Virus record (IMG/VR): IMGVR_UViG_3300002026_000174
Span: 1 to 54,214 of that record
Reading direction: 5' to 3' (one strand)
Length of the DNA stretch: 54,214 nucleotides
Source of the DNA: a virus
Taxonomy: Duplodnaviria; Caudoviricetes
Part shown: in pieces, positions 1 to 54,214 of the stretch
How positions within the stretch are numbered: the stretch's first letter is position 1
How the letters are laid out: each line of letters starts with the position of its first letter
Program-made: the position numbers and the translations under genes
The notes under the pieces: generated by a model
Told to the model about the DNA's origin: nothing
The model's database searches: none
Seen by the model: the letters and a program-made list of their open reading frames with translations, nothing else

Positions 1-1
1 T

Positions 2-88
2 GCCAGCGGGCTCTCTGCGATGGGCTTTGGTGCGCTCTACACCTTCATCCACAAACACCGCGCTAACAACAAAGGCGCCGCAGAGTAA
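2..88 (+). CDS. 3' end of an upstream gene (partial)
   Basis: Open frame ASGLSAMGFGALYTFIHKHRANNKGAAE* ending TAA at 86-88, followed by a terminator hairpin. Confidence 0.5.
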   Translation, partial: ASGLSAMGFGALYTFIHKHRANNKGAAE

Positions 89-102
89 AGTTTTAAACCC
101 AT

Positions 103-149
103 AGCACACACTAAGCTTTTTATGGCTTAGTGTGTGCTTTTCTTTTTTT
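103..149 (+). terminator. Intrinsic terminator
   Basis: 14-bp stem AGCACACACTAAGC (103-116)/GCTTAGTGTGTGCT (125-138) followed by a T-rich run. Confidence 0.8.
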
Positions 150-195
150 ATTTACCTGCTCATCGAGTGAGCCTTAGGGCAAGCAGGACACACCC

Positions 196-2607
196 ATGAA
201 AATCAAATACCTCGAACTCTACAAGTACAAACGCTTTCCTCTCTTAGGCAAAGACCGATTGGTCATCGACTTCACCCACAAGCTCAACCTAGTTTTAGGT
301 GCGAATGGCTCGGGGAAAAGTTCAATTGTTTCAGAGCTCTCTCCGTTACCATCGTCTAAGGAAGACTTCTACGAGAATGGCTACAAGTGTATCGTCATCG
401 AACACCAAGCCAACACCTACACGCTCATCTCAGACATTGCCAACAACAGCTACAGTTTTCTCTTAGGTGAGGAAGAACTCAACCCCTCTCACTTGGTCAC
501 GATCCAGCGAGAGCTCGTCCAAAAGCACTTCAACCTTACGCAAGATATCTGGGATATCCTCACAGGTAAGACTAGCTTCACAGACATGACGCTGATTCAG
601 CGCAAGAAGCTCTTTAACACGCTCTCTCACCTGAACATTGAGACCATCCTCGATATCTACAACGAGCACAAAGACCAGCACAAACAGCAGCAAACGCTTC
701 TGAAGACCCAGTCTAACCTCTACACGATCGAAGCCAGCAAGCTCCTGGATCCCACTCTTCTAGATACGTTACACGACCGACTGACTCGCAACAACACCCA
801 CCTAGAAGCACTGATGGATATCCGCTCTAGTCTGAGCGTGCACCTGCAGTCTACCCCCTCGTCCAACCGCATAGAAGAGTATAAGCGTCTTAGAGCACTG
901 ATCTCGTCTACGCTGATGAAGCATTACGTTATCCTCTCAGCTTACCCTTATAAGCAGTATGAGACCAACAAAGCGTCTATCGCCTCTAAGCTAGACTTAT
1001 GTCAGTTTCGTCTGCAAGACTACTACCGTCGTATCGAGTCCTTAGAGACCACCTTGAAGTCCATTGAGCTCAAGAAGACCAACTCTAAGAAGAGCATCGA
1101 AGAGCGTCTAGAGGGCCTACACCAAACTGTACACAACTATCTGTCTAAACTGGTGTACGTCCAAAACCTCTCAGGATCGACGAGAGGCGATATCCATGCA
1201 TTGTATTACGCGATGTCTGATCTCGTCCCAGAAATGCCTTTAAACGCCGATAAACAGTACTCTAAGAGCGCTTACGATGCTAACCTGGAGAGTAAGTCGC
1301 AACTGCTAAAAGAGAAGCAGTCTTACTACCAGATGCAACTGCACCTGACCAAGGAGATTGATCTCTTAGCTAAACAAAAAGAAGACAACCAAGTCACCTG
1401 CCCGAACTGTGCGACGAGCTGGGTCATGGACTATGATCCTCTCAAGCATAACGCACTGATCGAGAGAAAAGTACTCACCGAGGCTAAGCTCGCACAGGTT
1501 GATCAAGCCATAGAAACGGTAGATGCGTACCTTACCTTGTTCTCCGAGTACATGGTCAAGTACCGCATCTATTCTCAGATCCGTCAGACCTATACACAAA
1601 AGTTCCCTATCCTTTTTGCCGAGATCGATAAAGAAGAACTGATCTTTAAGAACCCAAGAGCTATCCTAGGACTCATCAATACCGCTATCACCGATACGAC
1701 CTCACTCTCAGAGGTCACTCAACTCCAAGAGCAGATCCTGCAACTGGAGAAAGACTTACAGATCGTCTCTAACTTAGACACCGATGACAGCCAAGCCGTC
1801 ACTGAGGATATGGCGTCTACCATGGCTCAGATCACGGAGGTCTTAGAGGATAAGCAGCTCTACACCGAGCAAGCCCAACACAACGAGATCAGCTACAAAA
1901 TAGCCACTCACTTACTCACGATAGAGACCAGTTTGAACCAGACCCAGTCTCAGATCTTTGAGCACAACCTCTCCTATACCTTGCAAAAGGTGATCACCTC
2001 CATTGACACCGAGCTTAACCATATCCGTCTGCAAAACATCGAGACCCAGACGCAGATCTCTAACCACAATACCATCAACCAGCTCATCGAGCGCTATAGA
2101 CTCGATATCGAGGACACCACTCAGAATCTAGAGGTCTTACGCGTGATCACCGAGGAGCTTAACCCTAAGTCGGGCATCATCGGTCGCATCATCTCCAACT
2201 ACTTAAATAGCATCATCGAGTATGTGAACAAGATCATCTACAGCTTGTGGAATTACAAGATGGAGTTGGTAGCCTACAACCTAGAGAGTGACGTCTTAGA
2301 CTACCGCTTTAAGATCAACATCGAAGATAAGCTCTCTGTGAAAGACATCTCACTGGCATCTTCCGGGATGAAGGAGATCATCAACCTGTCCTTTAAGCTG
2401 GCGATGATGAAGCTCTTGAACCTCTCTCACTACCCACTGTACTTAGACGAGTTTGGCGCAAGACTCGATACAGAGCATAAGAGCAATATCTATAACCTCA
2501 TCTTCAAGTTCTTGAGTGATGATAACTACAGCCAGATCTATCTGATCACCCACACGGACTTAGCCTACAGTAACTTCAAGGACACACAAGTGATCCAATT
2601 GTCATAG
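196..2607 (+). CDS. sbcC: SbcC/Rad50-like SMC-family ATPase
   Basis: N-terminal Walker A GANGSGKS, long coiled coil with central CPNC zinc hook, C-terminal signature ASSGM, Walker B LYLDE, ITH switch; AGGA RBS. Confidence 0.9.
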   Translation: MKIKYLELYKYKRFPLLGKDRLVIDFTHKLNLVLGANGSGKSSIVSELSPLPSSKEDFYENGYKCIVIEHQANTYTLISDIANNSYSFLLGEEELNPSHLVTIQRELVQKHFNLTQDIWDILTGKTSFTDMTLIQRKKLFNTLSHLNIETILDIYNEHKDQHKQQQTLLKTQSNLYTIEASKLLDPTLLDTLHDRLTRNNTHLEALMDIRSSLSVHLQSTPSSNRIEEYKRLRALISSTLMKHYVILSAYPYKQYETNKASIASKLDLCQFRLQDYYRRIESLETTLKSIELKKTNSKKSIEERLEGLHQTVHNYLSKLVYVQNLSGSTRGDIHALYYAMSDLVPEMPLNADKQYSKSAYDANLESKSQLLKEKQSYYQMQLHLTKEIDLLAKQKEDNQVTCPNCATSWVMDYDPLKHNALIERKVLTEAKLAQVDQAIETVDAYLTLFSEYMVKYRIYSQIRQTYTQKFPILFAEIDKEELIFKNPRAILGLINTAITDTTSLSEVTQLQEQILQLEKDLQIVSNLDTDDSQAVTEDMASTMAQITEVLEDKQLYTEQAQHNEISYKIATHLLTIETSLNQTQSQIFEHNLSYTLQKVITSIDTELNHIRLQNIETQTQISNHNTINQLIERYRLDIEDTTQNLEVLRVITEELNPKSGIIGRIISNYLNSIIEYVNKIIYSLWNYKMELVAYNLESDVLDYRFKINIEDKLSVKDISLASSGMKEIINLSFKLAMMKLLNLSHYPLYLDEFGARLDTEHKSNIYNLIFKFLSDDNYSQIYLITHTDLAYSNFKDTQVIQLS

Positions 2608-2613
2608 AACAGT

Positions 2614-2656
2614 CTCTACCCACCCCTAAGCTGTTAAGGCCTAGGGGTGGGTAGAG
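2614..2656. terminator. Hairpin between convergent genes (bidirectional terminator candidate)
   Basis: 15-bp perfect stem CTCTACCCACCCCTA/TAGGGGTGGGTAGAG. Confidence 0.65.
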
Positions 2657-2670
2657 CTCTCATGGGTCTG

Positions 2671-4134
2671 TTAAGACTTGGTCACCTTGATTTGCTTCAC
2701 GAAGAAGTCCACCAAGTAATCGATCACGGTGTACAGTGCGGCTTCATCGGGCTTCATGCTCTCGTTCATCGAGAGGATGCGCTGCATGTTGGACAAGATG
2801 TAGTGTGCATTGGAGTAGAAGAAGCGAATAGCCCCTACCACCTCCAAACACACTTTCTCGATATCGTCGATGTTGTCAGTCGTGAGCGTCTTCACAAAGG
2901 CTGTGAACTTCTCATTGACCACAAAGTCGTAGTTGGTAATACCCTTGCGAGCATCCTTCTCTTCTTCCACCGCATTGCCCAGAGTTCCCACGAACGCGCT
3001 GGTGAGCATGTTCTTGAAGAGTTCGAGCTTGCCGCTGTTTAGGCGAATGATGTACAAAGAGCGCACGTTTTCCCACTTAGCCAAGTAGAAGTCTTTTTTG
3101 GCGATGAGCTCATCGACCTTGATGGTGTAAGCCTCTTCGTAAGAGATATACCCCAAGAGAGCCTCGATGGGGCAATTTGCTTCGGCCAAGAGCTTGAAGG
3201 ACTCTTCGTACACCGTGATCGGGTAAGAGGTGGTGCTAAAGGGCTGCACCACCACCTTGACCGAGCTGTTGACGGTCAACAGTTGGTTATTGCGAATGGT
3301 CTTGGCGTAAAGCTCTAGAGCTGCATACAGCTTATACCCAAAGGCGTTGCGGTTGTTGGACGCTTTGGTGCGCAACTGCATCACTGAATACCCGATGTTC
3401 AGATCGGTGCGCTCAGTGAGGTTACGGTAAAAGAGGTAGTTAGCCAGTGTATAGTCAAGCAAGTCCGGTACATCCACCATGTACTCTTTGATTTCGGTCG
3501 TGATGTAGGAGAGCACTTTCTCAGCAGAGACTTGCGCAATCCAACCCGAAATAGCGGCGTCAATCTCGGTATTACCTGTCAAGAGGTACGTGTTGACATC
3601 CAGCGTCTCAGCCGTGAGTTTACCGGTGCCGATGTAGTCGATCGTGTAACCGCTGGATGATTTGTAAGTTGCCACTTCACTGTCGATCAGCGCGCTGGCA
3701 AAGACATCGGCGGGCTTGAAGTAGGTGATCCCAAAGAAGTCTTCAGGTTCTTTGAACTTGTAGTTCGAGAGATCAGCGCTGAGCTTCTCAGACAGGGCTT
3801 TCACTTCGGGCACGACCACGGTACGGGCAAAGCGCACGTAGTTGGCGACGAGCTTGGTGAGCTTTTCACGATAGTCATCCATGAACGCGTCGTGGCTGCT
3901 CATGGCGTAGGTCTTACCGGTCTTGGTAGAGAGGTAGGTGCCTTCAGATGCATTCAAAAGGTGGTCGATCACACCAGGGATGTCTTTGGCCGCGTAAGAG
4001 GGGCGGTAGACGTTGTTGATGGCTGCGCACATTTCACCCAGAGCACTACCGGACAGAGGCTCCAAATGGATCTTCTTGTCCAGCAAAGACTTCGAGAAGT
4101 TGGCAGAGATTTCGAGGGACTGGTTGGACAACAT
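2671..4134 (-). CDS. Hypothetical protein, probably virion-associated
   Basis: 487-aa ORF with GGAG RBS and genome-typical codon usage; no catalytic motif recognised. Confidence 0.7.
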   Translation of the reverse strand: MLSNQSLEISANFSKSLLDKKIHLEPLSGSALGEMCAAINNVYRPSYAAKDIPGVIDHLLNASEGTYLSTKTGKTYAMSSHDAFMDDYREKLTKLVANYVRFARTVVVPEVKALSEKLSADLSNYKFKEPEDFFGITYFKPADVFASALIDSEVATYKSSSGYTIDYIGTGKLTAETLDVNTYLLTGNTEIDAAISGWIAQVSAEKVLSYITTEIKEYMVDVPDLLDYTLANYLFYRNLTERTDLNIGYSVMQLRTKASNNRNAFGYKLYAALELYAKTIRNNQLLTVNSSVKVVVQPFSTTSYPITVYEESFKLLAEANCPIEALLGYISYEEAYTIKVDELIAKKDFYLAKWENVRSLYIIRLNSGKLELFKNMLTSAFVGTLGNAVEEEKDARKGITNYDFVVNEKFTAFVKTLTTDNIDDIEKVCLEVVGAIRFFYSNAHYILSNMQRILSMNESMKPDEAALYTVIDYLVDFFVKQIKVTKS

Positions 4135-4146
4135 GTCTGTGGCTCC

Positions 4147-4365
4147 TTAAGCTGTAATCTTGGTGTTGAGGCTATTGACCACAGCCAGGCTGACGAGGTT
4201 CTTCGTCAAGTTTTCTTTACCCATCGTCTCCGAGATGCTGCTGCCTGCGAGCTGCTTGACCACAGAGGTGATGACTTCGACGATGTTGGAGACGACCACC
4301 GTGTTTTTGCGGATGGCTTCAATTTGGTTGGCGTTGATCTGTTCGTCAACTGTGAGGTCAGACAT
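4147..4365 (-). CDS. Small hypothetical protein
   Basis: 72-aa ORF with AAGGA RBS, directly upstream of and co-directional with 2671-4134. Confidence 0.65.
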   Translation of the reverse strand: MSDLTVDEQINANQIEAIRKNTVVVSNIVEVITSVVKQLAGSSISETMGKENLTKNLVSLAVVNSLNTKITA

Positions 4366-4469
4366 GTTGGTTCCTTTTAAAAGAGGCTATATTCACAATA
4401 TTGCCCAGGCTATTGCGATTAAAAACTAATAGATAGCGCCATCTCTTGACCTCCAACCGTGAGAACTGT

Positions 4470-6587
4470 ATGACCACCTTCATCAAACCCGCTGACCAGT
4501 ATACCCGCCAGATCGACCCCGTGAAGGCCTATGTCCAACAGGTCTCTGCCTATGTTGCTACGACCAAAGGCATCTCCGTAGAAGAAGCCACCGTGCTGGT
4601 TAAAGACATCGTCAGAAAGAACCTGCACAACCCTAAGCTCACTCATTTGCACCGCAAGGAAAACGGGGATCGCGAAGTGTCTGAGACCACCCTGCTCAAC
4701 TACATCTACTCCAACATCAAAGACGACAAGATCTTGGTGCCCACCTTTACGACTTACCTCAATGCCAAAGAGAAGAAGTCCATTCTGGCCGAATTCATTG
4801 CAGAGAACGTAAAGACCAGGTCGGTGTCAAAGAAGATCGCTCAAAAGGCCAAAGCCCAAGGTGACATGGACCTGTTCATTGCCAAGAACAATGAGCAAAA
4901 CAACATGAAGATCTACAATAACTCGCTCTCAGGTGCTTTTGCCCAGCGAGCCTGTATCCTCTTCAATGAGACCGCCCATAACACGCTCACCTCGATCACC
5001 CGCTCAGTCACTTCCCTGGCTAATGCTAATAACGAGAAAATCATCTCTGGTAACAGGTTCTACCAGAATCCTCCTTCGACTTTAACTAACATCGTCTACA
5101 TCGCCAGCAATGCCGATATCCCTAAGATAGCTGCCATCGTTGACAAGTACCACCTACACCTACCTTCTACGCTAGACACCATCAAGTGTCTGAAACGCAG
5201 CACCGATCTCTACTTCCAAGATGAGGTCTATTACCAAAACAAAATAGCCCCCTACCTCGATAAACTCACCCCTTACCACCGAGCAGCCATCTGTTATATC
5301 GGGGACCTCTACCACCTACGCCAATACAACGACACGTTCATCCGTGACTTCATCAACGAGATGATCCTGCCCGTAGAGAACACCGATACCAGCGCCGATG
5401 TGCCAGATCAGATCTACGCTATCGGTGAGAACATCCTCAACTACGTGCATCAGATCTGGTTCAGTTCTGTGAAGGGCTATGGTAAGGACTACGCCGCGAT
5501 GCATAAAGCAGGCGTGGCCGCCAGTATCCTCGCTACCGCCAAGCACGTTTTGAGTGTCTTAGATAAGTACCGAGACTTTCTACAGGCTTTCTTTGTCTCC
5601 GATATCCTGCCAAGCAATAGCAACAAACTCAAGTTTATGCGCAGACGCACGGTGGTCTTGAGTGACACGGACTCCACGTGCTTTACCTTGGATGAATGGG
5701 TGAAGTGGTACGCAGGCTCTTTCTCTGTCACGGATAAGAACATCGCCGTAGCCGGTGCGGTGAGCTTTGTGTGCACGGAGACCATCAAGCACATCCTAGC
5801 TCTCTTGTCTGCCAATATCAACGTCGCTCCTAAAGACCTTCACGTCCTGGCGATGAAGAACGAGTTTCTGTGGACCGTGCATATGCCCACCGAAGTCTCT
5901 AAACACTACGCCGCCTACACCGTCATGCAAGAGGGTAATGTCTTTGCTGAGCCTGAGTTGGAAGTCAAGGGTGTGCACCTGAAAAACAGTGCCGTGCCTA
6001 AGTTCATCATCAAAGACACCAATGAGCTCCTGGAAGGGGTCTTGAAGACCGTCAATGACAACAAAAAGATCAAGCTGAGCGATGTCTTGTCGCACATTAA
6101 GTCGATCGAGCTGATGATTTCTGATTCCATTGACCGAGGCGAGCCCGTCTTCTTGAAGAAGAGCTCGGTGAAGAACAAGGAGGCATATGTCGAAGATGAA
6201 TACAAGTCACCTTACCAGAGGCATCAGTTCTGGATGGGTGTCTTTGCTCCTAAATACGGGGAAGTCGCACCTCCACCCTACAATACGATCAAGATGCCCA
6301 CCACGATCACATCTGGCACCAAGCTCAAAGCCTGGGTAGCCTCTTTGGAAGACAGAGAGCTCGCTGGACGTCTGGAACAATGGCTACTCAAATACGCTAA
6401 GAAAGACCTACCCACTATCTATATAAACATGGACTACGCCCAAGCCTATGGTATCCCTAAAGAGATGCTGGGTGTGATCGATAAGAAGCGCATCATCCTA
6501 GATATCACCATCCAGTATAGACTCATCTTAGAGTCCTTAGGTTTACTCATCGAGAAGAACCGCACCATCACTGAGCTCTTTCGTTAA
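4470..6587 (+). CDS. Divergent family-B DNA polymerase, polymerase-domain subunit (phiKZ-type)
   Basis: Motif B QNNMKIYNNSLSG (KxxxNSxxG), motif C SDTDS, KHY and KGV motifs; no obvious 3'-5' exonuclease motifs, consistent with a split PolB; ATG 4470 preferred over TTG 4446. Confidence 0.85.
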   Translation: MTTFIKPADQYTRQIDPVKAYVQQVSAYVATTKGISVEEATVLVKDIVRKNLHNPKLTHLHRKENGDREVSETTLLNYIYSNIKDDKILVPTFTTYLNAKEKKSILAEFIAENVKTRSVSKKIAQKAKAQGDMDLFIAKNNEQNNMKIYNNSLSGAFAQRACILFNETAHNTLTSITRSVTSLANANNEKIISGNRFYQNPPSTLTNIVYIASNADIPKIAAIVDKYHLHLPSTLDTIKCLKRSTDLYFQDEVYYQNKIAPYLDKLTPYHRAAICYIGDLYHLRQYNDTFIRDFINEMILPVENTDTSADVPDQIYAIGENILNYVHQIWFSSVKGYGKDYAAMHKAGVAASILATAKHVLSVLDKYRDFLQAFFVSDILPSNSNKLKFMRRRTVVLSDTDSTCFTLDEWVKWYAGSFSVTDKNIAVAGAVSFVCTETIKHILALLSANINVAPKDLHVLAMKNEFLWTVHMPTEVSKHYAAYTVMQEGNVFAEPELEVKGVHLKNSAVPKFIIKDTNELLEGVLKTVNDNKKIKLSDVLSHIKSIELMISDSIDRGEPVFLKKSSVKNKEAYVEDEYKSPYQRHQFWMGVFAPKYGEVAPPPYNTIKMPTTITSGTKLKAWVASLEDRELAGRLEQWLLKYAKKDLPTIYINMDYAQAYGIPKEMLGVIDKKRIILDITIQYRLILESLGLLIEKNRTITELFR

Positions 6588-6672
6588 CATCCCTCGTAGC
6601 ATCCTCTGTGCCTAGTGCCGAGGATGCTATGAGCCATTTTGTGAGCATATCAACCAAGGAAAAGGACCACCC

Positions 6673-7650
6673 ATGCCTGCCACTTACCCTCTTGACCTAT
6701 CGGGTAACAGCCCGGCAAACCTAATAAACTCAGAATTGCACAGTGTTTCAGAGAGTCACTTCCGGGATTATTACTTCATCGTCCCCTTGTGTGCCCCGTT
6801 TTACGTGGACAACCTGGTGGTCAAACATACCTATAACAACGTCACCCGTATCCTCACGGAAGACGTTGAATACTCTTTGACGCTTCCCTACATCACGGGC
6901 ACGCGTACCACAGGCAAACCGATGTACGGTGCCTTCACCATCAACGATACGACCTTAAACGGCATCCTCTCGATCACCTACCAGACCTTAGGTGGCGACC
7001 AAATTGCTGACCGGCTGTACGTCTTGAACTTCCTCGTGGAGAAAGCCTACAACCCTCGCACGACTGTTTGGGATGTGGTCACCAACGTCCCGGTAGCTTT
7101 GCCACCCACCCCACACTACCAGGACTACGATCAGTTCTACGGGCAAGAAGAAGTAGTCGGTCAGCTCAATGCGATCAAGGACGCCATTCTTACCAACTCT
7201 CACAATACCGCCACGATTCTCTCTGGGTTCTTCACGGGGATCAACCCGACGCTGGGGAGCTACCTCAATAAGCTAGGTGATACGATGCTAGGACCCTTGG
7301 TCTTGGTGAGCGACCCGATGAGTGATTTGGAGCCTACGACCAAGCAATACGTCGACACCTACAAAACCTTTAATGATATCTCCGTGAATGGCAAAGTGAA
7401 CAAGGTCGGTGACACGATGACAGGGTTCTTGACTCTGAACGCCACACCAACCGCTGCTAACCACGCTGCCACGAAGGCCTATGTTGACCTCAGGTTACTG
7501 CGCTCAGGAGGTACCATGACAGGTGCTTTGACGCTCTCAGACACACCTACTGCTGCACTGCACGCTGCGACCAAAGCGTACGTCGATGCCCAGATACTCA
7601 TCCTACGCAATATGATAGACGATTTGTTAGCATCGACGAAGTTAAATTAA
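6673..7650 (+). CDS. Virion/baseplate-associated protein with C-terminal fibre-type repeats
   Basis: N-terminus (YPLDLSG..N....E.H, P..PF, TYQTLGG, W..V.N.P..P.P.H) is paralogous to 20626-21705; three GDTMTG/GGTMTG...ATKxYVD repeats shared with the fibre downstream. Confidence 0.75.
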   Translation: MPATYPLDLSGNSPANLINSELHSVSESHFRDYYFIVPLCAPFYVDNLVVKHTYNNVTRILTEDVEYSLTLPYITGTRTTGKPMYGAFTINDTTLNGILSITYQTLGGDQIADRLYVLNFLVEKAYNPRTTVWDVVTNVPVALPPTPHYQDYDQFYGQEEVVGQLNAIKDAILTNSHNTATILSGFFTGINPTLGSYLNKLGDTMLGPLVLVSDPMSDLEPTTKQYVDTYKTFNDISVNGKVNKVGDTMTGFLTLNATPTAANHAATKAYVDLRLLRSGGTMTGALTLSDTPTAALHAATKAYVDAQILILRNMIDDLLASTKLN

Positions 7651-7674
7651 CCACGACCCCAAGTAAGGACAAAC

Positions 7675-10600
7675 ATGAAACTCAACATCTACGGAAATCT
7701 GCCAGTCTTTCTGATCCACGATCCAGAAGAACCGTTGGAAGCAGCGACGAAGCAGTACGTCGATAACAACATCATCGCTCACCGCGACGATGTGAACCTG
7801 CACATGACGGCGCAGCAAAACACGTTCCTGGACAGTCTGAGCGTCACCGCCATTGAAGTCAATTACCTCTCGGGCGTGACCTCTGGCGTGCAAGCGCAGT
7901 TCGACAGCAAGGTCAATCTGGCTGGCGGCACCATGACCGGTCTGTTGACACTGTCAGGGGACCCCACACTGAACCTGCAAGCCGCTACCAAGCAGTATGT
8001 CGATACCGCTGACATTGCCCTGGCAGGACGGGTCTCTACGCTGGAGTCTTTGGGTGCTTCTTTGAATGCAGATGCCACCACCAAGACCTACGTCGATGCA
8101 CAAGACGCTCTGAAGGTTGCCAAAGCCGGTGACATCATGAGTGGTTTCTTGACCTTGTCGGCTGATCCTACCGGTGCGATGCACGCCGCGACCAAGCAGT
8201 ATGTCGATACCGCTGACTCGGCTTTGAACACCCGTTTGACTACTGCAGAAGGCACGATCGCTACACTGAACACAGATGCGACGACCAAGGCGTATGTGGA
8301 TACACAGTTGGCATTGAAGGTGGCCAAAGCCGGTGACACGATGACAGGTCCTTTGGTTTTGCCAGCTGACCCTTTGACGGCTTTGCAAGCCTCGACCAAG
8401 CAGTACGTGGACAGTGGTGACTCGGCTTTGAACACCCGTTTGGTGAGTGCTGAAGGTACCATTGCTGGTTTGAATACCGACCCCGTGACCAAGGCCTACA
8501 CCGATAGCCAAGACGCGCTCAAAGTGGCTAAGGCGGGTGACACCATGACCGGTCTGCTGACGCTGTCCGCTGACCCAGTGGTGAACATGCACGCAGCGAC
8601 CAAACGTTACGTGGATACAGCTGATTCGACTTTGGCTGCACGTGTATCTGCCAACGAGACCAACCTGGCCACACTCAACACCGACCCCACCACCAAGACC
8701 TACGTCGATACCCAAGACGCGTTGAAAGTGGCTAAGGCCGGTGACACAATGACCGGCGCGTTGATTCTGAATGCGGATCCTAGCGTGGCGATGCAGGCTG
8801 CAACTAAGCAGTATGTTGATACCGCTGACTTGGCCCTGAGCAACCGTGTGGACGTCACTGAGGCTAACCTGGGCACATTGAACGCGGATGCCACCACCAA
8901 GGCTTACGTTGATGCGCAAGACGCGCTGAAGGTCTCTAAGGCCGGTGACACCATGTCTGGCCTGCTGACGCTGTCTGCTGATCCGACTGCTTCGATGCAC
9001 GCCAGCACAAAACAATACGTCGACTCTTCGATCACTACCCATACGTCTAACGACGCCATCCACATCACTGCAGGTCAAAACAGCTTCCTCGATGCGGTAA
9101 CTGCCACTGCCACCGAAGTGAACCAGCTCGTGGGCGTGACTTCTGCCGTGCAAGGTCAAATCGACAGCAAGTTGCCTCTGGCTGGTGGTACACTGACGGG
9201 CAACCTGGTGATGTCTTCTGGCTCGGTGGTGACTTTGAACACCATGCCAGCAGCTACCACGGACGCTGTCAACAAAGCCTACGTCGATGGCTTGATCCAA
9301 GGTCTGAAATGGAAAGACCCGATCCTGGACTCCAACTTGGTCAACACCGGTCTGAACGTGGCACCTGCTGTGCCCGTGAACGGTTACAGCTATGTGGTTG
9401 GTGATGCACCTGTGGGTGTCTGGGCTGCCTTTGCGGGTCGTCTGGTGACCTATGATGGCACACAGTGGGTCGATGTCTTGGGTCGTGCAGTGGCCATTGG
9501 TGACCGTGTGGGTGTGGCTTTTGATGCACCTACCGGTGACGTTGGCGCTTCTTTGGTGGCTTTTGATAACCAAGTCTTGACCGTAACCGGTCTGGCGCCT
9601 CTGAGCTTCACGCAAGAAGTCAATGAAGCCAATGACACCACACTGGTGACTGATTCTCAGTCTTATAGCTTTGGCACCAGCTACACCTTCACGGATGAAT
9701 CCGGTTGGGTGAAAGTGTCGAGCAACATCAACTTCGTGACTGGCACAGGTCTGTCCTTGGCTGGTAAACTCTTGGGTGTGAACCTGAGCTCAGGTATCGA
9801 AGAAGTCAACGACGCCGGTGTAAGCCGTCTGCGTGCTAAACTGTACCCCAGTTCTGGTTTGATCTTCACGGAAGATGGTACGGCGACTTCGACTAGCCTG
9901 CAAGCTGCTATCGGCGTGAAGGTGGATGCCTCTACCGTCGTGCTGAGCTTGGGTGCTGTGGCTGTGGCGCCAGCGGTGATGTCTGACATCGCTGCTAAGA
10001 TGAACCGCTCTGGTGACACGATGACCGGTCTGCTGACTCTGTCGGCTGATCCCACTCTGGCACTGCAAGCCGCTACCAAGCAATACGTGGACAACGCTGA
10101 CAGTTTGCTCGATGGCCGTGTCGATACGCTGGAAGCCACTTCTGCGGCTCTGAACACTGATCCGACGACCAAAACCTACGTCGATGCACAAGACGCTTTG
10201 AAGGTTGCCAAAGCTGGCGACACGATGAGTGGTTTCTTGAGCTTGTCGGCTGATCCTACTGGTGCGATGCACGCTGCCACTAAGCAGTACGTCGATACCG
10301 CCGATAACGCCATGAACACCCGCATGGTTGCTGCTGAAGCGTCGATTGATGTGCTCGAAGCAGACCCGACGACCAAGACCTACGTCGACGCGCAAGACGC
10401 CTTGAAGGTGGCTAAGGCTGGCGACACGATGACGGGTAGCCTGATTCTGAGCGCTGATCCGACTGCTGCCCTGCAAGCTGCTACCAAGCAGTATGTGGAC
10501 AATGCCGATATCGCTTTGGATGGTCGTGTTGATACGCTGGAAACTACTTCCGCAGCTCTGAACACGGATCCGACGACCAAGACCTATGTGGACGCACAAG

Positions 10601-13179
10601 ACGCTCTGAAAGTTGCCAAAGCGGGCGACACGATGACCGGTCTGCTGACGCTGTCTGCTGATCCTACTGGCAACTTGCACGCTGCCACCAAGCAATACGT
10701 CGATAGCGCTGACTCTGGTCTGAACACCCGTTTGACCACGGCTGAAGGCACTGTGGCTGTTCTCAATACCGACCCCGTGACCAAAGCCTACACTGACAGC
10801 CAAGACGCGCTCAAAGTGGCTAAGTCGGGTGACACCATGAGTGGTTTCTTGGTTTTGGCTGCTGATCCAGTCTCTGCCTTGCAAGCTGCTACGAAACAAT
10901 ACGTCGATACGGCTGATACGGGTCTGTCTACACGCGTGAGTACTCTGGAGACCTCTTCAGCGAACCTCAACAGCGATCCGACCACCAAGACGTATGTCGA
11001 CGCGCAAGACGCTCTGAAGGTGGCTAAAGCTGGCGACACGATGACCGGTCTGTTGGTTCTGTCGGCTGATCCTGTGCTCAACATGCACGCGTCTACCAAA
11101 CAGTACGTCGATCTGGCTGACTCTGGCCTGAACACACGTCTGACTGCCGCTGAAGGTACCGTGGCCACACTGTACGCTGATCCGACCACTAAGACGTATG
11201 TGGATGCACAAGATGCCACCAAGGTCGCTAAGGCCGGTGACACGATGACCGGTCCCCTGGTCCTGCCAGCTGATCCTATTTTGGCTCTGCAAGCTGCCAC
11301 CAAGCAATACGTCGACAGCGGTGATGCCGCACTCGATGCGCGTTTGGATACCGCTGAAGCCACACTCACTGGTCTGGTCTCTGACCCGACGACCAAAGCC
11401 TACGTCGATGCACAAGACGCTCTGAAGGTCGCCAAAGCTGGCGACACGATGACGGGTCATCTGGTACTGTCTGCTGACCCGTCTGTGGCCATGCATGCAG
11501 CGACCAAGCAATACACCGATACCACCGTAGCGACCCATGCCGCTAACGATAGCCTGCACCTGACCGCAGGTCAGAATACCTTCTTGGACGCTGTGACTGT
11601 CACTTCGGTGGAAGTCAACCGTTTGGCTGGCATCACTGGTGATGTGCAAACCCAACTCGACAGCAAGGTCGCTCTGGCTGGAAGCACCATGACGGGTAGC
11701 CTGATTCTGTCAGCTGATCCGACCGTTGCACTGCAAGCGACCACCAAGCAATACGTCGACGCTGCTGACTCTGGTCTGAACACGCGCCTGATCGCTGCTG
11801 AGAACACTGTGGCTACTTTGAACAGTGATCCGACCACCAAGACTTACGTCGACAATAACCTGAACAACAAGGTCGCCAAAGCCGGTGACTCCATGACAGG
11901 CTACTTGACTTTGGTAGGTGCTCCGGTACAACCGCTGCACGCCGTGACCAAAACTTATGTGGATAACTTGGTGCAAGGTTTGAACTCCAAACCCGCCGTG
12001 CGTTACGCCACCGATGCCAACTTGAATTCGGTGTACACCAATGGTACGCTGGGTGTGAACTCTACGCTGGTCTCAGTGGCTAACGCTGCGCTGGTCGTGG
12101 GTGGTTCTACCGCTGTCGTGGGTGACCGTGTGCTGGTGAAGGCTCAAACCAACGCCAAAGAAAACGGCTGCTACGTCGTCCAACAAGTCGGTGACACCAA
12201 TACACCGTTCATCCTCAAACGCATCGAGACCATCGATGAGTCCTCAGAGGTGCCGGGTTCTTACTTCTACGTCTATGACGGTGCTTTGAAGGGCACAGGC
12301 TGGTTGGCCACGGTCACCAACCCGGATACCTTCACCATCGGCACAGATGAGATCTTCGTGAACCAGTTCTCTGGCGCAGGCACTTACCAAGGTGGTGCTG
12401 GCTTGCAGTTGACAGGTACGGTGTTTGATATCCTCACTGCTTCTTCTAGCCGCATCGTGGTGGCTCAGGACAGCATTGACTTGGCAACGACTGCCGTGAT
12501 CCCTGGTGCTTACACCAAGCTCACCGTGGACGCTTATGGTCGTGCTACACAGGGCTCTAACCCCACCACGCTCGAAGGCTATGGCATCACTGATGCACAA
12601 GCTCTGAATGCGAACCTGGGTGCTATTTCTGCTGTGGCTGGCAACGGCATCTATATCAAGGTCGATGGCTCTAACGCCACCACCAAATCGATTGCGGTCT
12701 CTGGCACGGGCTTGTCCATTGCCAACGCCAACGGTATTGCCGCAGGAGACATCACCATCTCCTCCAACGCCACCAATCTCAATACACCTAGCACCGTCGT
12801 GGCGCGTGACTCCTCGGGTAACTTCACTGCTAACGCCGTGACAGCTGCTCTGGTGGGTAATGCATCGACTGCGACTGCTTTGGAGACAGCTCGCGATATC
12901 TCGATCACCGGCGATGTGGTAGCAAGCGCTGTGTCCTTCAACGGCACCGCTCCTGTGGCACTGTCTACCGCACTGACCGAGACTGGCGTGGTCCCGGGTG
13001 CTTACACCAAGGTCACTGTGGATGCCAAGGGTCGTTTGACTCTGGGTGAGAACCCCACCACCTTGGCAGGCTACGGTATCGTTGATGCCTTGACCATGAC
13101 ACAAGTGAACGACAAGTTCGCTGAACTCGATGCCAAGATCGATGAACTGTACAACTATATCCAATCTCGTTTTGCTTAA
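7675..13179 (+). CDS. Giant repetitive tail fibre protein (1834 aa)
   Basis: Two blocks of 68-aa repeats (KVAKAGDTMTGxLxLSADP..AATKQYVD..DPTTKTYVDAQDAL), a central DUF2793-like segment, a GDRVLVKxQTxxxENGxY motif and two PGxYTKxTVDxxGRxTxGxNPTTLxGYGI fibre motifs. Confidence 0.85.
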   Translation: MKLNIYGNLPVFLIHDPEEPLEAATKQYVDNNIIAHRDDVNLHMTAQQNTFLDSLSVTAIEVNYLSGVTSGVQAQFDSKVNLAGGTMTGLLTLSGDPTLNLQAATKQYVDTADIALAGRVSTLESLGASLNADATTKTYVDAQDALKVAKAGDIMSGFLTLSADPTGAMHAATKQYVDTADSALNTRLTTAEGTIATLNTDATTKAYVDTQLALKVAKAGDTMTGPLVLPADPLTALQASTKQYVDSGDSALNTRLVSAEGTIAGLNTDPVTKAYTDSQDALKVAKAGDTMTGLLTLSADPVVNMHAATKRYVDTADSTLAARVSANETNLATLNTDPTTKTYVDTQDALKVAKAGDTMTGALILNADPSVAMQAATKQYVDTADLALSNRVDVTEANLGTLNADATTKAYVDAQDALKVSKAGDTMSGLLTLSADPTASMHASTKQYVDSSITTHTSNDAIHITAGQNSFLDAVTATATEVNQLVGVTSAVQGQIDSKLPLAGGTLTGNLVMSSGSVVTLNTMPAATTDAVNKAYVDGLIQGLKWKDPILDSNLVNTGLNVAPAVPVNGYSYVVGDAPVGVWAAFAGRLVTYDGTQWVDVLGRAVAIGDRVGVAFDAPTGDVGASLVAFDNQVLTVTGLAPLSFTQEVNEANDTTLVTDSQSYSFGTSYTFTDESGWVKVSSNINFVTGTGLSLAGKLLGVNLSSGIEEVNDAGVSRLRAKLYPSSGLIFTEDGTATSTSLQAAIGVKVDASTVVLSLGAVAVAPAVMSDIAAKMNRSGDTMTGLLTLSADPTLALQAATKQYVDNADSLLDGRVDTLEATSAALNTDPTTKTYVDAQDALKVAKAGDTMSGFLSLSADPTGAMHAATKQYVDTADNAMNTRMVAAEASIDVLEADPTTKTYVDAQDALKVAKAGDTMTGSLILSADPTAALQAATKQYVDNADIALDGRVDTLETTSAALNTDPTTKTYVDAQDALKVAKAGDTMTGLLTLSADPTGNLHAATKQYVDSADSGLNTRLTTAEGTVAVLNTDPVTKAYTDSQDALKVAKSGDTMSGFLVLAADPVSALQAATKQYVDTADTGLSTRVSTLETSSANLNSDPTTKTYVDAQDALKVAKAGDTMTGLLVLSADPVLNMHASTKQYVDLADSGLNTRLTAAEGTVATLYADPTTKTYVDAQDATKVAKAGDTMTGPLVLPADPILALQAATKQYVDSGDAALDARLDTAEATLTGLVSDPTTKAYVDAQDALKVAKAGDTMTGHLVLSADPSVAMHAATKQYTDTTVATHAANDSLHLTAGQNTFLDAVTVTSVEVNRLAGITGDVQTQLDSKVALAGSTMTGSLILSADPTVALQATTKQYVDAADSGLNTRLIAAENTVATLNSDPTTKTYVDNNLNNKVAKAGDSMTGYLTLVGAPVQPLHAVTKTYVDNLVQGLNSKPAVRYATDANLNSVYTNGTLGVNSTLVSVANAALVVGGSTAVVGDRVLVKAQTNAKENGCYVVQQVGDTNTPFILKRIETIDESSEVPGSYFYVYDGALKGTGWLATVTNPDTFTIGTDEIFVNQFSGAGTYQGGAGLQLTGTVFDILTASSSRIVVAQDSIDLATTAVIPGAYTKLTVDAYGRATQGSNPTTLEGYGITDAQALNANLGAISAVAGNGIYIKVDGSNATTKSIAVSGTGLSIANANGIAAGDITISSNATNLNTPSTVVARDSSGNFTANAVTAALVGNASTATALETARDISITGDVVASAVSFNGTAPVALSTALTETGVVPGAYTKVTVDAKGRLTLGENPTTLAGYGIVDALTMTQVNDKFAELDAKIDELYNYIQSRFA
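7910..9020 (+). repeat. First block of ~204-bp coding tandem repeats in the fibre gene
   Basis: GG(T/C)GACAC(C/G)ATG and ACCAAGCAGTA(C/T)GT recur about every 204 bp; edges approximate. Confidence 0.8.
10010..11960 (+). repeat. Second block of ~204-bp coding tandem repeats in the fibre gene
   Basis: Same unit; antisense shadow ORFs begin at 10176, 10380, 10584 and 10788, showing the 204-bp period; edges approximate. Confidence 0.85.
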
Positions 13180-13197
13180 TCGCTAACAGACCCTAAG

Positions 13198-13237
13198 CTG
13201 CCCTCCTCTACCCCGTCACAAGGGTAGAGGAGGGCAG
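13198..13237. terminator. Hairpin between convergent genes
   Basis: 16-bp perfect stem CTGCCCTCCTCTACCC/GGGTAGAGGAGGGCAG followed by TACCTTTTT. Confidence 0.75.
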
Positions 13238-13261
13238 TACCTTTTTGAGAGGTAGGTGGCT

Positions 13262-14107
13262 TTACAGTTGGGTGATGGTCTTGGCATCGATCAAGAAGGC
13301 CATATAAAAGTTCTTGATGTTGTACAAGGTATAACCAAAGGCTTCGATCGTCTTGTTGAAGTTGTAGAGCATCTTCTCCAGATCTTTCTTGATGGCGGTA
13401 TTGTTGATCTGGATATCTTGCGTACCGACTGCTTCGATCAGGTGGTTCAAGAGGTCGGAGATCGTGGCATAGAGGGTATGGATGGACTGGATGGACTTCT
13501 CGTTGGCGACTTTGTCGAGCTTTTCGATGTACTCGAAGATAGGCTTGATGTCGTTGTAGGTTTTCAGAACCGAGCGAATCGAGGCTTTGTCCACGCCGTT
13601 GTTGTGCGGAAAGTATTTGGAGAGGTTATCGCGGTGCTTTTGCGCAATCTTCGACTGCAGCTCGACTTTACCGTAGCCGTAGATGGTATTGAGCTTGTCC
13701 AGATTGGCGTTGTTGATGAAGTCAGCAATGGCCATCTTAGTGAGGTCACCGGATTCGATCGTGAGCTTGTAGAGGTCTTCGATGACCATGTGCAGGTCTG
13801 AGACGTAATCGATGTACTTGCCCTTGAAGTTCTCAGGCACGGTGATGACGTTCTCGGAGGTGGTCGTGAAGTCCAAGTTCTTGACCTTGTGGTTGACTTC
13901 TAACGAGTAGGCGAAGATGGCCTTGATATCGTCATCGCTGTATTTGCCGATCAAGGTGGTGTACACGGTGTTCAGGCTATCGGCGATCTTGTAGAAGTAG
14001 TCTGAGAGCGACTCCGCGGAGATCACCTCAGAGGTCTCGAACATGGCGAGGTGTTGCTCTAAGGAGAGCTTAGGTTTGGCGAGGTCTTCTTGTGCGTAGA
14101 GCTTCAT
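13262..14107 (-). CDS. Hypothetical protein, possibly an internal head protein
   Basis: 281-aa helical ORF with AGGA RBS; N-terminal SLE and SAE motifs resemble phiKZ prohead-protease sites (S/A/G-X-E). Confidence 0.6.
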   Translation of the reverse strand: MKLYAQEDLAKPKLSLEQHLAMFETSEVISAESLSDYFYKIADSLNTVYTTLIGKYSDDDIKAIFAYSLEVNHKVKNLDFTTTSENVITVPENFKGKYIDYVSDLHMVIEDLYKLTIESGDLTKMAIADFINNANLDKLNTIYGYGKVELQSKIAQKHRDNLSKYFPHNNGVDKASIRSVLKTYNDIKPIFEYIEKLDKVANEKSIQSIHTLYATISDLLNHLIEAVGTQDIQINNTAIKKDLEKMLYNFNKTIEAFGYTLYNIKNFYMAFLIDAKTITQL

Positions 14108-14190
14108 AATTCTGTCCTGTGTGGGTGGGCATGGGTAAGGTCACAAAATGACCACCAGAGCCCTTAAACAGGCTCTGGTGCGTCTATCGG

Positions 14191-15306
14191 TTAAGAGTAG
14201 TACTCAGCTGCCACTTGCTTGGATACTTCCTTTAAAAGCGTATTGGTGGTGCCTGCAATATAGGGGGATAACACGATACGGTTGCTGATGCTCTTAAAGC
14301 CAAACATCGCTAAGACCTCACGGTTATCTTCGGTGTGGATATCGTAGTTCATGATCTCACCGACCACGGACTTGAGCTGGGCTGCAAACACGAATTTATC
14401 GCCTACACCAGCATTAACATCGACGGTGATGTAGACCTTGATCTCCATCGTATCGAGTTGTAGGTTGTTACCTTCGACCCGGTACTCGGAATCTACGGCG
14501 TTGGAGTCGACTTCTAGGTCGGTATGTTTGCTGCTGTGGCGCACCTCGGCGTCTAACTCTTTCGCGAGTTTCTTGAGCGTGGGTGACATGTCGGTGGTCG
14601 ATCCATTGTAGTAGATCTCATACTTGTCAATCACGCCTTGGAGCTTAGCTTTAGGAGAGATGTTGGCCATGTTAGCGAGCAGCTTAATCGTGTCCTCAGA
14701 GAGGTTAGTCAGGTCTGAGGTCTCATCGAGGATCGTGAAGAGTACCGTATCAGGCTCTACCGTAGTGCCAACTGGCAGCAGCTTGATCACGTTCTTCGTG
14801 AACTCCACCACAAAGGACTTGACCTTGGTGATCTTCGTAGAGAGTTTAGCAGAGAGCTTATGAGACAGCGCTGAGCTGTCCTCGTAGACCTCGTTATTGA
14901 GTGTCAGTGCCGTGGTGGCTAGAGCATTGATCTTCATGATGATGCGCTTGGGGTCTAACCAATCGCGCTCAAAGAAACCTGTGTTATAGGTGAGGATATC
15001 GTCTTTTCTGAAGGTATCACCAACAGCGAGATCAGAGATGACTTCGTGAGGGTAGCAAGTACCTTCAGCTAAGCCGTGTTGACGACCGGTGGGGATCGTG
15101 ACTTTAGTACCGTTCTTGTATTCCACGGTAAAGACTTTCTCGGTCTTGTGGATCACACGACCACTGTCTTTGGCCACGTAACAAAAGAGTTTACCGGCCC
15201 TGTAAGGCACGATATATTCATACCCTGTACGCAGGAGAGGCTGGTGGTAGTCTCTGGCTGCGATGGTGTGTGCGTTCTGGATGCCAACAAAATTGACCCG
15301 TTTTGG
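14191..15306 (-). CDS. Virion-type RNA polymerase beta subunit, 3' exon
   Basis: Frame extends upstream of the listed ORF to PKRVNFVGIQNAH...PLLRTGYE; contains YEDS and GDKF beta motifs; joins exon 1 ending HDD. Confidence 0.9.
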   Translation of the reverse strand, partial: PKRVNFVGIQNAHTIAARDYHQPLLRTGYEYIVPYRAGKLFCYVAKDSGRVIHKTEKVFTVEYKNGTKVTIPTGRQHGLAEGTCYPHEVISDLAVGDTFRKDDILTYNTGFFERDWLDPKRIIMKINALATTALTLNNEVYEDSSALSHKLSAKLSTKITKVKSFVVEFTKNVIKLLPVGTTVEPDTVLFTILDETSDLTNLSEDTIKLLANMANISPKAKLQGVIDKYEIYYNGSTTDMSPTLKKLAKELDAEVRHSSKHTDLEVDSNAVDSEYRVEGNNLQLDTMEIKVYITVDVNAGVGDKFVFAAQLKSVVGEIMNYDIHTEDNREVLAMFGFKSISNRIVLSPYIAGTTNTLLKEVSKQVAAEYYS

Positions 15307-15621
15307 CGATGTCTTCAGTCAAGTTCGTTAAACATGACCCGCTACTCATGGTAGCTGCTCTGGGTTTTCCCCAGATGTCGAGACTATATCTTCACCTTCC
15401 GATTAATGGTAAGGTGTTTCCTGTTTCCCCACCCACTCGGGCAGGTACTGGCTGATAAGGCCATAGTCGTTGAACGTTACGCATATCTCGCTTCACAGCG
15501 TTATGTAGCGTCTTCGCTGCGGATTACCCATCTATCTTTACCTCTTTTACCATACCCAGGTGATTAGTCTGGCCATAGATGTGTTTCCATCATCTACTTG
15601 GTGTGTAAAGCTCTCAGATGT

Positions 15622-16287
15622 CTAACTTAAACGAGATAAGACGTCGGATTTCTTTAAATTTCTTTTATAAGGTATTCGCTCAAGCGTTATACCCTTTTCT
15701 TTAAAGAATTCTTCCTTGATCTTATCATACTCTTGCACTGTGCCATTATTCCACTGTTGCCAGATATGTTTAGGGTTTTTATGTTGAGATCCGTCAGCTT
15801 CAATTACCAGATTCTTTTCTGGTATGTAAAAGTCAACTCTCAGCGGATAACCCGTTGTCCCTACCAGTCCATCAAATTTCTTTTCAGTTTCTATGTGAGA
15901 AAATTCCTGTTGAAGAAACTCTCCCACCTTTTCCTGAAATTTTGATTTTGGTTTGACAAATCCCAAATCACGGTTTAGTTCACTTACCTTCAAACCGTGT
16001 TTGGTAAACATCTTAGAACTATGTCCAATGCCAGTGCAAATCTCCTCCATTGCACAGTACTCATTCTTTTCCCGAATAAAGTCAGTGACTTTATTCTTCA
16101 AGATTTCTCCACCAACATCTTTAGCTATACAGCCTTGATTTTTTTTATCTGGAGATTTTGAAGCACAGGATCTAGAACAGTGGGATGTTTTCAAAGTAAC
16201 AGCATACCCGTCTTTAGGTAAATACCTCGTGCTGAATACTTTCCCACAGGTTGTGCAATTTTTTTCGTGCTCGTTTAAGTTAGACAT
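15622..16287 (-). CDS. Intron-encoded endonuclease 2 (zinc finger plus Vsr/DUF559-like PD-(D/E)xK domain)
   Basis: CTTC...HCSRSC finger and LRVDFYIPEKNLVIEADGSQH nuclease motif; AGGAG RBS before ATG 16287; AT-rich; lies between the two P4 strands of the intron. Confidence 0.8.
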   Translation of the reverse strand: MSNLNEHEKNCTTCGKVFSTRYLPKDGYAVTLKTSHCSRSCASKSPDKKNQGCIAKDVGGEILKNKVTDFIREKNEYCAMEEICTGIGHSSKMFTKHGLKVSELNRDLGFVKPKSKFQEKVGEFLQQEFSHIETEKKFDGLVGTTGYPLRVDFYIPEKNLVIEADGSQHKNPKHIWQQWNNGTVQEYDKIKEEFFKEKGITLERIPYKRNLKKSDVLSRLS

Positions 16288-16403
16288 CTGCCTGCTCCTA
16301 TGAATGTTTTTCATAGAATTTGCAGGTAGGATGTCCCCGCCAATTAAGGAAAATTTCATTGACTGTTTCTAGTCAATGAGACCGTCTGTCCATTTAAATT
16401 GCA

Positions 16404-17393
16404 TTAACTTGAATAGTAGCTATATCTGTGCCCGTCTGAAAATGTCGTTCTGTCGTTAGACTTAAGACGATAGTTCAGAGCCGTTGGTGAAATACCAAGA
16501 GCCTTTGCACATTCGTTTGCTGATTTAAAAACCCTTACTTCGCCAGTTTGACTGTTTGTAACGTTCACAGACCTTTCCCCTGTGTGTTTTTGCAGTTCCA
16601 AATATGGGTCAACAACCATACGCCATTCAGCGGGGTCATCGGTCCACTTAAGCTGGACAAATCCTGGCAGTACTGCTTGATCTGTTTTTTGTAACCAACC
16701 AGTTACGGTCGACGCAGAGACTTGTAAGTGATCGGCCAACTGACCCATCGTCTTGAACTCAAGTATTTCGTTCGTTAACACGTTCCTGGCTAAAACAGAC
16801 TTAGCTTTGCCGCCTTGTAAGGATCTAATCTTTACCTTTTCTACAGAGCACCATGGTTCGTCACTATGCGAGGGTCTGTATTGTTTACCCTCTGGAAAAA
16901 CCTTGTACTCACCTGCCTTTACCCGCCAGTTTATAAAGTCCTTAGAAACTCCAAACTCTCTGGCACATTCAACAATGCTCGGGTACTTTACAACAATTCC
17001 AGTGTTCACGTCTCTAACAGAAATAGGCATACATTTAGTTGTCAGTCCTAAACTACCCGCATGATGGGCATTGCCTTGATACGTTGTCCATTCCAGATTG
17101 TCTAATCGATCATCGCCTTTTATAGCGTTGAGATGGTTTACCACCATTTTACCAACATTAGGACCTGGGTGTTTGAACACATAACCTAGAAGTCGATGGC
17201 GACCCCATGTCAAAGTGACACCCTCGTCGTCGGTTAACCTAATGTTGACATATCCGTCTGGATTTCTGCTTCCTGTTAAAAACTCTCCACGCTTTTTGTT
17301 AAACACGTCTCCTTTTACCGTGATAGCGTAAGTACTGTAACCTGGTATGTCGTACAGACAAGGAAATTGCGTTTCTACGTTGCTACTATTCAT
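16404..17393 (-). CDS. Intron-encoded HNH homing endonuclease with NUMOD-type DNA-binding repeats
   Basis: HRL...VVNHLNAIKGDDRLDNLEWTTYQGNAHH HNH core; three helix-turn-helix repeats (YPSIVECAREFGVS, FKTMGQLADHLQVS, FKSANECAKALGIS); AGGAG RBS. Confidence 0.9.
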   Translation of the reverse strand: MNSSNVETQFPCLYDIPGYSTYAITVKGDVFNKKRGEFLTGSRNPDGYVNIRLTDDEGVTLTWGRHRLLGYVFKHPGPNVGKMVVNHLNAIKGDDRLDNLEWTTYQGNAHHAGSLGLTTKCMPISVRDVNTGIVVKYPSIVECAREFGVSKDFINWRVKAGEYKVFPEGKQYRPSHSDEPWCSVEKVKIRSLQGGKAKSVLARNVLTNEILEFKTMGQLADHLQVSASTVTGWLQKTDQAVLPGFVQLKWTDDPAEWRMVVDPYLELQKHTGERSVNVTNSQTGEVRVFKSANECAKALGISPTALNYRLKSNDRTTFSDGHRYSYYSS

Positions 17394-17458
17394 CTCAACT
17401 CCTACATGTATTCAAACAATAGGAGGGTTATCTTTAATGCTATTCAAATGACAGGTTA

Positions 17459-18429
17459 ATCATCGTGATCTACGCCAGGTACAAGTAAAGCTGAAGTGGA
17501 GAGTAACTTCGCTGGGTTAGTCTCGTAGTCTGTATTCGCTGTATCGATCATACCGCGCACGTTCTTAAAGCGAGCGTATGGAGTCAGAAAGGTGTTGATA
17601 CCCACGTCTGAGCTGTCTACCGTCGACTCTGAGGTTACCCCCATATCACTGGGTGTAAATTCCCGCAGTCGCCCTGAGATGGCTTCCTTGTTCAAGCCGT
17701 CTTGTCCGACCAAGGTCACGGACTCCATCTCTTTCAGATCGTTGATGGGGTTGATATCCTCGGTGAGCTTCTTGGAATTGTCCATGACGATGTTGTTCCA
17801 CACCGCGTAGGGTGAGAGCTCGATCTTATTGCTGCGGTTGGTCTTGAACTTATAGTTACGAATGCTCTCTGAGAGAGCTCGGTACATCAGGCCAGGGATG
17901 CGCTCATAGCCCCTGATACGGGTATAGTTAGAGTCATTGACATCAGGGTGATGCATGTCTGTGAGGAGCTGGTTAGCCCTTAGGAGCAGAGCGATGTATT
18001 CGGTTGGCTCTTGCATCTCTTGTAAAACATCCATCGTGATGGGGTCCAGGAAGATGTCTCGGAGCATGTCAAGCTCTTTGAGGTAGAGCATGTTGAAATC
18101 ACGCTCTTCTAAGAGGAGCAAGTAAATGTTCTTCTTGTTGAACTCCGAGAGGGTGTACTCTTTGGTGAAGTCCTTGAAGTAGAGGAAACCAGCCAAAAGC
18201 AGGGAAGCTTCCTTGTTGGCTTTAGAGAAGATGAGCTTGTAGTCGCTGAACTTGAGTTGGTATTCGTCCTTGGCCAGCTTGTACTGCTTGTTCGATGGGA
18301 TGATCGTGGGATTAGCCCGGGTGATCTTGATGAGGTTGGACAACCCTAAGTAATACCCAAAGGCCACACCTAAGGGCATATCTTTACCAAGCACCTTGAT
18401 GTTGGTGAACGAGGTGGGTAGTTCACTTT
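17459..18429 (-). CDS. RNA polymerase beta subunit, middle segment (end of exon 1, downstream of frame break)
   Basis: Frame open from SELPTSFTNIKVLGKD; RIRGYER, INPINDLKE, SESTVDSSDVG motifs; ends GVDHDD at the 5' splice site. Confidence 0.85.
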
Positions 18430-20523
18430 ACCGTAGAGGTAGAAGGTATCGCTCTTGTCAACCACGATCGGTGTGTTGCTCTTATCAAAGCCACAGAACA
18501 CAAAGCCTTCTGGATGCTGCGTGATCTCTGCGTTGAGTTCAGGGGTAATCAGCTTGAGTGTTTCAACCTGACTGAAGACAAAGGTATATTCACCGGTTAA
18601 GGTTTGGACCTTCACACGACTAAAGACCATCGACATCGCAGCATAGATGTTAGGTAGATGTTCTTTGTTTTGAAACGTGTTGCCCAGTGAGAGGGAAAGG
18701 ATCTTAACCACATGTTCGGTATCTTCGATGTAGCTTTTGCGGATATAGTCCGTGAGGTAGGTATAGTAGTCGTAGGCTTTCTTCTCACTACGGGTGATGA
18801 AGAGCTTACTGTAGTTGCTGGTGAGCGCGACGCGGTTAGGTGCGATCTTGACAATAGGAAGGCTTGTTTTGACCTTTCTCAGTTTTACCTTAACCCCAGA
18901 GGCCAAGAATTCACCTTCGTCATTGACCTTGGGTAACTTGAAGTAGATCGTCGACTCTTTACCCAAGAGAGGTTTCAGGACCAAACGGTGAATCTCGTAA
19001 TTACCTAACTTAGACTTCTCTTCCTCGATCTCGTAGCTTTTGATCACCACACCAGCTTTCTCGATATTAGAGACACAAGCGAGCACATCTTTCTTAAGGA
19101 CGGAGTCAATGTACTTGTTGTCCATCACCTTCAAGATGTCTTGCTGCATGTCGGCGCGTACGAGGTCGTTGTGGACGTCGATCGTGCGATCGTGTAGGGT
19201 GACCTCCCGGTCGCTCTGGGAGACGATCCTGGCCTCATTAAAGAGCTTGGTGGGGTCGTAGGGAGACTTGAGGGTCTTACGAGACTCGATGAGCTTTTTA
19301 ACGGCTCTGAGCTCAGAGGAATTGACGGCCTTCACATCTAAGAGAGAGCCTAAGTAATCACTGAACTGATCATCCAGTGGTTTTTCTTGGATCAAGTCAA
19401 TGATCTCGGTATCGGTGGCGGTGAAGCTGATCTCTTCTTGCTCGGGGGTGGGTTCTGACACCACAGGAACAGGAGCATCGGCATCGAGTTCGTCCTTGGC
19501 AAAGAGCGTGTCCATGTCGGTGTCGCTGTATTCCTTCTCCAGCTCATCGATGTCGATGTCTTGCTCAGAGGAGGTATCTTCAGCTTCTACAAAGTCATGG
19601 TCAGGCGTGACACCTTTAGCGACAGGGGTATCGACTTGTGCAGCTTCTAAGAGCTTATCGACACGGCTTTGGATGATCAAGAGGAAGATCACATACATCT
19701 TCTGCACTTTATCGACAGGCTTCTTGAGCTTACTCTGCAGCCCAGAGGCGTCAGACAGAGAGGCCAGGATCGACAGAGGTAAGTAGACCACGTGGTCCTT
19801 GTACTCGATGGCCAGCACGACGTTGGCGCTGTCCTCGTCGGTCAAGTCTTTGTACACGGACTGATTGCGTGTCTTAGGATCGAGCCACAAGAACAGATGG
19901 ATCACGTTCAAAAGCGCATCTTCTTGGACCAAGCGCATCATCTTCTGCGGCGGGAACTCGGAGATCCGCTTGATCACGTTGTAGCCGTAGAGCATCGTGG
20001 GGATATAAAACGGCACGAAGTTAACCACGCTAGGATGGGTCGTGACGATCTCTTTGACGCTTTTGAGATACGTGGCGTGCAGGTTGGTGTACGCGTAGTA
20101 TTTGCTCAACGGTGAGCTCGTGTAACGGTAAGCGTCTTTCACGGCGTTGTAGTTGATCACACTCACCGTGGTGTCATCTAAGACCGGGGTCTGGGTGATC
20201 TCGCTGGGGCGAAAGACTGAGAGGTTAGCGCGGTACCATTGACGAATCGTGTTGGCAATGAGCTTGTCTTTGAGGATGGGGTTGCCCTCTTTGACAGCCA
20301 GATCGGTGACGGTCTGTACACGGATCTTCTTGGAGCTTGGCGTGTCTTTGAAGTAGTAGAGATCCTTGGTGGGAAAGCGCACGTGTTCGTTAGGGTCGAT
20401 GTAGTGCACCAGCGCCTGCTTAGGCAGGATCACGTCTTCCTTGCGGTTGATCTTGGGGTTCAGGAGGTTGATGTAGTTCCTCACCGCATAGCGCAGAAGG
20501 AAACTGGGTTTGGCTAAAAGCAT
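18370..20523 (-). CDS. RNA polymerase beta subunit, N-terminal segment (phiKZ gp178-like); out of frame with the next segment
   Basis: GVVIKSYEIE..., LPIVKIAPNRVALTSNYSKLFITRS motifs of phiKZ-type virion RNAP beta; GGAG RBS; last ~17 aa appear out of frame. Confidence 0.8.
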   Translation of the reverse strand: MLLAKPSFLLRYAVRNYINLLNPKINRKEDVILPKQALVHYIDPNEHVRFPTKDLYYFKDTPSSKKIRVQTVTDLAVKEGNPILKDKLIANTIRQWYRANLSVFRPSEITQTPVLDDTTVSVINYNAVKDAYRYTSSPLSKYYAYTNLHATYLKSVKEIVTTHPSVVNFVPFYIPTMLYGYNVIKRISEFPPQKMMRLVQEDALLNVIHLFLWLDPKTRNQSVYKDLTDEDSANVVLAIEYKDHVVYLPLSILASLSDASGLQSKLKKPVDKVQKMYVIFLLIIQSRVDKLLEAAQVDTPVAKGVTPDHDFVEAEDTSSEQDIDIDELEKEYSDTDMDTLFAKDELDADAPVPVVSEPTPEQEEISFTATDTEIIDLIQEKPLDDQFSDYLGSLLDVKAVNSSELRAVKKLIESRKTLKSPYDPTKLFNEARIVSQSDREVTLHDRTIDVHNDLVRADMQQDILKVMDNKYIDSVLKKDVLACVSNIEKAGVVIKSYEIEEEKSKLGNYEIHRLVLKPLLGKESTIYFKLPKVNDEGEFLASGVKVKLRKVKTSLPIVKIAPNRVALTSNYSKLFITRSEKKAYDYYTYLTDYIRKSYIEDTEHVVKILSLSLGNTFQNKEHLPNIYAAMSMVFSRVKVQTLTGEYTFVFSQVETLKLITPELNAEITQHPEGFVFCGFDKSNTPIVVDKSDTFYLYGKVNYPPRSPTSRCLVKICP

Positions 20524-20625
20524 GTGTAGCTCCAGGGGGTGAAATCAAAAAATCTAGAGGGCTATTGGAAAACTACTACGCCACCCAGCGCACCTCTACA
20601 GGGGCTGGATGGCGTAGAGAAAGCA

Positions 20626-21705
20626 TCAGACGTAGTAGCAAAAGCCGTAAAACAGACGCAGCTCTTCGTTGGTAGAGATGTCCTCGGTCGTGAGGGCATT
20701 CTCGATATGGAAGTCTTGCATCAGGAAACCAAAGTTGCTGCTGGTGCTGTAACCGTCATCGGCGTACAGACGGTAAGTCACCGCATCGTAGTCTTCCTTG
20801 AGCGGGTCTAAGCGCACCCCGAGGTAGAGGATAGAAGGCACCGCTTCGTCTACAGGGATGTAGATGTTGAAGTAGTTATGGGTGGTGGCATTGACCACAC
20901 CCGAGGTATCACGAATAGCCGGGATGATACCCGCTGGATTGTAGAGCTCCCAGTATACCGGGGTGTTGGCTGGCAGCTGTGAGTTATCGATATAGATCGT
21001 GAACATGCTCCCCTTAGTGTAGCGGCACTCCAGAGACTTCACCGAGATCGGAGAGGTCAGTTTGTGCTGTGTCACGAAGTACAAGAAGTGGTCGTAGTTC
21101 AGGATCTTGTTGACGGGGAAGACTTTACCGAGCTTAGAGCACTCGATGTCACCGATCAAGTTGTTGACGATGTTCAAGACCACATCGGTCTGACCCATCG
21201 TCACGGCGCGCTTGATACGCTCCAGACCGTCGACCACTGGCTCAAAGCCAAAGACGTCATCCAAGAGGTGGCGATGGATGCTCGGTGGGTACTCGGTGGG
21301 CTTATTGAATATGTTCTCCCATCCTATAGGACGGGTGTCGTTAATCACGGCCTCATAGACGTTGGCAATGGTGTTGTTGCTGTAGGCGAAGTGTCCACCC
21401 AAAGCTTGGTAGGTGATCGTCACGTGTGAGCTCACGCTGGCACGCGTGATGAGGATCACTGATGAGATCTCTTGGCCATAGAGCAGGGTGGCTTCTTGGT
21501 GGAGTTCGACGACTTGGTAGTCCATACCCCGCACTAAAACCGTCACACCGTCTTTGACTTGAAGCGTCTCTGAAAAGAAGGGACCCAAGTTAGGCGAGAT
21601 GCTTCGGTAAGTCGCACCGCTTAAGGTGTGAGGCTCATCGATGATGCGGTTGTTGACATTCGTGCCCGTGATGTCCAAGTCGAGTTTAGGGATATTGTAG
21701 CTCAT
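20626..21705 (-). CDS. Virion structural protein (paralog of the N-terminus of 6673-7650)
   Basis: LDITGTNVNNRIIDEPH, GPFF, ITYQALGG, WENIFNKPTEYPPSIHRH motifs match the 6673-7650 product. Confidence 0.75.
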   Translation of the reverse strand: MSYNIPKLDLDITGTNVNNRIIDEPHTLSGATYRSISPNLGPFFSETLQVKDGVTVLVRGMDYQVVELHQEATLLYGQEISSVILITRASVSSHVTITYQALGGHFAYSNNTIANVYEAVINDTRPIGWENIFNKPTEYPPSIHRHLLDDVFGFEPVVDGLERIKRAVTMGQTDVVLNIVNNLIGDIECSKLGKVFPVNKILNYDHFLYFVTQHKLTSPISVKSLECRYTKGSMFTIYIDNSQLPANTPVYWELYNPAGIIPAIRDTSGVVNATTHNYFNIYIPVDEAVPSILYLGVRLDPLKEDYDAVTYRLYADDGYSTSSNFGFLMQDFHIENALTTEDISTNEELRLFYGFCYYV

Positions 21706-22243
21706 CTGTTTCCGCCATAATGTTAGCTGTGTCGATGTTCACGAACACAGGGGTTTTGCCGCTGATCTCGATGAGTTTGTCAGTGAGCTCCTTAGGGGTA
21801 AAGCCCTCCTCATCACTCGTCATGTAACCAACAGCATCGTAGAAATATGCCGCCAATTGAGAACAGTACCAGGTCTTGTTGTTGCGTTTGATCTTAAAGA
21901 GATAGCTCAGCGCGTCAATCAAACTGTACTTCTTACCCAGCTCTTTGAAAAGGAAAGCTTTGTGCTCAGGCTTCCAATCAATACCCAGAGGCAAATGGTA
22001 GAAGTCTGTGGCGGTAGACAGCGGCGTGAGCATCACCTTAGGTACATCGGCCTCTAACACCATTAGACGATTGCCGGTAAATATCGCGATACCGACATGG
22101 CTGTACTTGGTGTTAAGAATTTTTTGAACCAGCATAAGAAAGATATCGGTGAGCGAGGAGATGCTGCGTCTCTCCCACATCAACAAGTCACCTGACTTGA
22201 TATTGTCTCGGTACTCTGAATAGTTCGCCATCTGTATCTCCAT
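21686..22243 (-). CDS. Permuted papain-like NlpC/P60 (YiiX/YebB-like) enzyme
   Basis: IKSGDLL, YSHVGI (His) and later WYCSQL (Cys), i.e. His before Cys; start may be the second Met. Confidence 0.8.
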   Translation of the reverse strand: MEIQMANYSEYRDNIKSGDLLMWERRSISSLTDIFLMLVQKILNTKYSHVGIAIFTGNRLMVLEADVPKVMLTPLSTATDFYHLPLGIDWKPEHKAFLFKELGKKYSLIDALSYLFKIKRNNKTWYCSQLAAYFYDAVGYMTSDEEGFTPKELTDKLIEISGKTPVFVNIDTANIMAETDELQYP

Positions 22244-22298
22244 ATGGTGGGCTTAAAGGTCAAACTATTTTCCACCCTCTCTCTTAAGGACTCTGATC

Positions 22299-23024
22299 GT
22301 GAAGTATCTCTTGTCTGTCTTACTGTGTGTGTGGACTACACTGTCGTGGGGGGTCAATGTACACACCTACATCCCGCCTAAAGCTCTGCTGTACAAGGAG
22401 CTTATTTCCACGGAAGTACCCAGGATCTTTCCGGGTATGCCGGACTATAACTATGTGCCTGCTCTGATCGAACATGAGAGTTGCATCAGTTTGACCCATC
22501 GACGTTGTTGGTCACCCACGAGTCAACTAAAGACAAAAAGGGAAGAAGGGGCTGGGCTTTCGCAAATCACGAAAGCTTACAGAACAGATGGTACTGTTCG
22601 CTTTGACAAACTCCAAGAGCTACGTGATGCGTACCGCTCAGAGCTGCGAGAGCTCAGCTGGGAGAACATCTACGCCCGACCTGACTTGCAAATACGAGCT
22701 CTGGTTTTACTGGTGCGTCAAGACAACAACCGCTTGCGTGATGTCAAAGATCCTGTAGAACGCATGAAGTTTACCGACGCGGCTTACAACGGAGGCGTGG
22801 GTGGTGTCTTTAAAGAGCAGCGTGCTTGCGGAATCGCTAAGGATTGTGACCCAAACCAATGGTTTGACCATGTGGAGAAGTACTGCACAAGAAGCAAAAA
22901 GGCGATCTACGGTACGCGCTCAGCTTGTGATCTGATCCACAACCATGTCAGAGACGTCATCACCCACAAGCTGCCTAAGTACACGAAGTATTATGGGTTA
23001 GTTCGACCCGTCTCTCTGCAATAG
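22299..23024 (+). CDS. Lytic transglycosylase (SLT-like) with N-terminal signal peptide; candidate endolysin
   Basis: IEHES catalytic Glu, GAGLSQ, AAYNGG motifs; hydrophobic N-terminus; AAGGA RBS. Confidence 0.85.
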   Translation: MKYLLSVLLCVWTTLSWGVNVHTYIPPKALLYKELISTEVPRIFPGMPDYNYVPALIEHESCISLTHRRCWSPTSQLKTKREEGAGLSQITKAYRTDGTVRFDKLQELRDAYRSELRELSWENIYARPDLQIRALVLLVRQDNNRLRDVKDPVERMKFTDAAYNGGVGGVFKEQRACGIAKDCDPNQWFDHVEKYCTRSKKAIYGTRSACDLIHNHVRDVITHKLPKYTKYYGLVRPVSLQ

Positions 23025-23057
23025 ATTCTATCCAACTGTTTTACAAGGACAAAAGCC

Positions 23058-24593
23058 ATGCGTTTAAACTACGAGAGTATCGTTAACTACCAAGACGGTA
23101 CCAGCAACGTGCCAGCGGCACAACAAGCGCTGTTGGATGGGGTGACCACGACAGCGGCGAAGATCAACTTCTTGAGCGGGATCGTTGGGTTGGTGCAAAC
23201 GCGACTGAATGCAATTGTGGATTTGACGGGGGATACCTTTACCGGTAACGTGACGCTGTTTGGCTCACCGACTCTGAACCTGCACGCGGCGACTAAGGCG
23301 TACGTGGATTCGCTGGTGGTGAGTGGTAAGTTGGCCAAGAGCGGTGGCACGATGACTGGGATTTTGTTGTTGGCGGGTGATGCAACGGCAGCATTGCAGA
23401 TCAGTACCAAACACCAAATGGAAGCAGCGATCACCCAAGCGGTGTCGGATTTGAGTAACGTGACCGATCTGACCACGGGCTTTCCCCAGTGGAACACCGC
23501 GGTCAATGCGCAGGTCGGCACCGGGTGGGCAGCGTTTCAGAGCAAACTGCAGGCCGTGATCGACGAGGTGCGTAAGAGCCCGCTGGCGAGTTACACTCGA
23601 GTAATCACTGCAGGTACTTTCGCTGGAACAGGTGAATATTACGGCGGCGTACTCCTCTCAGACGGCCGAGTCTTCATGGTCCCCTCCAACGCTACAGTCG
23701 CTAAGATTTATGACCCCATCACCGATACAGTGTCGACTGCTGGCGGCACATATCCTGGCAGCATGGGTTTTGTTAGCGGGGTGTTGCTCAAGGACGGTCG
23801 GGTATTTCTTAACCCAAGATACAGCACTACTGCGCGCATCTATGACCCTGCCACGGACACGGTCTCAACCCCGACTGGCACCTACCCGGGCAGTGGTGCC
23901 CATACATTCTCAGTATTGCTTTCTGACGGTCGGGTGTTTATACCACCTTACGCGTCAACTCAGGCCCGCATCTATGACCCAATTGCTAACGTACTTAGCA
24001 CCCCCGGTGGTTTATACGCCAGCACAGATCGTATTAGCGGCTCAGCACTATTGCCGGACGGGCGAGTATTCATGTTACCAGCAAGCGGAGTTGCACCGTA
24101 CATCTACGACCCTGCAACAAATTCCACTAGTCGAGCCAGTGGTGTATGGACACAAAGTGGCGTGCCAGTTCCCTACGTGGGTGCTGTGCTAATGTCGGAC
24201 GGGCGCGTCTTTTGCGTACCGTATGACTCGACCACTGCGCGTATCTATGACCCTGTCACGGATACGTCAACAACGCCGGCAGGAACTTATCCCGGTAGCC
24301 AAGCGTGCGGACACGGCGTTCTGTTGTCAGATGGTCGTATTCTTCTCTTACCCAGGGTTACGCTTAATCTCTATATTTATGACCCAGTGACCAATACCCT
24401 GGCCGTTCGCTCGAATACGTTTTCAACGACTCTTTCTTTTTATGGCGGAAGACTTTTACCCGACGGTCGAGTATTTTTAATACCTATGAATTCTACTGTG
24501 GGTGGGGTTTTGACTGCCAGTGTAACTAACCTCTCCGGTAACAAAAAGCTCCCCGCGAATCTGGTCCTCTCGCCTTTCTTCAATACACAATAA
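23058..24593 (+). CDS. Fibre/receptor-binding protein with C-terminal Kelch-like beta-propeller
   Basis: N-terminal fibre motifs (AATKAYVD, GGTMTG) then seven GVLLxDGRVFxxP...ARIYDP repeats. Confidence 0.8.
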   Translation: MRLNYESIVNYQDGTSNVPAAQQALLDGVTTTAAKINFLSGIVGLVQTRLNAIVDLTGDTFTGNVTLFGSPTLNLHAATKAYVDSLVVSGKLAKSGGTMTGILLLAGDATAALQISTKHQMEAAITQAVSDLSNVTDLTTGFPQWNTAVNAQVGTGWAAFQSKLQAVIDEVRKSPLASYTRVITAGTFAGTGEYYGGVLLSDGRVFMVPSNATVAKIYDPITDTVSTAGGTYPGSMGFVSGVLLKDGRVFLNPRYSTTARIYDPATDTVSTPTGTYPGSGAHTFSVLLSDGRVFIPPYASTQARIYDPIANVLSTPGGLYASTDRISGSALLPDGRVFMLPASGVAPYIYDPATNSTSRASGVWTQSGVPVPYVGAVLMSDGRVFCVPYDSTTARIYDPVTDTSTTPAGTYPGSQACGHGVLLSDGRILLLPRVTLNLYIYDPVTNTLAVRSNTFSTTLSFYGGRLLPDGRVFLIPMNSTVGGVLTASVTNLSGNKKLPANLVLSPFFNTQ

Positions 24594-24610
24594 TCTCACG
24601 GCTACTCGCC

Positions 24611-25294
24611 ATGCTACGTAATAAATCCCTCATCCAAAAACATATCACTCTCCAGAACAACCAGTACGTCACAGACACGCTGACCATTCTGGAATTCCCT
24701 AAACGCTACCTCGACAAAGACCTCGCTACCCTAGGTGCCAAAACCTATGTGTACGGTGTCTTTGCGCTGATCATCGGGGATGCTTACAGTGTCTCTCTGA
24801 TTCCCAGCTTCATCGAGACCAACCCGCTCTACATCAAAGAGATCCTCAGAGATAACGTCGAGTACGTGCAGTTCTACTACGGTAAAGACATGCCCGTGAT
24901 CGAGAACACCCAGGTGATCCGTAACAAGGTCTACACCTACAACATCCTAGAAGAGTTCTACCTGCGAGGTAATGTGCCGTGGTACATCGCCTACGATGAT
25001 CTGAACACCATCTTCAACAGCATGCTCGCCTACGCAGATAGCGCCATCGGTAGCTCTAAGCTCACCAATGAGATCATCACGAGCTACATCACCCGAGATA
25101 CCACAGACAAGCACCTCTACCACCGTCTGTCTAAGAAGCCAGACTACACCTACATCGCTCTCGATGATATCTACTACGCCACCCTAGGCACCGTCAATAA
25201 GCTCTCGGGCAGCTACTTCGATAAGGGGTTAGTTAGTGCCTTGGTCCAGCCGGAGAAGTCACCCACGAAGCTTGAGCAGATCATCCGTCGATAG
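24611..25294 (+). CDS. Hypothetical protein, probably virion-associated
   Basis: 227-aa ORF with genome-typical codon bias inside the structural cluster. Confidence 0.7.
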   Translation: MLRNKSLIQKHITLQNNQYVTDTLTILEFPKRYLDKDLATLGAKTYVYGVFALIIGDAYSVSLIPSFIETNPLYIKEILRDNVEYVQFYYGKDMPVIENTQVIRNKVYTYNILEEFYLRGNVPWYIAYDDLNTIFNSMLAYADSAIGSSKLTNEIITSYITRDTTDKHLYHRLSKKPDYTYIALDDIYYATLGTVNKLSGSYFDKGLVSALVQPEKSPTKLEQIIRR

Positions 25295-25375
25295 AACATC
25301 ACCCTAGAGCCGCCTATGTGCTGGCTCTAGGGTGGTTTTCATCGTTTGACTTCACTGTACCCCCTGGAGAAACAC

Positions 25376-27028
25376 ATGCCACTTGACGCAATTGGAATTA
25401 CCGGAATCGACGGCTACACGCCGTTGTACCAGCCCGACGCACGCTGGGCCACATGGTCTATCCATGAGATCTATATGGGCCAAGACGGCCTGAACAAATT
25501 CATCCCTAAGGTCAACGACTACGTGATAGAGCCCGAAACGGGTGCTCTGCAGATCGTGAACTCTTTAGACCAAGTCACCTTCATCCCTGAGCTCAAGCCT
25601 GTCGCGCTGAGCTCCTCGACCACCCTCACCGATACCCTCATCACCGACACCGCTGACAACTACCGTGTCTATTATGACAAGTCCGTGACCCCGTACACCC
25701 TGTGTGTAGATGCTCTGGCCAAGGTCTACTCCACCACCGCTAACTACGCCCGACTGTATCAGGGCTACTACATCGACCCCACCAAGATCATCTCTCGCCG
25801 GTACGACAACTCCAACAACTTTATCGGATCCGATATCCCGTTGCAGCTCGTCGCTTACAACCAAGTCGAGAACTACGCGGTGAAATCTGTGCCGGTCTGT
25901 AATACCACCAGTGAACTCTTAGACGGTGAAGTCGTGACCTGCGTGGTCTTTGATTCCTCGGGCAAAGTCCTGTCTCGCCGTACTCTTCTTGTAGAGAACA
26001 CGACCTTTGTGGCTCAAGCGTTCGCTGAGCAGAAGTACATCGTCAACATCTACATGAAGTCTCCCTTCATCTTCACCAATACTCCCGAGGTCGTGAACTA
26101 CCCCGTGAACCTTCCCCTAGAGTCGTTTAACCCACTCGCCACCGTGCAGTACAACGACGGCTCCACGATGGATTACACGATCAATGGTGGCAAGTTCAAG
26201 CTCTATGGCTTAGACCAGTTCACCTCCACCATCATCGGTCACAAAGTCCCGATGGTGCTCTCCTATAAGCTCGATGCGAACGAAGCGGCGTTGGCTTCCG
26301 TCTCCTCAGATGGCTACTACGTGACTCGTCCGTACACACTGCAAGTCTCTAACCCCAATACCAGTTACAACGTCAAGCTCTTTGTCTACCCGGTGTGGGT
26401 CGATGCCGTCAACGGTTACAAGTACAAAGCCTACTTGATGAACCTGGACAGGAACATCTTGATCGATGTAACGGCTAAGGTGACCTTGTCGACGACTTCA
26501 CCGTCCTTTAACCCACTGCTCTATGGCATCACCCAGCGCCTGACCTTCATGGTGGAGCTCTCAGGGGTCTCTGGGATCTTTAACTACTTCATCCATATCC
26601 AGACGGTTGATATCGTCTTGCGTGCACCAGCCAGTGATGTGGCTGCGACGAACTTCTGGGAAGTCTCCAACCAAGTGCCTAACAACATCCCGTACTACGG
26701 TACTGGTTTGAAGGCCAAGCGAGGCTCTACCGTCTTCACAAAGGTCAACATCGCCAACGGGTACACGGACTCCACTGCGTGGCTCAACGCCCTGTACAAG
26801 CCCACCAACCCGGTCCTGAACCCGCTTACTGAGCTCAACGCACTCACCCCTACCCATATCGAGGTCAAGTACCTCAACCAATCCATCGTGATCCCGGTGA
26901 GCATCTTTACCTCCGATATCACTTTTAGCACCACCATTGCACTGCATAGCAACATTGACATCGTCTTCCTCAAAGAGTCTGTCTCAGGCTATCTGAAACT
27001 CTCTGTAGCTTCGCTGTTGGTTCGCTGA
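25376..27028 (+). CDS. Virion structural protein (phiKZ-like baseplate/tail cluster)
   Basis: About 550 aa, beta-rich; GGAG RBS before ATG 25376; size and context resemble genes near sheath and terminase in phiKZ-like phages. Confidence 0.7.
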   Translation: MPLDAIGITGIDGYTPLYQPDARWATWSIHEIYMGQDGLNKFIPKVNDYVIEPETGALQIVNSLDQVTFIPELKPVALSSSTTLTDTLITDTADNYRVYYDKSVTPYTLCVDALAKVYSTTANYARLYQGYYIDPTKIISRRYDNSNNFIGSDIPLQLVAYNQVENYAVKSVPVCNTTSELLDGEVVTCVVFDSSGKVLSRRTLLVENTTFVAQAFAEQKYIVNIYMKSPFIFTNTPEVVNYPVNLPLESFNPLATVQYNDGSTMDYTINGGKFKLYGLDQFTSTIIGHKVPMVLSYKLDANEAALASVSSDGYYVTRPYTLQVSNPNTSYNVKLFVYPVWVDAVNGYKYKAYLMNLDRNILIDVTAKVTLSTTSPSFNPLLYGITQRLTFMVELSGVSGIFNYFIHIQTVDIVLRAPASDVAATNFWEVSNQVPNNIPYYGTGLKAKRGSTVFTKVNIANGYTDSTAWLNALYKPTNPVLNPLTELNALTPTHIEVKYLNQSIVIPVSIFTSDITFSTTIALHSNIDIVFLKESVSGYLKLSVASLLVR

Positions 27029-27036
27029 GGAGAAAG

Positions 27037-27417
27037 ATGGTGTTGTATCGGTATCTCAAACGCAAACTCCATAAGTTTATCTACACGCTGTTGATCTACG
27101 AGATCATCTTCGTGAGTAAGAGTAAACTCACTTTCCTCGATAAGTTGAAGAAGTTCGCGGAACTCCGTCTGAACTCTAACAAGGGTGAATTCCTGTTCAC
27201 CTTCAAGGAAGACAGAAGGCAGAGCATCAAGTACATCCGCAAGTACATTGTGGAGGTGAAGGTGCCTGAGGATGTGAACTTGGCACTGAGGACCTTAGAC
27301 GATAGAGTGGCGATCATTGTGAATGTGCTGCTCATTAGGATCGATTACGAGATACTCGCTGAGATCCTGTATGAGAAGTATTTGGATGAAGCGATCAAGT
27401 ACTTGAAGACGATTTAA
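27037..27417 (+). CDS. Hypothetical protein
   Basis: 126-aa ORF with GAGGAG RBS overlapping the upstream stop. Confidence 0.7.
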   Translation: MVLYRYLKRKLHKFIYTLLIYEIIFVSKSKLTFLDKLKKFAELRLNSNKGEFLFTFKEDRRQSIKYIRKYIVEVKVPEDVNLALRTLDDRVAIIVNVLLIRIDYEILAEILYEKYLDEAIKYLKTI

Positions 27418-27429
27418 TTGGAAAAGAAT

Positions 27430-27469
27430 ACCCATCACCCTACCCTGTCAAAGGGGTAGGGTGATGGGT
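27430..27469. terminator. Hairpin between convergent genes
   Basis: 16-bp perfect stem ACCCATCACCCTACCC/GGGTAGGGTGATGGGT. Confidence 0.7.
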
Positions 27470-27496
27470 GTGCATCTTCATGGTTTATCCGATAAG

Positions 27497-29023
27497 CTAC
27501 CTCTTATTAAAAAACGGCGAGAGAACGAGGCTCATGGGTAGTTTTTTGTTGCCCGAGAGGTTAGAGGTACTACCAACTAGCAATACAGCGGCAGTGGCAT
27601 TAAAAGGCACACAAAAGATTCGACCATCAGGTAATAAAACACCGTTACCCAACCCGACTGTAGAAAATACCCCAGGTGCGATGATTTGGGTATTGGTGAC
27701 CGGGTCATAGATTTTGGAGTTGCTAGTAAGCCAGGCGTGGCAATAGACCCGGCCATCAGGTAAAAGTGTACCGCTATGTATACCATCTGATCCAGGATAT
27801 GTGCCAGCGGGTGTGGACACGGTGTTGGTGACCGGGTCATAGATGCGTGCCGTCGTGGAGTTGTAAGGGACACAAAACACCCGACCATCGGGGAGCAGCA
27901 CCCCACCGACAAATGCGGAGTTACCCGGGTAAGTTCCGTTTGGTATAACGAGGGTATTAGCCACCGGATCATAGATGCGCGCTGTGGTGCTGGTACCCGG
28001 GACTAAAAACACACGACCGTCGGGTAAAAGCACGCCTCCATAAAACGCACTGGATCCAGGGTAGACACCAGGAGGATTACTGAGACTGTTGGTGGCGGGG
28101 TTATAGATTAACCCAATTGTCTCGTTACACGGCACACAAAAGACCCGGCCATCTGGTAGCAACACCCCACCCCAATAGCTACCCTCCAAAGCAGCCGTAG
28201 ACCCTCCCGGGGTGCTCAGCGTGTCGGTCATGGGGTCATAGATGCGCGCTGTCGAAGAACCGTTAGGTACACAAAACACCCGACCATCTTTCAACAACAC
28301 GCCACCACAAAACGCACTTACCCCAGGGTACGTCCCGGTTGGCGTGACCAGTGTATCGGTGACGGGGTCATAGATCCGTGCGGTAGTCGAACCGCTAGGT
28401 ACACAAAACACCCGACCATCGGGCAGCAATACCCCACCGTGAAATCCGGAAGCGCCAGGATACACGCCGCTGGCCGTTACTGGTGCATAACTCGCCAGTG
28501 GGGCTTTACGCACCTCGGTGATGATCGCCTGCAACTTGCTCTGAAAGGTCGGCCAGCCCGACCCCACTTGTCCGTTGACGGCCGTGTTCCACTGGGGAAA
28601 GCCCGTCGTCAGATCGGTCACGTTGGCGGTATTGGCCACAGCTGCCGCAATGGACGCCGTCATCTGTTGTTTCGTGGTGATCTGCATCGCCACCGTCGCA
28701 TCGCCTGACAACGCCAACGCCCCTGTCATCGTCCCACCGGCCACGGGCACTTTCCCCGTGATCGTGAGCGCATCCACATACCCCTTGCTCGCTGCATGCA
28801 GTGCCAAGCTCGGCGTCGCAAAGAGTGTCACATTACCCGTGAACGCTGTACCTGAGAGACTTGCCAAGCCATTCAAGCGACTCTGCACGTTCCCCACAAT
28901 CCCACTCAAGTAGTTCATCTGCACCGCTGTCACGTTCAAAGCGTCCAGAAACGCCTGAGCTGCTGCTTGCAAACCGCTGCTACCGTTAGCAGGCGCCAGC
29001 ATGGTCTCAAAAGTTAACCGCAT
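27497..29023 (-). CDS. Second Kelch-propeller fibre/receptor-binding protein (paralog of 23058-24593)
   Basis: Same architecture; shares NVTDLTTGFPQWNTAVN and the C-terminus NLSGNKKLPxxLVLSPFFN; AGGAG RBS. Confidence 0.85.
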   Translation of the reverse strand: MRLTFETMLAPANGSSGLQAAAQAFLDALNVTAVQMNYLSGIVGNVQSRLNGLASLSGTAFTGNVTLFATPSLALHAASKGYVDALTITGKVPVAGGTMTGALALSGDATVAMQITTKQQMTASIAAAVANTANVTDLTTGFPQWNTAVNGQVGSGWPTFQSKLQAIITEVRKAPLASYAPVTASGVYPGASGFHGGVLLPDGRVFCVPSGSTTARIYDPVTDTLVTPTGTYPGVSAFCGGVLLKDGRVFCVPNGSSTARIYDPMTDTLSTPGGSTAALEGSYWGGVLLPDGRVFCVPCNETIGLIYNPATNSLSNPPGVYPGSSAFYGGVLLPDGRVFLVPGTSTTARIYDPVANTLVIPNGTYPGNSAFVGGVLLPDGRVFCVPYNSTTARIYDPVTNTVSTPAGTYPGSDGIHSGTLLPDGRVYCHAWLTSNSKIYDPVTNTQIIAPGVFSTVGLGNGVLLPDGRIFCVPFNATAAVLLVGSTSNLSGNKKLPMSLVLSPFFNKR

Positions 29024-29052
29024 AATCTCACTCCTAAAAATTGAAAAACCTT

Positions 29053-31653
29053 CTAAGCCGATACTGACAAGTAGCCGCTCAAATTGACCTGACCGCGACT
29101 CAAGATGCGTACCACGTTGGTCATGAACCGGTATTGGTACAAGTTCACGTTGATCACCGTATTACCCACATGAGGTTGGATCTCCACCAGACTGGCGGGT
29201 AGCCCCTTCTTCACGGGGTCCATGGCTAACAAAGCACTGTAGTTGGCATCTAAGAGCGCAATGACCACCCCGTCATCGTACGCCGTCGTGTAGACACTCT
29301 CAGGGATCACTCCTTCGAGCACGTCCACAAGAATCTTACTGATCACCGGACTGTAGAGCACATGCCTTTGACCAATCACATTAAAGTCATTGATCACAGG
29401 CTCCGGCATCACCCGGCTAAAGAAGTCACGCATGCGCTGATCTTTAGCTTTAGCTGCCGTATACCATGCCAGTGTATCTAAACCCGTGACTTGCTTGACG
29501 CTGATCATGGGCTCCGTCATCACGTAAGGGCGACCGTTCAGCGCATCGTTCAGACGCACCGTGTGGTCTTCCTCGGCGTAGCGTACAGACGCTCTGGGGT
29601 AGAGTTTACCTGCCACATAGACACCCATCACGCGATCATCACGGATGTCGTGCACGTTGTTCCTACCCAGCACACCGTTGTTGACCCAGCCTTTGATCTC
29701 CAGGGCATTGATGGCACTCTTATCCAGTGTAAAGCCGTGACACCTCACATGCAGCTTTTGTTTGGGTAAGGTGTAGTCCAAGTAAGACTTATTGCAAATG
29801 CTCACCCACGGGTAAGCCATGAAGTAGTCCACACCTTCGACCAACCGGTAGCCGTTTAAGAAGAGCTCGACATTGGTGTAAGCGATATCTAAAGGAATAC
29901 TAACGGCACTGCCATTGATGTAGCGATGTTGGGTCAAAGGTAAGTGCATCGCCCCTTGGGTGATGTCTAGATCGATATCATAGAGGTTGGGCTCATTCAG
30001 ATAGACCACCGCCACACGCTTGTTAGCGGTCTCATTGACAGACAAGATATCGCCAGTCGAACGGTATACTTTATCTTCGCTATAAGTGATATCTTCCCAT
30101 TCGGTCATGCGGGTATTGTCACTGAACAGGGCACTCGCGACCACATAATCGGAATAAGACAGTGCTATGTCGACTTGGTTGGCATAGTACTCTTTATAGA
30201 CCACCGGTGTTAGCCCCTTGATGAACTCTACATTTGTTACACTGCTAGAAGAACAAACGTACAAAGGCCCCACGGTGGTGCGGTGGCCCAACATCTTACC
30301 TGTACTGTCGTACTCGTACACGGTGCTAGGTTCCTGGTAGAGCTCAGGCACATCGACTGTCAGAGTCACCCCCCTTTGAACGAGGTTATAGCCGTAGTAA
30401 TAGCTCACCGCGTTGTAGCCGATGGCTTGCATGAACATCTCTTTGGTCACTGCAAAGGGGTTGTTGATCGCCGCGATGTTGAAGTAGAGACTGTTCTCAG
30501 TGGACTCAACCCTCAGTTCTGTGATGCTGTCACCACTGCCGTCTAAAGTGTTGAGCTGAGTAGACAGTGGCAGCTTGTAGAACTCGTGGAGTCTCAAGTC
30601 ACTGTAGACCAGTGGACGAGGTGCACCGCCGCGACGGGTGTAGAGCACGAGTTGCTTATCTTGCACAGCACCACCCGTTACAGTGGACAAGTAATTGGCC
30701 ATCGTGTTCACATAGGCACTATTGAACGTGTAGTCTTTATCGGTGCCCATGAACATGGAGCTGGCGCTGTGGCGAAAGTAGAAGACACCGCGGTTGTTAG
30801 CGACGTCACTGGTGGCGACATACACTTCACTGTCATCATAATACTCAATCTCAGGCAGTACCTTCTCGCGCACCAGCAAGTAGCGTGTGCCACCAAACTT
30901 GGTGCTCGTGAACTGGCGCAAAGAGCTGATGGGTACGTAGGTCTTAGAGACCACGCTTTGGTCATAGACGACTTCTACGGCAGAGCCATTGGCAATGTCC
31001 AAGGTCAGCTTGTCGTAAAACAGGCCATTGATGTAGATGAAGCATTTACCCCCTGTGCTCTCACGGCTGGTGATCCACTGCTGCAGAGCGACTTTGTCGA
31101 CGTTGTTATAGACCACACGGTAGTCGTAGTCAATGCCGATGCACACCGGCAGAGTTCGGTAGCCTGGTGTATTGAAGTAAGCGTTGCTGTACACGTGTAT
31201 GGTCAGCGCCTGGCTGTCGAGTAAGCTCTGGGTCATCCCCATATCGCGCTGCACACAGAAGATCAAACTGCTCTCATCGATGAAGCTATAGAAGACTTTG
31301 CTGCGCACATGCATCACACCGTTGTGGTCATACGCGTGCAGAATATAGTCCCGAGTCTTCATGTCATCAGCGACATTAACCCACACATCCCTGAACCACT
31401 CGTGCCCCTGCTTGAGCATGTTCAAAAATGTCGGAGAGAGGTTTCCCAGCACGTAGACGTCATACTGTACCGTCATGTCAGGCAGACGCTTGGTGATGTT
31501 GTAGACGCTCACAGACCCCTTAACGGGCTTAGCGTTGACCTTCACCAAACTAAAGGAGTACTGGCTGTCTTGCTTAGACGCACAGTAAATATTCTTCATG
31601 AAGAAGTCGACGATGGGTAACACAATGGATCCTTTCAATACAGTACACACCAC
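29053..31653 (-). CDS. Large virion structural protein (phiKZ-like baseplate cluster)
   Basis: About 850-aa ORF with LFLNGYRLVEGVDY and DIRDDRV motifs, next to the sheath gene; start uncertain. Confidence 0.7.
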   Translation of the reverse strand: MVCTVLKGSIVLPIVDFFMKNIYCASKQDSQYSFSLVKVNAKPVKGSVSVYNITKRLPDMTVQYDVYVLGNLSPTFLNMLKQGHEWFRDVWVNVADDMKTRDYILHAYDHNGVMHVRSKVFYSFIDESSLIFCVQRDMGMTQSLLDSQALTIHVYSNAYFNTPGYRTLPVCIGIDYDYRVVYNNVDKVALQQWITSRESTGGKCFIYINGLFYDKLTLDIANGSAVEVVYDQSVVSKTYVPISSLRQFTSTKFGGTRYLLVREKVLPEIEYYDDSEVYVATSDVANNRGVFYFRHSASSMFMGTDKDYTFNSAYVNTMANYLSTVTGGAVQDKQLVLYTRRGGAPRPLVYSDLRLHEFYKLPLSTQLNTLDGSGDSITELRVESTENSLYFNIAAINNPFAVTKEMFMQAIGYNAVSYYYGYNLVQRGVTLTVDVPELYQEPSTVYEYDSTGKMLGHRTTVGPLYVCSSSSVTNVEFIKGLTPVVYKEYYANQVDIALSYSDYVVASALFSDNTRMTEWEDITYSEDKVYRSTGDILSVNETANKRVAVVYLNEPNLYDIDLDITQGAMHLPLTQHRYINGSAVSIPLDIAYTNVELFLNGYRLVEGVDYFMAYPWVSICNKSYLDYTLPKQKLHVRCHGFTLDKSAINALEIKGWVNNGVLGRNNVHDIRDDRVMGVYVAGKLYPRASVRYAEEDHTVRLNDALNGRPYVMTEPMISVKQVTGLDTLAWYTAAKAKDQRMRDFFSRVMPEPVINDFNVIGQRHVLYSPVISKILVDVLEGVIPESVYTTAYDDGVVIALLDANYSALLAMDPVKKGLPASLVEIQPHVGNTVINVNLYQYRFMTNVVRILSRGQVNLSGYLSVSA

Positions 31654-31693
31654 CCTGCGTGCTTAAGACAGCAGGGTGGAATGTGTCTCATGC

Positions 31694-32632
31694 TTACTCT
31701 TTGAACGCACCGACGACGCCCTCTAAAGCCTTCAAGAACTCAGCACCTTTGTCTTTCTTGTTCAGGCGAGCGACGATCTGACCCAAACTACTCTTGCTGT
31801 AGCTTTTGCTCTCCAAAGCGGCTTGGACCATGCTCACAAACACTGGAGGGTATTCTAAGCCCACCATGATGTTTTCCTTGGCGTTCAGACCAAACCAGCT
31901 GTTGGCAATCACGGTGCTGAGCACGGCCATGTTCAGGCCTTTCAAGCGCACGTTATCGGTGACGGCGTAGCATGCCTCACAGAAGCTCTCGGCGTTACTG
32001 AGTTTGTGGCCGACCTTCTTGAAGATGTCACCCATCAACTCTTCGCTCAGTAAGAACTCGCTCTTAAAGCGAATGTAGAGCTTATCGGCCTCATCTTGGT
32101 CCAACTTCTCTACAAAGAGACTGTGGTAATACAGCAGTGCGAGCACCTTCAACTTGAACGTATCGCCTAGATCCAGGCCAAATCGCTTGGCTAAATTATC
32201 TGATAACCAGGCGCTAAATACGACATAGCCGAATTTGAGGTCTCTGAGTTCACCCATCCGACCCACAAACCAGAGATTGCTCAAGATATACTTGTTGACG
32301 GTGAAGGTGTACTCGCTCTCGTTTCTCACCTCGATGTCCGTCTTGTCCTTATTGGGCTTGGTGCAGAACCGTAAATCCAATACACTGATCTTGTTGCTCG
32401 CATCCACGAGTGCCTGAGTGATGTGATCAATGTCTTGCTCAAGCGTGCTGAGCCCACACAGCACCACTGGGTCCAAATACACCTCAGCGTTACTAAAGCT
32501 CTTTAACTTCAACGCGAGCTTTTCCTTGATAAAGTAGTAGTCAATGATGACGTACTTCCTGACGTTCTCCAATACCTTATCCCGGTTGAGTATGCTCAAA
32601 TAGGACGTGTCATACGCCGTCTTGTTAATCAT
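31694..32632 (-). CDS. Virion structural protein divergent from the sheath gene
   Basis: 312-aa ORF (TAYDT N-terminus, SWFG, LEYPP); arrangement resembles phiKZ-like tail clusters. Confidence 0.7.
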   Translation of the reverse strand: MINKTAYDTSYLSILNRDKVLENVRKYVIIDYYFIKEKLALKLKSFSNAEVYLDPVVLCGLSTLEQDIDHITQALVDASNKISVLDLRFCTKPNKDKTDIEVRNESEYTFTVNKYILSNLWFVGRMGELRDLKFGYVVFSAWLSDNLAKRFGLDLGDTFKLKVLALLYYHSLFVEKLDQDEADKLYIRFKSEFLLSEELMGDIFKKVGHKLSNAESFCEACYAVTDNVRLKGLNMAVLSTVIANSWFGLNAKENIMVGLEYPPVFVSMVQAALESKSYSKSSLGQIVARLNKKDKGAEFLKALEGVVGAFKE

Positions 32633-32770
32633 GGATAGCCCCTAATCTAATGGAAAATATGCCGATGTGTGATCCAGGCGTCTATGCTGTTTTACTACCC
32701 GCCTAGTGCCTAAAGCCAAACAATTTCCACCCCCAGTTTTTTATCCACCGTCCAGTTATCAGGAGTAGTT

Positions 32771-34876
32771 ATGCAAGACATCGTCAACGCGGCTCCCATG
32801 GTCATTGATCTTGGCACTCAAGATCTCTCGACTCGGGTCGTTCCCCAGAACTCGCTGAGCATCCCTCAGCATCTGCCCAAGCTCTACATCTTCGCAGAGA
32901 AAGGCCCCATCGGTCCCGCGTACGTTGATTTCGCCAGCGTGTCTCTGACACAGCTCTATGGCGATGAGACCTTCAACCTGCTCAACAAGTACTTCACTCA
33001 CCAGACCGTTTTTGCTTCCGCCATCGCTGGCGCCGGTAACAACTGCGTCATCCAACGCGTCGTCCCTGATGACGCTCAAGATGCTGCCAACGTGACCTTG
33101 TACCTGGACGTGCTTCCCACCCAAGTGCCTCTGTACCAAAAGAACACCGATGGCTCTGTGGTTGTAGATGCCAACAACCTGCCTATCCCTCAAAAAGACG
33201 GCACCGGTGCCGTCATCAACATCCCTGGCTTCAAAGTCAAGTGGGTCGCTGATCACAGTGAAGCCGCAGTCGGTGCTTACACGCCTGGCCTGAAAACGGT
33301 TCGCCCTGGCACTCAGATCGATACCACCACTTCCGTGCAGTCCACTCAGACCCCGGTCTTTGAGTTCTTCGCCAAATACGCCGGTGAATACGGCAACAAA
33401 CTCGCTATTCGCATGTTCCCAGCTTTGCAGTCGGATATGACCCCATTCCCCGACTACATCCTGACCGACATGAAGAACTTCCCCTACTACTTCCAGTTGG
33501 TCAAGCTCATCAATGCCGACACTGGCAAAGTCCAAGCCCTCACCAATTCCGCCCTGATTACTTCGACGAAGTTCATCCTGGACAACAACGTCCTGGATAT
33601 CAACACCGAAGAGCGCATCGGCCTGGAAACTGCGGTCAACACTGGCAAGGCCGAATACGCTATCCCCGAGGAGACCCGTCAACTCGGTGGTCTGTATGTC
33701 TACAAAAGCAACCTGAGCACCGCTTTGCAGCAGCTCTATGATGCCGAAAAGATCATCTCTGACAGCCACAAAGATGCGGTCATCAACAACACCGATAACA
33801 ACCTCTTCGCGCTGAACCTGATCAACTTCGTGAGCTCCAATGGCTCGCCTTACCAGTCGATCAAACTCATCGATGACGTGGACTCCATTCGCCTGACCAA
33901 GAACACCAACGTGTACTTGAAAGGTGCCTCGGACGGCACGATCAGCTTGGGTGCTTTGGACGCTTTGGTGGCACAGGACCTGGAGCTCTACAACAGCGCG
34001 ATTTCTGAATACAACGACTTGGTGATGCATCCGGAATCCATCATCTATGACTCCGGTTTCACGCTGGCTACGAAAAAGGCTTTTGCCAAGTTCATCTCTC
34101 GCCGTAAAGACACCTTTGTGGTGCTCTCGACCATGGCGCACGATAATCCCTCAGTGGATCTGAACTCGCAGTACTCCGTAGGCGTGGCGCTGAAGACGAT
34201 GTTGGAACTCTACCCTGAGTCCTCGGCTTTTGGTACGCCAGTTACTCGCGGCATGATTTCGATCGGCAGTGGTAAATTGGTTACCTCGAACTACGACCAG
34301 CGCGTCCCGCTGACCTATGAAGTCGCATATATGGCCGCTCGGTACATGGGTGCGTCTAACGGTGCTTGGAAGAATGGTTTTGCGTTTGACCACGCGCCTA
34401 ATTCCATCGTGACCCAACTCAAAGACATCGATATCACTTGGGTACCAGCGAGCACCCGCAATAACTTGTGGACGGTTGGGTTGAACTTCGTGCTCAACTA
34501 CAAACCACGCACGCAGTTCTTCCCCGCAATGAAGACAGTCTACTCTGGTGGTGACACATCTGTACTCAACAGCTTCTTTACGGCAGTGGCCATCAGTTTT
34601 GTCACGAAGATCATCCATGCCAGCTGGCGTGAGTATACCGGCGCAATAAGCTTCACAAATGCCCAACTGGAAGAAGCTGTCAACGGCTTCATTGCTGAAA
34701 AAGTGAAGGACAAATTTGACGGAAAATTTGTGATTATCCCTAACGTAACCGTCACGGAACGCGACAATCTCAATGGTTTCAGTTGGACTACGGAGGTGAA
34801 ATTTTTTAGTAATAACATGCGCACAGTTTGTACGGCATTCGTCAGTGCCCGTCGTATGAGCGATCTGGCTCAGTGA
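32771..34876 (+). CDS. Tail sheath protein (phiKZ gp29-like)
   Basis: 701 aa; IVNAAP, PQHLP, YDSGF motifs; AGGAG RBS; strong codon bias; upstream of the tube gene. Confidence 0.85.
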   Translation: MQDIVNAAPMVIDLGTQDLSTRVVPQNSLSIPQHLPKLYIFAEKGPIGPAYVDFASVSLTQLYGDETFNLLNKYFTHQTVFASAIAGAGNNCVIQRVVPDDAQDAANVTLYLDVLPTQVPLYQKNTDGSVVVDANNLPIPQKDGTGAVINIPGFKVKWVADHSEAAVGAYTPGLKTVRPGTQIDTTTSVQSTQTPVFEFFAKYAGEYGNKLAIRMFPALQSDMTPFPDYILTDMKNFPYYFQLVKLINADTGKVQALTNSALITSTKFILDNNVLDINTEERIGLETAVNTGKAEYAIPEETRQLGGLYVYKSNLSTALQQLYDAEKIISDSHKDAVINNTDNNLFALNLINFVSSNGSPYQSIKLIDDVDSIRLTKNTNVYLKGASDGTISLGALDALVAQDLELYNSAISEYNDLVMHPESIIYDSGFTLATKKAFAKFISRRKDTFVVLSTMAHDNPSVDLNSQYSVGVALKTMLELYPESSAFGTPVTRGMISIGSGKLVTSNYDQRVPLTYEVAYMAARYMGASNGAWKNGFAFDHAPNSIVTQLKDIDITWVPASTRNNLWTVGLNFVLNYKPRTQFFPAMKTVYSGGDTSVLNSFFTAVAISFVTKIIHASWREYTGAISFTNAQLEEAVNGFIAEKVKDKFDGKFVIIPNVTVTERDNLNGFSWTTEVKFFSNNMRTVCTAFVSARRMSDLAQ

Positions 34877-34890
34877 TATGACATAACCAG

Positions 34891-34922
34891 ACAGGTGATC
34901 GTTGAGAACTTCGATCACCTGT
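34891..34922 (+). terminator. Hairpin after the sheath gene
   Basis: 11-bp stem ACAGGTGATCG/CGATCACCTGT. Confidence 0.55.
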
Positions 34923-34968
34923 TTGCAATACCTTGAACCAAAGCCAGCTAATTATTAGGAGTATTTAA

Positions 34969-35028
34969 ATGAGTCGATTGTCAGATGCTTTAGTCTCTGG
35001 GGCATACGCTCGGGATCGTTTATTTTAA
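34969..35028 (+). pseudogene. Orphaned copy of the tail-tube gene 5' end (19 aa)
   Basis: TTAGGAGT RBS then MSRLSDALVSGAYARDRLF*, matching the tube N-terminus MSRLSDALLTGAY. Confidence 0.85.
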
Positions 35029-36336
35029 ACCTGTTGAAAACATTTTATTTAACTTGTCCATTAGAAAAGATTCTATTTTGTTGTTATCAAGAACAACATA
35101 TGGAACAGTGATGAGTTTACCATTAAACAATTCAACTAATCTTTTTTTACAATAATCAGATACTTTTTGTTCTTTGAACCCATCCAAATCTCTGTGAAAG
35201 AACTCCACATATCTGTAGTGTTGCATGCCATGAAACTCAATGAAGACGTTGTGGTCAGGTAAGTAAAAGTCATATCTGAATTTGTTATTTGGTAGTTTGT
35301 GCTCCCGAACATAGTTAACGCCATGTTTGTCCAAAATTTCAGCTATCTTTAATTCCCCTTTAGAATCACTGCATTTTCTACACCCGCATTTGTCGTTAAC
35401 GTGCACAGACGGAGTTTGTTCAAACGGGCCGTGTATAGGGCAGATTATTGTTACTTTATCAAGGTAACCAAAATACTCAACCTTGCTGTAGTCGTATCTG
35501 TCGCCATGCACCTCTCTAGCTTTAGCGATGAACTCCTCTGTGGTCGTTCTTCTGTTTTCAAAATTACAATCAGGACAAATACTGGTAATGTGCACGGCCG
35601 GGGTTTGTTGAAACTCGCCGTGTATAGGGCAGATTATTGTTACTTTAGTGGTATTATTTATGTATACCGTTTTACTATAATCATACTTGTCGCCATGCTT
35701 TTCGCGGGCTTTAGCTATGAACTGATCTAAGCCTAACGACCTATCGTTTACCCCACATAGGTAACATTTTTTACCTTCTAAATGCGTGGTTGGTTTTTGT
35801 TGAAACGGGCCGTGCGCCGGGCAGATTATAGATACAGGCACTCTTGATGTGACGTAGTTAACTTGGCTGTAGTCGTATCTGTCGCCATGTACCTTTCTAG
35901 CTTTAGCGATGAACTCCTCTGCGTTTGATCTTATTTTTACAGAGCGACAAGCAGGGCAGTTAAACCCTCTGAGGAAATGAAAGGGGAGATATTGAAATTC
36001 CCCGTGCTCTTTACAAATAACGGTTATTTTAGAATCTCGCGAGGTGTAGTTAACTTGGCTGTAGTCGTATCTGTCGCCATGCACCTTTCTAGCTTTAGCG
36101 ATGAACTCCTCTGTGGTCAGTCTAACACACATAGGTGAGCATAGTGGACAATCACTGTCTATATGTATAGATGGTTTCTGCTGGAACTCCCCGTGAATCG
36201 GACACAATATCGTGACAGGAGTTTGCATGTCTTTGTAACACATTTTGCTATAGTCGTACTTGTCCCCGTGTTTAGCCTTGGCTTTAAGAATGAATTTCTT
36301 AGCATTTAATGCTATTGTTACTTTCATATTTTTCAT
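35020..36336 (-). CDS. Free-standing putative homing endonuclease (five zinc-ribbon repeats plus Vsr/DUF559-like nuclease)
   Basis: Five FIAKARxxHGDxYDYS...IICPxHGxFxQxPxxH...CxxC repeats; C-terminal FRYDFYLPDHNVFIEFHGMQHY; AT-rich; antisense to the structural operon. Confidence 0.85.
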   Translation of the reverse strand: MKNMKVTIALNAKKFILKAKAKHGDKYDYSKMCYKDMQTPVTILCPIHGEFQQKPSIHIDSDCPLCSPMCVRLTTEEFIAKARKVHGDRYDYSQVNYTSRDSKITVICKEHGEFQYLPFHFLRGFNCPACRSVKIRSNAEEFIAKARKVHGDRYDYSQVNYVTSRVPVSIICPAHGPFQQKPTTHLEGKKCYLCGVNDRSLGLDQFIAKAREKHGDKYDYSKTVYINNTTKVTIICPIHGEFQQTPAVHITSICPDCNFENRRTTTEEFIAKAREVHGDRYDYSKVEYFGYLDKVTIICPIHGPFEQTPSVHVNDKCGCRKCSDSKGELKIAEILDKHGVNYVREHKLPNNKFRYDFYLPDHNVFIEFHGMQHYRYVEFFHRDLDGFKEQKVSDYCKKRLVELFNGKLITVPYVVLDNNKIESFLMDKLNKMFSTGLK

Positions 36337-36362
36337 TTTTTAACCTATCTTAGGAGTGTGTA

Positions 36363-37235
36363 ATGAGTAGACTTTCAGACGCTTTATTGACTGGAGCGTA
36401 CAACAACAGTAATCAAAACATAGACATGCTAGATCTTCAGTACGGCGGCCAAAATGGGTATGCACCCGATTTGACCAGCTGGGTTTCCAACCAATCATAT
36501 ACATCCAGACCGCTTGTCTGCGTCATGCTTGAAGCACCACGCCTTTTCACCGCCATGCCCAACCCCGAGAAATGGGTTGCCAGCTTGAAGTCGCTCTTTG
36601 AGCTGCATGCACGCACCATCGATGGCTTCAACGCCGGCCTCAAGGTCGACTTTGACGAGCATCCCGTGGGTGGAGCTGGTGAGCAGCACCAAGAGTTCAC
36701 CAACGTCACCCGTGAGCGTACGCAGCCCAAGTTCACCTTCGTGGAGAAGTACGGTCGCCCGATCCAGACGTTGTTGGAGTACTGGATTCGCTACGGTATG
36801 ATGGATGAGAACAGCAAATTTGCGCTGGCCTCTACCTTGACCGGTGGCCAAACCACTGACCTGCTGGCCGATTGGTACACTGCGACTTGCCTCTTCTTTG
36901 TGCCAGATCCTCTGCATAAAAAGGTCGACAAGGCGTGGATCACCACCAACATGGCACCTATGTCTACCGGTGACATCACCGCCAAGCGTGACCTGACCAC
37001 CGCACAAGAGATCCTGACCTTGGACATCGAGTTCACGGGTATCTCTCAGTACGGTCTGGGCGTGAAGAACTTTGCCCAAGGGATCTTGGATGGCATCAAC
37101 ATCAACAACGCTGATCCTTACATGCGTCCCGCCTTTGTGAGCGGTGTCTCCGCTGACGTGGCTGCTGCTAACAAGGGTTACAAGCAGCGCGCTGAAGAGG
37201 TCGGTAGCAGCTCTGTGACCAACATGTCCCGATAG
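36363..37235 (+). CDS. Tail tube protein (phiKZ gp30-like)
   Basis: 290 aa downstream of sheath; GGQNG, EKYGRPI, WIRYGMMD motifs; TTAGGAGT RBS. Confidence 0.8.
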   Translation: MSRLSDALLTGAYNNSNQNIDMLDLQYGGQNGYAPDLTSWVSNQSYTSRPLVCVMLEAPRLFTAMPNPEKWVASLKSLFELHARTIDGFNAGLKVDFDEHPVGGAGEQHQEFTNVTRERTQPKFTFVEKYGRPIQTLLEYWIRYGMMDENSKFALASTLTGGQTTDLLADWYTATCLFFVPDPLHKKVDKAWITTNMAPMSTGDITAKRDLTTAQEILTLDIEFTGISQYGLGVKNFAQGILDGININNADPYMRPAFVSGVSADVAAANKGYKQRAEEVGSSSVTNMSR

Positions 37236-37356
37236 TCCCGACTATCGGTACGTGTCGCGTAGCACCATGTCCCGTTAAAGCCGGTAACCAGTACGAGTAC
37301 GAGACCAGAGACCCACCATAGTCTCTGGTCTGTCTCTACCGTTTGAAAGATCTCTT

Positions 37357-38112
37357 ATGTCGATTGTCAAGTTCACAGGCACCGTGCTGCCTAACATCAA
37401 TAAAAAGGGTGTTCTCACCCCCGATAGCAATGGCTACTACACGTTCATCGTGGGCGGTCTGAACTGCTTTAACTCCGCTGGTGAGTACTATACCGCCAAG
37501 GGGGCGTCTCAGCTCTTTGAGGGCTCCAGTCACCTGATGCGTCGTATCTCTAACGGTGCGCTCTTTGGTGAGTTGGGGCATCCTAAGAAGGACCCTGCGA
37601 TGAGCATGGAAGACTTCTATAAGCGTGTGTTTACGCTGGATGAGCAAAACATCTGCTGCCATTTCAGTGAGATCTGGTTGGACTTTGCCTATGGTAAGAA
37701 CACCCCCTCTGCAAACAATCCCGATCTGGTGGCGATCATGGCCAAGGTCAAACCCTCTGGTGTGCATGCGAAAGCCTTGGAAGACTCCATCACCAACCCA
37801 CAGGAGAACGTGGCTTTCTCCATTCGCGGGATCACGGATAACAAGTACAGGAATGGTCGGGTGGAGCGTACACTCACGCAGATCATCACCTGGGACCGTG
37901 TGATAGAGCCTGGCATCAAGATGGCCAACAAGTGGGCTAGTCCTGTGCTGGAAGAGCTCTCGGACGTCTCGATCAATACCGAGAAGCTGCTCCAAGTAGC
38001 CGCCGAGAGCCAGTGCTCTTTGCTGGCTACTGAGAACAGTCGCGCTATTTATAGCGAGGTGATTGAGAAATACACGGTCTCTCCTAAGCGCTCTTCTTTG
38101 CTGGAGTGGTAG
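37357..38112 (+). CDS. Prohead (head maturation) serine protease, phiKZ gp175-like
   Basis: GELGHP (His), AFSIRG (Ser), ITWD..EPG motifs of T4 gp21-like prohead proteases. Confidence 0.85.
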   Translation: MSIVKFTGTVLPNINKKGVLTPDSNGYYTFIVGGLNCFNSAGEYYTAKGASQLFEGSSHLMRRISNGALFGELGHPKKDPAMSMEDFYKRVFTLDEQNICCHFSEIWLDFAYGKNTPSANNPDLVAIMAKVKPSGVHAKALEDSITNPQENVAFSIRGITDNKYRNGRVERTLTQIITWDRVIEPGIKMANKWASPVLEELSDVSINTEKLLQVAAESQCSLLATENSRAIYSEVIEKYTVSPKRSSLLEW

Positions 38113-38441
38113 AGGTGGCGCCGGATTACAAGTATGCGGCCAAGGTAGACCGCGTGGTCGACGGTGACACGGTAGATGCCGTGATGGATTTGGGGTTTCA
38201 TGTGGCGATTAAAATCCGCTGCAGGTTAGCCCGGGTCAACGCTGTGGAATTGTATGCCCCAGGAGGGAAAGACGCTAAACTGACCGTACAAATGCTTTTA
38301 CCGGTGGGTAAAGATGTCTTCATCCACAGCACGAGTTTAGATAAATACGGGCGCAGTATCGCTGAGATTTACGTGGATAACGAGAATCTGACCGACATTC
38401 TGCGCGGAGACTATCCGACGCTTTTTAAGCCTTATGTCTAG
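38106..38441 (+). CDS. Thermonuclease (SNase-like)
   Basis: RVVDGDT, RLARVNAVE, DKYGRSIA motifs; start codon uncertain. Confidence 0.8.
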   Translation: MVEVAPDYKYAAKVDRVVDGDTVDAVMDLGFHVAIKIRCRLARVNAVELYAPGGKDAKLTVQMLLPVGKDVFIHSTSLDKYGRSIAEIYVDNENLTDILRGDYPTLFKPYV

Positions 38442-38570
38442 AGTCGCATCCTCAGGAAACTTGCAGTACACACCACCCACCGGGGAAGTGCCTATCTGGC
38501 CTTCCCTGGGGGTGCTGTATTTTTTTAGTCATAGGCTGTATCGTCTGACTATAGCCACTGGAGATACCTG

Positions 38571-40715
38571 ATGATCCTCTTTGAGAGCGACTACGACTTA
38601 TACCCTACTTGCACGGTGCACGTAGAGACCCAAAACGAGAGCTTTAAACGCTTGGCATCCCTGTACAAGAAGATGGGGGTGAAGAACCACGCGTTTCCTT
38701 TAGCGTTGATCCAGCCAGAATTGGCGAAGGTCAACCCTCATGACCTGGAGAGCCTCACGATGGACACCATGGCGAAAATCGTCTATGAGTGTAAGCACAA
38801 CTTTTGGTACTATATCCGAGAGATAGTGCGTGTGCCACCACTGGCAGGCGTGGAGACCGATCCCTTTAATGCCAATAGAGCTAACATCGCGCTGTACTGG
38901 AGCTTCTTTAACCACATCACAACCATCCTCATTCAACCTCGTCAGACCGGTAAATCCTTCAGCACCGACGTCTTGATGATCTACTTGCTCAACATCGGGG
39001 TGACCAACACGCTGATCAACATGCTCACACGCTCAGATGACTTGCGTACACAGAACTTGATACGTCTGAAAAAGATCCAAGAAGAGGTGCCCTTTTACTT
39101 GAACTTCAAGAGCCGAGGTGACATCTTCAACACCGAGGAGATCAACATCAAGTCCTTGGGTAACATGTACAAGGGTAACTTGTCTAACCTCTCACCTAAG
39201 TTAGCCAACAGTGTGGGTCGAGGCTTCACGTCGCCGATTTTGCATGTCGATGAGGCGTGTTTCGTGCCTAACGTGGAAATAGCTCTGTCTGCAGCTCTGA
39301 TGGCCGGTAATGCCGCGCGTGATGCGGCTAGGCGTAACGACATGCCCTATGGCACGATTCTTACGACCACCACGGGCAAGATCGATGACCGTGATGCCAA
39401 GTACGTCTACAAGCTCTGGAACGCAGCCACGGTCTGGGATGAGCTCTTCTTAGACGCGAGAGACGAGGAAGAACTCAACGCTTTGGTGCTGTCTAATTCT
39501 AAAGCGGGTATGAACGAGACCAAACGTGCTATTTTGAACCTCACCTTCAGTCACCGGCAGCTGGGATACACAGATGAGTGGATGAGAAGCAAACTGCAAG
39601 AGACCATCGCCGAAGGTGAAGATGCAGATAGAGACCTCTTTAACCGCTGGACCAGTGGCACACAGACATCTCCTATTCCTAAAGAGTACATCGAGGTGAT
39701 GCGTGACTCGGTGTCTGAGACGTTCAGAACCGAGATCTACAGGCCTTACAACTATATCCTGCGGTGGTACATTACCGAGGAAGATATCGACTACCGTGTA
39801 GCCAACGGCGTGAGCTTTGTGATGGGGGTAGATACCTCTGACGCGGTGGGCCGAGACGATATCGCTTTGGTGATCCGAGACCACACGAGCGCTGCCGTGA
39901 TCTGTACGGCCACCTTCAATGAGCTCAACTTGATTACCTTGGCGGACTTCTTCGTGGACTTCATGATGAAGTATCTTAACTCCGTGATGGTCATTGAGCG
40001 TCGCAGCTCAGCTGTAGCCATCATCGACTACATGATCATGAAGTTCATCGCCTTGGGTGTGAACCCCATGAAGCGACTCTTTAACATGATCGTGCAATAC
40101 TCTCAAGAGAAAAACAAAGAGTACACAGAACTCCAACAGGTTAAGTATTACAACCAAGACTACTTCATCCAACAGAAGAAACATATCGGCTTTACCACTT
40201 CAGGCTCTGGCGTGACTTCTCGCTCTGAGCTCTATAGCACCACATTGATCAGCATGTGTAAGTACACCGGTAACTGCATGCACGATAAGCAGCTGCTGTC
40301 ACAGATCCTGGGTTTAGTGATCCGTAACAACCGCGTCGATCACCCTGAAGGCGGTAACGATGACATGGTGATTGCGGGGCTGTTAAGCTACTGGTTCTTG
40401 GTCAGTGGTAAAGGCTTGGACTACTACGGCATCGACCGAGGTCTGCTCTTTACCCGTAACAGGAACTACCTCGAAGAGAAGTACGAGGGCAGCTCCTTAG
40501 AGCAAGAGGAGATACTGATTAAAGAAGAGAAGATCAAAGATCTCTTAGAGCAGTACAAGAAAGAGGCTAACCAGTTCATCTTAAAGCAGCTAGAGTATAA
40601 GCTGCACGCACTGAGCAATGAGATCAACACCAGCCATAATCGCGCTATTTCCATAGAGCAACTCTTAGAAGATATCCGTCGCACCAAGAAGACCAATCGG
40701 TACGGTGTACGGTAA
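38571..40715 (+). CDS. terL: Terminase large subunit
   Basis: Walker A PRQTGKS, Walker B LHVDE, TTT coupling motif, nuclease GVDTS and DDMVIA; GGAG RBS. Confidence 0.92.
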   Translation: MILFESDYDLYPTCTVHVETQNESFKRLASLYKKMGVKNHAFPLALIQPELAKVNPHDLESLTMDTMAKIVYECKHNFWYYIREIVRVPPLAGVETDPFNANRANIALYWSFFNHITTILIQPRQTGKSFSTDVLMIYLLNIGVTNTLINMLTRSDDLRTQNLIRLKKIQEEVPFYLNFKSRGDIFNTEEINIKSLGNMYKGNLSNLSPKLANSVGRGFTSPILHVDEACFVPNVEIALSAALMAGNAARDAARRNDMPYGTILTTTTGKIDDRDAKYVYKLWNAATVWDELFLDARDEEELNALVLSNSKAGMNETKRAILNLTFSHRQLGYTDEWMRSKLQETIAEGEDADRDLFNRWTSGTQTSPIPKEYIEVMRDSVSETFRTEIYRPYNYILRWYITEEDIDYRVANGVSFVMGVDTSDAVGRDDIALVIRDHTSAAVICTATFNELNLITLADFFVDFMMKYLNSVMVIERRSSAVAIIDYMIMKFIALGVNPMKRLFNMIVQYSQEKNKEYTELQQVKYYNQDYFIQQKKHIGFTTSGSGVTSRSELYSTTLISMCKYTGNCMHDKQLLSQILGLVIRNNRVDHPEGGNDDMVIAGLLSYWFLVSGKGLDYYGIDRGLLFTRNRNYLEEKYEGSSLEQEEILIKEEKIKDLLEQYKKEANQFILKQLEYKLHALSNEINTSHNRAISIEQLLEDIRRTKKTNRYGVR

Positions 40716-40867
40716 CACGTACATAGTGTGGCAACAGACTACTCCTTTTAACCTCACTGTGGGGCCGTGACCACTCGTGGCCCCTTTATCTCATTCAACT
40801 AAAAAGGTTGATGGAATGTCGCACGACTCTTTAGTGTGCGTAGGCAGAACGCATACATCGGTGAGCG

Positions 40868-41110
40868 TTATGGGTAGTAGTCTGTGCTTAGGCTCTGTGT
40901 TCTTTTTCTCCTTTTTAGAGCGCAGTGCTTAGGTGCTGAGGTTTTACTTATGGTTTCTCCTTTAGTCGGTTCATGAACGCGATGCTTCGGTGTAATGCCA
41001 GCGTCCCTCTCTGTGCGTTCCTGTCCGCCTACAAAAAACTCTCTGTGCGTGAGGGTGGTCAGCTTTTGCTGATCTGGTTGGACGGTTGATTTGTTTTCGG
41101 GTTTCTCCAT
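40868..41110 (-). CDS. Possible small protein
   Basis: 80-aa ORF with AGGAG about 12 nt upstream; may be non-coding. Confidence 0.3.
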   Translation of the reverse strand: MEKPENKSTVQPDQQKLTTLTHREFFVGGQERTERDAGITPKHRVHEPTKGETISKTSAPKHCALKRRKRTQSLSTDYYP

Positions 41111-41352
41111 CGACTAGCTAACTCCTATAAAATGGAGTTAGGTCCTATGCGAGTATTTGGCTACTACCAAAGAAAGCTGGATAAACGGAAGATTAGAGTG
41201 TACAAGTTCTTGCAAAAGGACGTTTGAAGTAAACTGAACAGACTAGCCATGGTAGGCTAAAATATGTCGTAGATGCTCCTCAAGTCCTCGACCACTATGC
41301 TGTCAGTCTCGATGAGGTTTTTTCTTGTTTAATTGCAAAGTAGGGGTAACCC
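41109..41352 (+). ncRNA. omega-RNA scaffold of IsrB locus 1
   Basis: Immediately upstream of isrB; shares ACTGAACAG, GCCxTGGxAGGC, CTCC and GCTGTCAGTxTCGA blocks with 46286-46533, with covarying pairs; 5' end approximate. Confidence 0.75.
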
Positions 41353-42434
41353 ATGAACGATGAAAAATTTAACTGGGTACCTGTTGTTTCCTCGTCTGGT
41401 AAGCCACTCATGCCATGCCATCCGGCTAGGGCTAGAGATCTTATCCGTAAAGGAAAAGCGGTACCTAAGTGGAAAAAACAGCTATACTACATTCAACTTG
41501 TAGATAGGGTTGATGGTGATTTACAACCAGTTGCCTGTGGAATCGACCCGGGTAGTAAACGCGAAGGTTATACAGTTAAATCAGCTACTAAAACGTATCT
41601 GAACATTAATTCGCATGCCTGTGGTTACGTTAAAGACAAGGTTAGCTTTAAGCGCGTTATGAGAAAACTCAGACGTAGTCGGCACACCCCGTGTCGTGCT
41701 AAGAGAAGCAACAGATCAAGATCACTAAACTTCATACCGCCATCAACTCGAGCCAGATGGGGGTTAAAATTAAGAATAAGTGCATGGCTTTCTAAGTTCT
41801 ACCCTATATCGGCGTTTGTAGTGGAGGATATTATTTACGAGACAATTGAGGGTAAAAATATCCGCAGCAACAGTAGTTTCTCCCCGCTTCAAGTCGGTAA
41901 AAAATGGTTCTACGAACAACTAAGCAAATTAGCAAATGTGTTTACTAAGGTCGGTAGGGATACATATAACCTCCGACGGGACCACGGGTTAATCAAAACT
42001 AGATTAAAAATGGCTGAAGATTTCTCAGCACATTGCGTCGACTCGTGGGTATTGGCCAATTGGCATACCGGTGGACACCTAAAGCCGGATAATCAAACCC
42101 TCATGATACTAAAGCCAATAGACTACCGGAGAAGACAACTTCACGTTGCTACGCCCGTAAAAGGTGGGTGTAGACGGAGGTATGGCGGAACTATGTCCTC
42201 TCTATGGTGGGTGGGTATACCGAGGACAGAGTTACACTCACAGACACAGTATACGGAAAAAGAAAAACACAACAGGCTAAACTCAGCGATTGTTTGATTC
42301 TAGCACCATCCCCGTGGCTTTATCACCCCGTCAGACATTCTAAATCCATAGACAAAAAGATACGCAATGTAAGTATTTTGAGAGCTAAAAAGGGTAGAGT
42401 TGTGGTTGCCAGCGAAACCACGACGTCCCTCTAA
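41353..42434 (+). pseudogene. isrB: IsrB-like RNA-guided nickase (PLMP + split RuvC, no HNH), C-terminus frameshifted as sequenced
   Basis: KPLMPCHPARAR, GIDPGSK, Arg-rich bridge helix, VVEDI, SAHCVDSW; homology to locus 2 continues in ORF 42204-42434 (VGG..., SPWLY) after a missing segment. Confidence 0.8.
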
Positions 42435-42500
42435 CTGTTGTTAGTAAATTGATTGTTGTCGCTGGAAGGTTCTCCATGATTGCATGTAACAATGCTTTAA

Positions 42501-42543
42501 CACTCTACCCTGGCCAGCGATGGTCTAGGGTAGAGTGCTTTTT
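42501..42543 (+). terminator. Terminator-like hairpin
   Basis: CACTCTACCCT/AGGGTAGAGTG stem followed by CTTTTT. Confidence 0.7.
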
Positions 42544-42665
42544 CGTTGGTTCGCATAACGAGTGTTTGATCTATTTTCAATTACATATATGTATACTGTA
42601 GAAGCAATATCGCTTCCATTATAGCTATCAGTTTCGATAGCACTTACCTTAAAAGGAAAAGTATC

Positions 42666-42929
42666 ATGTGCCAATCAATACAGACCACTCAAACCCAAGA
42701 GTCAAAAAACGGTAAGTACTTCTTCAGAACTGAATGCGGTGAATGCGGTTGCTTGGTAAAGCCAGACCAAGAAATATCGTATGCTGAATTTGCCGAGCAT
42801 GCCGATGGCGGTTTACCTACAGAGTTTATCTGCACTGAACCTGGCACCATCAACGGGTATGAAGTTGTTTCTGGTAATTTTTACCAATGCAATCGCTGCA
42901 AAGAAGAAGATCAGCTCTGTCTTGGCTGA
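42666..42929 (+). CDS. Small Cys-rich (zinc-binding) protein, probable early gene
   Basis: CGECGC and CNRC motifs; AAGGA RBS; AT-rich upstream region. Confidence 0.65.
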   Translation: MCQSIQTTQTQESKNGKYFFRTECGECGCLVKPDQEISYAEFAEHADGGLPTEFICTEPGTINGYEVVSGNFYQCNRCKEEDQLCLG

Positions 42930-43051
42930 GTGGCATGACAAAGCTTTAAAAATCTAAATGAGGCGGCAGGTAGGTCGACACCATGAGAACATCGGATGTC
43001 AAATCCGATACTGATCCACCTGGCTTAATCAAGACCTTAAGGAAATACAAT

Positions 43052-43150
43052 ATGCAATCAACACCACTCACTGCCCGCCAGTACGCAGAAGCCATCATCT
43101 GCGGCCTAATATTCGCCATCCCCATCTTCTACTGGGGTTGGGCATACTGA
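43052..43150 (+). CDS. 32-aa single-TM peptide (not in ORF track)
   Basis: AAGGA RBS; MQSTPLTARQYAEAIICGLIFAIPIFYWGWAY*; followed by a hairpin and T run. Confidence 0.55.
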   Translation: MQSTPLTARQYAEAIICGLIFAIPIFYWGWAY

Positions 43151-43255
43151 GCCCTTAGCGGCTCACGAGAAAACACTCTTACCGGTGTTTTTCTTTTGCT
43201 TACAACGACCCACCCTAACACCTACCTTGCTCGGGTGGTGTTAGGGTGGGTGTGT

Positions 43256-43468
43256 TTAACGCTCGACAATCGAGTTATTGACAGGGTCGTATTTGTAAGC
43301 CAGAGCAACGTTGCGCCAAGCGATGACTTCCTTAGCTAGAGATTCAGCATCCATATCCATGGGGTGCTTATGGTGAGGTGTTTGACCTGCCCGTTTGAGA
43401 ACAGGTTTATAGGGTTTATCGGTTTTGACAGGCACCGGTTTGCCGTCACGGTAGACTCTCGAATCCAT
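43256..43468 (-). CDS. Small hypothetical protein
   Basis: 70-aa ORF directly downstream of the recombinase with AAGG RBS. Confidence 0.6.
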   Translation of the reverse strand: MDSRVYRDGKPVPVKTDKPYKPVLKRAGQTPHHKHPMDMDAESLAKEVIAWRNVALAYKYDPVNNSIVER

Positions 43469-43475
43469 AGTGACC

Positions 43476-44924
43476 TTACTTCTTGCCTTTCACAAGTTTT
43501 GGTGTAGTTTTGTCAAGCCAAAAAGGAATATATGTGCCATTTGCCATATTCACGAGGTCCATCGTAGAGAGGAAGGGTTTATCAGCGGTATCGTTCTTGA
43601 ACGTCCACCAGTCACGTGTATCTAGGAGCACGTCCCAGTCATAGGTCTCTTTGAGTTTATCGTAGAGTTCTTTAGGTTCAGGAATCGTGATCGTGAGATT
43701 GCGCCAATGCTGCTTCATCTGCAAGAGATCAGCGGTGATCTTAATGGCACGACGCAGCTGAGGGTTAGCGTCGATGGTTTGCCTCACTGTCGTGCGACTG
43801 ATTTTGACATCAGGTAACAGGGTCAGGCTATAAGACATCAGTGTGCCTTCTAGGCCAAAGCGGTTGTTCTCTTTGAGGTAGTGAAACTCCGTCAGGGTGG
43901 GTAGCACCCCTTCAGCTTGTGAGACGATGATCTCCAGGTTCACACCAGAGGGACCTGACTTGTTCCTCAGTTGACGGATGGTGACGATGTTGAGATCGTT
44001 GTTCTCGGTCTCACCGGAGTCACGCGTCTTAGGATACTCAGGACCTTTAGTGCCTTGGTTGGTGAGCTGAGACAAACCTAGAGTCTGCCAAAACAGGTTC
44101 GGTAGGAAGTAGAACTTGTCAGTCACGCCTTTGAGCTTATCACCCATCTTCATGTGCTGAAGCTTCTTAGTCGGTGTCGAGTAGGGTCCTGCTCCGATGG
44201 CCATGTCAGTGCCTAAGTGGGCTGTCATGAGCATGTAGTGCCCTGAGCTATTACACAAGCTAGGCAGCTCCATCAGTAAACGTGTCTTAGCCAAACCTAG
44301 ACGCATATGGATGGTGTTACCCCCAGAGTCACCCAGCTCGTTCTTGTTCTGGATCTCTTGGATATCGGCTGTCTCGAACTCGGAGATGCTGTCGATCTCA
44401 CCGAAGGTCGGAAAGATGGTTTTGATGATCTTCCCTTCCGGATCTAGGAAGGGAGTATCGATCATATAGTCCTTCTTGTTCTTGAGCTTATCGCCCTTGA
44501 GGAAGGTTTTCAGGAGCTCGTACCAGTCATTGCCCATGTGCATCGTCTTATCAGTGATGGACAGAATCTTGGCTTTGACGATGTCGAGGTCTTTGAAGTA
44601 GGAGAAGCGGTTAGATAAGGTATTGAAGCGCTCAGGGCTGGCGCTCATCTCGGTATCGTACACGCTCATATAGGGTGAAAACCCACTGGCTGCGACTGCA
44701 TTAGCGGCTGAGAGCATCATGTAGTGCGAGATCGTGGACTTGTAAGTGTTACCACGACCTGCGACGGCGGTGAGTACACCTAAGCCACCGTTGAGGATGG
44801 ATTCGCCGTGGACGCCTTTGACGTAGGAGCCTGTGGGGATATCCAGGAGAGCACCTACGTTGTACATGACTTTCACGGAGTCAATCTCTTTGAAAGCGGG
44901 TTTGCTGTTGAACATCATCTGCAT
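43476..44924 (-). CDS. uvsX: UvsX/RecA-like recombinase (phiKZ-type)
   Basis: Walker A GRGNTYKS, YDTE, IDSISE Walker B, RNKSG; AAGGA RBS. Confidence 0.8.
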   Translation of the reverse strand: MQMMFNSKPAFKEIDSVKVMYNVGALLDIPTGSYVKGVHGESILNGGLGVLTAVAGRGNTYKSTISHYMMLSAANAVAASGFSPYMSVYDTEMSASPERFNTLSNRFSYFKDLDIVKAKILSITDKTMHMGNDWYELLKTFLKGDKLKNKKDYMIDTPFLDPEGKIIKTIFPTFGEIDSISEFETADIQEIQNKNELGDSGGNTIHMRLGLAKTRLLMELPSLCNSSGHYMLMTAHLGTDMAIGAGPYSTPTKKLQHMKMGDKLKGVTDKFYFLPNLFWQTLGLSQLTNQGTKGPEYPKTRDSGETENNDLNIVTIRQLRNKSGPSGVNLEIIVSQAEGVLPTLTEFHYLKENNRFGLEGTLMSYSLTLLPDVKISRTTVRQTIDANPQLRRAIKITADLLQMKQHWRNLTITIPEPKELYDKLKETYDWDVLLDTRDWWTFKNDTADKPFLSTMDLVNMANGTYIPFWLDKTTPKLVKGKK

Positions 44925-44938
44925 GGGGTTTCCTTTTG

Positions 44939-45094
44939 TTATGGCTCAACACATGACTTAGTCAGTGCTTTTTTTACATACTTCCAGCTGTAGTACAGAC
45001 TGTAGTAAACGGTGCCTGTGGTGATCGCCAGCATAAACATGCCCGCGAGCATGAGAGTAGCTAAGACGACGATGAAAGTTTCGATGAGCTTCAT
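44939..45094 (-). CDS. 51-aa membrane protein (not in ORF track)
   Basis: MKLIETFIVVLATLMLAGMFMLAITTGTVYYSLYYSWKYVKKALTKSCVEP*; GAGGAG RBS lies within the IsrB element end. Confidence 0.6.
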   Translation of the reverse strand: MKLIETFIVVLATLMLAGMFMLAITTGTVYYSLYYSWKYVKKALTKSCVEP

Positions 45095-45124
45095 CAGACT
45101 TCTCCTCGACGGATACCCCGCCCT

Positions 45125-46285
45125 TCAGGGTGGGGAGGAGGAGAGCAGGTGGACCTGCCCTCGGCGCAGCAGTGAGTGTTGACGGCGCATGGCTTTTTTC
45201 TGGGTGCGGTGAGCGGCGGCGTGGTCATAGAGACTCCAGGGTGAGTGAGAGACGAGGGTGAGGTCGGTAGGTTTAGCGTTTTGGCATAAGCGGGAGTTAC
45301 TGACGGGGGCGTTTAGACTGAGCCTACCTTGGCCGTCATGACCACCAACCAGACACTGACCGTATTTAGGGTGTATGGCCAGTGTACCCTTTTGGATACC
45401 CAGCGAGAGGCTACCCCCGTAGCGGCGACGCTCACCGCCCTGAGAGGGGTTAAAGAGGGTGAGCTGGCGCCGGATCACGGGAAGCTGCTTCAGGACCAGC
45501 AGAGCTTCGAGGTCAGGGGTGGTATGGCCACCGACCCAGGCGTTAGCTAAGGTCCAGCTGTCCACGCAGTGGGCACTGAAGATGGTGGCGAGTTTGCTCT
45601 TGGTCTTGGGTAGCCCCATGGCTTGGCGCATCTCGTAGGTCTGGTGGCCTTCGACTTTGACCAGCTCGACGCCGTAGGCTTGCAGACGCCGATAGAGCCA
45701 GTGCTTACCAGCCTCGATGGGACTGAAGTTGTTGTTCCAGCGTTTGGCGCCGGCGTGCTGACCTTTGACAGTCTTGGCTTTGACATCCTCGATGACGACG
45801 CACTCGACGGGGTAGAGGTTGGCCAGCCAGGCGAAGATGTTGTACTTGAGCTGCCAGCGGGCGTGGGTGGAAGGCGGTAGCCAGTCCTGCTTACGAGCAC
45901 GATTCGGTCGGCAGGCCCGACACGGGGTCTTGCGCTGACGACGAGCACCCCGAGCGTTAGCGCGTGTCTCCACAGCTTTGCTGATACCTTTACCGTCAGC
46001 GGCGTGGGACTGGATGTTCAGCAGCGTGCGCTTCTCGGATTTCAGGGTGTAGCCTTCCATCTTAGAGCCGGGGTCGATGCCGAGGGCGATGGGTTGGGTA
46101 TCTCCGTCTTCGCGCTCGGTGAGGACGATGTAGAAGAGGCGGCTCTTATAGTGAGGTGTGGCTTTACCTTTAGCGATGAGTTTGCGGGCACGTGCGGGGT
46201 GGCACGGCATGAGGGGTTTACCCGTCTTAGAGACGACGGGGACCCAGCGCTGCTGATGCGGGTCTGAGGAGATGGGTGTGGTCAT
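45125..46285 (-). CDS. isrB: IsrB RNA-guided nickase (intact, ~386 aa)
   Basis: KPLMPCHPARAR (PLMP), GIDPGSK (RuvC-I), Arg-rich helix, VIEDV (RuvC-II), SAHCVDSW (RuvC-III), no HNH; ATG 46285 preferred because the listed start lies in the omega-RNA. Confidence 0.88.
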   Translation of the reverse strand: MTTPISSDPHQQRWVPVVSKTGKPLMPCHPARARKLIAKGKATPHYKSRLFYIVLTEREDGDTQPIALGIDPGSKMEGYTLKSEKRTLLNIQSHAADGKGISKAVETRANARGARRQRKTPCRACRPNRARKQDWLPPSTHARWQLKYNIFAWLANLYPVECVVIEDVKAKTVKGQHAGAKRWNNNFSPIEAGKHWLYRRLQAYGVELVKVEGHQTYEMRQAMGLPKTKSKLATIFSAHCVDSWTLANAWVGGHTTPDLEALLVLKQLPVIRRQLTLFNPSQGGERRRYGGSLSLGIQKGTLAIHPKYGQCLVGGHDGQGRLSLNAPVSNSRLCQNAKPTDLTLVSHSPWSLYDHAAAHRTQKKAMRRQHSLLRRGQVHLLSSSPP

Positions 46286-46533
46286 GGTGATTTCTGCCTT
46301 ACGGCGCTTCGGGTGAACGAGTGAGGGCCCCTTCGACACTGACAGCTTCAGAGGTTACGGGCTAGGGGAGTACCTGTAACGTGATGTGGCCTGCCACGGC
46401 CTTAGCTGTTCAGTATTGCGCCCGCGGTAGGTAAGGGTCTACAGCGCGGGTGTCTAGTACAACCGTTTAGTCTCGAGTTAGGCCCTTGGCAGGGCTGCTC
46501 TCAAGCCCCGGCTTTTAAGCCGGGGTGGTTGAC
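46286..46533 (-). ncRNA. omega-RNA scaffold of IsrB locus 2
   Basis: About 250-nt structured non-coding leader starting GTCAAC; stems ACTGAACAG/CTGTCAGT, GTTAC/GTAAC and CCCCT/AGGGG. Confidence 0.85.
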
Positions 46534-46538
46534 AGATG

Positions 46539-46712
46539 TTAGATGAAATGCGTGAGCTGCAAGACTTGCTCAACAAAGAGGTACCAAGCCCAAAATGGAA
46601 CTATGCAAAAGATAGTAGACCAAAACCCTTGTGCAATCACGACCCCGCCGATCCACGCGAAGATAAGTAGCAACGAGGTCAGGTTAGCGACCAGTGACGT
46701 GAGTGCATTCAT
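46539..46712 (-). CDS. 57-aa membrane protein (not in ORF track)
   Basis: ATGA overlap with the ligase stop; MNALTSLVANLTSLLLIFAWIGGVVIAQGFWSTIFCIVPFWAWYLFVEQVLQLTHFI*. Confidence 0.7.
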   Translation of the reverse strand: MNALTSLVANLTSLLLIFAWIGGVVIAQGFWSTIFCIVPFWAWYLFVEQVLQLTHFI

Positions 46713-48739
46713 TTAAGCATCCCCAGTAAAGTGACTTCGTCGATGATGGGAACATTGAGGAGTTGGGCTTGCCTGAGCTTAGAACCCGCTCCAGGCCCCG
46801 CGATGAGCATCTGGGTCTGTTTACCCACACCAGACTGAACAGTCGCTCCTAGGCCCTCTAAACGCGTTTTAAGAGCATCCCTGCTCATCGAGTAGAGTGT
46901 ACCTGAGATCACCACGTTCTTACCCGTGAACGGACTGTCTGTTTTGACCTCAGTGACTTCCCAGTGCACCCCTAGGCGTTTGAACTCATTGAGCATCTCA
47001 CGGTTAGAGGGGTCTTGGAAGAACGTGTACACACTTTTCCCAACAGTAGGTCCAATGTCTCTGACTGCCTGGATCTCTTCTAACGTAGCCGCTTGAATCG
47101 CCTCTAACGTTTTGAAGGCATCGACCAAGCGCTTAGCTGTGCCCTGACCCGCGTACCGGATACCTAGAGCAAACAAAAACTTCTGTAGAGTCGTCTGTTT
47201 AGATTGCTCAATGGCGTCTAAGACCTTAGTCGCACTCTTAGTCCCCATACCGTCGATGCAGCTCAAAATCCTCAAAGACGTCTCACGATGCTCAACGAGT
47301 TTGTAGAAGTCCACCGGGGAGCGAATCAGTCCTTTAACCAGTAGCTGATCCACCAAAGATTCACCCACCCCCTTGATGTCTAAAGCTGAACGCTGAATGA
47401 AGTGCAACACTGCACCTTTGAGTTGGGCAAAACACTTCAAACCGCCGGTACACCGAGAATCAGCTTCCTCTTCTTCCCTGATAACGGGAGAGCCGCACAC
47501 GGGACAGTGAGTGGGCATCGTGAATTCTGCGCTACGCTCTACCCCTGGTGCAACCAGAGAACCAGTGATCTCCGGGATCACATCACCGGCTCTGCGTACC
47601 ACGACCACATCACCCACCCGCACATCTTTGCGCCGTGTCTCATCTTCGTTATGTAGGGTAACGTTGGTGACCGTTGCGCCACCCACAAAGACAGGCTCTA
47701 GACGAGCTACAGGGGTAAGTTTACCGGTACGACCCACCTGGATATCGATGGCTAAGAGTTTGGTTTGCTTCTCTTGCGCTGGGTACTTGTGGGCAACAGC
47801 CCATTTGGGCTCACGGCTGATGTAGCCCAGTTTCTCTTGCAGTGCGAGATCGTTGACCTTGTAGACTACCCCGTCAAGCTCCACGTCCAAAGACTCGCGT
47901 AAAACAGCGATCTTATTGTGAAAGTAGCTCAGGCCTTCTACACCTTTGAAGAGCTCAGTGTGCTCACACACCGGGAACCCCAAAGAGCGCAAGTACATCA
48001 GTTGCTCGTAATGAGTGATGTGTTTGACCCCTGAGACCTCAACTAACGTGTACGCAAAAAAACCCAGGTGCCGAGAAAATGTCACACCCGGGTCTAAGAC
48101 ACGCAATGAGCCAGCCGCGGCATTTCTGGGGTTGATGTAGAGCTTCTCACCCAAAGCCGCTTGCTCACGGTTGAGGTTAAAGAAAGCTTCCTTACCCATG
48201 TAGACTTCACCGCGCACATTGAGGTAAGCGGGTGTGCTCTCATCACCGAAGATCTGTTTAGGCACTGTGCGGATCATGCGCACATTAGCAGTAACGTCTT
48301 CGCCATATTCACCGTCACCGCGGGTGATCGCTTTGACCAGATGGCCATCCACGTACTCTAAGTCAATGCCCAGACCATCGAACTTGAGCTCAGCGCAGTA
48401 CTCAATCGTCTCTTCGGTGTTGAGAAGTTCATGTACACGTGTATCAAATTGGTGAGCACCTGCTGATGTATAGTCTGTCTCGGTTTTCAGACTGAGCATG
48501 GGGTGCTTATGTGCAGCTACCTCAAAGGTGCGCTGGACTTTCAGTGTCGCACCCGCTCTCTGTGTAGGAGAGTCCTCGGCGATGAGCTCGGGGTACTTCT
48601 CTTCTAGCTCTTGGAGCTTGATGTATTTCTGGTCATATTCGTAGTCGGTCATGAGGGGTCGACCAGCGTAGTAGTAAGCCTCGTTGGCTTTTCTGAGCTC
48701 TTGCACAAGAGCGTCGTATTGGTGTTCGATGGTGTTCAT
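46709..48739 (-). CDS. ligA: NAD-dependent DNA ligase
   Basis: YYY...D.EYD, PMLSL, KFDG adenylation motif, RGDG..GED, DGVVYK, VGRTG, C4 zinc finger, HhH repeats, BRCT; AGGAG RBS at ATG 48739. Confidence 0.95.
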   Translation of the reverse strand: MNTIEHQYDALVQELRKANEAYYYAGRPLMTDYEYDQKYIKLQELEEKYPELIAEDSPTQRAGATLKVQRTFEVAAHKHPMLSLKTETDYTSAGAHQFDTRVHELLNTEETIEYCAELKFDGLGIDLEYVDGHLVKAITRGDGEYGEDVTANVRMIRTVPKQIFGDESTPAYLNVRGEVYMGKEAFFNLNREQAALGEKLYINPRNAAAGSLRVLDPGVTFSRHLGFFAYTLVEVSGVKHITHYEQLMYLRSLGFPVCEHTELFKGVEGLSYFHNKIAVLRESLDVELDGVVYKVNDLALQEKLGYISREPKWAVAHKYPAQEKQTKLLAIDIQVGRTGKLTPVARLEPVFVGGATVTNVTLHNEDETRRKDVRVGDVVVVRRAGDVIPEITGSLVAPGVERSAEFTMPTHCPVCGSPVIREEEEADSRCTGGLKCFAQLKGAVLHFIQRSALDIKGVGESLVDQLLVKGLIRSPVDFYKLVEHRETSLRILSCIDGMGTKSATKVLDAIEQSKQTTLQKFLFALGIRYAGQGTAKRLVDAFKTLEAIQAATLEEIQAVRDIGPTVGKSVYTFFQDPSNREMLNEFKRLGVHWEVTEVKTDSPFTGKNVVISGTLYSMSRDALKTRLEGLGATVQSGVGKQTQMLIAGPGAGSKLRQAQLLNVPIIDEVTLLGMLK

Positions 48740-48836
48740 AGGGTGCTCCTTTAGGTGGCTCACGGCATTGCCAGCACTATTAAAATCTACAGGGATTGGG
48801 CATGGTGTGACCATAAACACCCCTAGAGAGATCATC

Positions 48837-49331
48837 ATGGCTACAAACCGTTTTACCTTAGCTGAACCCATTACACCTGTTGAAGCTGCACCCACTGCGT
48901 CCGGTCGTGCACTCGAAGAGTTCTTGATCTTACTCGAAGCTAACCTGACCAAGACACCGACGCTTTTGAAGTTTGTGCAAGAAGGACGCTTCATCCCCTC
49001 TACGGTGTTCACGACCTCGGTGATCAGTCTGTGCACCGATGCGCTAGACGGCTCGGTGGATCTGACCTCGGACTGTTTGATTCTCTCTGACCTGATTCGC
49101 CTGTACTCCTTTAACTTCTTCGGAGATACCACCAAGGTCTACCAAATCTTCAAGTCTATTCTGAACGCTAACCGCACGGCTGGTGGTAATCGCCAACCTC
49201 TGTACAAAAGCGCTGTCGATGACTTCTACTTCCAAGATGCCGAGCAGCTCAACACCTTCTTGAACGACAATGAACTCTTACTGGTGATCTACATCGTGAG
49301 TCTGGTCACTTTGATTGTCTCTGAGGACTAA
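48837..49331 (+). CDS. Hypothetical protein (164 aa)
   Basis: ATG 48837, divergent from ligA, genome-typical codon bias. Confidence 0.65.
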   Translation: MATNRFTLAEPITPVEAAPTASGRALEEFLILLEANLTKTPTLLKFVQEGRFIPSTVFTTSVISLCTDALDGSVDLTSDCLILSDLIRLYSFNFFGDTTKVYQIFKSILNANRTAGGNRQPLYKSAVDDFYFQDAEQLNTFLNDNELLLVIYIVSLVTLIVSED

Positions 49332-49339
49332 CTGCATCT

Positions 49340-49376
49340 GTGCACTGTATCTGGATTGATACCAGATACAGTGCAC
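49340..49376. terminator. Intergenic hairpin
   Basis: 15-bp perfect stem GTGCACTGTATCTGG/CCAGATACAGTGCAC. Confidence 0.6.
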
Positions 49377-49414
49377 TGGGTCATTTTTTGATCACACCCC
49401 AGGAGTACTACACC

Positions 49415-50239
49415 GTGAACGCTTTACTATACTGCATCAGCGAGGTCAAGCAGCAGATCCCTTTTGAGGTCCTGCAGCCTGCGTTTTATATCGACGAGTT
49501 ACCTAACTTAGTGAACCTCACCAGTCTGGATGAGAAGATGATGCGCAAATGCATCAAAGCCCGTGTCTTGGTCGATGCCAACATCGTGCGCGGTATCGAG
49601 ACCATCGTGCCACTGAACAACATCGCCCCTAGCTACGCCGATGACTACTACACCGTCTACCAGATTCCCCCTGAAGCGGTCATGAACAAAGAGATCATGT
49701 CGGCGCTGAGTCTCACCTATCTACCCAGCCAATTCTTCACGGGCGGTAGCGTGAACATGACAGGTAACGGCACAGGGATGGTGCAGTCCTTTAACGCAAC
49801 GATGAATGTAGCCAATCGGATTGGCTCTTCTGCAAGCGATACTTCCGTGCTCAGCAACGCACATCTGGAACTGGTTGGCTACAACGCAATTTGTGTGTAT
49901 GCCAGCTACCGACAGCTCGCCTCTTACGGGGTTCGGGTGGTGGTGGAGAACGACAACAACTTCCAGAACATCAGCCCTCGCTCCTACAAAGCTCTGTCCT
50001 ACTTGTGTGTCTTAGCCGTCAAAGCCTACATCTACAACAAACTGATCGTGAAGATCAACATGGGGTATTTGCAGGGTGGCCAAGAGCTGGGTCAGTTCAA
50101 AACCATCTTAGACAGCTACGAGAGCGCTGAAGAAGAATACCGCACCTATCTCACCGAGAAATGGCGATCAATAGCCTACATGAATGATACAACCTCTTAT
50201 AATCGTTTCATCAGGTCGATGCTCTCCCCTGGGTTATAA
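49415..50239 (+). CDS. Probable virion structural protein (phiKZ-like)
   Basis: AGGAG RBS before GTG 49415; AVKAYIYN, GGQELG motifs; 274 aa. Confidence 0.7.
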   Translation: MNALLYCISEVKQQIPFEVLQPAFYIDELPNLVNLTSLDEKMMRKCIKARVLVDANIVRGIETIVPLNNIAPSYADDYYTVYQIPPEAVMNKEIMSALSLTYLPSQFFTGGSVNMTGNGTGMVQSFNATMNVANRIGSSASDTSVLSNAHLELVGYNAICVYASYRQLASYGVRVVVENDNNFQNISPRSYKALSYLCVLAVKAYIYNKLIVKINMGYLQGGQELGQFKTILDSYESAEEEYRTYLTEKWRSIAYMNDTTSYNRFIRSMLSPGL

Positions 50240-50367
50240 CCATCAAATCACAAGCACACCTACCTCACCCGCAATGGTAGAGGTAGGTGTGCCTGCATCT
50301 AAGTAAAAAAATACATATCGACGCATATAGTGACGCCAGCCCAACCCCTATTTCAAAGGTCATCACC

Positions 50368-50901
50368 ATGCAACTCAAATCCGACAAACGCCCACCCTCA
50401 GAACTGCGGGCTATCTCTCGCGAAGTCAACAAGATGGTTGACCAAGCTTTCACCGTAGCTCCCGAGGATTCCGAGACCCTCGAGAAGATTTTGGTCACTT
50501 GGGACGACTTGGTTTCATTGAAAAATGAGCTGGCCTCCCAAGTTCTGAACCTGGTGCACAACGTCACCTCTATCTCCTCGAACCCTCAGATCACGAGCAA
50601 CCTCGCTCACCCTGAGAACTTCTCCAAGCTCGTGCAAGTCTTCTTCCAAGACGTCAACGAGTACAGCAGCAAAGTCAAGGTTTTGCGTGACAAACACGAG
50701 CACCATACCGGCAAGATCCTCTCCATCGCTGAGTTTGAAGAATACAACAAGCTGGCTGTAGAGTACTACGGTTTGTCTGAAGAACTCATCCATGTGCTTG
50801 CCCCCACCGTGACTGAGTTGGTCTTGATGTCCAACGCTGACGTCACTGCCAAGATCCAAGAACTCCAACAACTGGAAGCCGTCAATGTCCAACCCATCTG
50901 A
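50368..50901 (+). CDS. Hypothetical helical protein
   Basis: AAGG RBS before ATG 50368; overlaps the next gene. Confidence 0.7.
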   Translation: MQLKSDKRPPSELRAISREVNKMVDQAFTVAPEDSETLEKILVTWDDLVSLKNELASQVLNLVHNVTSISSNPQITSNLAHPENFSKLVQVFFQDVNEYSSKVKVLRDKHEHHTGKILSIAEFEEYNKLAVEYYGLSEELIHVLAPTVTELVLMSNADVTAKIQELQQLEAVNVQPI

Positions 50902-52375
50902 TACCCCCCAGGATACCCCTGTAGAACCCGTAGAAGCCCCTGCAAGCCCCGCAATCGTTCAAGACGACCCAGTGGTGCCTACTGCTCGTTACGCGCACCA
51001 GACGAGCGATTACAGCGCTCCTGGCACGTCTGAGAAAATAAACTACGCCTTCAGCCTTCCCTCCATCGTGTTTCCAGAGTTCACGAAGAAGATGGCAGAC
51101 TTCAACAACCTGAACGAAGACAAGGTGTCTCTGAAAGCTTGGAAAGATGTCGTGCAAGACTCGGTGGACCATTACACGTCTGCCGACATGTACACTGAGC
51201 GTCTGGCGGACCCCGCTGCTCGTTTTGAGCAAGGTTTTGTAGATAGCTCTAAGGCACTCTCGACCATCTCTGACTTTAAGTTGAAGAACGTCGACGGTGA
51301 GATCAAGGGTGAGTTTGCGCTGTTGAAGGTCGCTAAGTTTCTTGGCTTGGGTGACATCGTGCGTATCCCGCTGCCACATTCGGGGATGTGGATCACGGTC
51401 AAGCCTCCCACTGAGAAAGACCTGATCGACTTCTACAACAACCTCTATAAAGAAAAAGTCATCTTAGGTCGCTCTACCAGTGGCCTGACTTTGTCAAACT
51501 TCTCGGTCTACATCAACAACGCGTTGATTGACTTCATCTTGGACCACGTGCACTCCATCAGCTACTCCGACATCAAGATTTCGGATCTGAAGAAGTACAT
51601 CTCCATCCATGATCTGCCTATTCTCACCTGGGGGTTTGCCGCGAGTCTGTACCCCAATGGCTTTGACTATAAACGCGCGTGTGTCGCTGATGTGGAAAAG
51701 TGTTCGCACATTGTCTCCGGTAAGATCAACGTGGCCAAGCTCTTGTGGATCGACAATGCGGCACTGACTGATGCGCAAAAGCTCATCCTCTCAGAGTTTC
51801 GTCCTAACCGTCTCACAATGGACAGCTACACGAAATACAAGACCGAGCATACCCGCTGTGTCAGTGGCTCCTTTAAGACGGATTCGGGTCTGAAGTTCAC
51901 TTTGACGGTGCCTAGCATCGATGAGTACGTGAGCACGGGTCTGGCTTGGGTGAACGCGATCAACAATCAAGTGGAATCCGTTGCACTGGACAACAAGGAT
52001 CCTAAGTACAAACAGTCCATTTTAGAGCAGTACATCAAGACCACGCTCTTGAAACAGTACTGCCACTTTGTCACTGAGATCGAGATCGATGAGAACACCG
52101 TCACCGACCGTGAGACCATCAACAGCGTCTTAGAGATGCTCTCCTCCGATGACGCGACACGCACCCAGGTGTTGACCGAGATCAATAAGTACATCAGCCA
52201 GACCACGGTGGCCGTAATCGGGATCCCTGAGTACGAATGCCCAAGCTGTAAGACCAACCAAAACACCTCACCTGTGAACGATAAGCTGGTGAACGTGATT
52301 GCCCTGGACAGCATGAACCTTTTTTTTTCCCTAATTACTCTGCGAATAACCAAGATCCTCGAGCGCGAGATGTAG
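50885..52375 (+). CDS. Probable baseplate-hub/tail assembly protein with CxxC finger
   Basis: 496 aa; YPNG...C...C and C-terminal YECPSC; ends NLFF on a T9 run. Confidence 0.65.
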   Translation: MSNPSDTPQDTPVEPVEAPASPAIVQDDPVVPTARYAHQTSDYSAPGTSEKINYAFSLPSIVFPEFTKKMADFNNLNEDKVSLKAWKDVVQDSVDHYTSADMYTERLADPAARFEQGFVDSSKALSTISDFKLKNVDGEIKGEFALLKVAKFLGLGDIVRIPLPHSGMWITVKPPTEKDLIDFYNNLYKEKVILGRSTSGLTLSNFSVYINNALIDFILDHVHSISYSDIKISDLKKYISIHDLPILTWGFAASLYPNGFDYKRACVADVEKCSHIVSGKINVAKLLWIDNAALTDAQKLILSEFRPNRLTMDSYTKYKTEHTRCVSGSFKTDSGLKFTLTVPSIDEYVSTGLAWVNAINNQVESVALDNKDPKYKQSILEQYIKTTLLKQYCHFVTEIEIDENTVTDRETINSVLEMLSSDDATRTQVLTEINKYISQTTVAVIGIPEYECPSCKTNQNTSPVNDKLVNVIALDSMNLFFSLITLRITKILEREM

Positions 52376-52794
52376 GCTATATTGCAGGGGCAGGCTTTGG
52401 ATTAGAGAAAGACTTTGAGACTTTTCTGAAGGACTCTCTCTTCTCCATTCGTAATGTGCCTAACTACATCTACGGCAAGCAGCTCATCATCGAGCTCTAC
52501 GAGACGTTTTTTGGCATCCATAACCACGCCGGCGAGACCAACCCTTTTGCCAGCGTAGCCTATAACCCATCTGAGGAATACCTCAAGGACGGGCTCTATG
52601 AGAATTACGTCTCTATCTATGTGCATAAAGAGATCTACAAGAAGCTAGGGCTGTCGTTTACAGAGTTCATCGACCAGCCTCGCTACAAGATCAATTCCAT
52701 GCTCGCCGTCATCGACGAGTACGATAAGAAGCGCATGAAGACCAACCAAGACTTACTCTCTGATCTGGAAAGTAAGAACACCCCAGGAGCTTAA
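52327..52794 (+). CDS. -1 frame ORF, probably a frameshift extension of 50885-52375 (listed ORF 52456-52794)
   Basis: Frame has no stop from 52285 to 52791; no clear RBS before GTG 52456; LGLSFTEFIDQP segment resembles tail-chaperone extension domains. Confidence 0.65.
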   Translation, partial: FPNYSANNQDPRARDVGYIAGAGFGLEKDFETFLKDSLFSIRNVPNYIYGKQLIIELYETFFGIHNHAGETNPFASVAYNPSEEYLKDGLYENYVSIYVHKEIYKKLGLSFTEFIDQPRYKINSMLAVIDEYDKKRMKTNQDLLSDLESKNTPGA

Positions 52795-52797
52795 AAC

Positions 52798-53229
52798 ATG
52801 GTAACGACAGTGCCTTCCCTGTCCGAGGATGGATGGGTCACGGACTCGGGTAAGATGCTGGACTATCTGTTTAGCTACTACCTCTTAACCGACGTGCAGC
52901 AAAGCCATCTCTTTGCCGCCGAGTTGGTCTCTTTGCCCAAGACCTACTTTGAACATATCAACAACCCGGACGCTTTAGCAGGCGCCATCCGCGCAGACTT
53001 CAGTAAGTTACTGGAGCGTTACTTTGCTAGCAGTGAAGTCAATTGTTACAGTAAAAAAGATGCCGTGAGTGAGAGTCTGTACTACGTCTTTTTGTCTGCG
53101 ACTGTCACCGATGCAGATGGCGCTTTGCACGAGCTCAACAAGATCGCTCAGCTCAAAGATGGACGCTCTAGCCAAGTGATCCAGTACTCTAACTATGGCG
53201 ATGCCTATAACGATTTTGGTGGCCTGTAG
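52798..53229 (+). CDS. Hypothetical protein
   Basis: 143-aa ORF with AGGAG RBS in an operon. Confidence 0.75.
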   Translation: MVTTVPSLSEDGWVTDSGKMLDYLFSYYLLTDVQQSHLFAAELVSLPKTYFEHINNPDALAGAIRADFSKLLERYFASSEVNCYSKKDAVSESLYYVFLSATVTDADGALHELNKIAQLKDGRSSQVIQYSNYGDAYNDFGGL

Positions 53230-53249
53230 GGCTACTTGAGGAGACGACC

Positions 53250-53798
53250 ATGTCTATTGAAACCATGACCGACAAATACTTGAGCAGCATCCGCGAGGAC
53301 TTAAACCACAGCGGTGCCAATATCTTCAAGTCTTTGGTCGAAGACAAAGAGCTCTACGTGAACGCCATCCCAGAGTCTCTCTTTGTGAACTACTTTCTGC
53401 CGTTCTTTCTGGGTCGGGGTAACAACCCGAACTGGTTGATGGAGTGGATCAGCATCGCGGGCACTCCAGCAAGCGAAGTGCGGGTGTACCATGACAGCAC
53501 ACGGGAGACGCTCTTCTACGTCCCGCCGACTCTGAACTTGAACAACTTCATCTTACCCAACAGCGAGAACAACCTGGCCAACATCTTTGCTCGGTACAAC
53601 ATGTACAACCGTAACCTGCCCCAAGAAGGCACCCGGTTCTTGTTGAACGAGTTAGAAGAGAAGCAGCGCCAGTTGGTCGATCCAATGGAGCACCAGTACC
53701 TGGGCAACTGGATTGGGATCTTAAAGCGCTACAACATCGATATGGCGCCAGCTGCTGCAGCCCCACAGACGTCATCAAACGACTACCTGGACTACTGA
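53250..53798 (+). CDS. Hypothetical protein
   Basis: 182-aa ORF with GAGGAG RBS. Confidence 0.75.
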   Translation: MSIETMTDKYLSSIREDLNHSGANIFKSLVEDKELYVNAIPESLFVNYFLPFFLGRGNNPNWLMEWISIAGTPASEVRVYHDSTRETLFYVPPTLNLNNFILPNSENNLANIFARYNMYNRNLPQEGTRFLLNELEEKQRQLVDPMEHQYLGNWIGILKRYNIDMAPAAAAPQTSSNDYLDY

Positions 53799-53870
53799 AC
53801 ACGACACCTAGGGCCTAACTACCCCTAGGTGTCAATCGTCGCTCTCAGAGCGTTTTAGAGGCTTTTGACT

Positions 53871-54214
53871 ATGATCCAGTATGGAATCCTAAGTGATATT
53901 CACCTCGGCCATAAGAACACCCCCACGACGCACATCGTCAAGAATTTGATCCGCTTCCTCTGCACCGAGGAGAACAAGGCTTTGGATGTCATCTTCATTG
54001 CCGGGGATATCTTTGATCGACTTCTTGATCTTAACACCGACAACACCCACTCTTGTCTACACTTCTTTAACACCTTGATTCGGTACTGCTATAACAACGA
54101 GATCAAGCTGCGTGTCTTAGAGGGCACCCCGAGTCACGATTGGCAGCAGAGCAAGACCTTGGTGAAAGTCAATGAGCTCAAGCACAACAAGTGTGACTTG
54201 AAGTACTTCACGAC
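53871..54214 (+). CDS. sbcD: SbcD/Mre11-like metallophosphoesterase (partial, runs off the window)
   Basis: MIQYGILSDIHLGH, IAGDIFD, LEGTPSHD motifs; GAGG RBS. Confidence 0.8.
   Translation, partial: MIQYGILSDIHLGHKNTPTTHIVKNLIRFLCTEENKALDVIFIAGDIFDRLLDLNTDNTHSCLHFFNTLIRYCYNNEIKLRVLEGTPSHDWQQSKTLVKVNELKHNKCDLKYFT

What the first reader, a model, noticed from the sequence alone, without database searches (positions are those of the whole stretch)
52285..52794. Probable programmed -1 frameshift (tail-chaperone-like) at a T9 run
Seen: gene 50885-52375 has CTT TTT TTT TCC (T9 at 52320-52328) near its end, although Phe is mostly TTC elsewhere in the gene. The -1 frame is stop-free from 52285 and runs into the 52456-52794 ORF, which lacks a clear RBS. 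Slippage on T TTT TTT would give a ~636-aa product (...MNLFF-FPNYSANNQDPRARDVGYIAGAGFGLEK...) alongside the 496-aa form. Known: lambda G/GT and P2 E/E' tail chaperones use -1 frameshifts. Inferred: an analogous pair in a phiKZ-like phage that standard annotation would miss.
Basis: partly seen in the sequence, partly recalled or inferred. Interest (0 to 1): 0.75.

Follow-up and report, generated by a model that had tools for sequence, protein, structure and literature searches.

The report
Conserved frameshift in jumbo-phage chaperone gene
A run of nine T's near the end of a phiKZ-like phage gene looks like a real, evolutionarily conserved ribosome-slipping site that makes a second, longer form of a probable baseplate-assembly helper protein, which current phage annotations miss.

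Summary
The sequence is as described: gene 50885-52375 (496 aa), T9 at 52320-52328, in-phase heptamer T TTT TTT (52321-52327), and a -1 frame open from 52285 to the stop at 52792-52794. Its first ATG/GTG/TTG is GTG 52456, which has no Shine-Dalgarno. One sub-claim is wrong: Phe in this gene is mostly TTT (13 versus 7 TTC).

The layout is conserved. In 39 of 39 orthologous loci (phiKZ gp77/gp76.4, Goslar, SPN3US, AgentSmith, 21 metagenome contigs) the -1 frame is open at the T run. An in-phase T TTT TTN heptamer is present in 27 of 34 distinct loci, against 6.5 expected from each gene's own codon usage. The -1 frame protein is conserved upstream of any start codon, and called starts are scattered. 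No fused single-ORF form was found. Contigs from three runs carry T9 without an indel.

The best reading is a programmed -1 ribosomal frameshift giving 496-aa and 636-aa isoforms. No conserved RNA stimulator was found, and transcriptional slippage is not excluded. By predicted fold the protein resembles T4 gp26/gp51 hub-assembly chaperones. I found no report of this frameshift in the literature searched. It is a new member of a known kind, and no protein evidence exists yet.

The parts
50885..52375 (+). Zero-frame gene, 496 aa, orthologue of phiKZ PHIKZ077. It has two Cys pairs near the C-terminus, then FF and a terminal helix. It is a probable distant relative of T4 gp26/gp51 hub assembly chaperones.
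   Evidence: ORF and translation. phrog_4585 at E 6e-97, matching to profile position 545/551. tblastn finds it in 257 phage records including phiKZ. AF2 model pLDDT 78, pTM 0.81. BFVD fold matches to proteins named as T4-like hub assembly proteins.
52320..52328 (+). T9 run, the longest homopolymer in the window.
   Evidence: Contigs of runs X2, X3 and X4 cross it with no indel.
52321..52327 (+). In-phase slippery heptamer T TTT TTT. The P-site and A-site codons are TTT 52322-52324 and TTT 52325-52327.
   Evidence: Phase worked out. An in-phase T TTT TTN is present in 30 of 39 orthologous loci, and in 27 of 34 distinct loci against 6.5 expected.
52327..52794 (+). -1 frame extension: 155 codons plus TAA. 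It would follow Phe481 in the trans-frame product (636 aa in all). It is an all-helical domain and the orthologue of PHIKZ076.4.
   Evidence: phrog_12109 matches from about 52369, upstream of any start. tblastn to AgentSmith begins right after its T run. Alignment A4. AF2 model pLDDT 72.
52373..52375 (+). Zero-frame stop TAG, the end of the short isoform.
   Evidence: The zero-frame C-terminal peptide is conserved, with Arg encoded by varied synonymous codons in relatives.
52456..52458 (+). GTG, the first ATG/GTG/TTG in the -1 frame. It has no Shine-Dalgarno and is probably not the real start.
   Evidence: In relatives the first possible start lies 41-323 nt after the T run, at non-homologous positions. 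Invariant F33 and nearly invariant I19 and G25 of the extension lie upstream of it.

Best explanation
The site is a programmed -1 ribosomal frameshift.

Most ribosomes translating the 50885-52375 mRNA read through the T run and stop at TAG 52373-52375, giving a 496-aa protein that ends in a short helix. A fraction slip back one base while tRNA-Phe occupies the P and A sites on T TTT TTT (52321-52327). They then read TTC at 52327 and continue for 155 codons to TAA 52792-52794. This gives a 636-aa protein in which the terminal helix is replaced by a helical domain of about 155 aa.

The two isoforms share 481 N-terminal residues. The arrangement is ancestral to phiKZ-like jumbo phages; in phiKZ it is gp77 plus gp76.4.

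Shown here: the sequence anatomy, its conservation, selection on the heptamer, and coding in the -1 frame without a start codon. Inferred: that the shift is ribosomal, its efficiency, and that both isoforms act in baseplate or tail hub assembly.
For: 1. The anatomy in the window is as described.
2. In 39 of 39 loci (window, 17 phage genomes, 21 metagenome contigs; 22-58% identity to the window protein in the three alignments made, A1, A2 and the tblastn) the -1 frame is open at the T run. It runs 153-218 aa, except in contig-truncated L027 and in RVTF4. The +1 frame is only 3-110 aa.
3. An in-phase T TTT TTN is present in 30 of 39 loci. Among 34 distinct loci it is present in 27, against 6.5 expected from each gene's own third-position T and TTT/TTC usage given x-Phe-Phe. 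None of 200,000 simulations reached 27; the maximum was 16. SURPRISE13 uses TTT for 0 of 17 other Phe codons, RP31 for 2 of 18 and PCH45 for 2 of 14, yet all three have T TTT TTT here.
4. Three loci keep the heptamer while the second codon changes to Leu (T TTT TTA in AgentSmith, L028, L039). This preserves the X XXY YYZ pattern rather than the amino acid or the run length.
5. In the 21 codons after the zero-frame stop, the -1 frame is stop-free in 16 of 16 loci. The other two frames are stop-free in 3 of 16 and 1 of 16. Mean pairwise amino-acid identity is 0.355 against 0.21 and 0.23, and codon position 3 is the least conserved.
6. There is no conserved start. The first ATG/GTG/TTG lies 41-323 nt after the run. 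In the profile search, the best 150 of 741 hits are 59-186 aa and begin at scattered profile positions; only 4 of 150 reach position 5 or lower. The annotated SPN3US ATG corresponds to Leu in CR5.
7. The zero-frame tail is also conserved, with synonymous Arg codon variation, so both frames are read.
8. No fused form was seen: the best 120 listed of 168 upstream homologues are 465-541 aa, and the best 150 extension hits are 59-186 aa.
9. T9 is present without an indel in contigs from 3 of 4 runs.
Against: - No protein or ribosome-profiling evidence is available. No RNA run holding the stretch was listed.
- No conserved stimulatory RNA structure was found. RNAalifold gave no consensus. The one candidate 7-bp stem is 77% paired against 45-59% in slid controls, but only 4 of 7 pairs form in the window, and it was derived from these same sequences. 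The 50 nt downstream are among the most stable tenth of same-gene windows in only 5 of 17 phages, and the window sits at 0.77.
- 9 of 39 loci lack a canonical heptamer: Noxifer G TTT TTC; PS119XW A TTT TTC; D6 and RVTF4 A TTT TTT; pVa-21 T5; L019/L020 A TTT TTT T; L023/L037 GTT TTT TAC.
- Some relatives have a usable start near the zero-frame stop. RP31 has an ATG overlapping the stop, and D6 has an ATG 24 nt after it. The extension may therefore also be made separately in some lineages.
- The loci are related, so the independence assumed overstates significance.
- Run lengths of T7-T9 are also compatible with RNA-polymerase slippage.
Confidence: 0.74

Rival explanations
1. Transcriptional slippage rather than ribosomal slippage. 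RNA polymerase (host or the phage's own multisubunit enzymes) stutters on the T run. Some mRNAs then carry one extra U and encode the fused protein directly.
For: - The run is T9 in the window and T7-T8 in most relatives. From recalled literature not read here (Thermus dnaX, Shigella mxiE), bacterial polymerases slip on runs of this length.
- No conserved ribosomal stimulator was found.
- L019/L020 have a T7 run out of phase for a canonical heptamer.
- In the window a one-U deletion would hit TAA immediately (CCC TAA), which would limit damage from the opposite slip.
Against: - L028 keeps only T6 and still forms T TTT TTA. AgentSmith and L039 likewise end the heptamer in A. This fits conservation of the pattern rather than of run length.
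- The shortest T7 runs in phiKZ, RP31, Eowyn, L024, PCH45 and SPLA10 all sit exactly as xxT TTT TTT.
- Two of the three possible phases of a T7 run give a canonical heptamer anyway, so this phase argument is weak.
Confidence: 0.13
2. There is no recoding. The downstream ORF is an ordinary separate gene that starts at a non-canonical or poorly recognised codon, or by reinitiation after the TAG. The T run merely encodes a conserved Phe-Phe.
For: - Phe-Phe is a conserved protein motif here, and also near the C-terminus of the T4 gp26 family.
- RP31, D6 and Noxifer have annotated starts close to the upstream stop.
- PHROG 12109 proteins are annotated as free-standing, with a profile of 147 positions.
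- T4 gene 26 itself makes a second product by internal initiation (CDS 26'). That it uses an AUU codon is recalled, not read here.
Against: - The heptamer is far more conserved than Phe-Phe plus codon usage predicts: 27 versus 6.5.
- The conserved Ile in the Tyr-Ile-Ala motif is encoded by ATT, ATA or ATC, or replaced, so it is not a conserved alternative start.
- Called starts are scattered over about 100 profile positions.
- 12 of 16 close relatives have no ATG/GTG/TTG from the T run through the first 21 codons after the stop.
- GTG 52456 has no Shine-Dalgarno, whereas the next gene does.
Confidence: 0.09
3. The T9 is a sequencing or assembly error, or the gene is a decaying pseudogene. On this reading the true gene is one 636-aa ORF, or the two ORFs are unrelated.
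For: - Homopolymers are error-prone.
- The X1 contigs break on both sides of the run.
Against: - The same two-frame layout occurs in 39 of 39 independent loci.
- Contigs from 3 runs give T9 with no indel.
- No single-ORF fused form is among the 120 listed upstream homologues or the 150 listed extension hits.
- The zero-frame tail after the run is conserved as protein.
Confidence: 0.02

Closest known systems
Tail assembly chaperone frameshifts of long-tailed phages (lambda G/GT, P2 E/E+E').
   Same: Both use a -1 shift near the 3' end of a virion-assembly helper gene. Two products share an N-terminus, and the longer one carries an extra C-terminal domain. The feature is conserved by position rather than by sequence. 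From recall, P2 also uses a T-rich heptamer.
   Different: There is no sequence-family match (Pfam found nothing for either part). The gene does not lie between tail tube and tape-measure genes; its neighbours are DUF7484, unknown proteins and a nuclease-like ORF. The protein is much larger: 496 and 636 aa, against roughly 140 and 280 aa (recalled).
T4 gp26 / gp51 baseplate hub assembly chaperones (Pfam PF12322)
   Same: BFVD Foldseek matches the model to proteins named as T4-like baseplate hub assembly proteins, subunits or chaperones (E 1.9e-4 to 1.2e-2, TM by target 0.43-0.57). PF12322 hits 6 of 50 family members at E < 0.01, one of them above the gathering score. Both families have a C-terminal CxxC followed by Phe-Phe. 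T4 gene 26 also yields two products, CDS 26 and 26'. Leiman et al. 2010 list gp26 and gp51 as hub assembly chaperones (PMC3004832, passages read).
   Different: The T4 proteins are 208 and 249 aa with no frameshift. The second product of gene 26 is an in-frame C-terminal piece. The window's own protein has no PF12322 hit, and profile-profile comparison was negative (probability 0.9%).
E. coli dnaX tau/gamma -1 frameshift (recalled, not read here)
   Same: Both use a homopolymeric in-phase heptamer in a bacterial translation system and give two isoforms with a common N-terminus in a fixed ratio.
   Different: In dnaX the shifted product is the shorter one. That site has a defined upstream Shine-Dalgarno and a downstream hairpin, and no such conserved stimulators were found here.

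Membership tests
Programmed -1 ribosomal frameshift site | Slippery heptamer X XXY YYZ in the zero-frame phase | tested here: met
   T TTT TTT at 52321-52327, with codons TTT 52322 and TTT 52325.
Programmed -1 ribosomal frameshift site | The -1 frame is open across the site and encodes a conserved polypeptide that has no start of its own | tested here: met
   The -1 frame is open at the run in 39 of 39 loci. It is stop-free and conserved after the zero-frame stop in 16 of 16. Called starts are scattered.
Programmed -1 ribosomal frameshift site | The slippery site is conserved in orthologues beyond what the encoded amino acids require | tested here: met
   Present in 27 of 34 distinct loci against 6.5 expected, with 0 of 200,000 simulations as high. 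Non-independence of the loci is not corrected.
Programmed -1 ribosomal frameshift site | Stimulatory element (downstream hairpin or pseudoknot, or upstream Shine-Dalgarno-like sequence) | tested here: inconclusive
   RNAalifold found no consensus. The candidate stem is 77% paired against 45-59% for slid controls, but only 4 of 7 pairs form in the window. Downstream stability is unremarkable in 12 of 17 phages. An upstream Shine-Dalgarno-like sequence was only checked by eye.
Programmed -1 ribosomal frameshift site | A trans-frame protein is observed | not testable with these tools
   This needs mass spectrometry, a western blot or a reporter assay.
Lambda G/GT-type tail assembly chaperone | Membership of a tail assembly chaperone sequence family | tested here: not met
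   Pfam gave no family for either part at E <= 0.01. The PHROGs that match are of unknown function.
Lambda G/GT-type tail assembly chaperone | Gene located between the tail tube gene and the tape-measure gene | tested here: not met
   The neighbours are DUF7484, phrog_14050, phrog_3294, phrog_5171 and a nuclease-like ORF. The tail sheath gene lies about 16 kb away at 32771-34873.
T4 gp26/gp51 hub assembly chaperone (PF12322) | Pfam PF12322 match above the gathering score | tested here: inconclusive
   The window protein has no hit. Six of 50 relatives hit at E < 0.01, and one scores 25.6 bits against a cut-off of 24.5. T4 gp26 and gp51 both match the full model.
T4 gp26/gp51 hub assembly chaperone (PF12322) | Shared fold with family members | tested here: met
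   BFVD Foldseek finds several proteins named as T4-like hub assembly proteins or chaperones at E 1.9e-4 to 1.2e-2, probability 0.99-1.00, TM by target 0.43-0.57. Both sides are predicted models, and no solved structure of the family was found.
T4 gp26/gp51 hub assembly chaperone (PF12322) | Profile-profile sequence homology | tested here: inconclusive
   hhalign of A2 against gp26 alignment A5 gave probability 0.9%. My own gp26 HMM scored at best 8.5 bits. ESM Atlas neighbour clusters carry PF12322 in 14-24% of members.
Transcriptional slippage site | Homopolymer long enough for polymerase stuttering, conserved in length | tested here: inconclusive
   The window has T9. Relatives have T5-T8, and L028 has T6. 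RNA length heterogeneity is not testable here.

The most novel reading that the evidence does not exclude
This may be the long-missing counterpart, in T4-type and jumbo myoviruses, of the lambda G/GT tail-assembly-chaperone frameshift. On this reading a gp26/gp51-family hub assembly chaperone is made in two forms at a ratio fixed by a -1 slip on T TTT TTN. The arrangement is conserved across phiKZ-like (nucleus-forming and related) jumbo phages, including phiKZ gp77-gp76.4, Goslar gp081-gp082 and SPN3US. The helical extension would recruit a hub, tape-measure or tube component, as the T domain of GT does.
Probability: 0.3. Interest if true: 0.8.

Novelty: new member of a known kind. Interest (0 to 1): 0.64.

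Why it matters
- It would add an unannotated protein isoform to a gene found in 257 phage records of the collection searched, among them the model phages phiKZ, Goslar, SPN3US and PCH45. In many of these the downstream piece is currently mis-started or truncated.
- It would give a functional handle on a conserved protein of unknown role, pointing to baseplate hub assembly.
- It would extend the 'two chaperone isoforms by -1 frameshift' rule of tailed phages to a lineage and protein family where it has not been described.
- It is directly testable with existing infected-cell proteomics.
- It also bears on how jumbo phages, some of which encode ribosome-binding proteins, use host ribosomes.

Tried and rejected
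**Searches for close DNA or protein relatives**
- Megablast of the region against phages found nothing. blastn found only a 174-nt match to AgentSmith.
- A single-protein scan of viral contigs gave one distant locus, L002, which I did not use.
- Alignment A1 could not be used for a locus scan because it has no conserved stretch. I fetched annotated phage regions instead, and used a closer alignment (A2) on metagenome contigs.
- The earlier-findings index held nothing for this genome.

**Fold and family searches that gave nothing usable**
- The PDB sequence search with the A2 profile found nothing at E <= 1.
- Foldseek against PDB found nothing at E <= 0.001.
- The VIA-align wide search of the upstream model gave a best Z of 6.0, on helices only. 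For the extension the best Z was 5.5. Both are within the range the tool calls common.
- BFVD for the extension returned only its own uncharacterised orthologues.
- PF12322 searched in five phage records found no candidates, and the tool's control genomes also gave nothing, so this result is uninformative.
- hhalign against T4 gp26 alone matched only the CPxC motif, at probability 10.6%.

**Searches for a fused form**
- Searching for the extension in longer proteins (over 272 aa) found none. The tool itself calls this weak evidence.

**Reads**
- The X1 contigs do not cover 52319-52332.

**Literature.** Seven searches found no report of this frameshift:
- 'phiKZ'+'gp77'
- 'jumbo phage'+'frameshift'
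- 'PHIKZ077'
- 'phiKZ'+'programmed ribosomal frameshift'
- names of gp76.4
- 'Chimalliviridae'+'frameshift'
- 'phiKZ'+'slippery'

The 'gp77' mentions found refer to other proteins: the Goslar capsid decorator, the PCH45 small terminase and a PhiPA3 RNA polymerase subunit. The frameshift mentions in PMC11849849 are engineered mutations. The main text of the Goslar virion-structure preprint has no 'gp81' or 'gp82'; its supplements could not be seen.

**Not attempted.** I did not build or fold the fused 636-aa sequence, because that would need a joined sequence. The two parts were folded separately.
Full report
**1. The observation**

The window holds a + strand ORF at 50885-52375 (496 aa). Near its end it reads AAC CTT TTT TTT TCC, with a T9 run at 52320-52328. 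The -1 frame is free of stops from 52285 to the TAA at 52792-52794. Its first ATG/GTG/TTG is GTG 52456, which heads the mechanically listed 112-aa ORF.

The bases before that GTG are pyrimidine-rich and have no Shine-Dalgarno. The next gene, ATG 52798, has AGGAG eight bases upstream.

In zero-frame phase the run contains the classical heptamer T TTT TTT (52321-52327).

T9 is the longest homopolymer in the window. Contigs from three of four public runs that hold this DNA cross the run without an indel. The fourth run's contigs stop on either side of it. One of these runs may be the window's own source.

Phe in this gene is TTT 13 times and TTC 7 times.

**2. Orthologues in sequenced phages**

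The upstream protein belongs to phrog_4585, and its match runs to the end of that profile. The downstream frame matches phrog_12109 starting at about 52369, well upstream of GTG 52456. Pfam names neither part.

tblastn finds the upstream protein in 257 phage records, all phiKZ-like jumbo phages. The phiKZ copy is PHIKZ077. I examined 17 of these records, chosen for diversity.

The closest is Bacillus phage AgentSmith. There the upstream gene contains G GTT TTT TTA C. The -1 frame opens just before that site, and homology to the window's -1 frame (41% identity) starts immediately after the T run. The annotated downstream gene, however, starts 260 nt later.

phiKZ shows the same picture: AC T TTT TTT ACT, then a 218-nt 'gap' before PHIKZ076.4. 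So do:
- SURPRISE13, RP31 and Special G
- Goslar, SPN3US, CR5, PCH45, SPLA10, JM-2012 and Eowyn

Five genomes lack a canonical heptamer: Noxifer, PS119XW, D6, RVTF4 and pVa-21. None of the 17 records annotates a joined CDS.

**3. Closer relatives from metagenomes**

A protein search gave 168 homologues. The best 120 are all 465-541 aa, so none is a fused form. A locus scan with their alignment returned 22 metagenome contigs at 45-58% identity, and 21 of them reach the 3' end of the gene.

All 21 have the zero-frame stop 45-50 nt after a T run. All have the -1 frame open from at or before the run for about 155-187 aa, except the contig-truncated L027. Seventeen have an in-phase T TTT TTN.

**4. 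The -1 frame is coding and has no start of its own**

Over all 39 loci the -1 frame is open at the run in 39 of 39, while the +1 frame is short at 3-110 aa. The first ATG/GTG/TTG after the run lies 41-323 nt away, at non-homologous positions.

In the 21 codons after the zero-frame stop:

| Frame | Stop-free loci | Mean pairwise aa identity |
|---|---|---|
| -1 | 16 of 16 | 0.355 |
| zero frame continued | 3 of 16 | 0.21 |
| +1 | 1 of 16 | 0.23 |

Third positions of -1 frame codons are the least conserved.

In the extension alignment F33 is invariant and I19 and G25 are nearly invariant, and all three lie upstream of the window's GTG. The conserved Ile is encoded by ATT, ATA or ATC, or is replaced, so it is not a hidden start.

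A profile of the extension searched against 1.84 billion representative proteins found 741 relatives. The best 150 are 59-186 aa and begin at profile positions scattered from 1 to 99. Only 4 of the 150 reach position 5 or lower. That pattern is what gene callers produce when no true start exists.

The zero-frame tail after the run is also conserved as protein, and its Arg is encoded by AGG, CGC, CGG, AGA or CGA. Both frames are therefore read.

**5. Selection acts on the heptamer itself**

Phe-Phe is a conserved motif, so I asked how often x-Phe-Phe would be written T TTT TTN given each gene's own usage elsewhere. The expected number is 6.5 of 34 distinct loci. The observed number is 27. None of 200,000 simulations exceeded 16.

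SURPRISE13 uses TTT for 0 of its 17 other Phe codons, RP31 for 2 of 18 and PCH45 for 2 of 14, yet each has T TTT TTT here. The loci are related, so the true significance is lower. At 22-58% protein identity, however, synonymous sites are long saturated.

Three loci replace the second Phe by Leu and still keep T TTT TTA.

**6. Ribosomal or transcriptional slippage**

The pattern survives in L028 with only six T's. The shortest T7 runs sit exactly in the xxT TTT TTT phase in six genomes. Both points favour tRNA re-pairing.

Against that, I found no conserved stimulator:
- RNAalifold gave no consensus structure.
- A candidate 7-bp stem 10 nt downstream is better paired than slid controls (77% versus 45-59%) and has two compensatory pairs. 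It forms only 4 of 7 pairs in the window and was derived from these same sequences.
- Downstream stability is unremarkable in 12 of 17 phages.

Runs of T7-T9 could also make RNA polymerase stutter, and L019/L020 have a T7 out of heptamer phase. I put ribosomal frameshifting at about 0.74 and transcriptional slippage at about 0.13. Both give the same two proteins.

**7. What the protein is**

The AF2 model of the upstream protein is good (pLDDT 78, pTM 0.81). It ends in a helix (476-495) that begins at the Phe-Phe, so the shift swaps this helix for the extension. The extension is all-helical with a long terminal helix (pLDDT 72).

Neither model matches a solved structure.

Against predicted viral structures, the upstream model first finds its phiKZ-like orthologues. 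It then finds a series of proteins named 'baseplate hub assembly protein, T4-like', 'baseplate hub subunit' or 'baseplate hub assembly chaperone' (E 1.9e-4 to 1.2e-2, TM by target 0.43-0.57).

Other evidence on this link:
- Pfam PF12322 covers both T4 gp26 and gp51. It hits 6 of 50 family members weakly, one above the cut-off.
- ESM Atlas neighbour clusters carry PF12322 in 14-24% of members.
- AgentSmith's depositors used the same name.
- Profile-profile comparison was negative, and so was my own narrow HMM.

I rate homology as likely but not shown. Leiman et al. 2010 list gp26 and gp51 as hub assembly chaperones (PMC3004832, passages read). The T4 record annotates two products of gene 26.

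The window as a whole is a jumbo-phage fragment. It carries split multisubunit RNA polymerase genes, a tail sheath gene, a head protease, a large terminase and a DNA polymerase.

**8. Comparison with known systems and novelty**

Mechanistically this is a canonical -1 site. Functionally it parallels lambda G/GT and P2 E/E+E' (recalled literature, not read here): an assembly helper made in short and long forms. It is not a member of those families and is not placed between tube and tape-measure genes.

Seven full-text searches found no report of a frameshift in this gene or in phiKZ-like phages. Subscription journals and preprint supplements were not searchable.

I class it as a new member of a known kind. 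It is conserved across a large and much-studied phage group and is directly testable.

**9. What remains open**

- No trans-frame protein has been seen.
- The efficiency of the shift and any stimulator are unknown.
- The nine loci without a canonical heptamer may shift less well, may use single-tRNA slippage, or may have moved to independent initiation. Among phage genomes, their first possible start lies nearer: median 63 nt against 127 nt.
- The hub-chaperone function rests on predicted folds.

Noticed in passing
window 14194-20523 (- strand): A multisubunit RNA polymerase beta-type gene (phrog_3148) is split into three ORFs: 18373-20523, 17459-18394 and 14194-15210. These cover profile positions 5-708, 740-1050 and 1083-1420. 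Two HNH/homing endonuclease ORFs (16407-17393 and 15625-16359) lie between the last two pieces, which suggests an intron or a homing-element insertion.
   Followed up: no
window 35023-36336, 38106-38438, 41353-42294, 45128-46339: Four further HNH or other endonuclease ORFs are scattered among core genes. One lies directly upstream of the large terminase gene (38571-40712). The density of homing-type nucleases is unusually high for 54 kb.
   Followed up: no
window 52328-52335, and relatives (A3 columns 12-19): Right after the T run the +1 frame hits a stop (CCC TAA in the window). A CCTAA or CCTAG motif recurs in Special G, Goslar, Eowyn, PCH45, AgentSmith and L028. It could cap products of a one-base slip in the other direction, or it could just reflect dual-coding constraints.
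   Followed up: partly
L016 (Pseudomonas phage RVTF4) 2646-3235: In RVTF4 the -1 frame breaks after 82 aa (stop at 2892-2894), and the annotated downstream gene starts at 2915. The near-identical site in phage D6 (L017) has an intact 178-aa -1 frame. This is either a second frame change or a sequencing error in RVTF4.
   Followed up: no
L041 (T4) 3803-4429 (- strand): T4 gene 26, a member of the family that the window protein resembles by fold, is annotated with two products, 26 and 26', that share a C-terminus. The chaperone family may therefore have a wider habit of making two isoforms by different means.
   Followed up: partly
L005, L007, L016, L017, L018 versus the other phage loci: The five phage genomes without a canonical heptamer have their first possible -1 frame start closer to the T run (53-107 nt, median 63) than the 13 with one (41-261 nt, median 127). 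This hints at lineage-specific switching to independent initiation. The metagenome loci without a heptamer (L019, L023) do not follow the trend.
   Followed up: partly
window 52319-52332 in run X1: The two X1 contigs end at 52318 and start at 52333, on either side of the T9 run, while the other three runs bridge it. This may be an assembly-graph break at a homopolymer, or length heterogeneity in that sample.
   Followed up: no
window 7675-13176 (+): An 1834-aa ORF has many repeated matches to tail-fibre PHROGs (phrog_16641 in 8 stretches). It follows a 325-aa ORF that shares an N-terminal 'virion structural protein' module (phrog_2163) with ORF 20629-21705.
   Followed up: no
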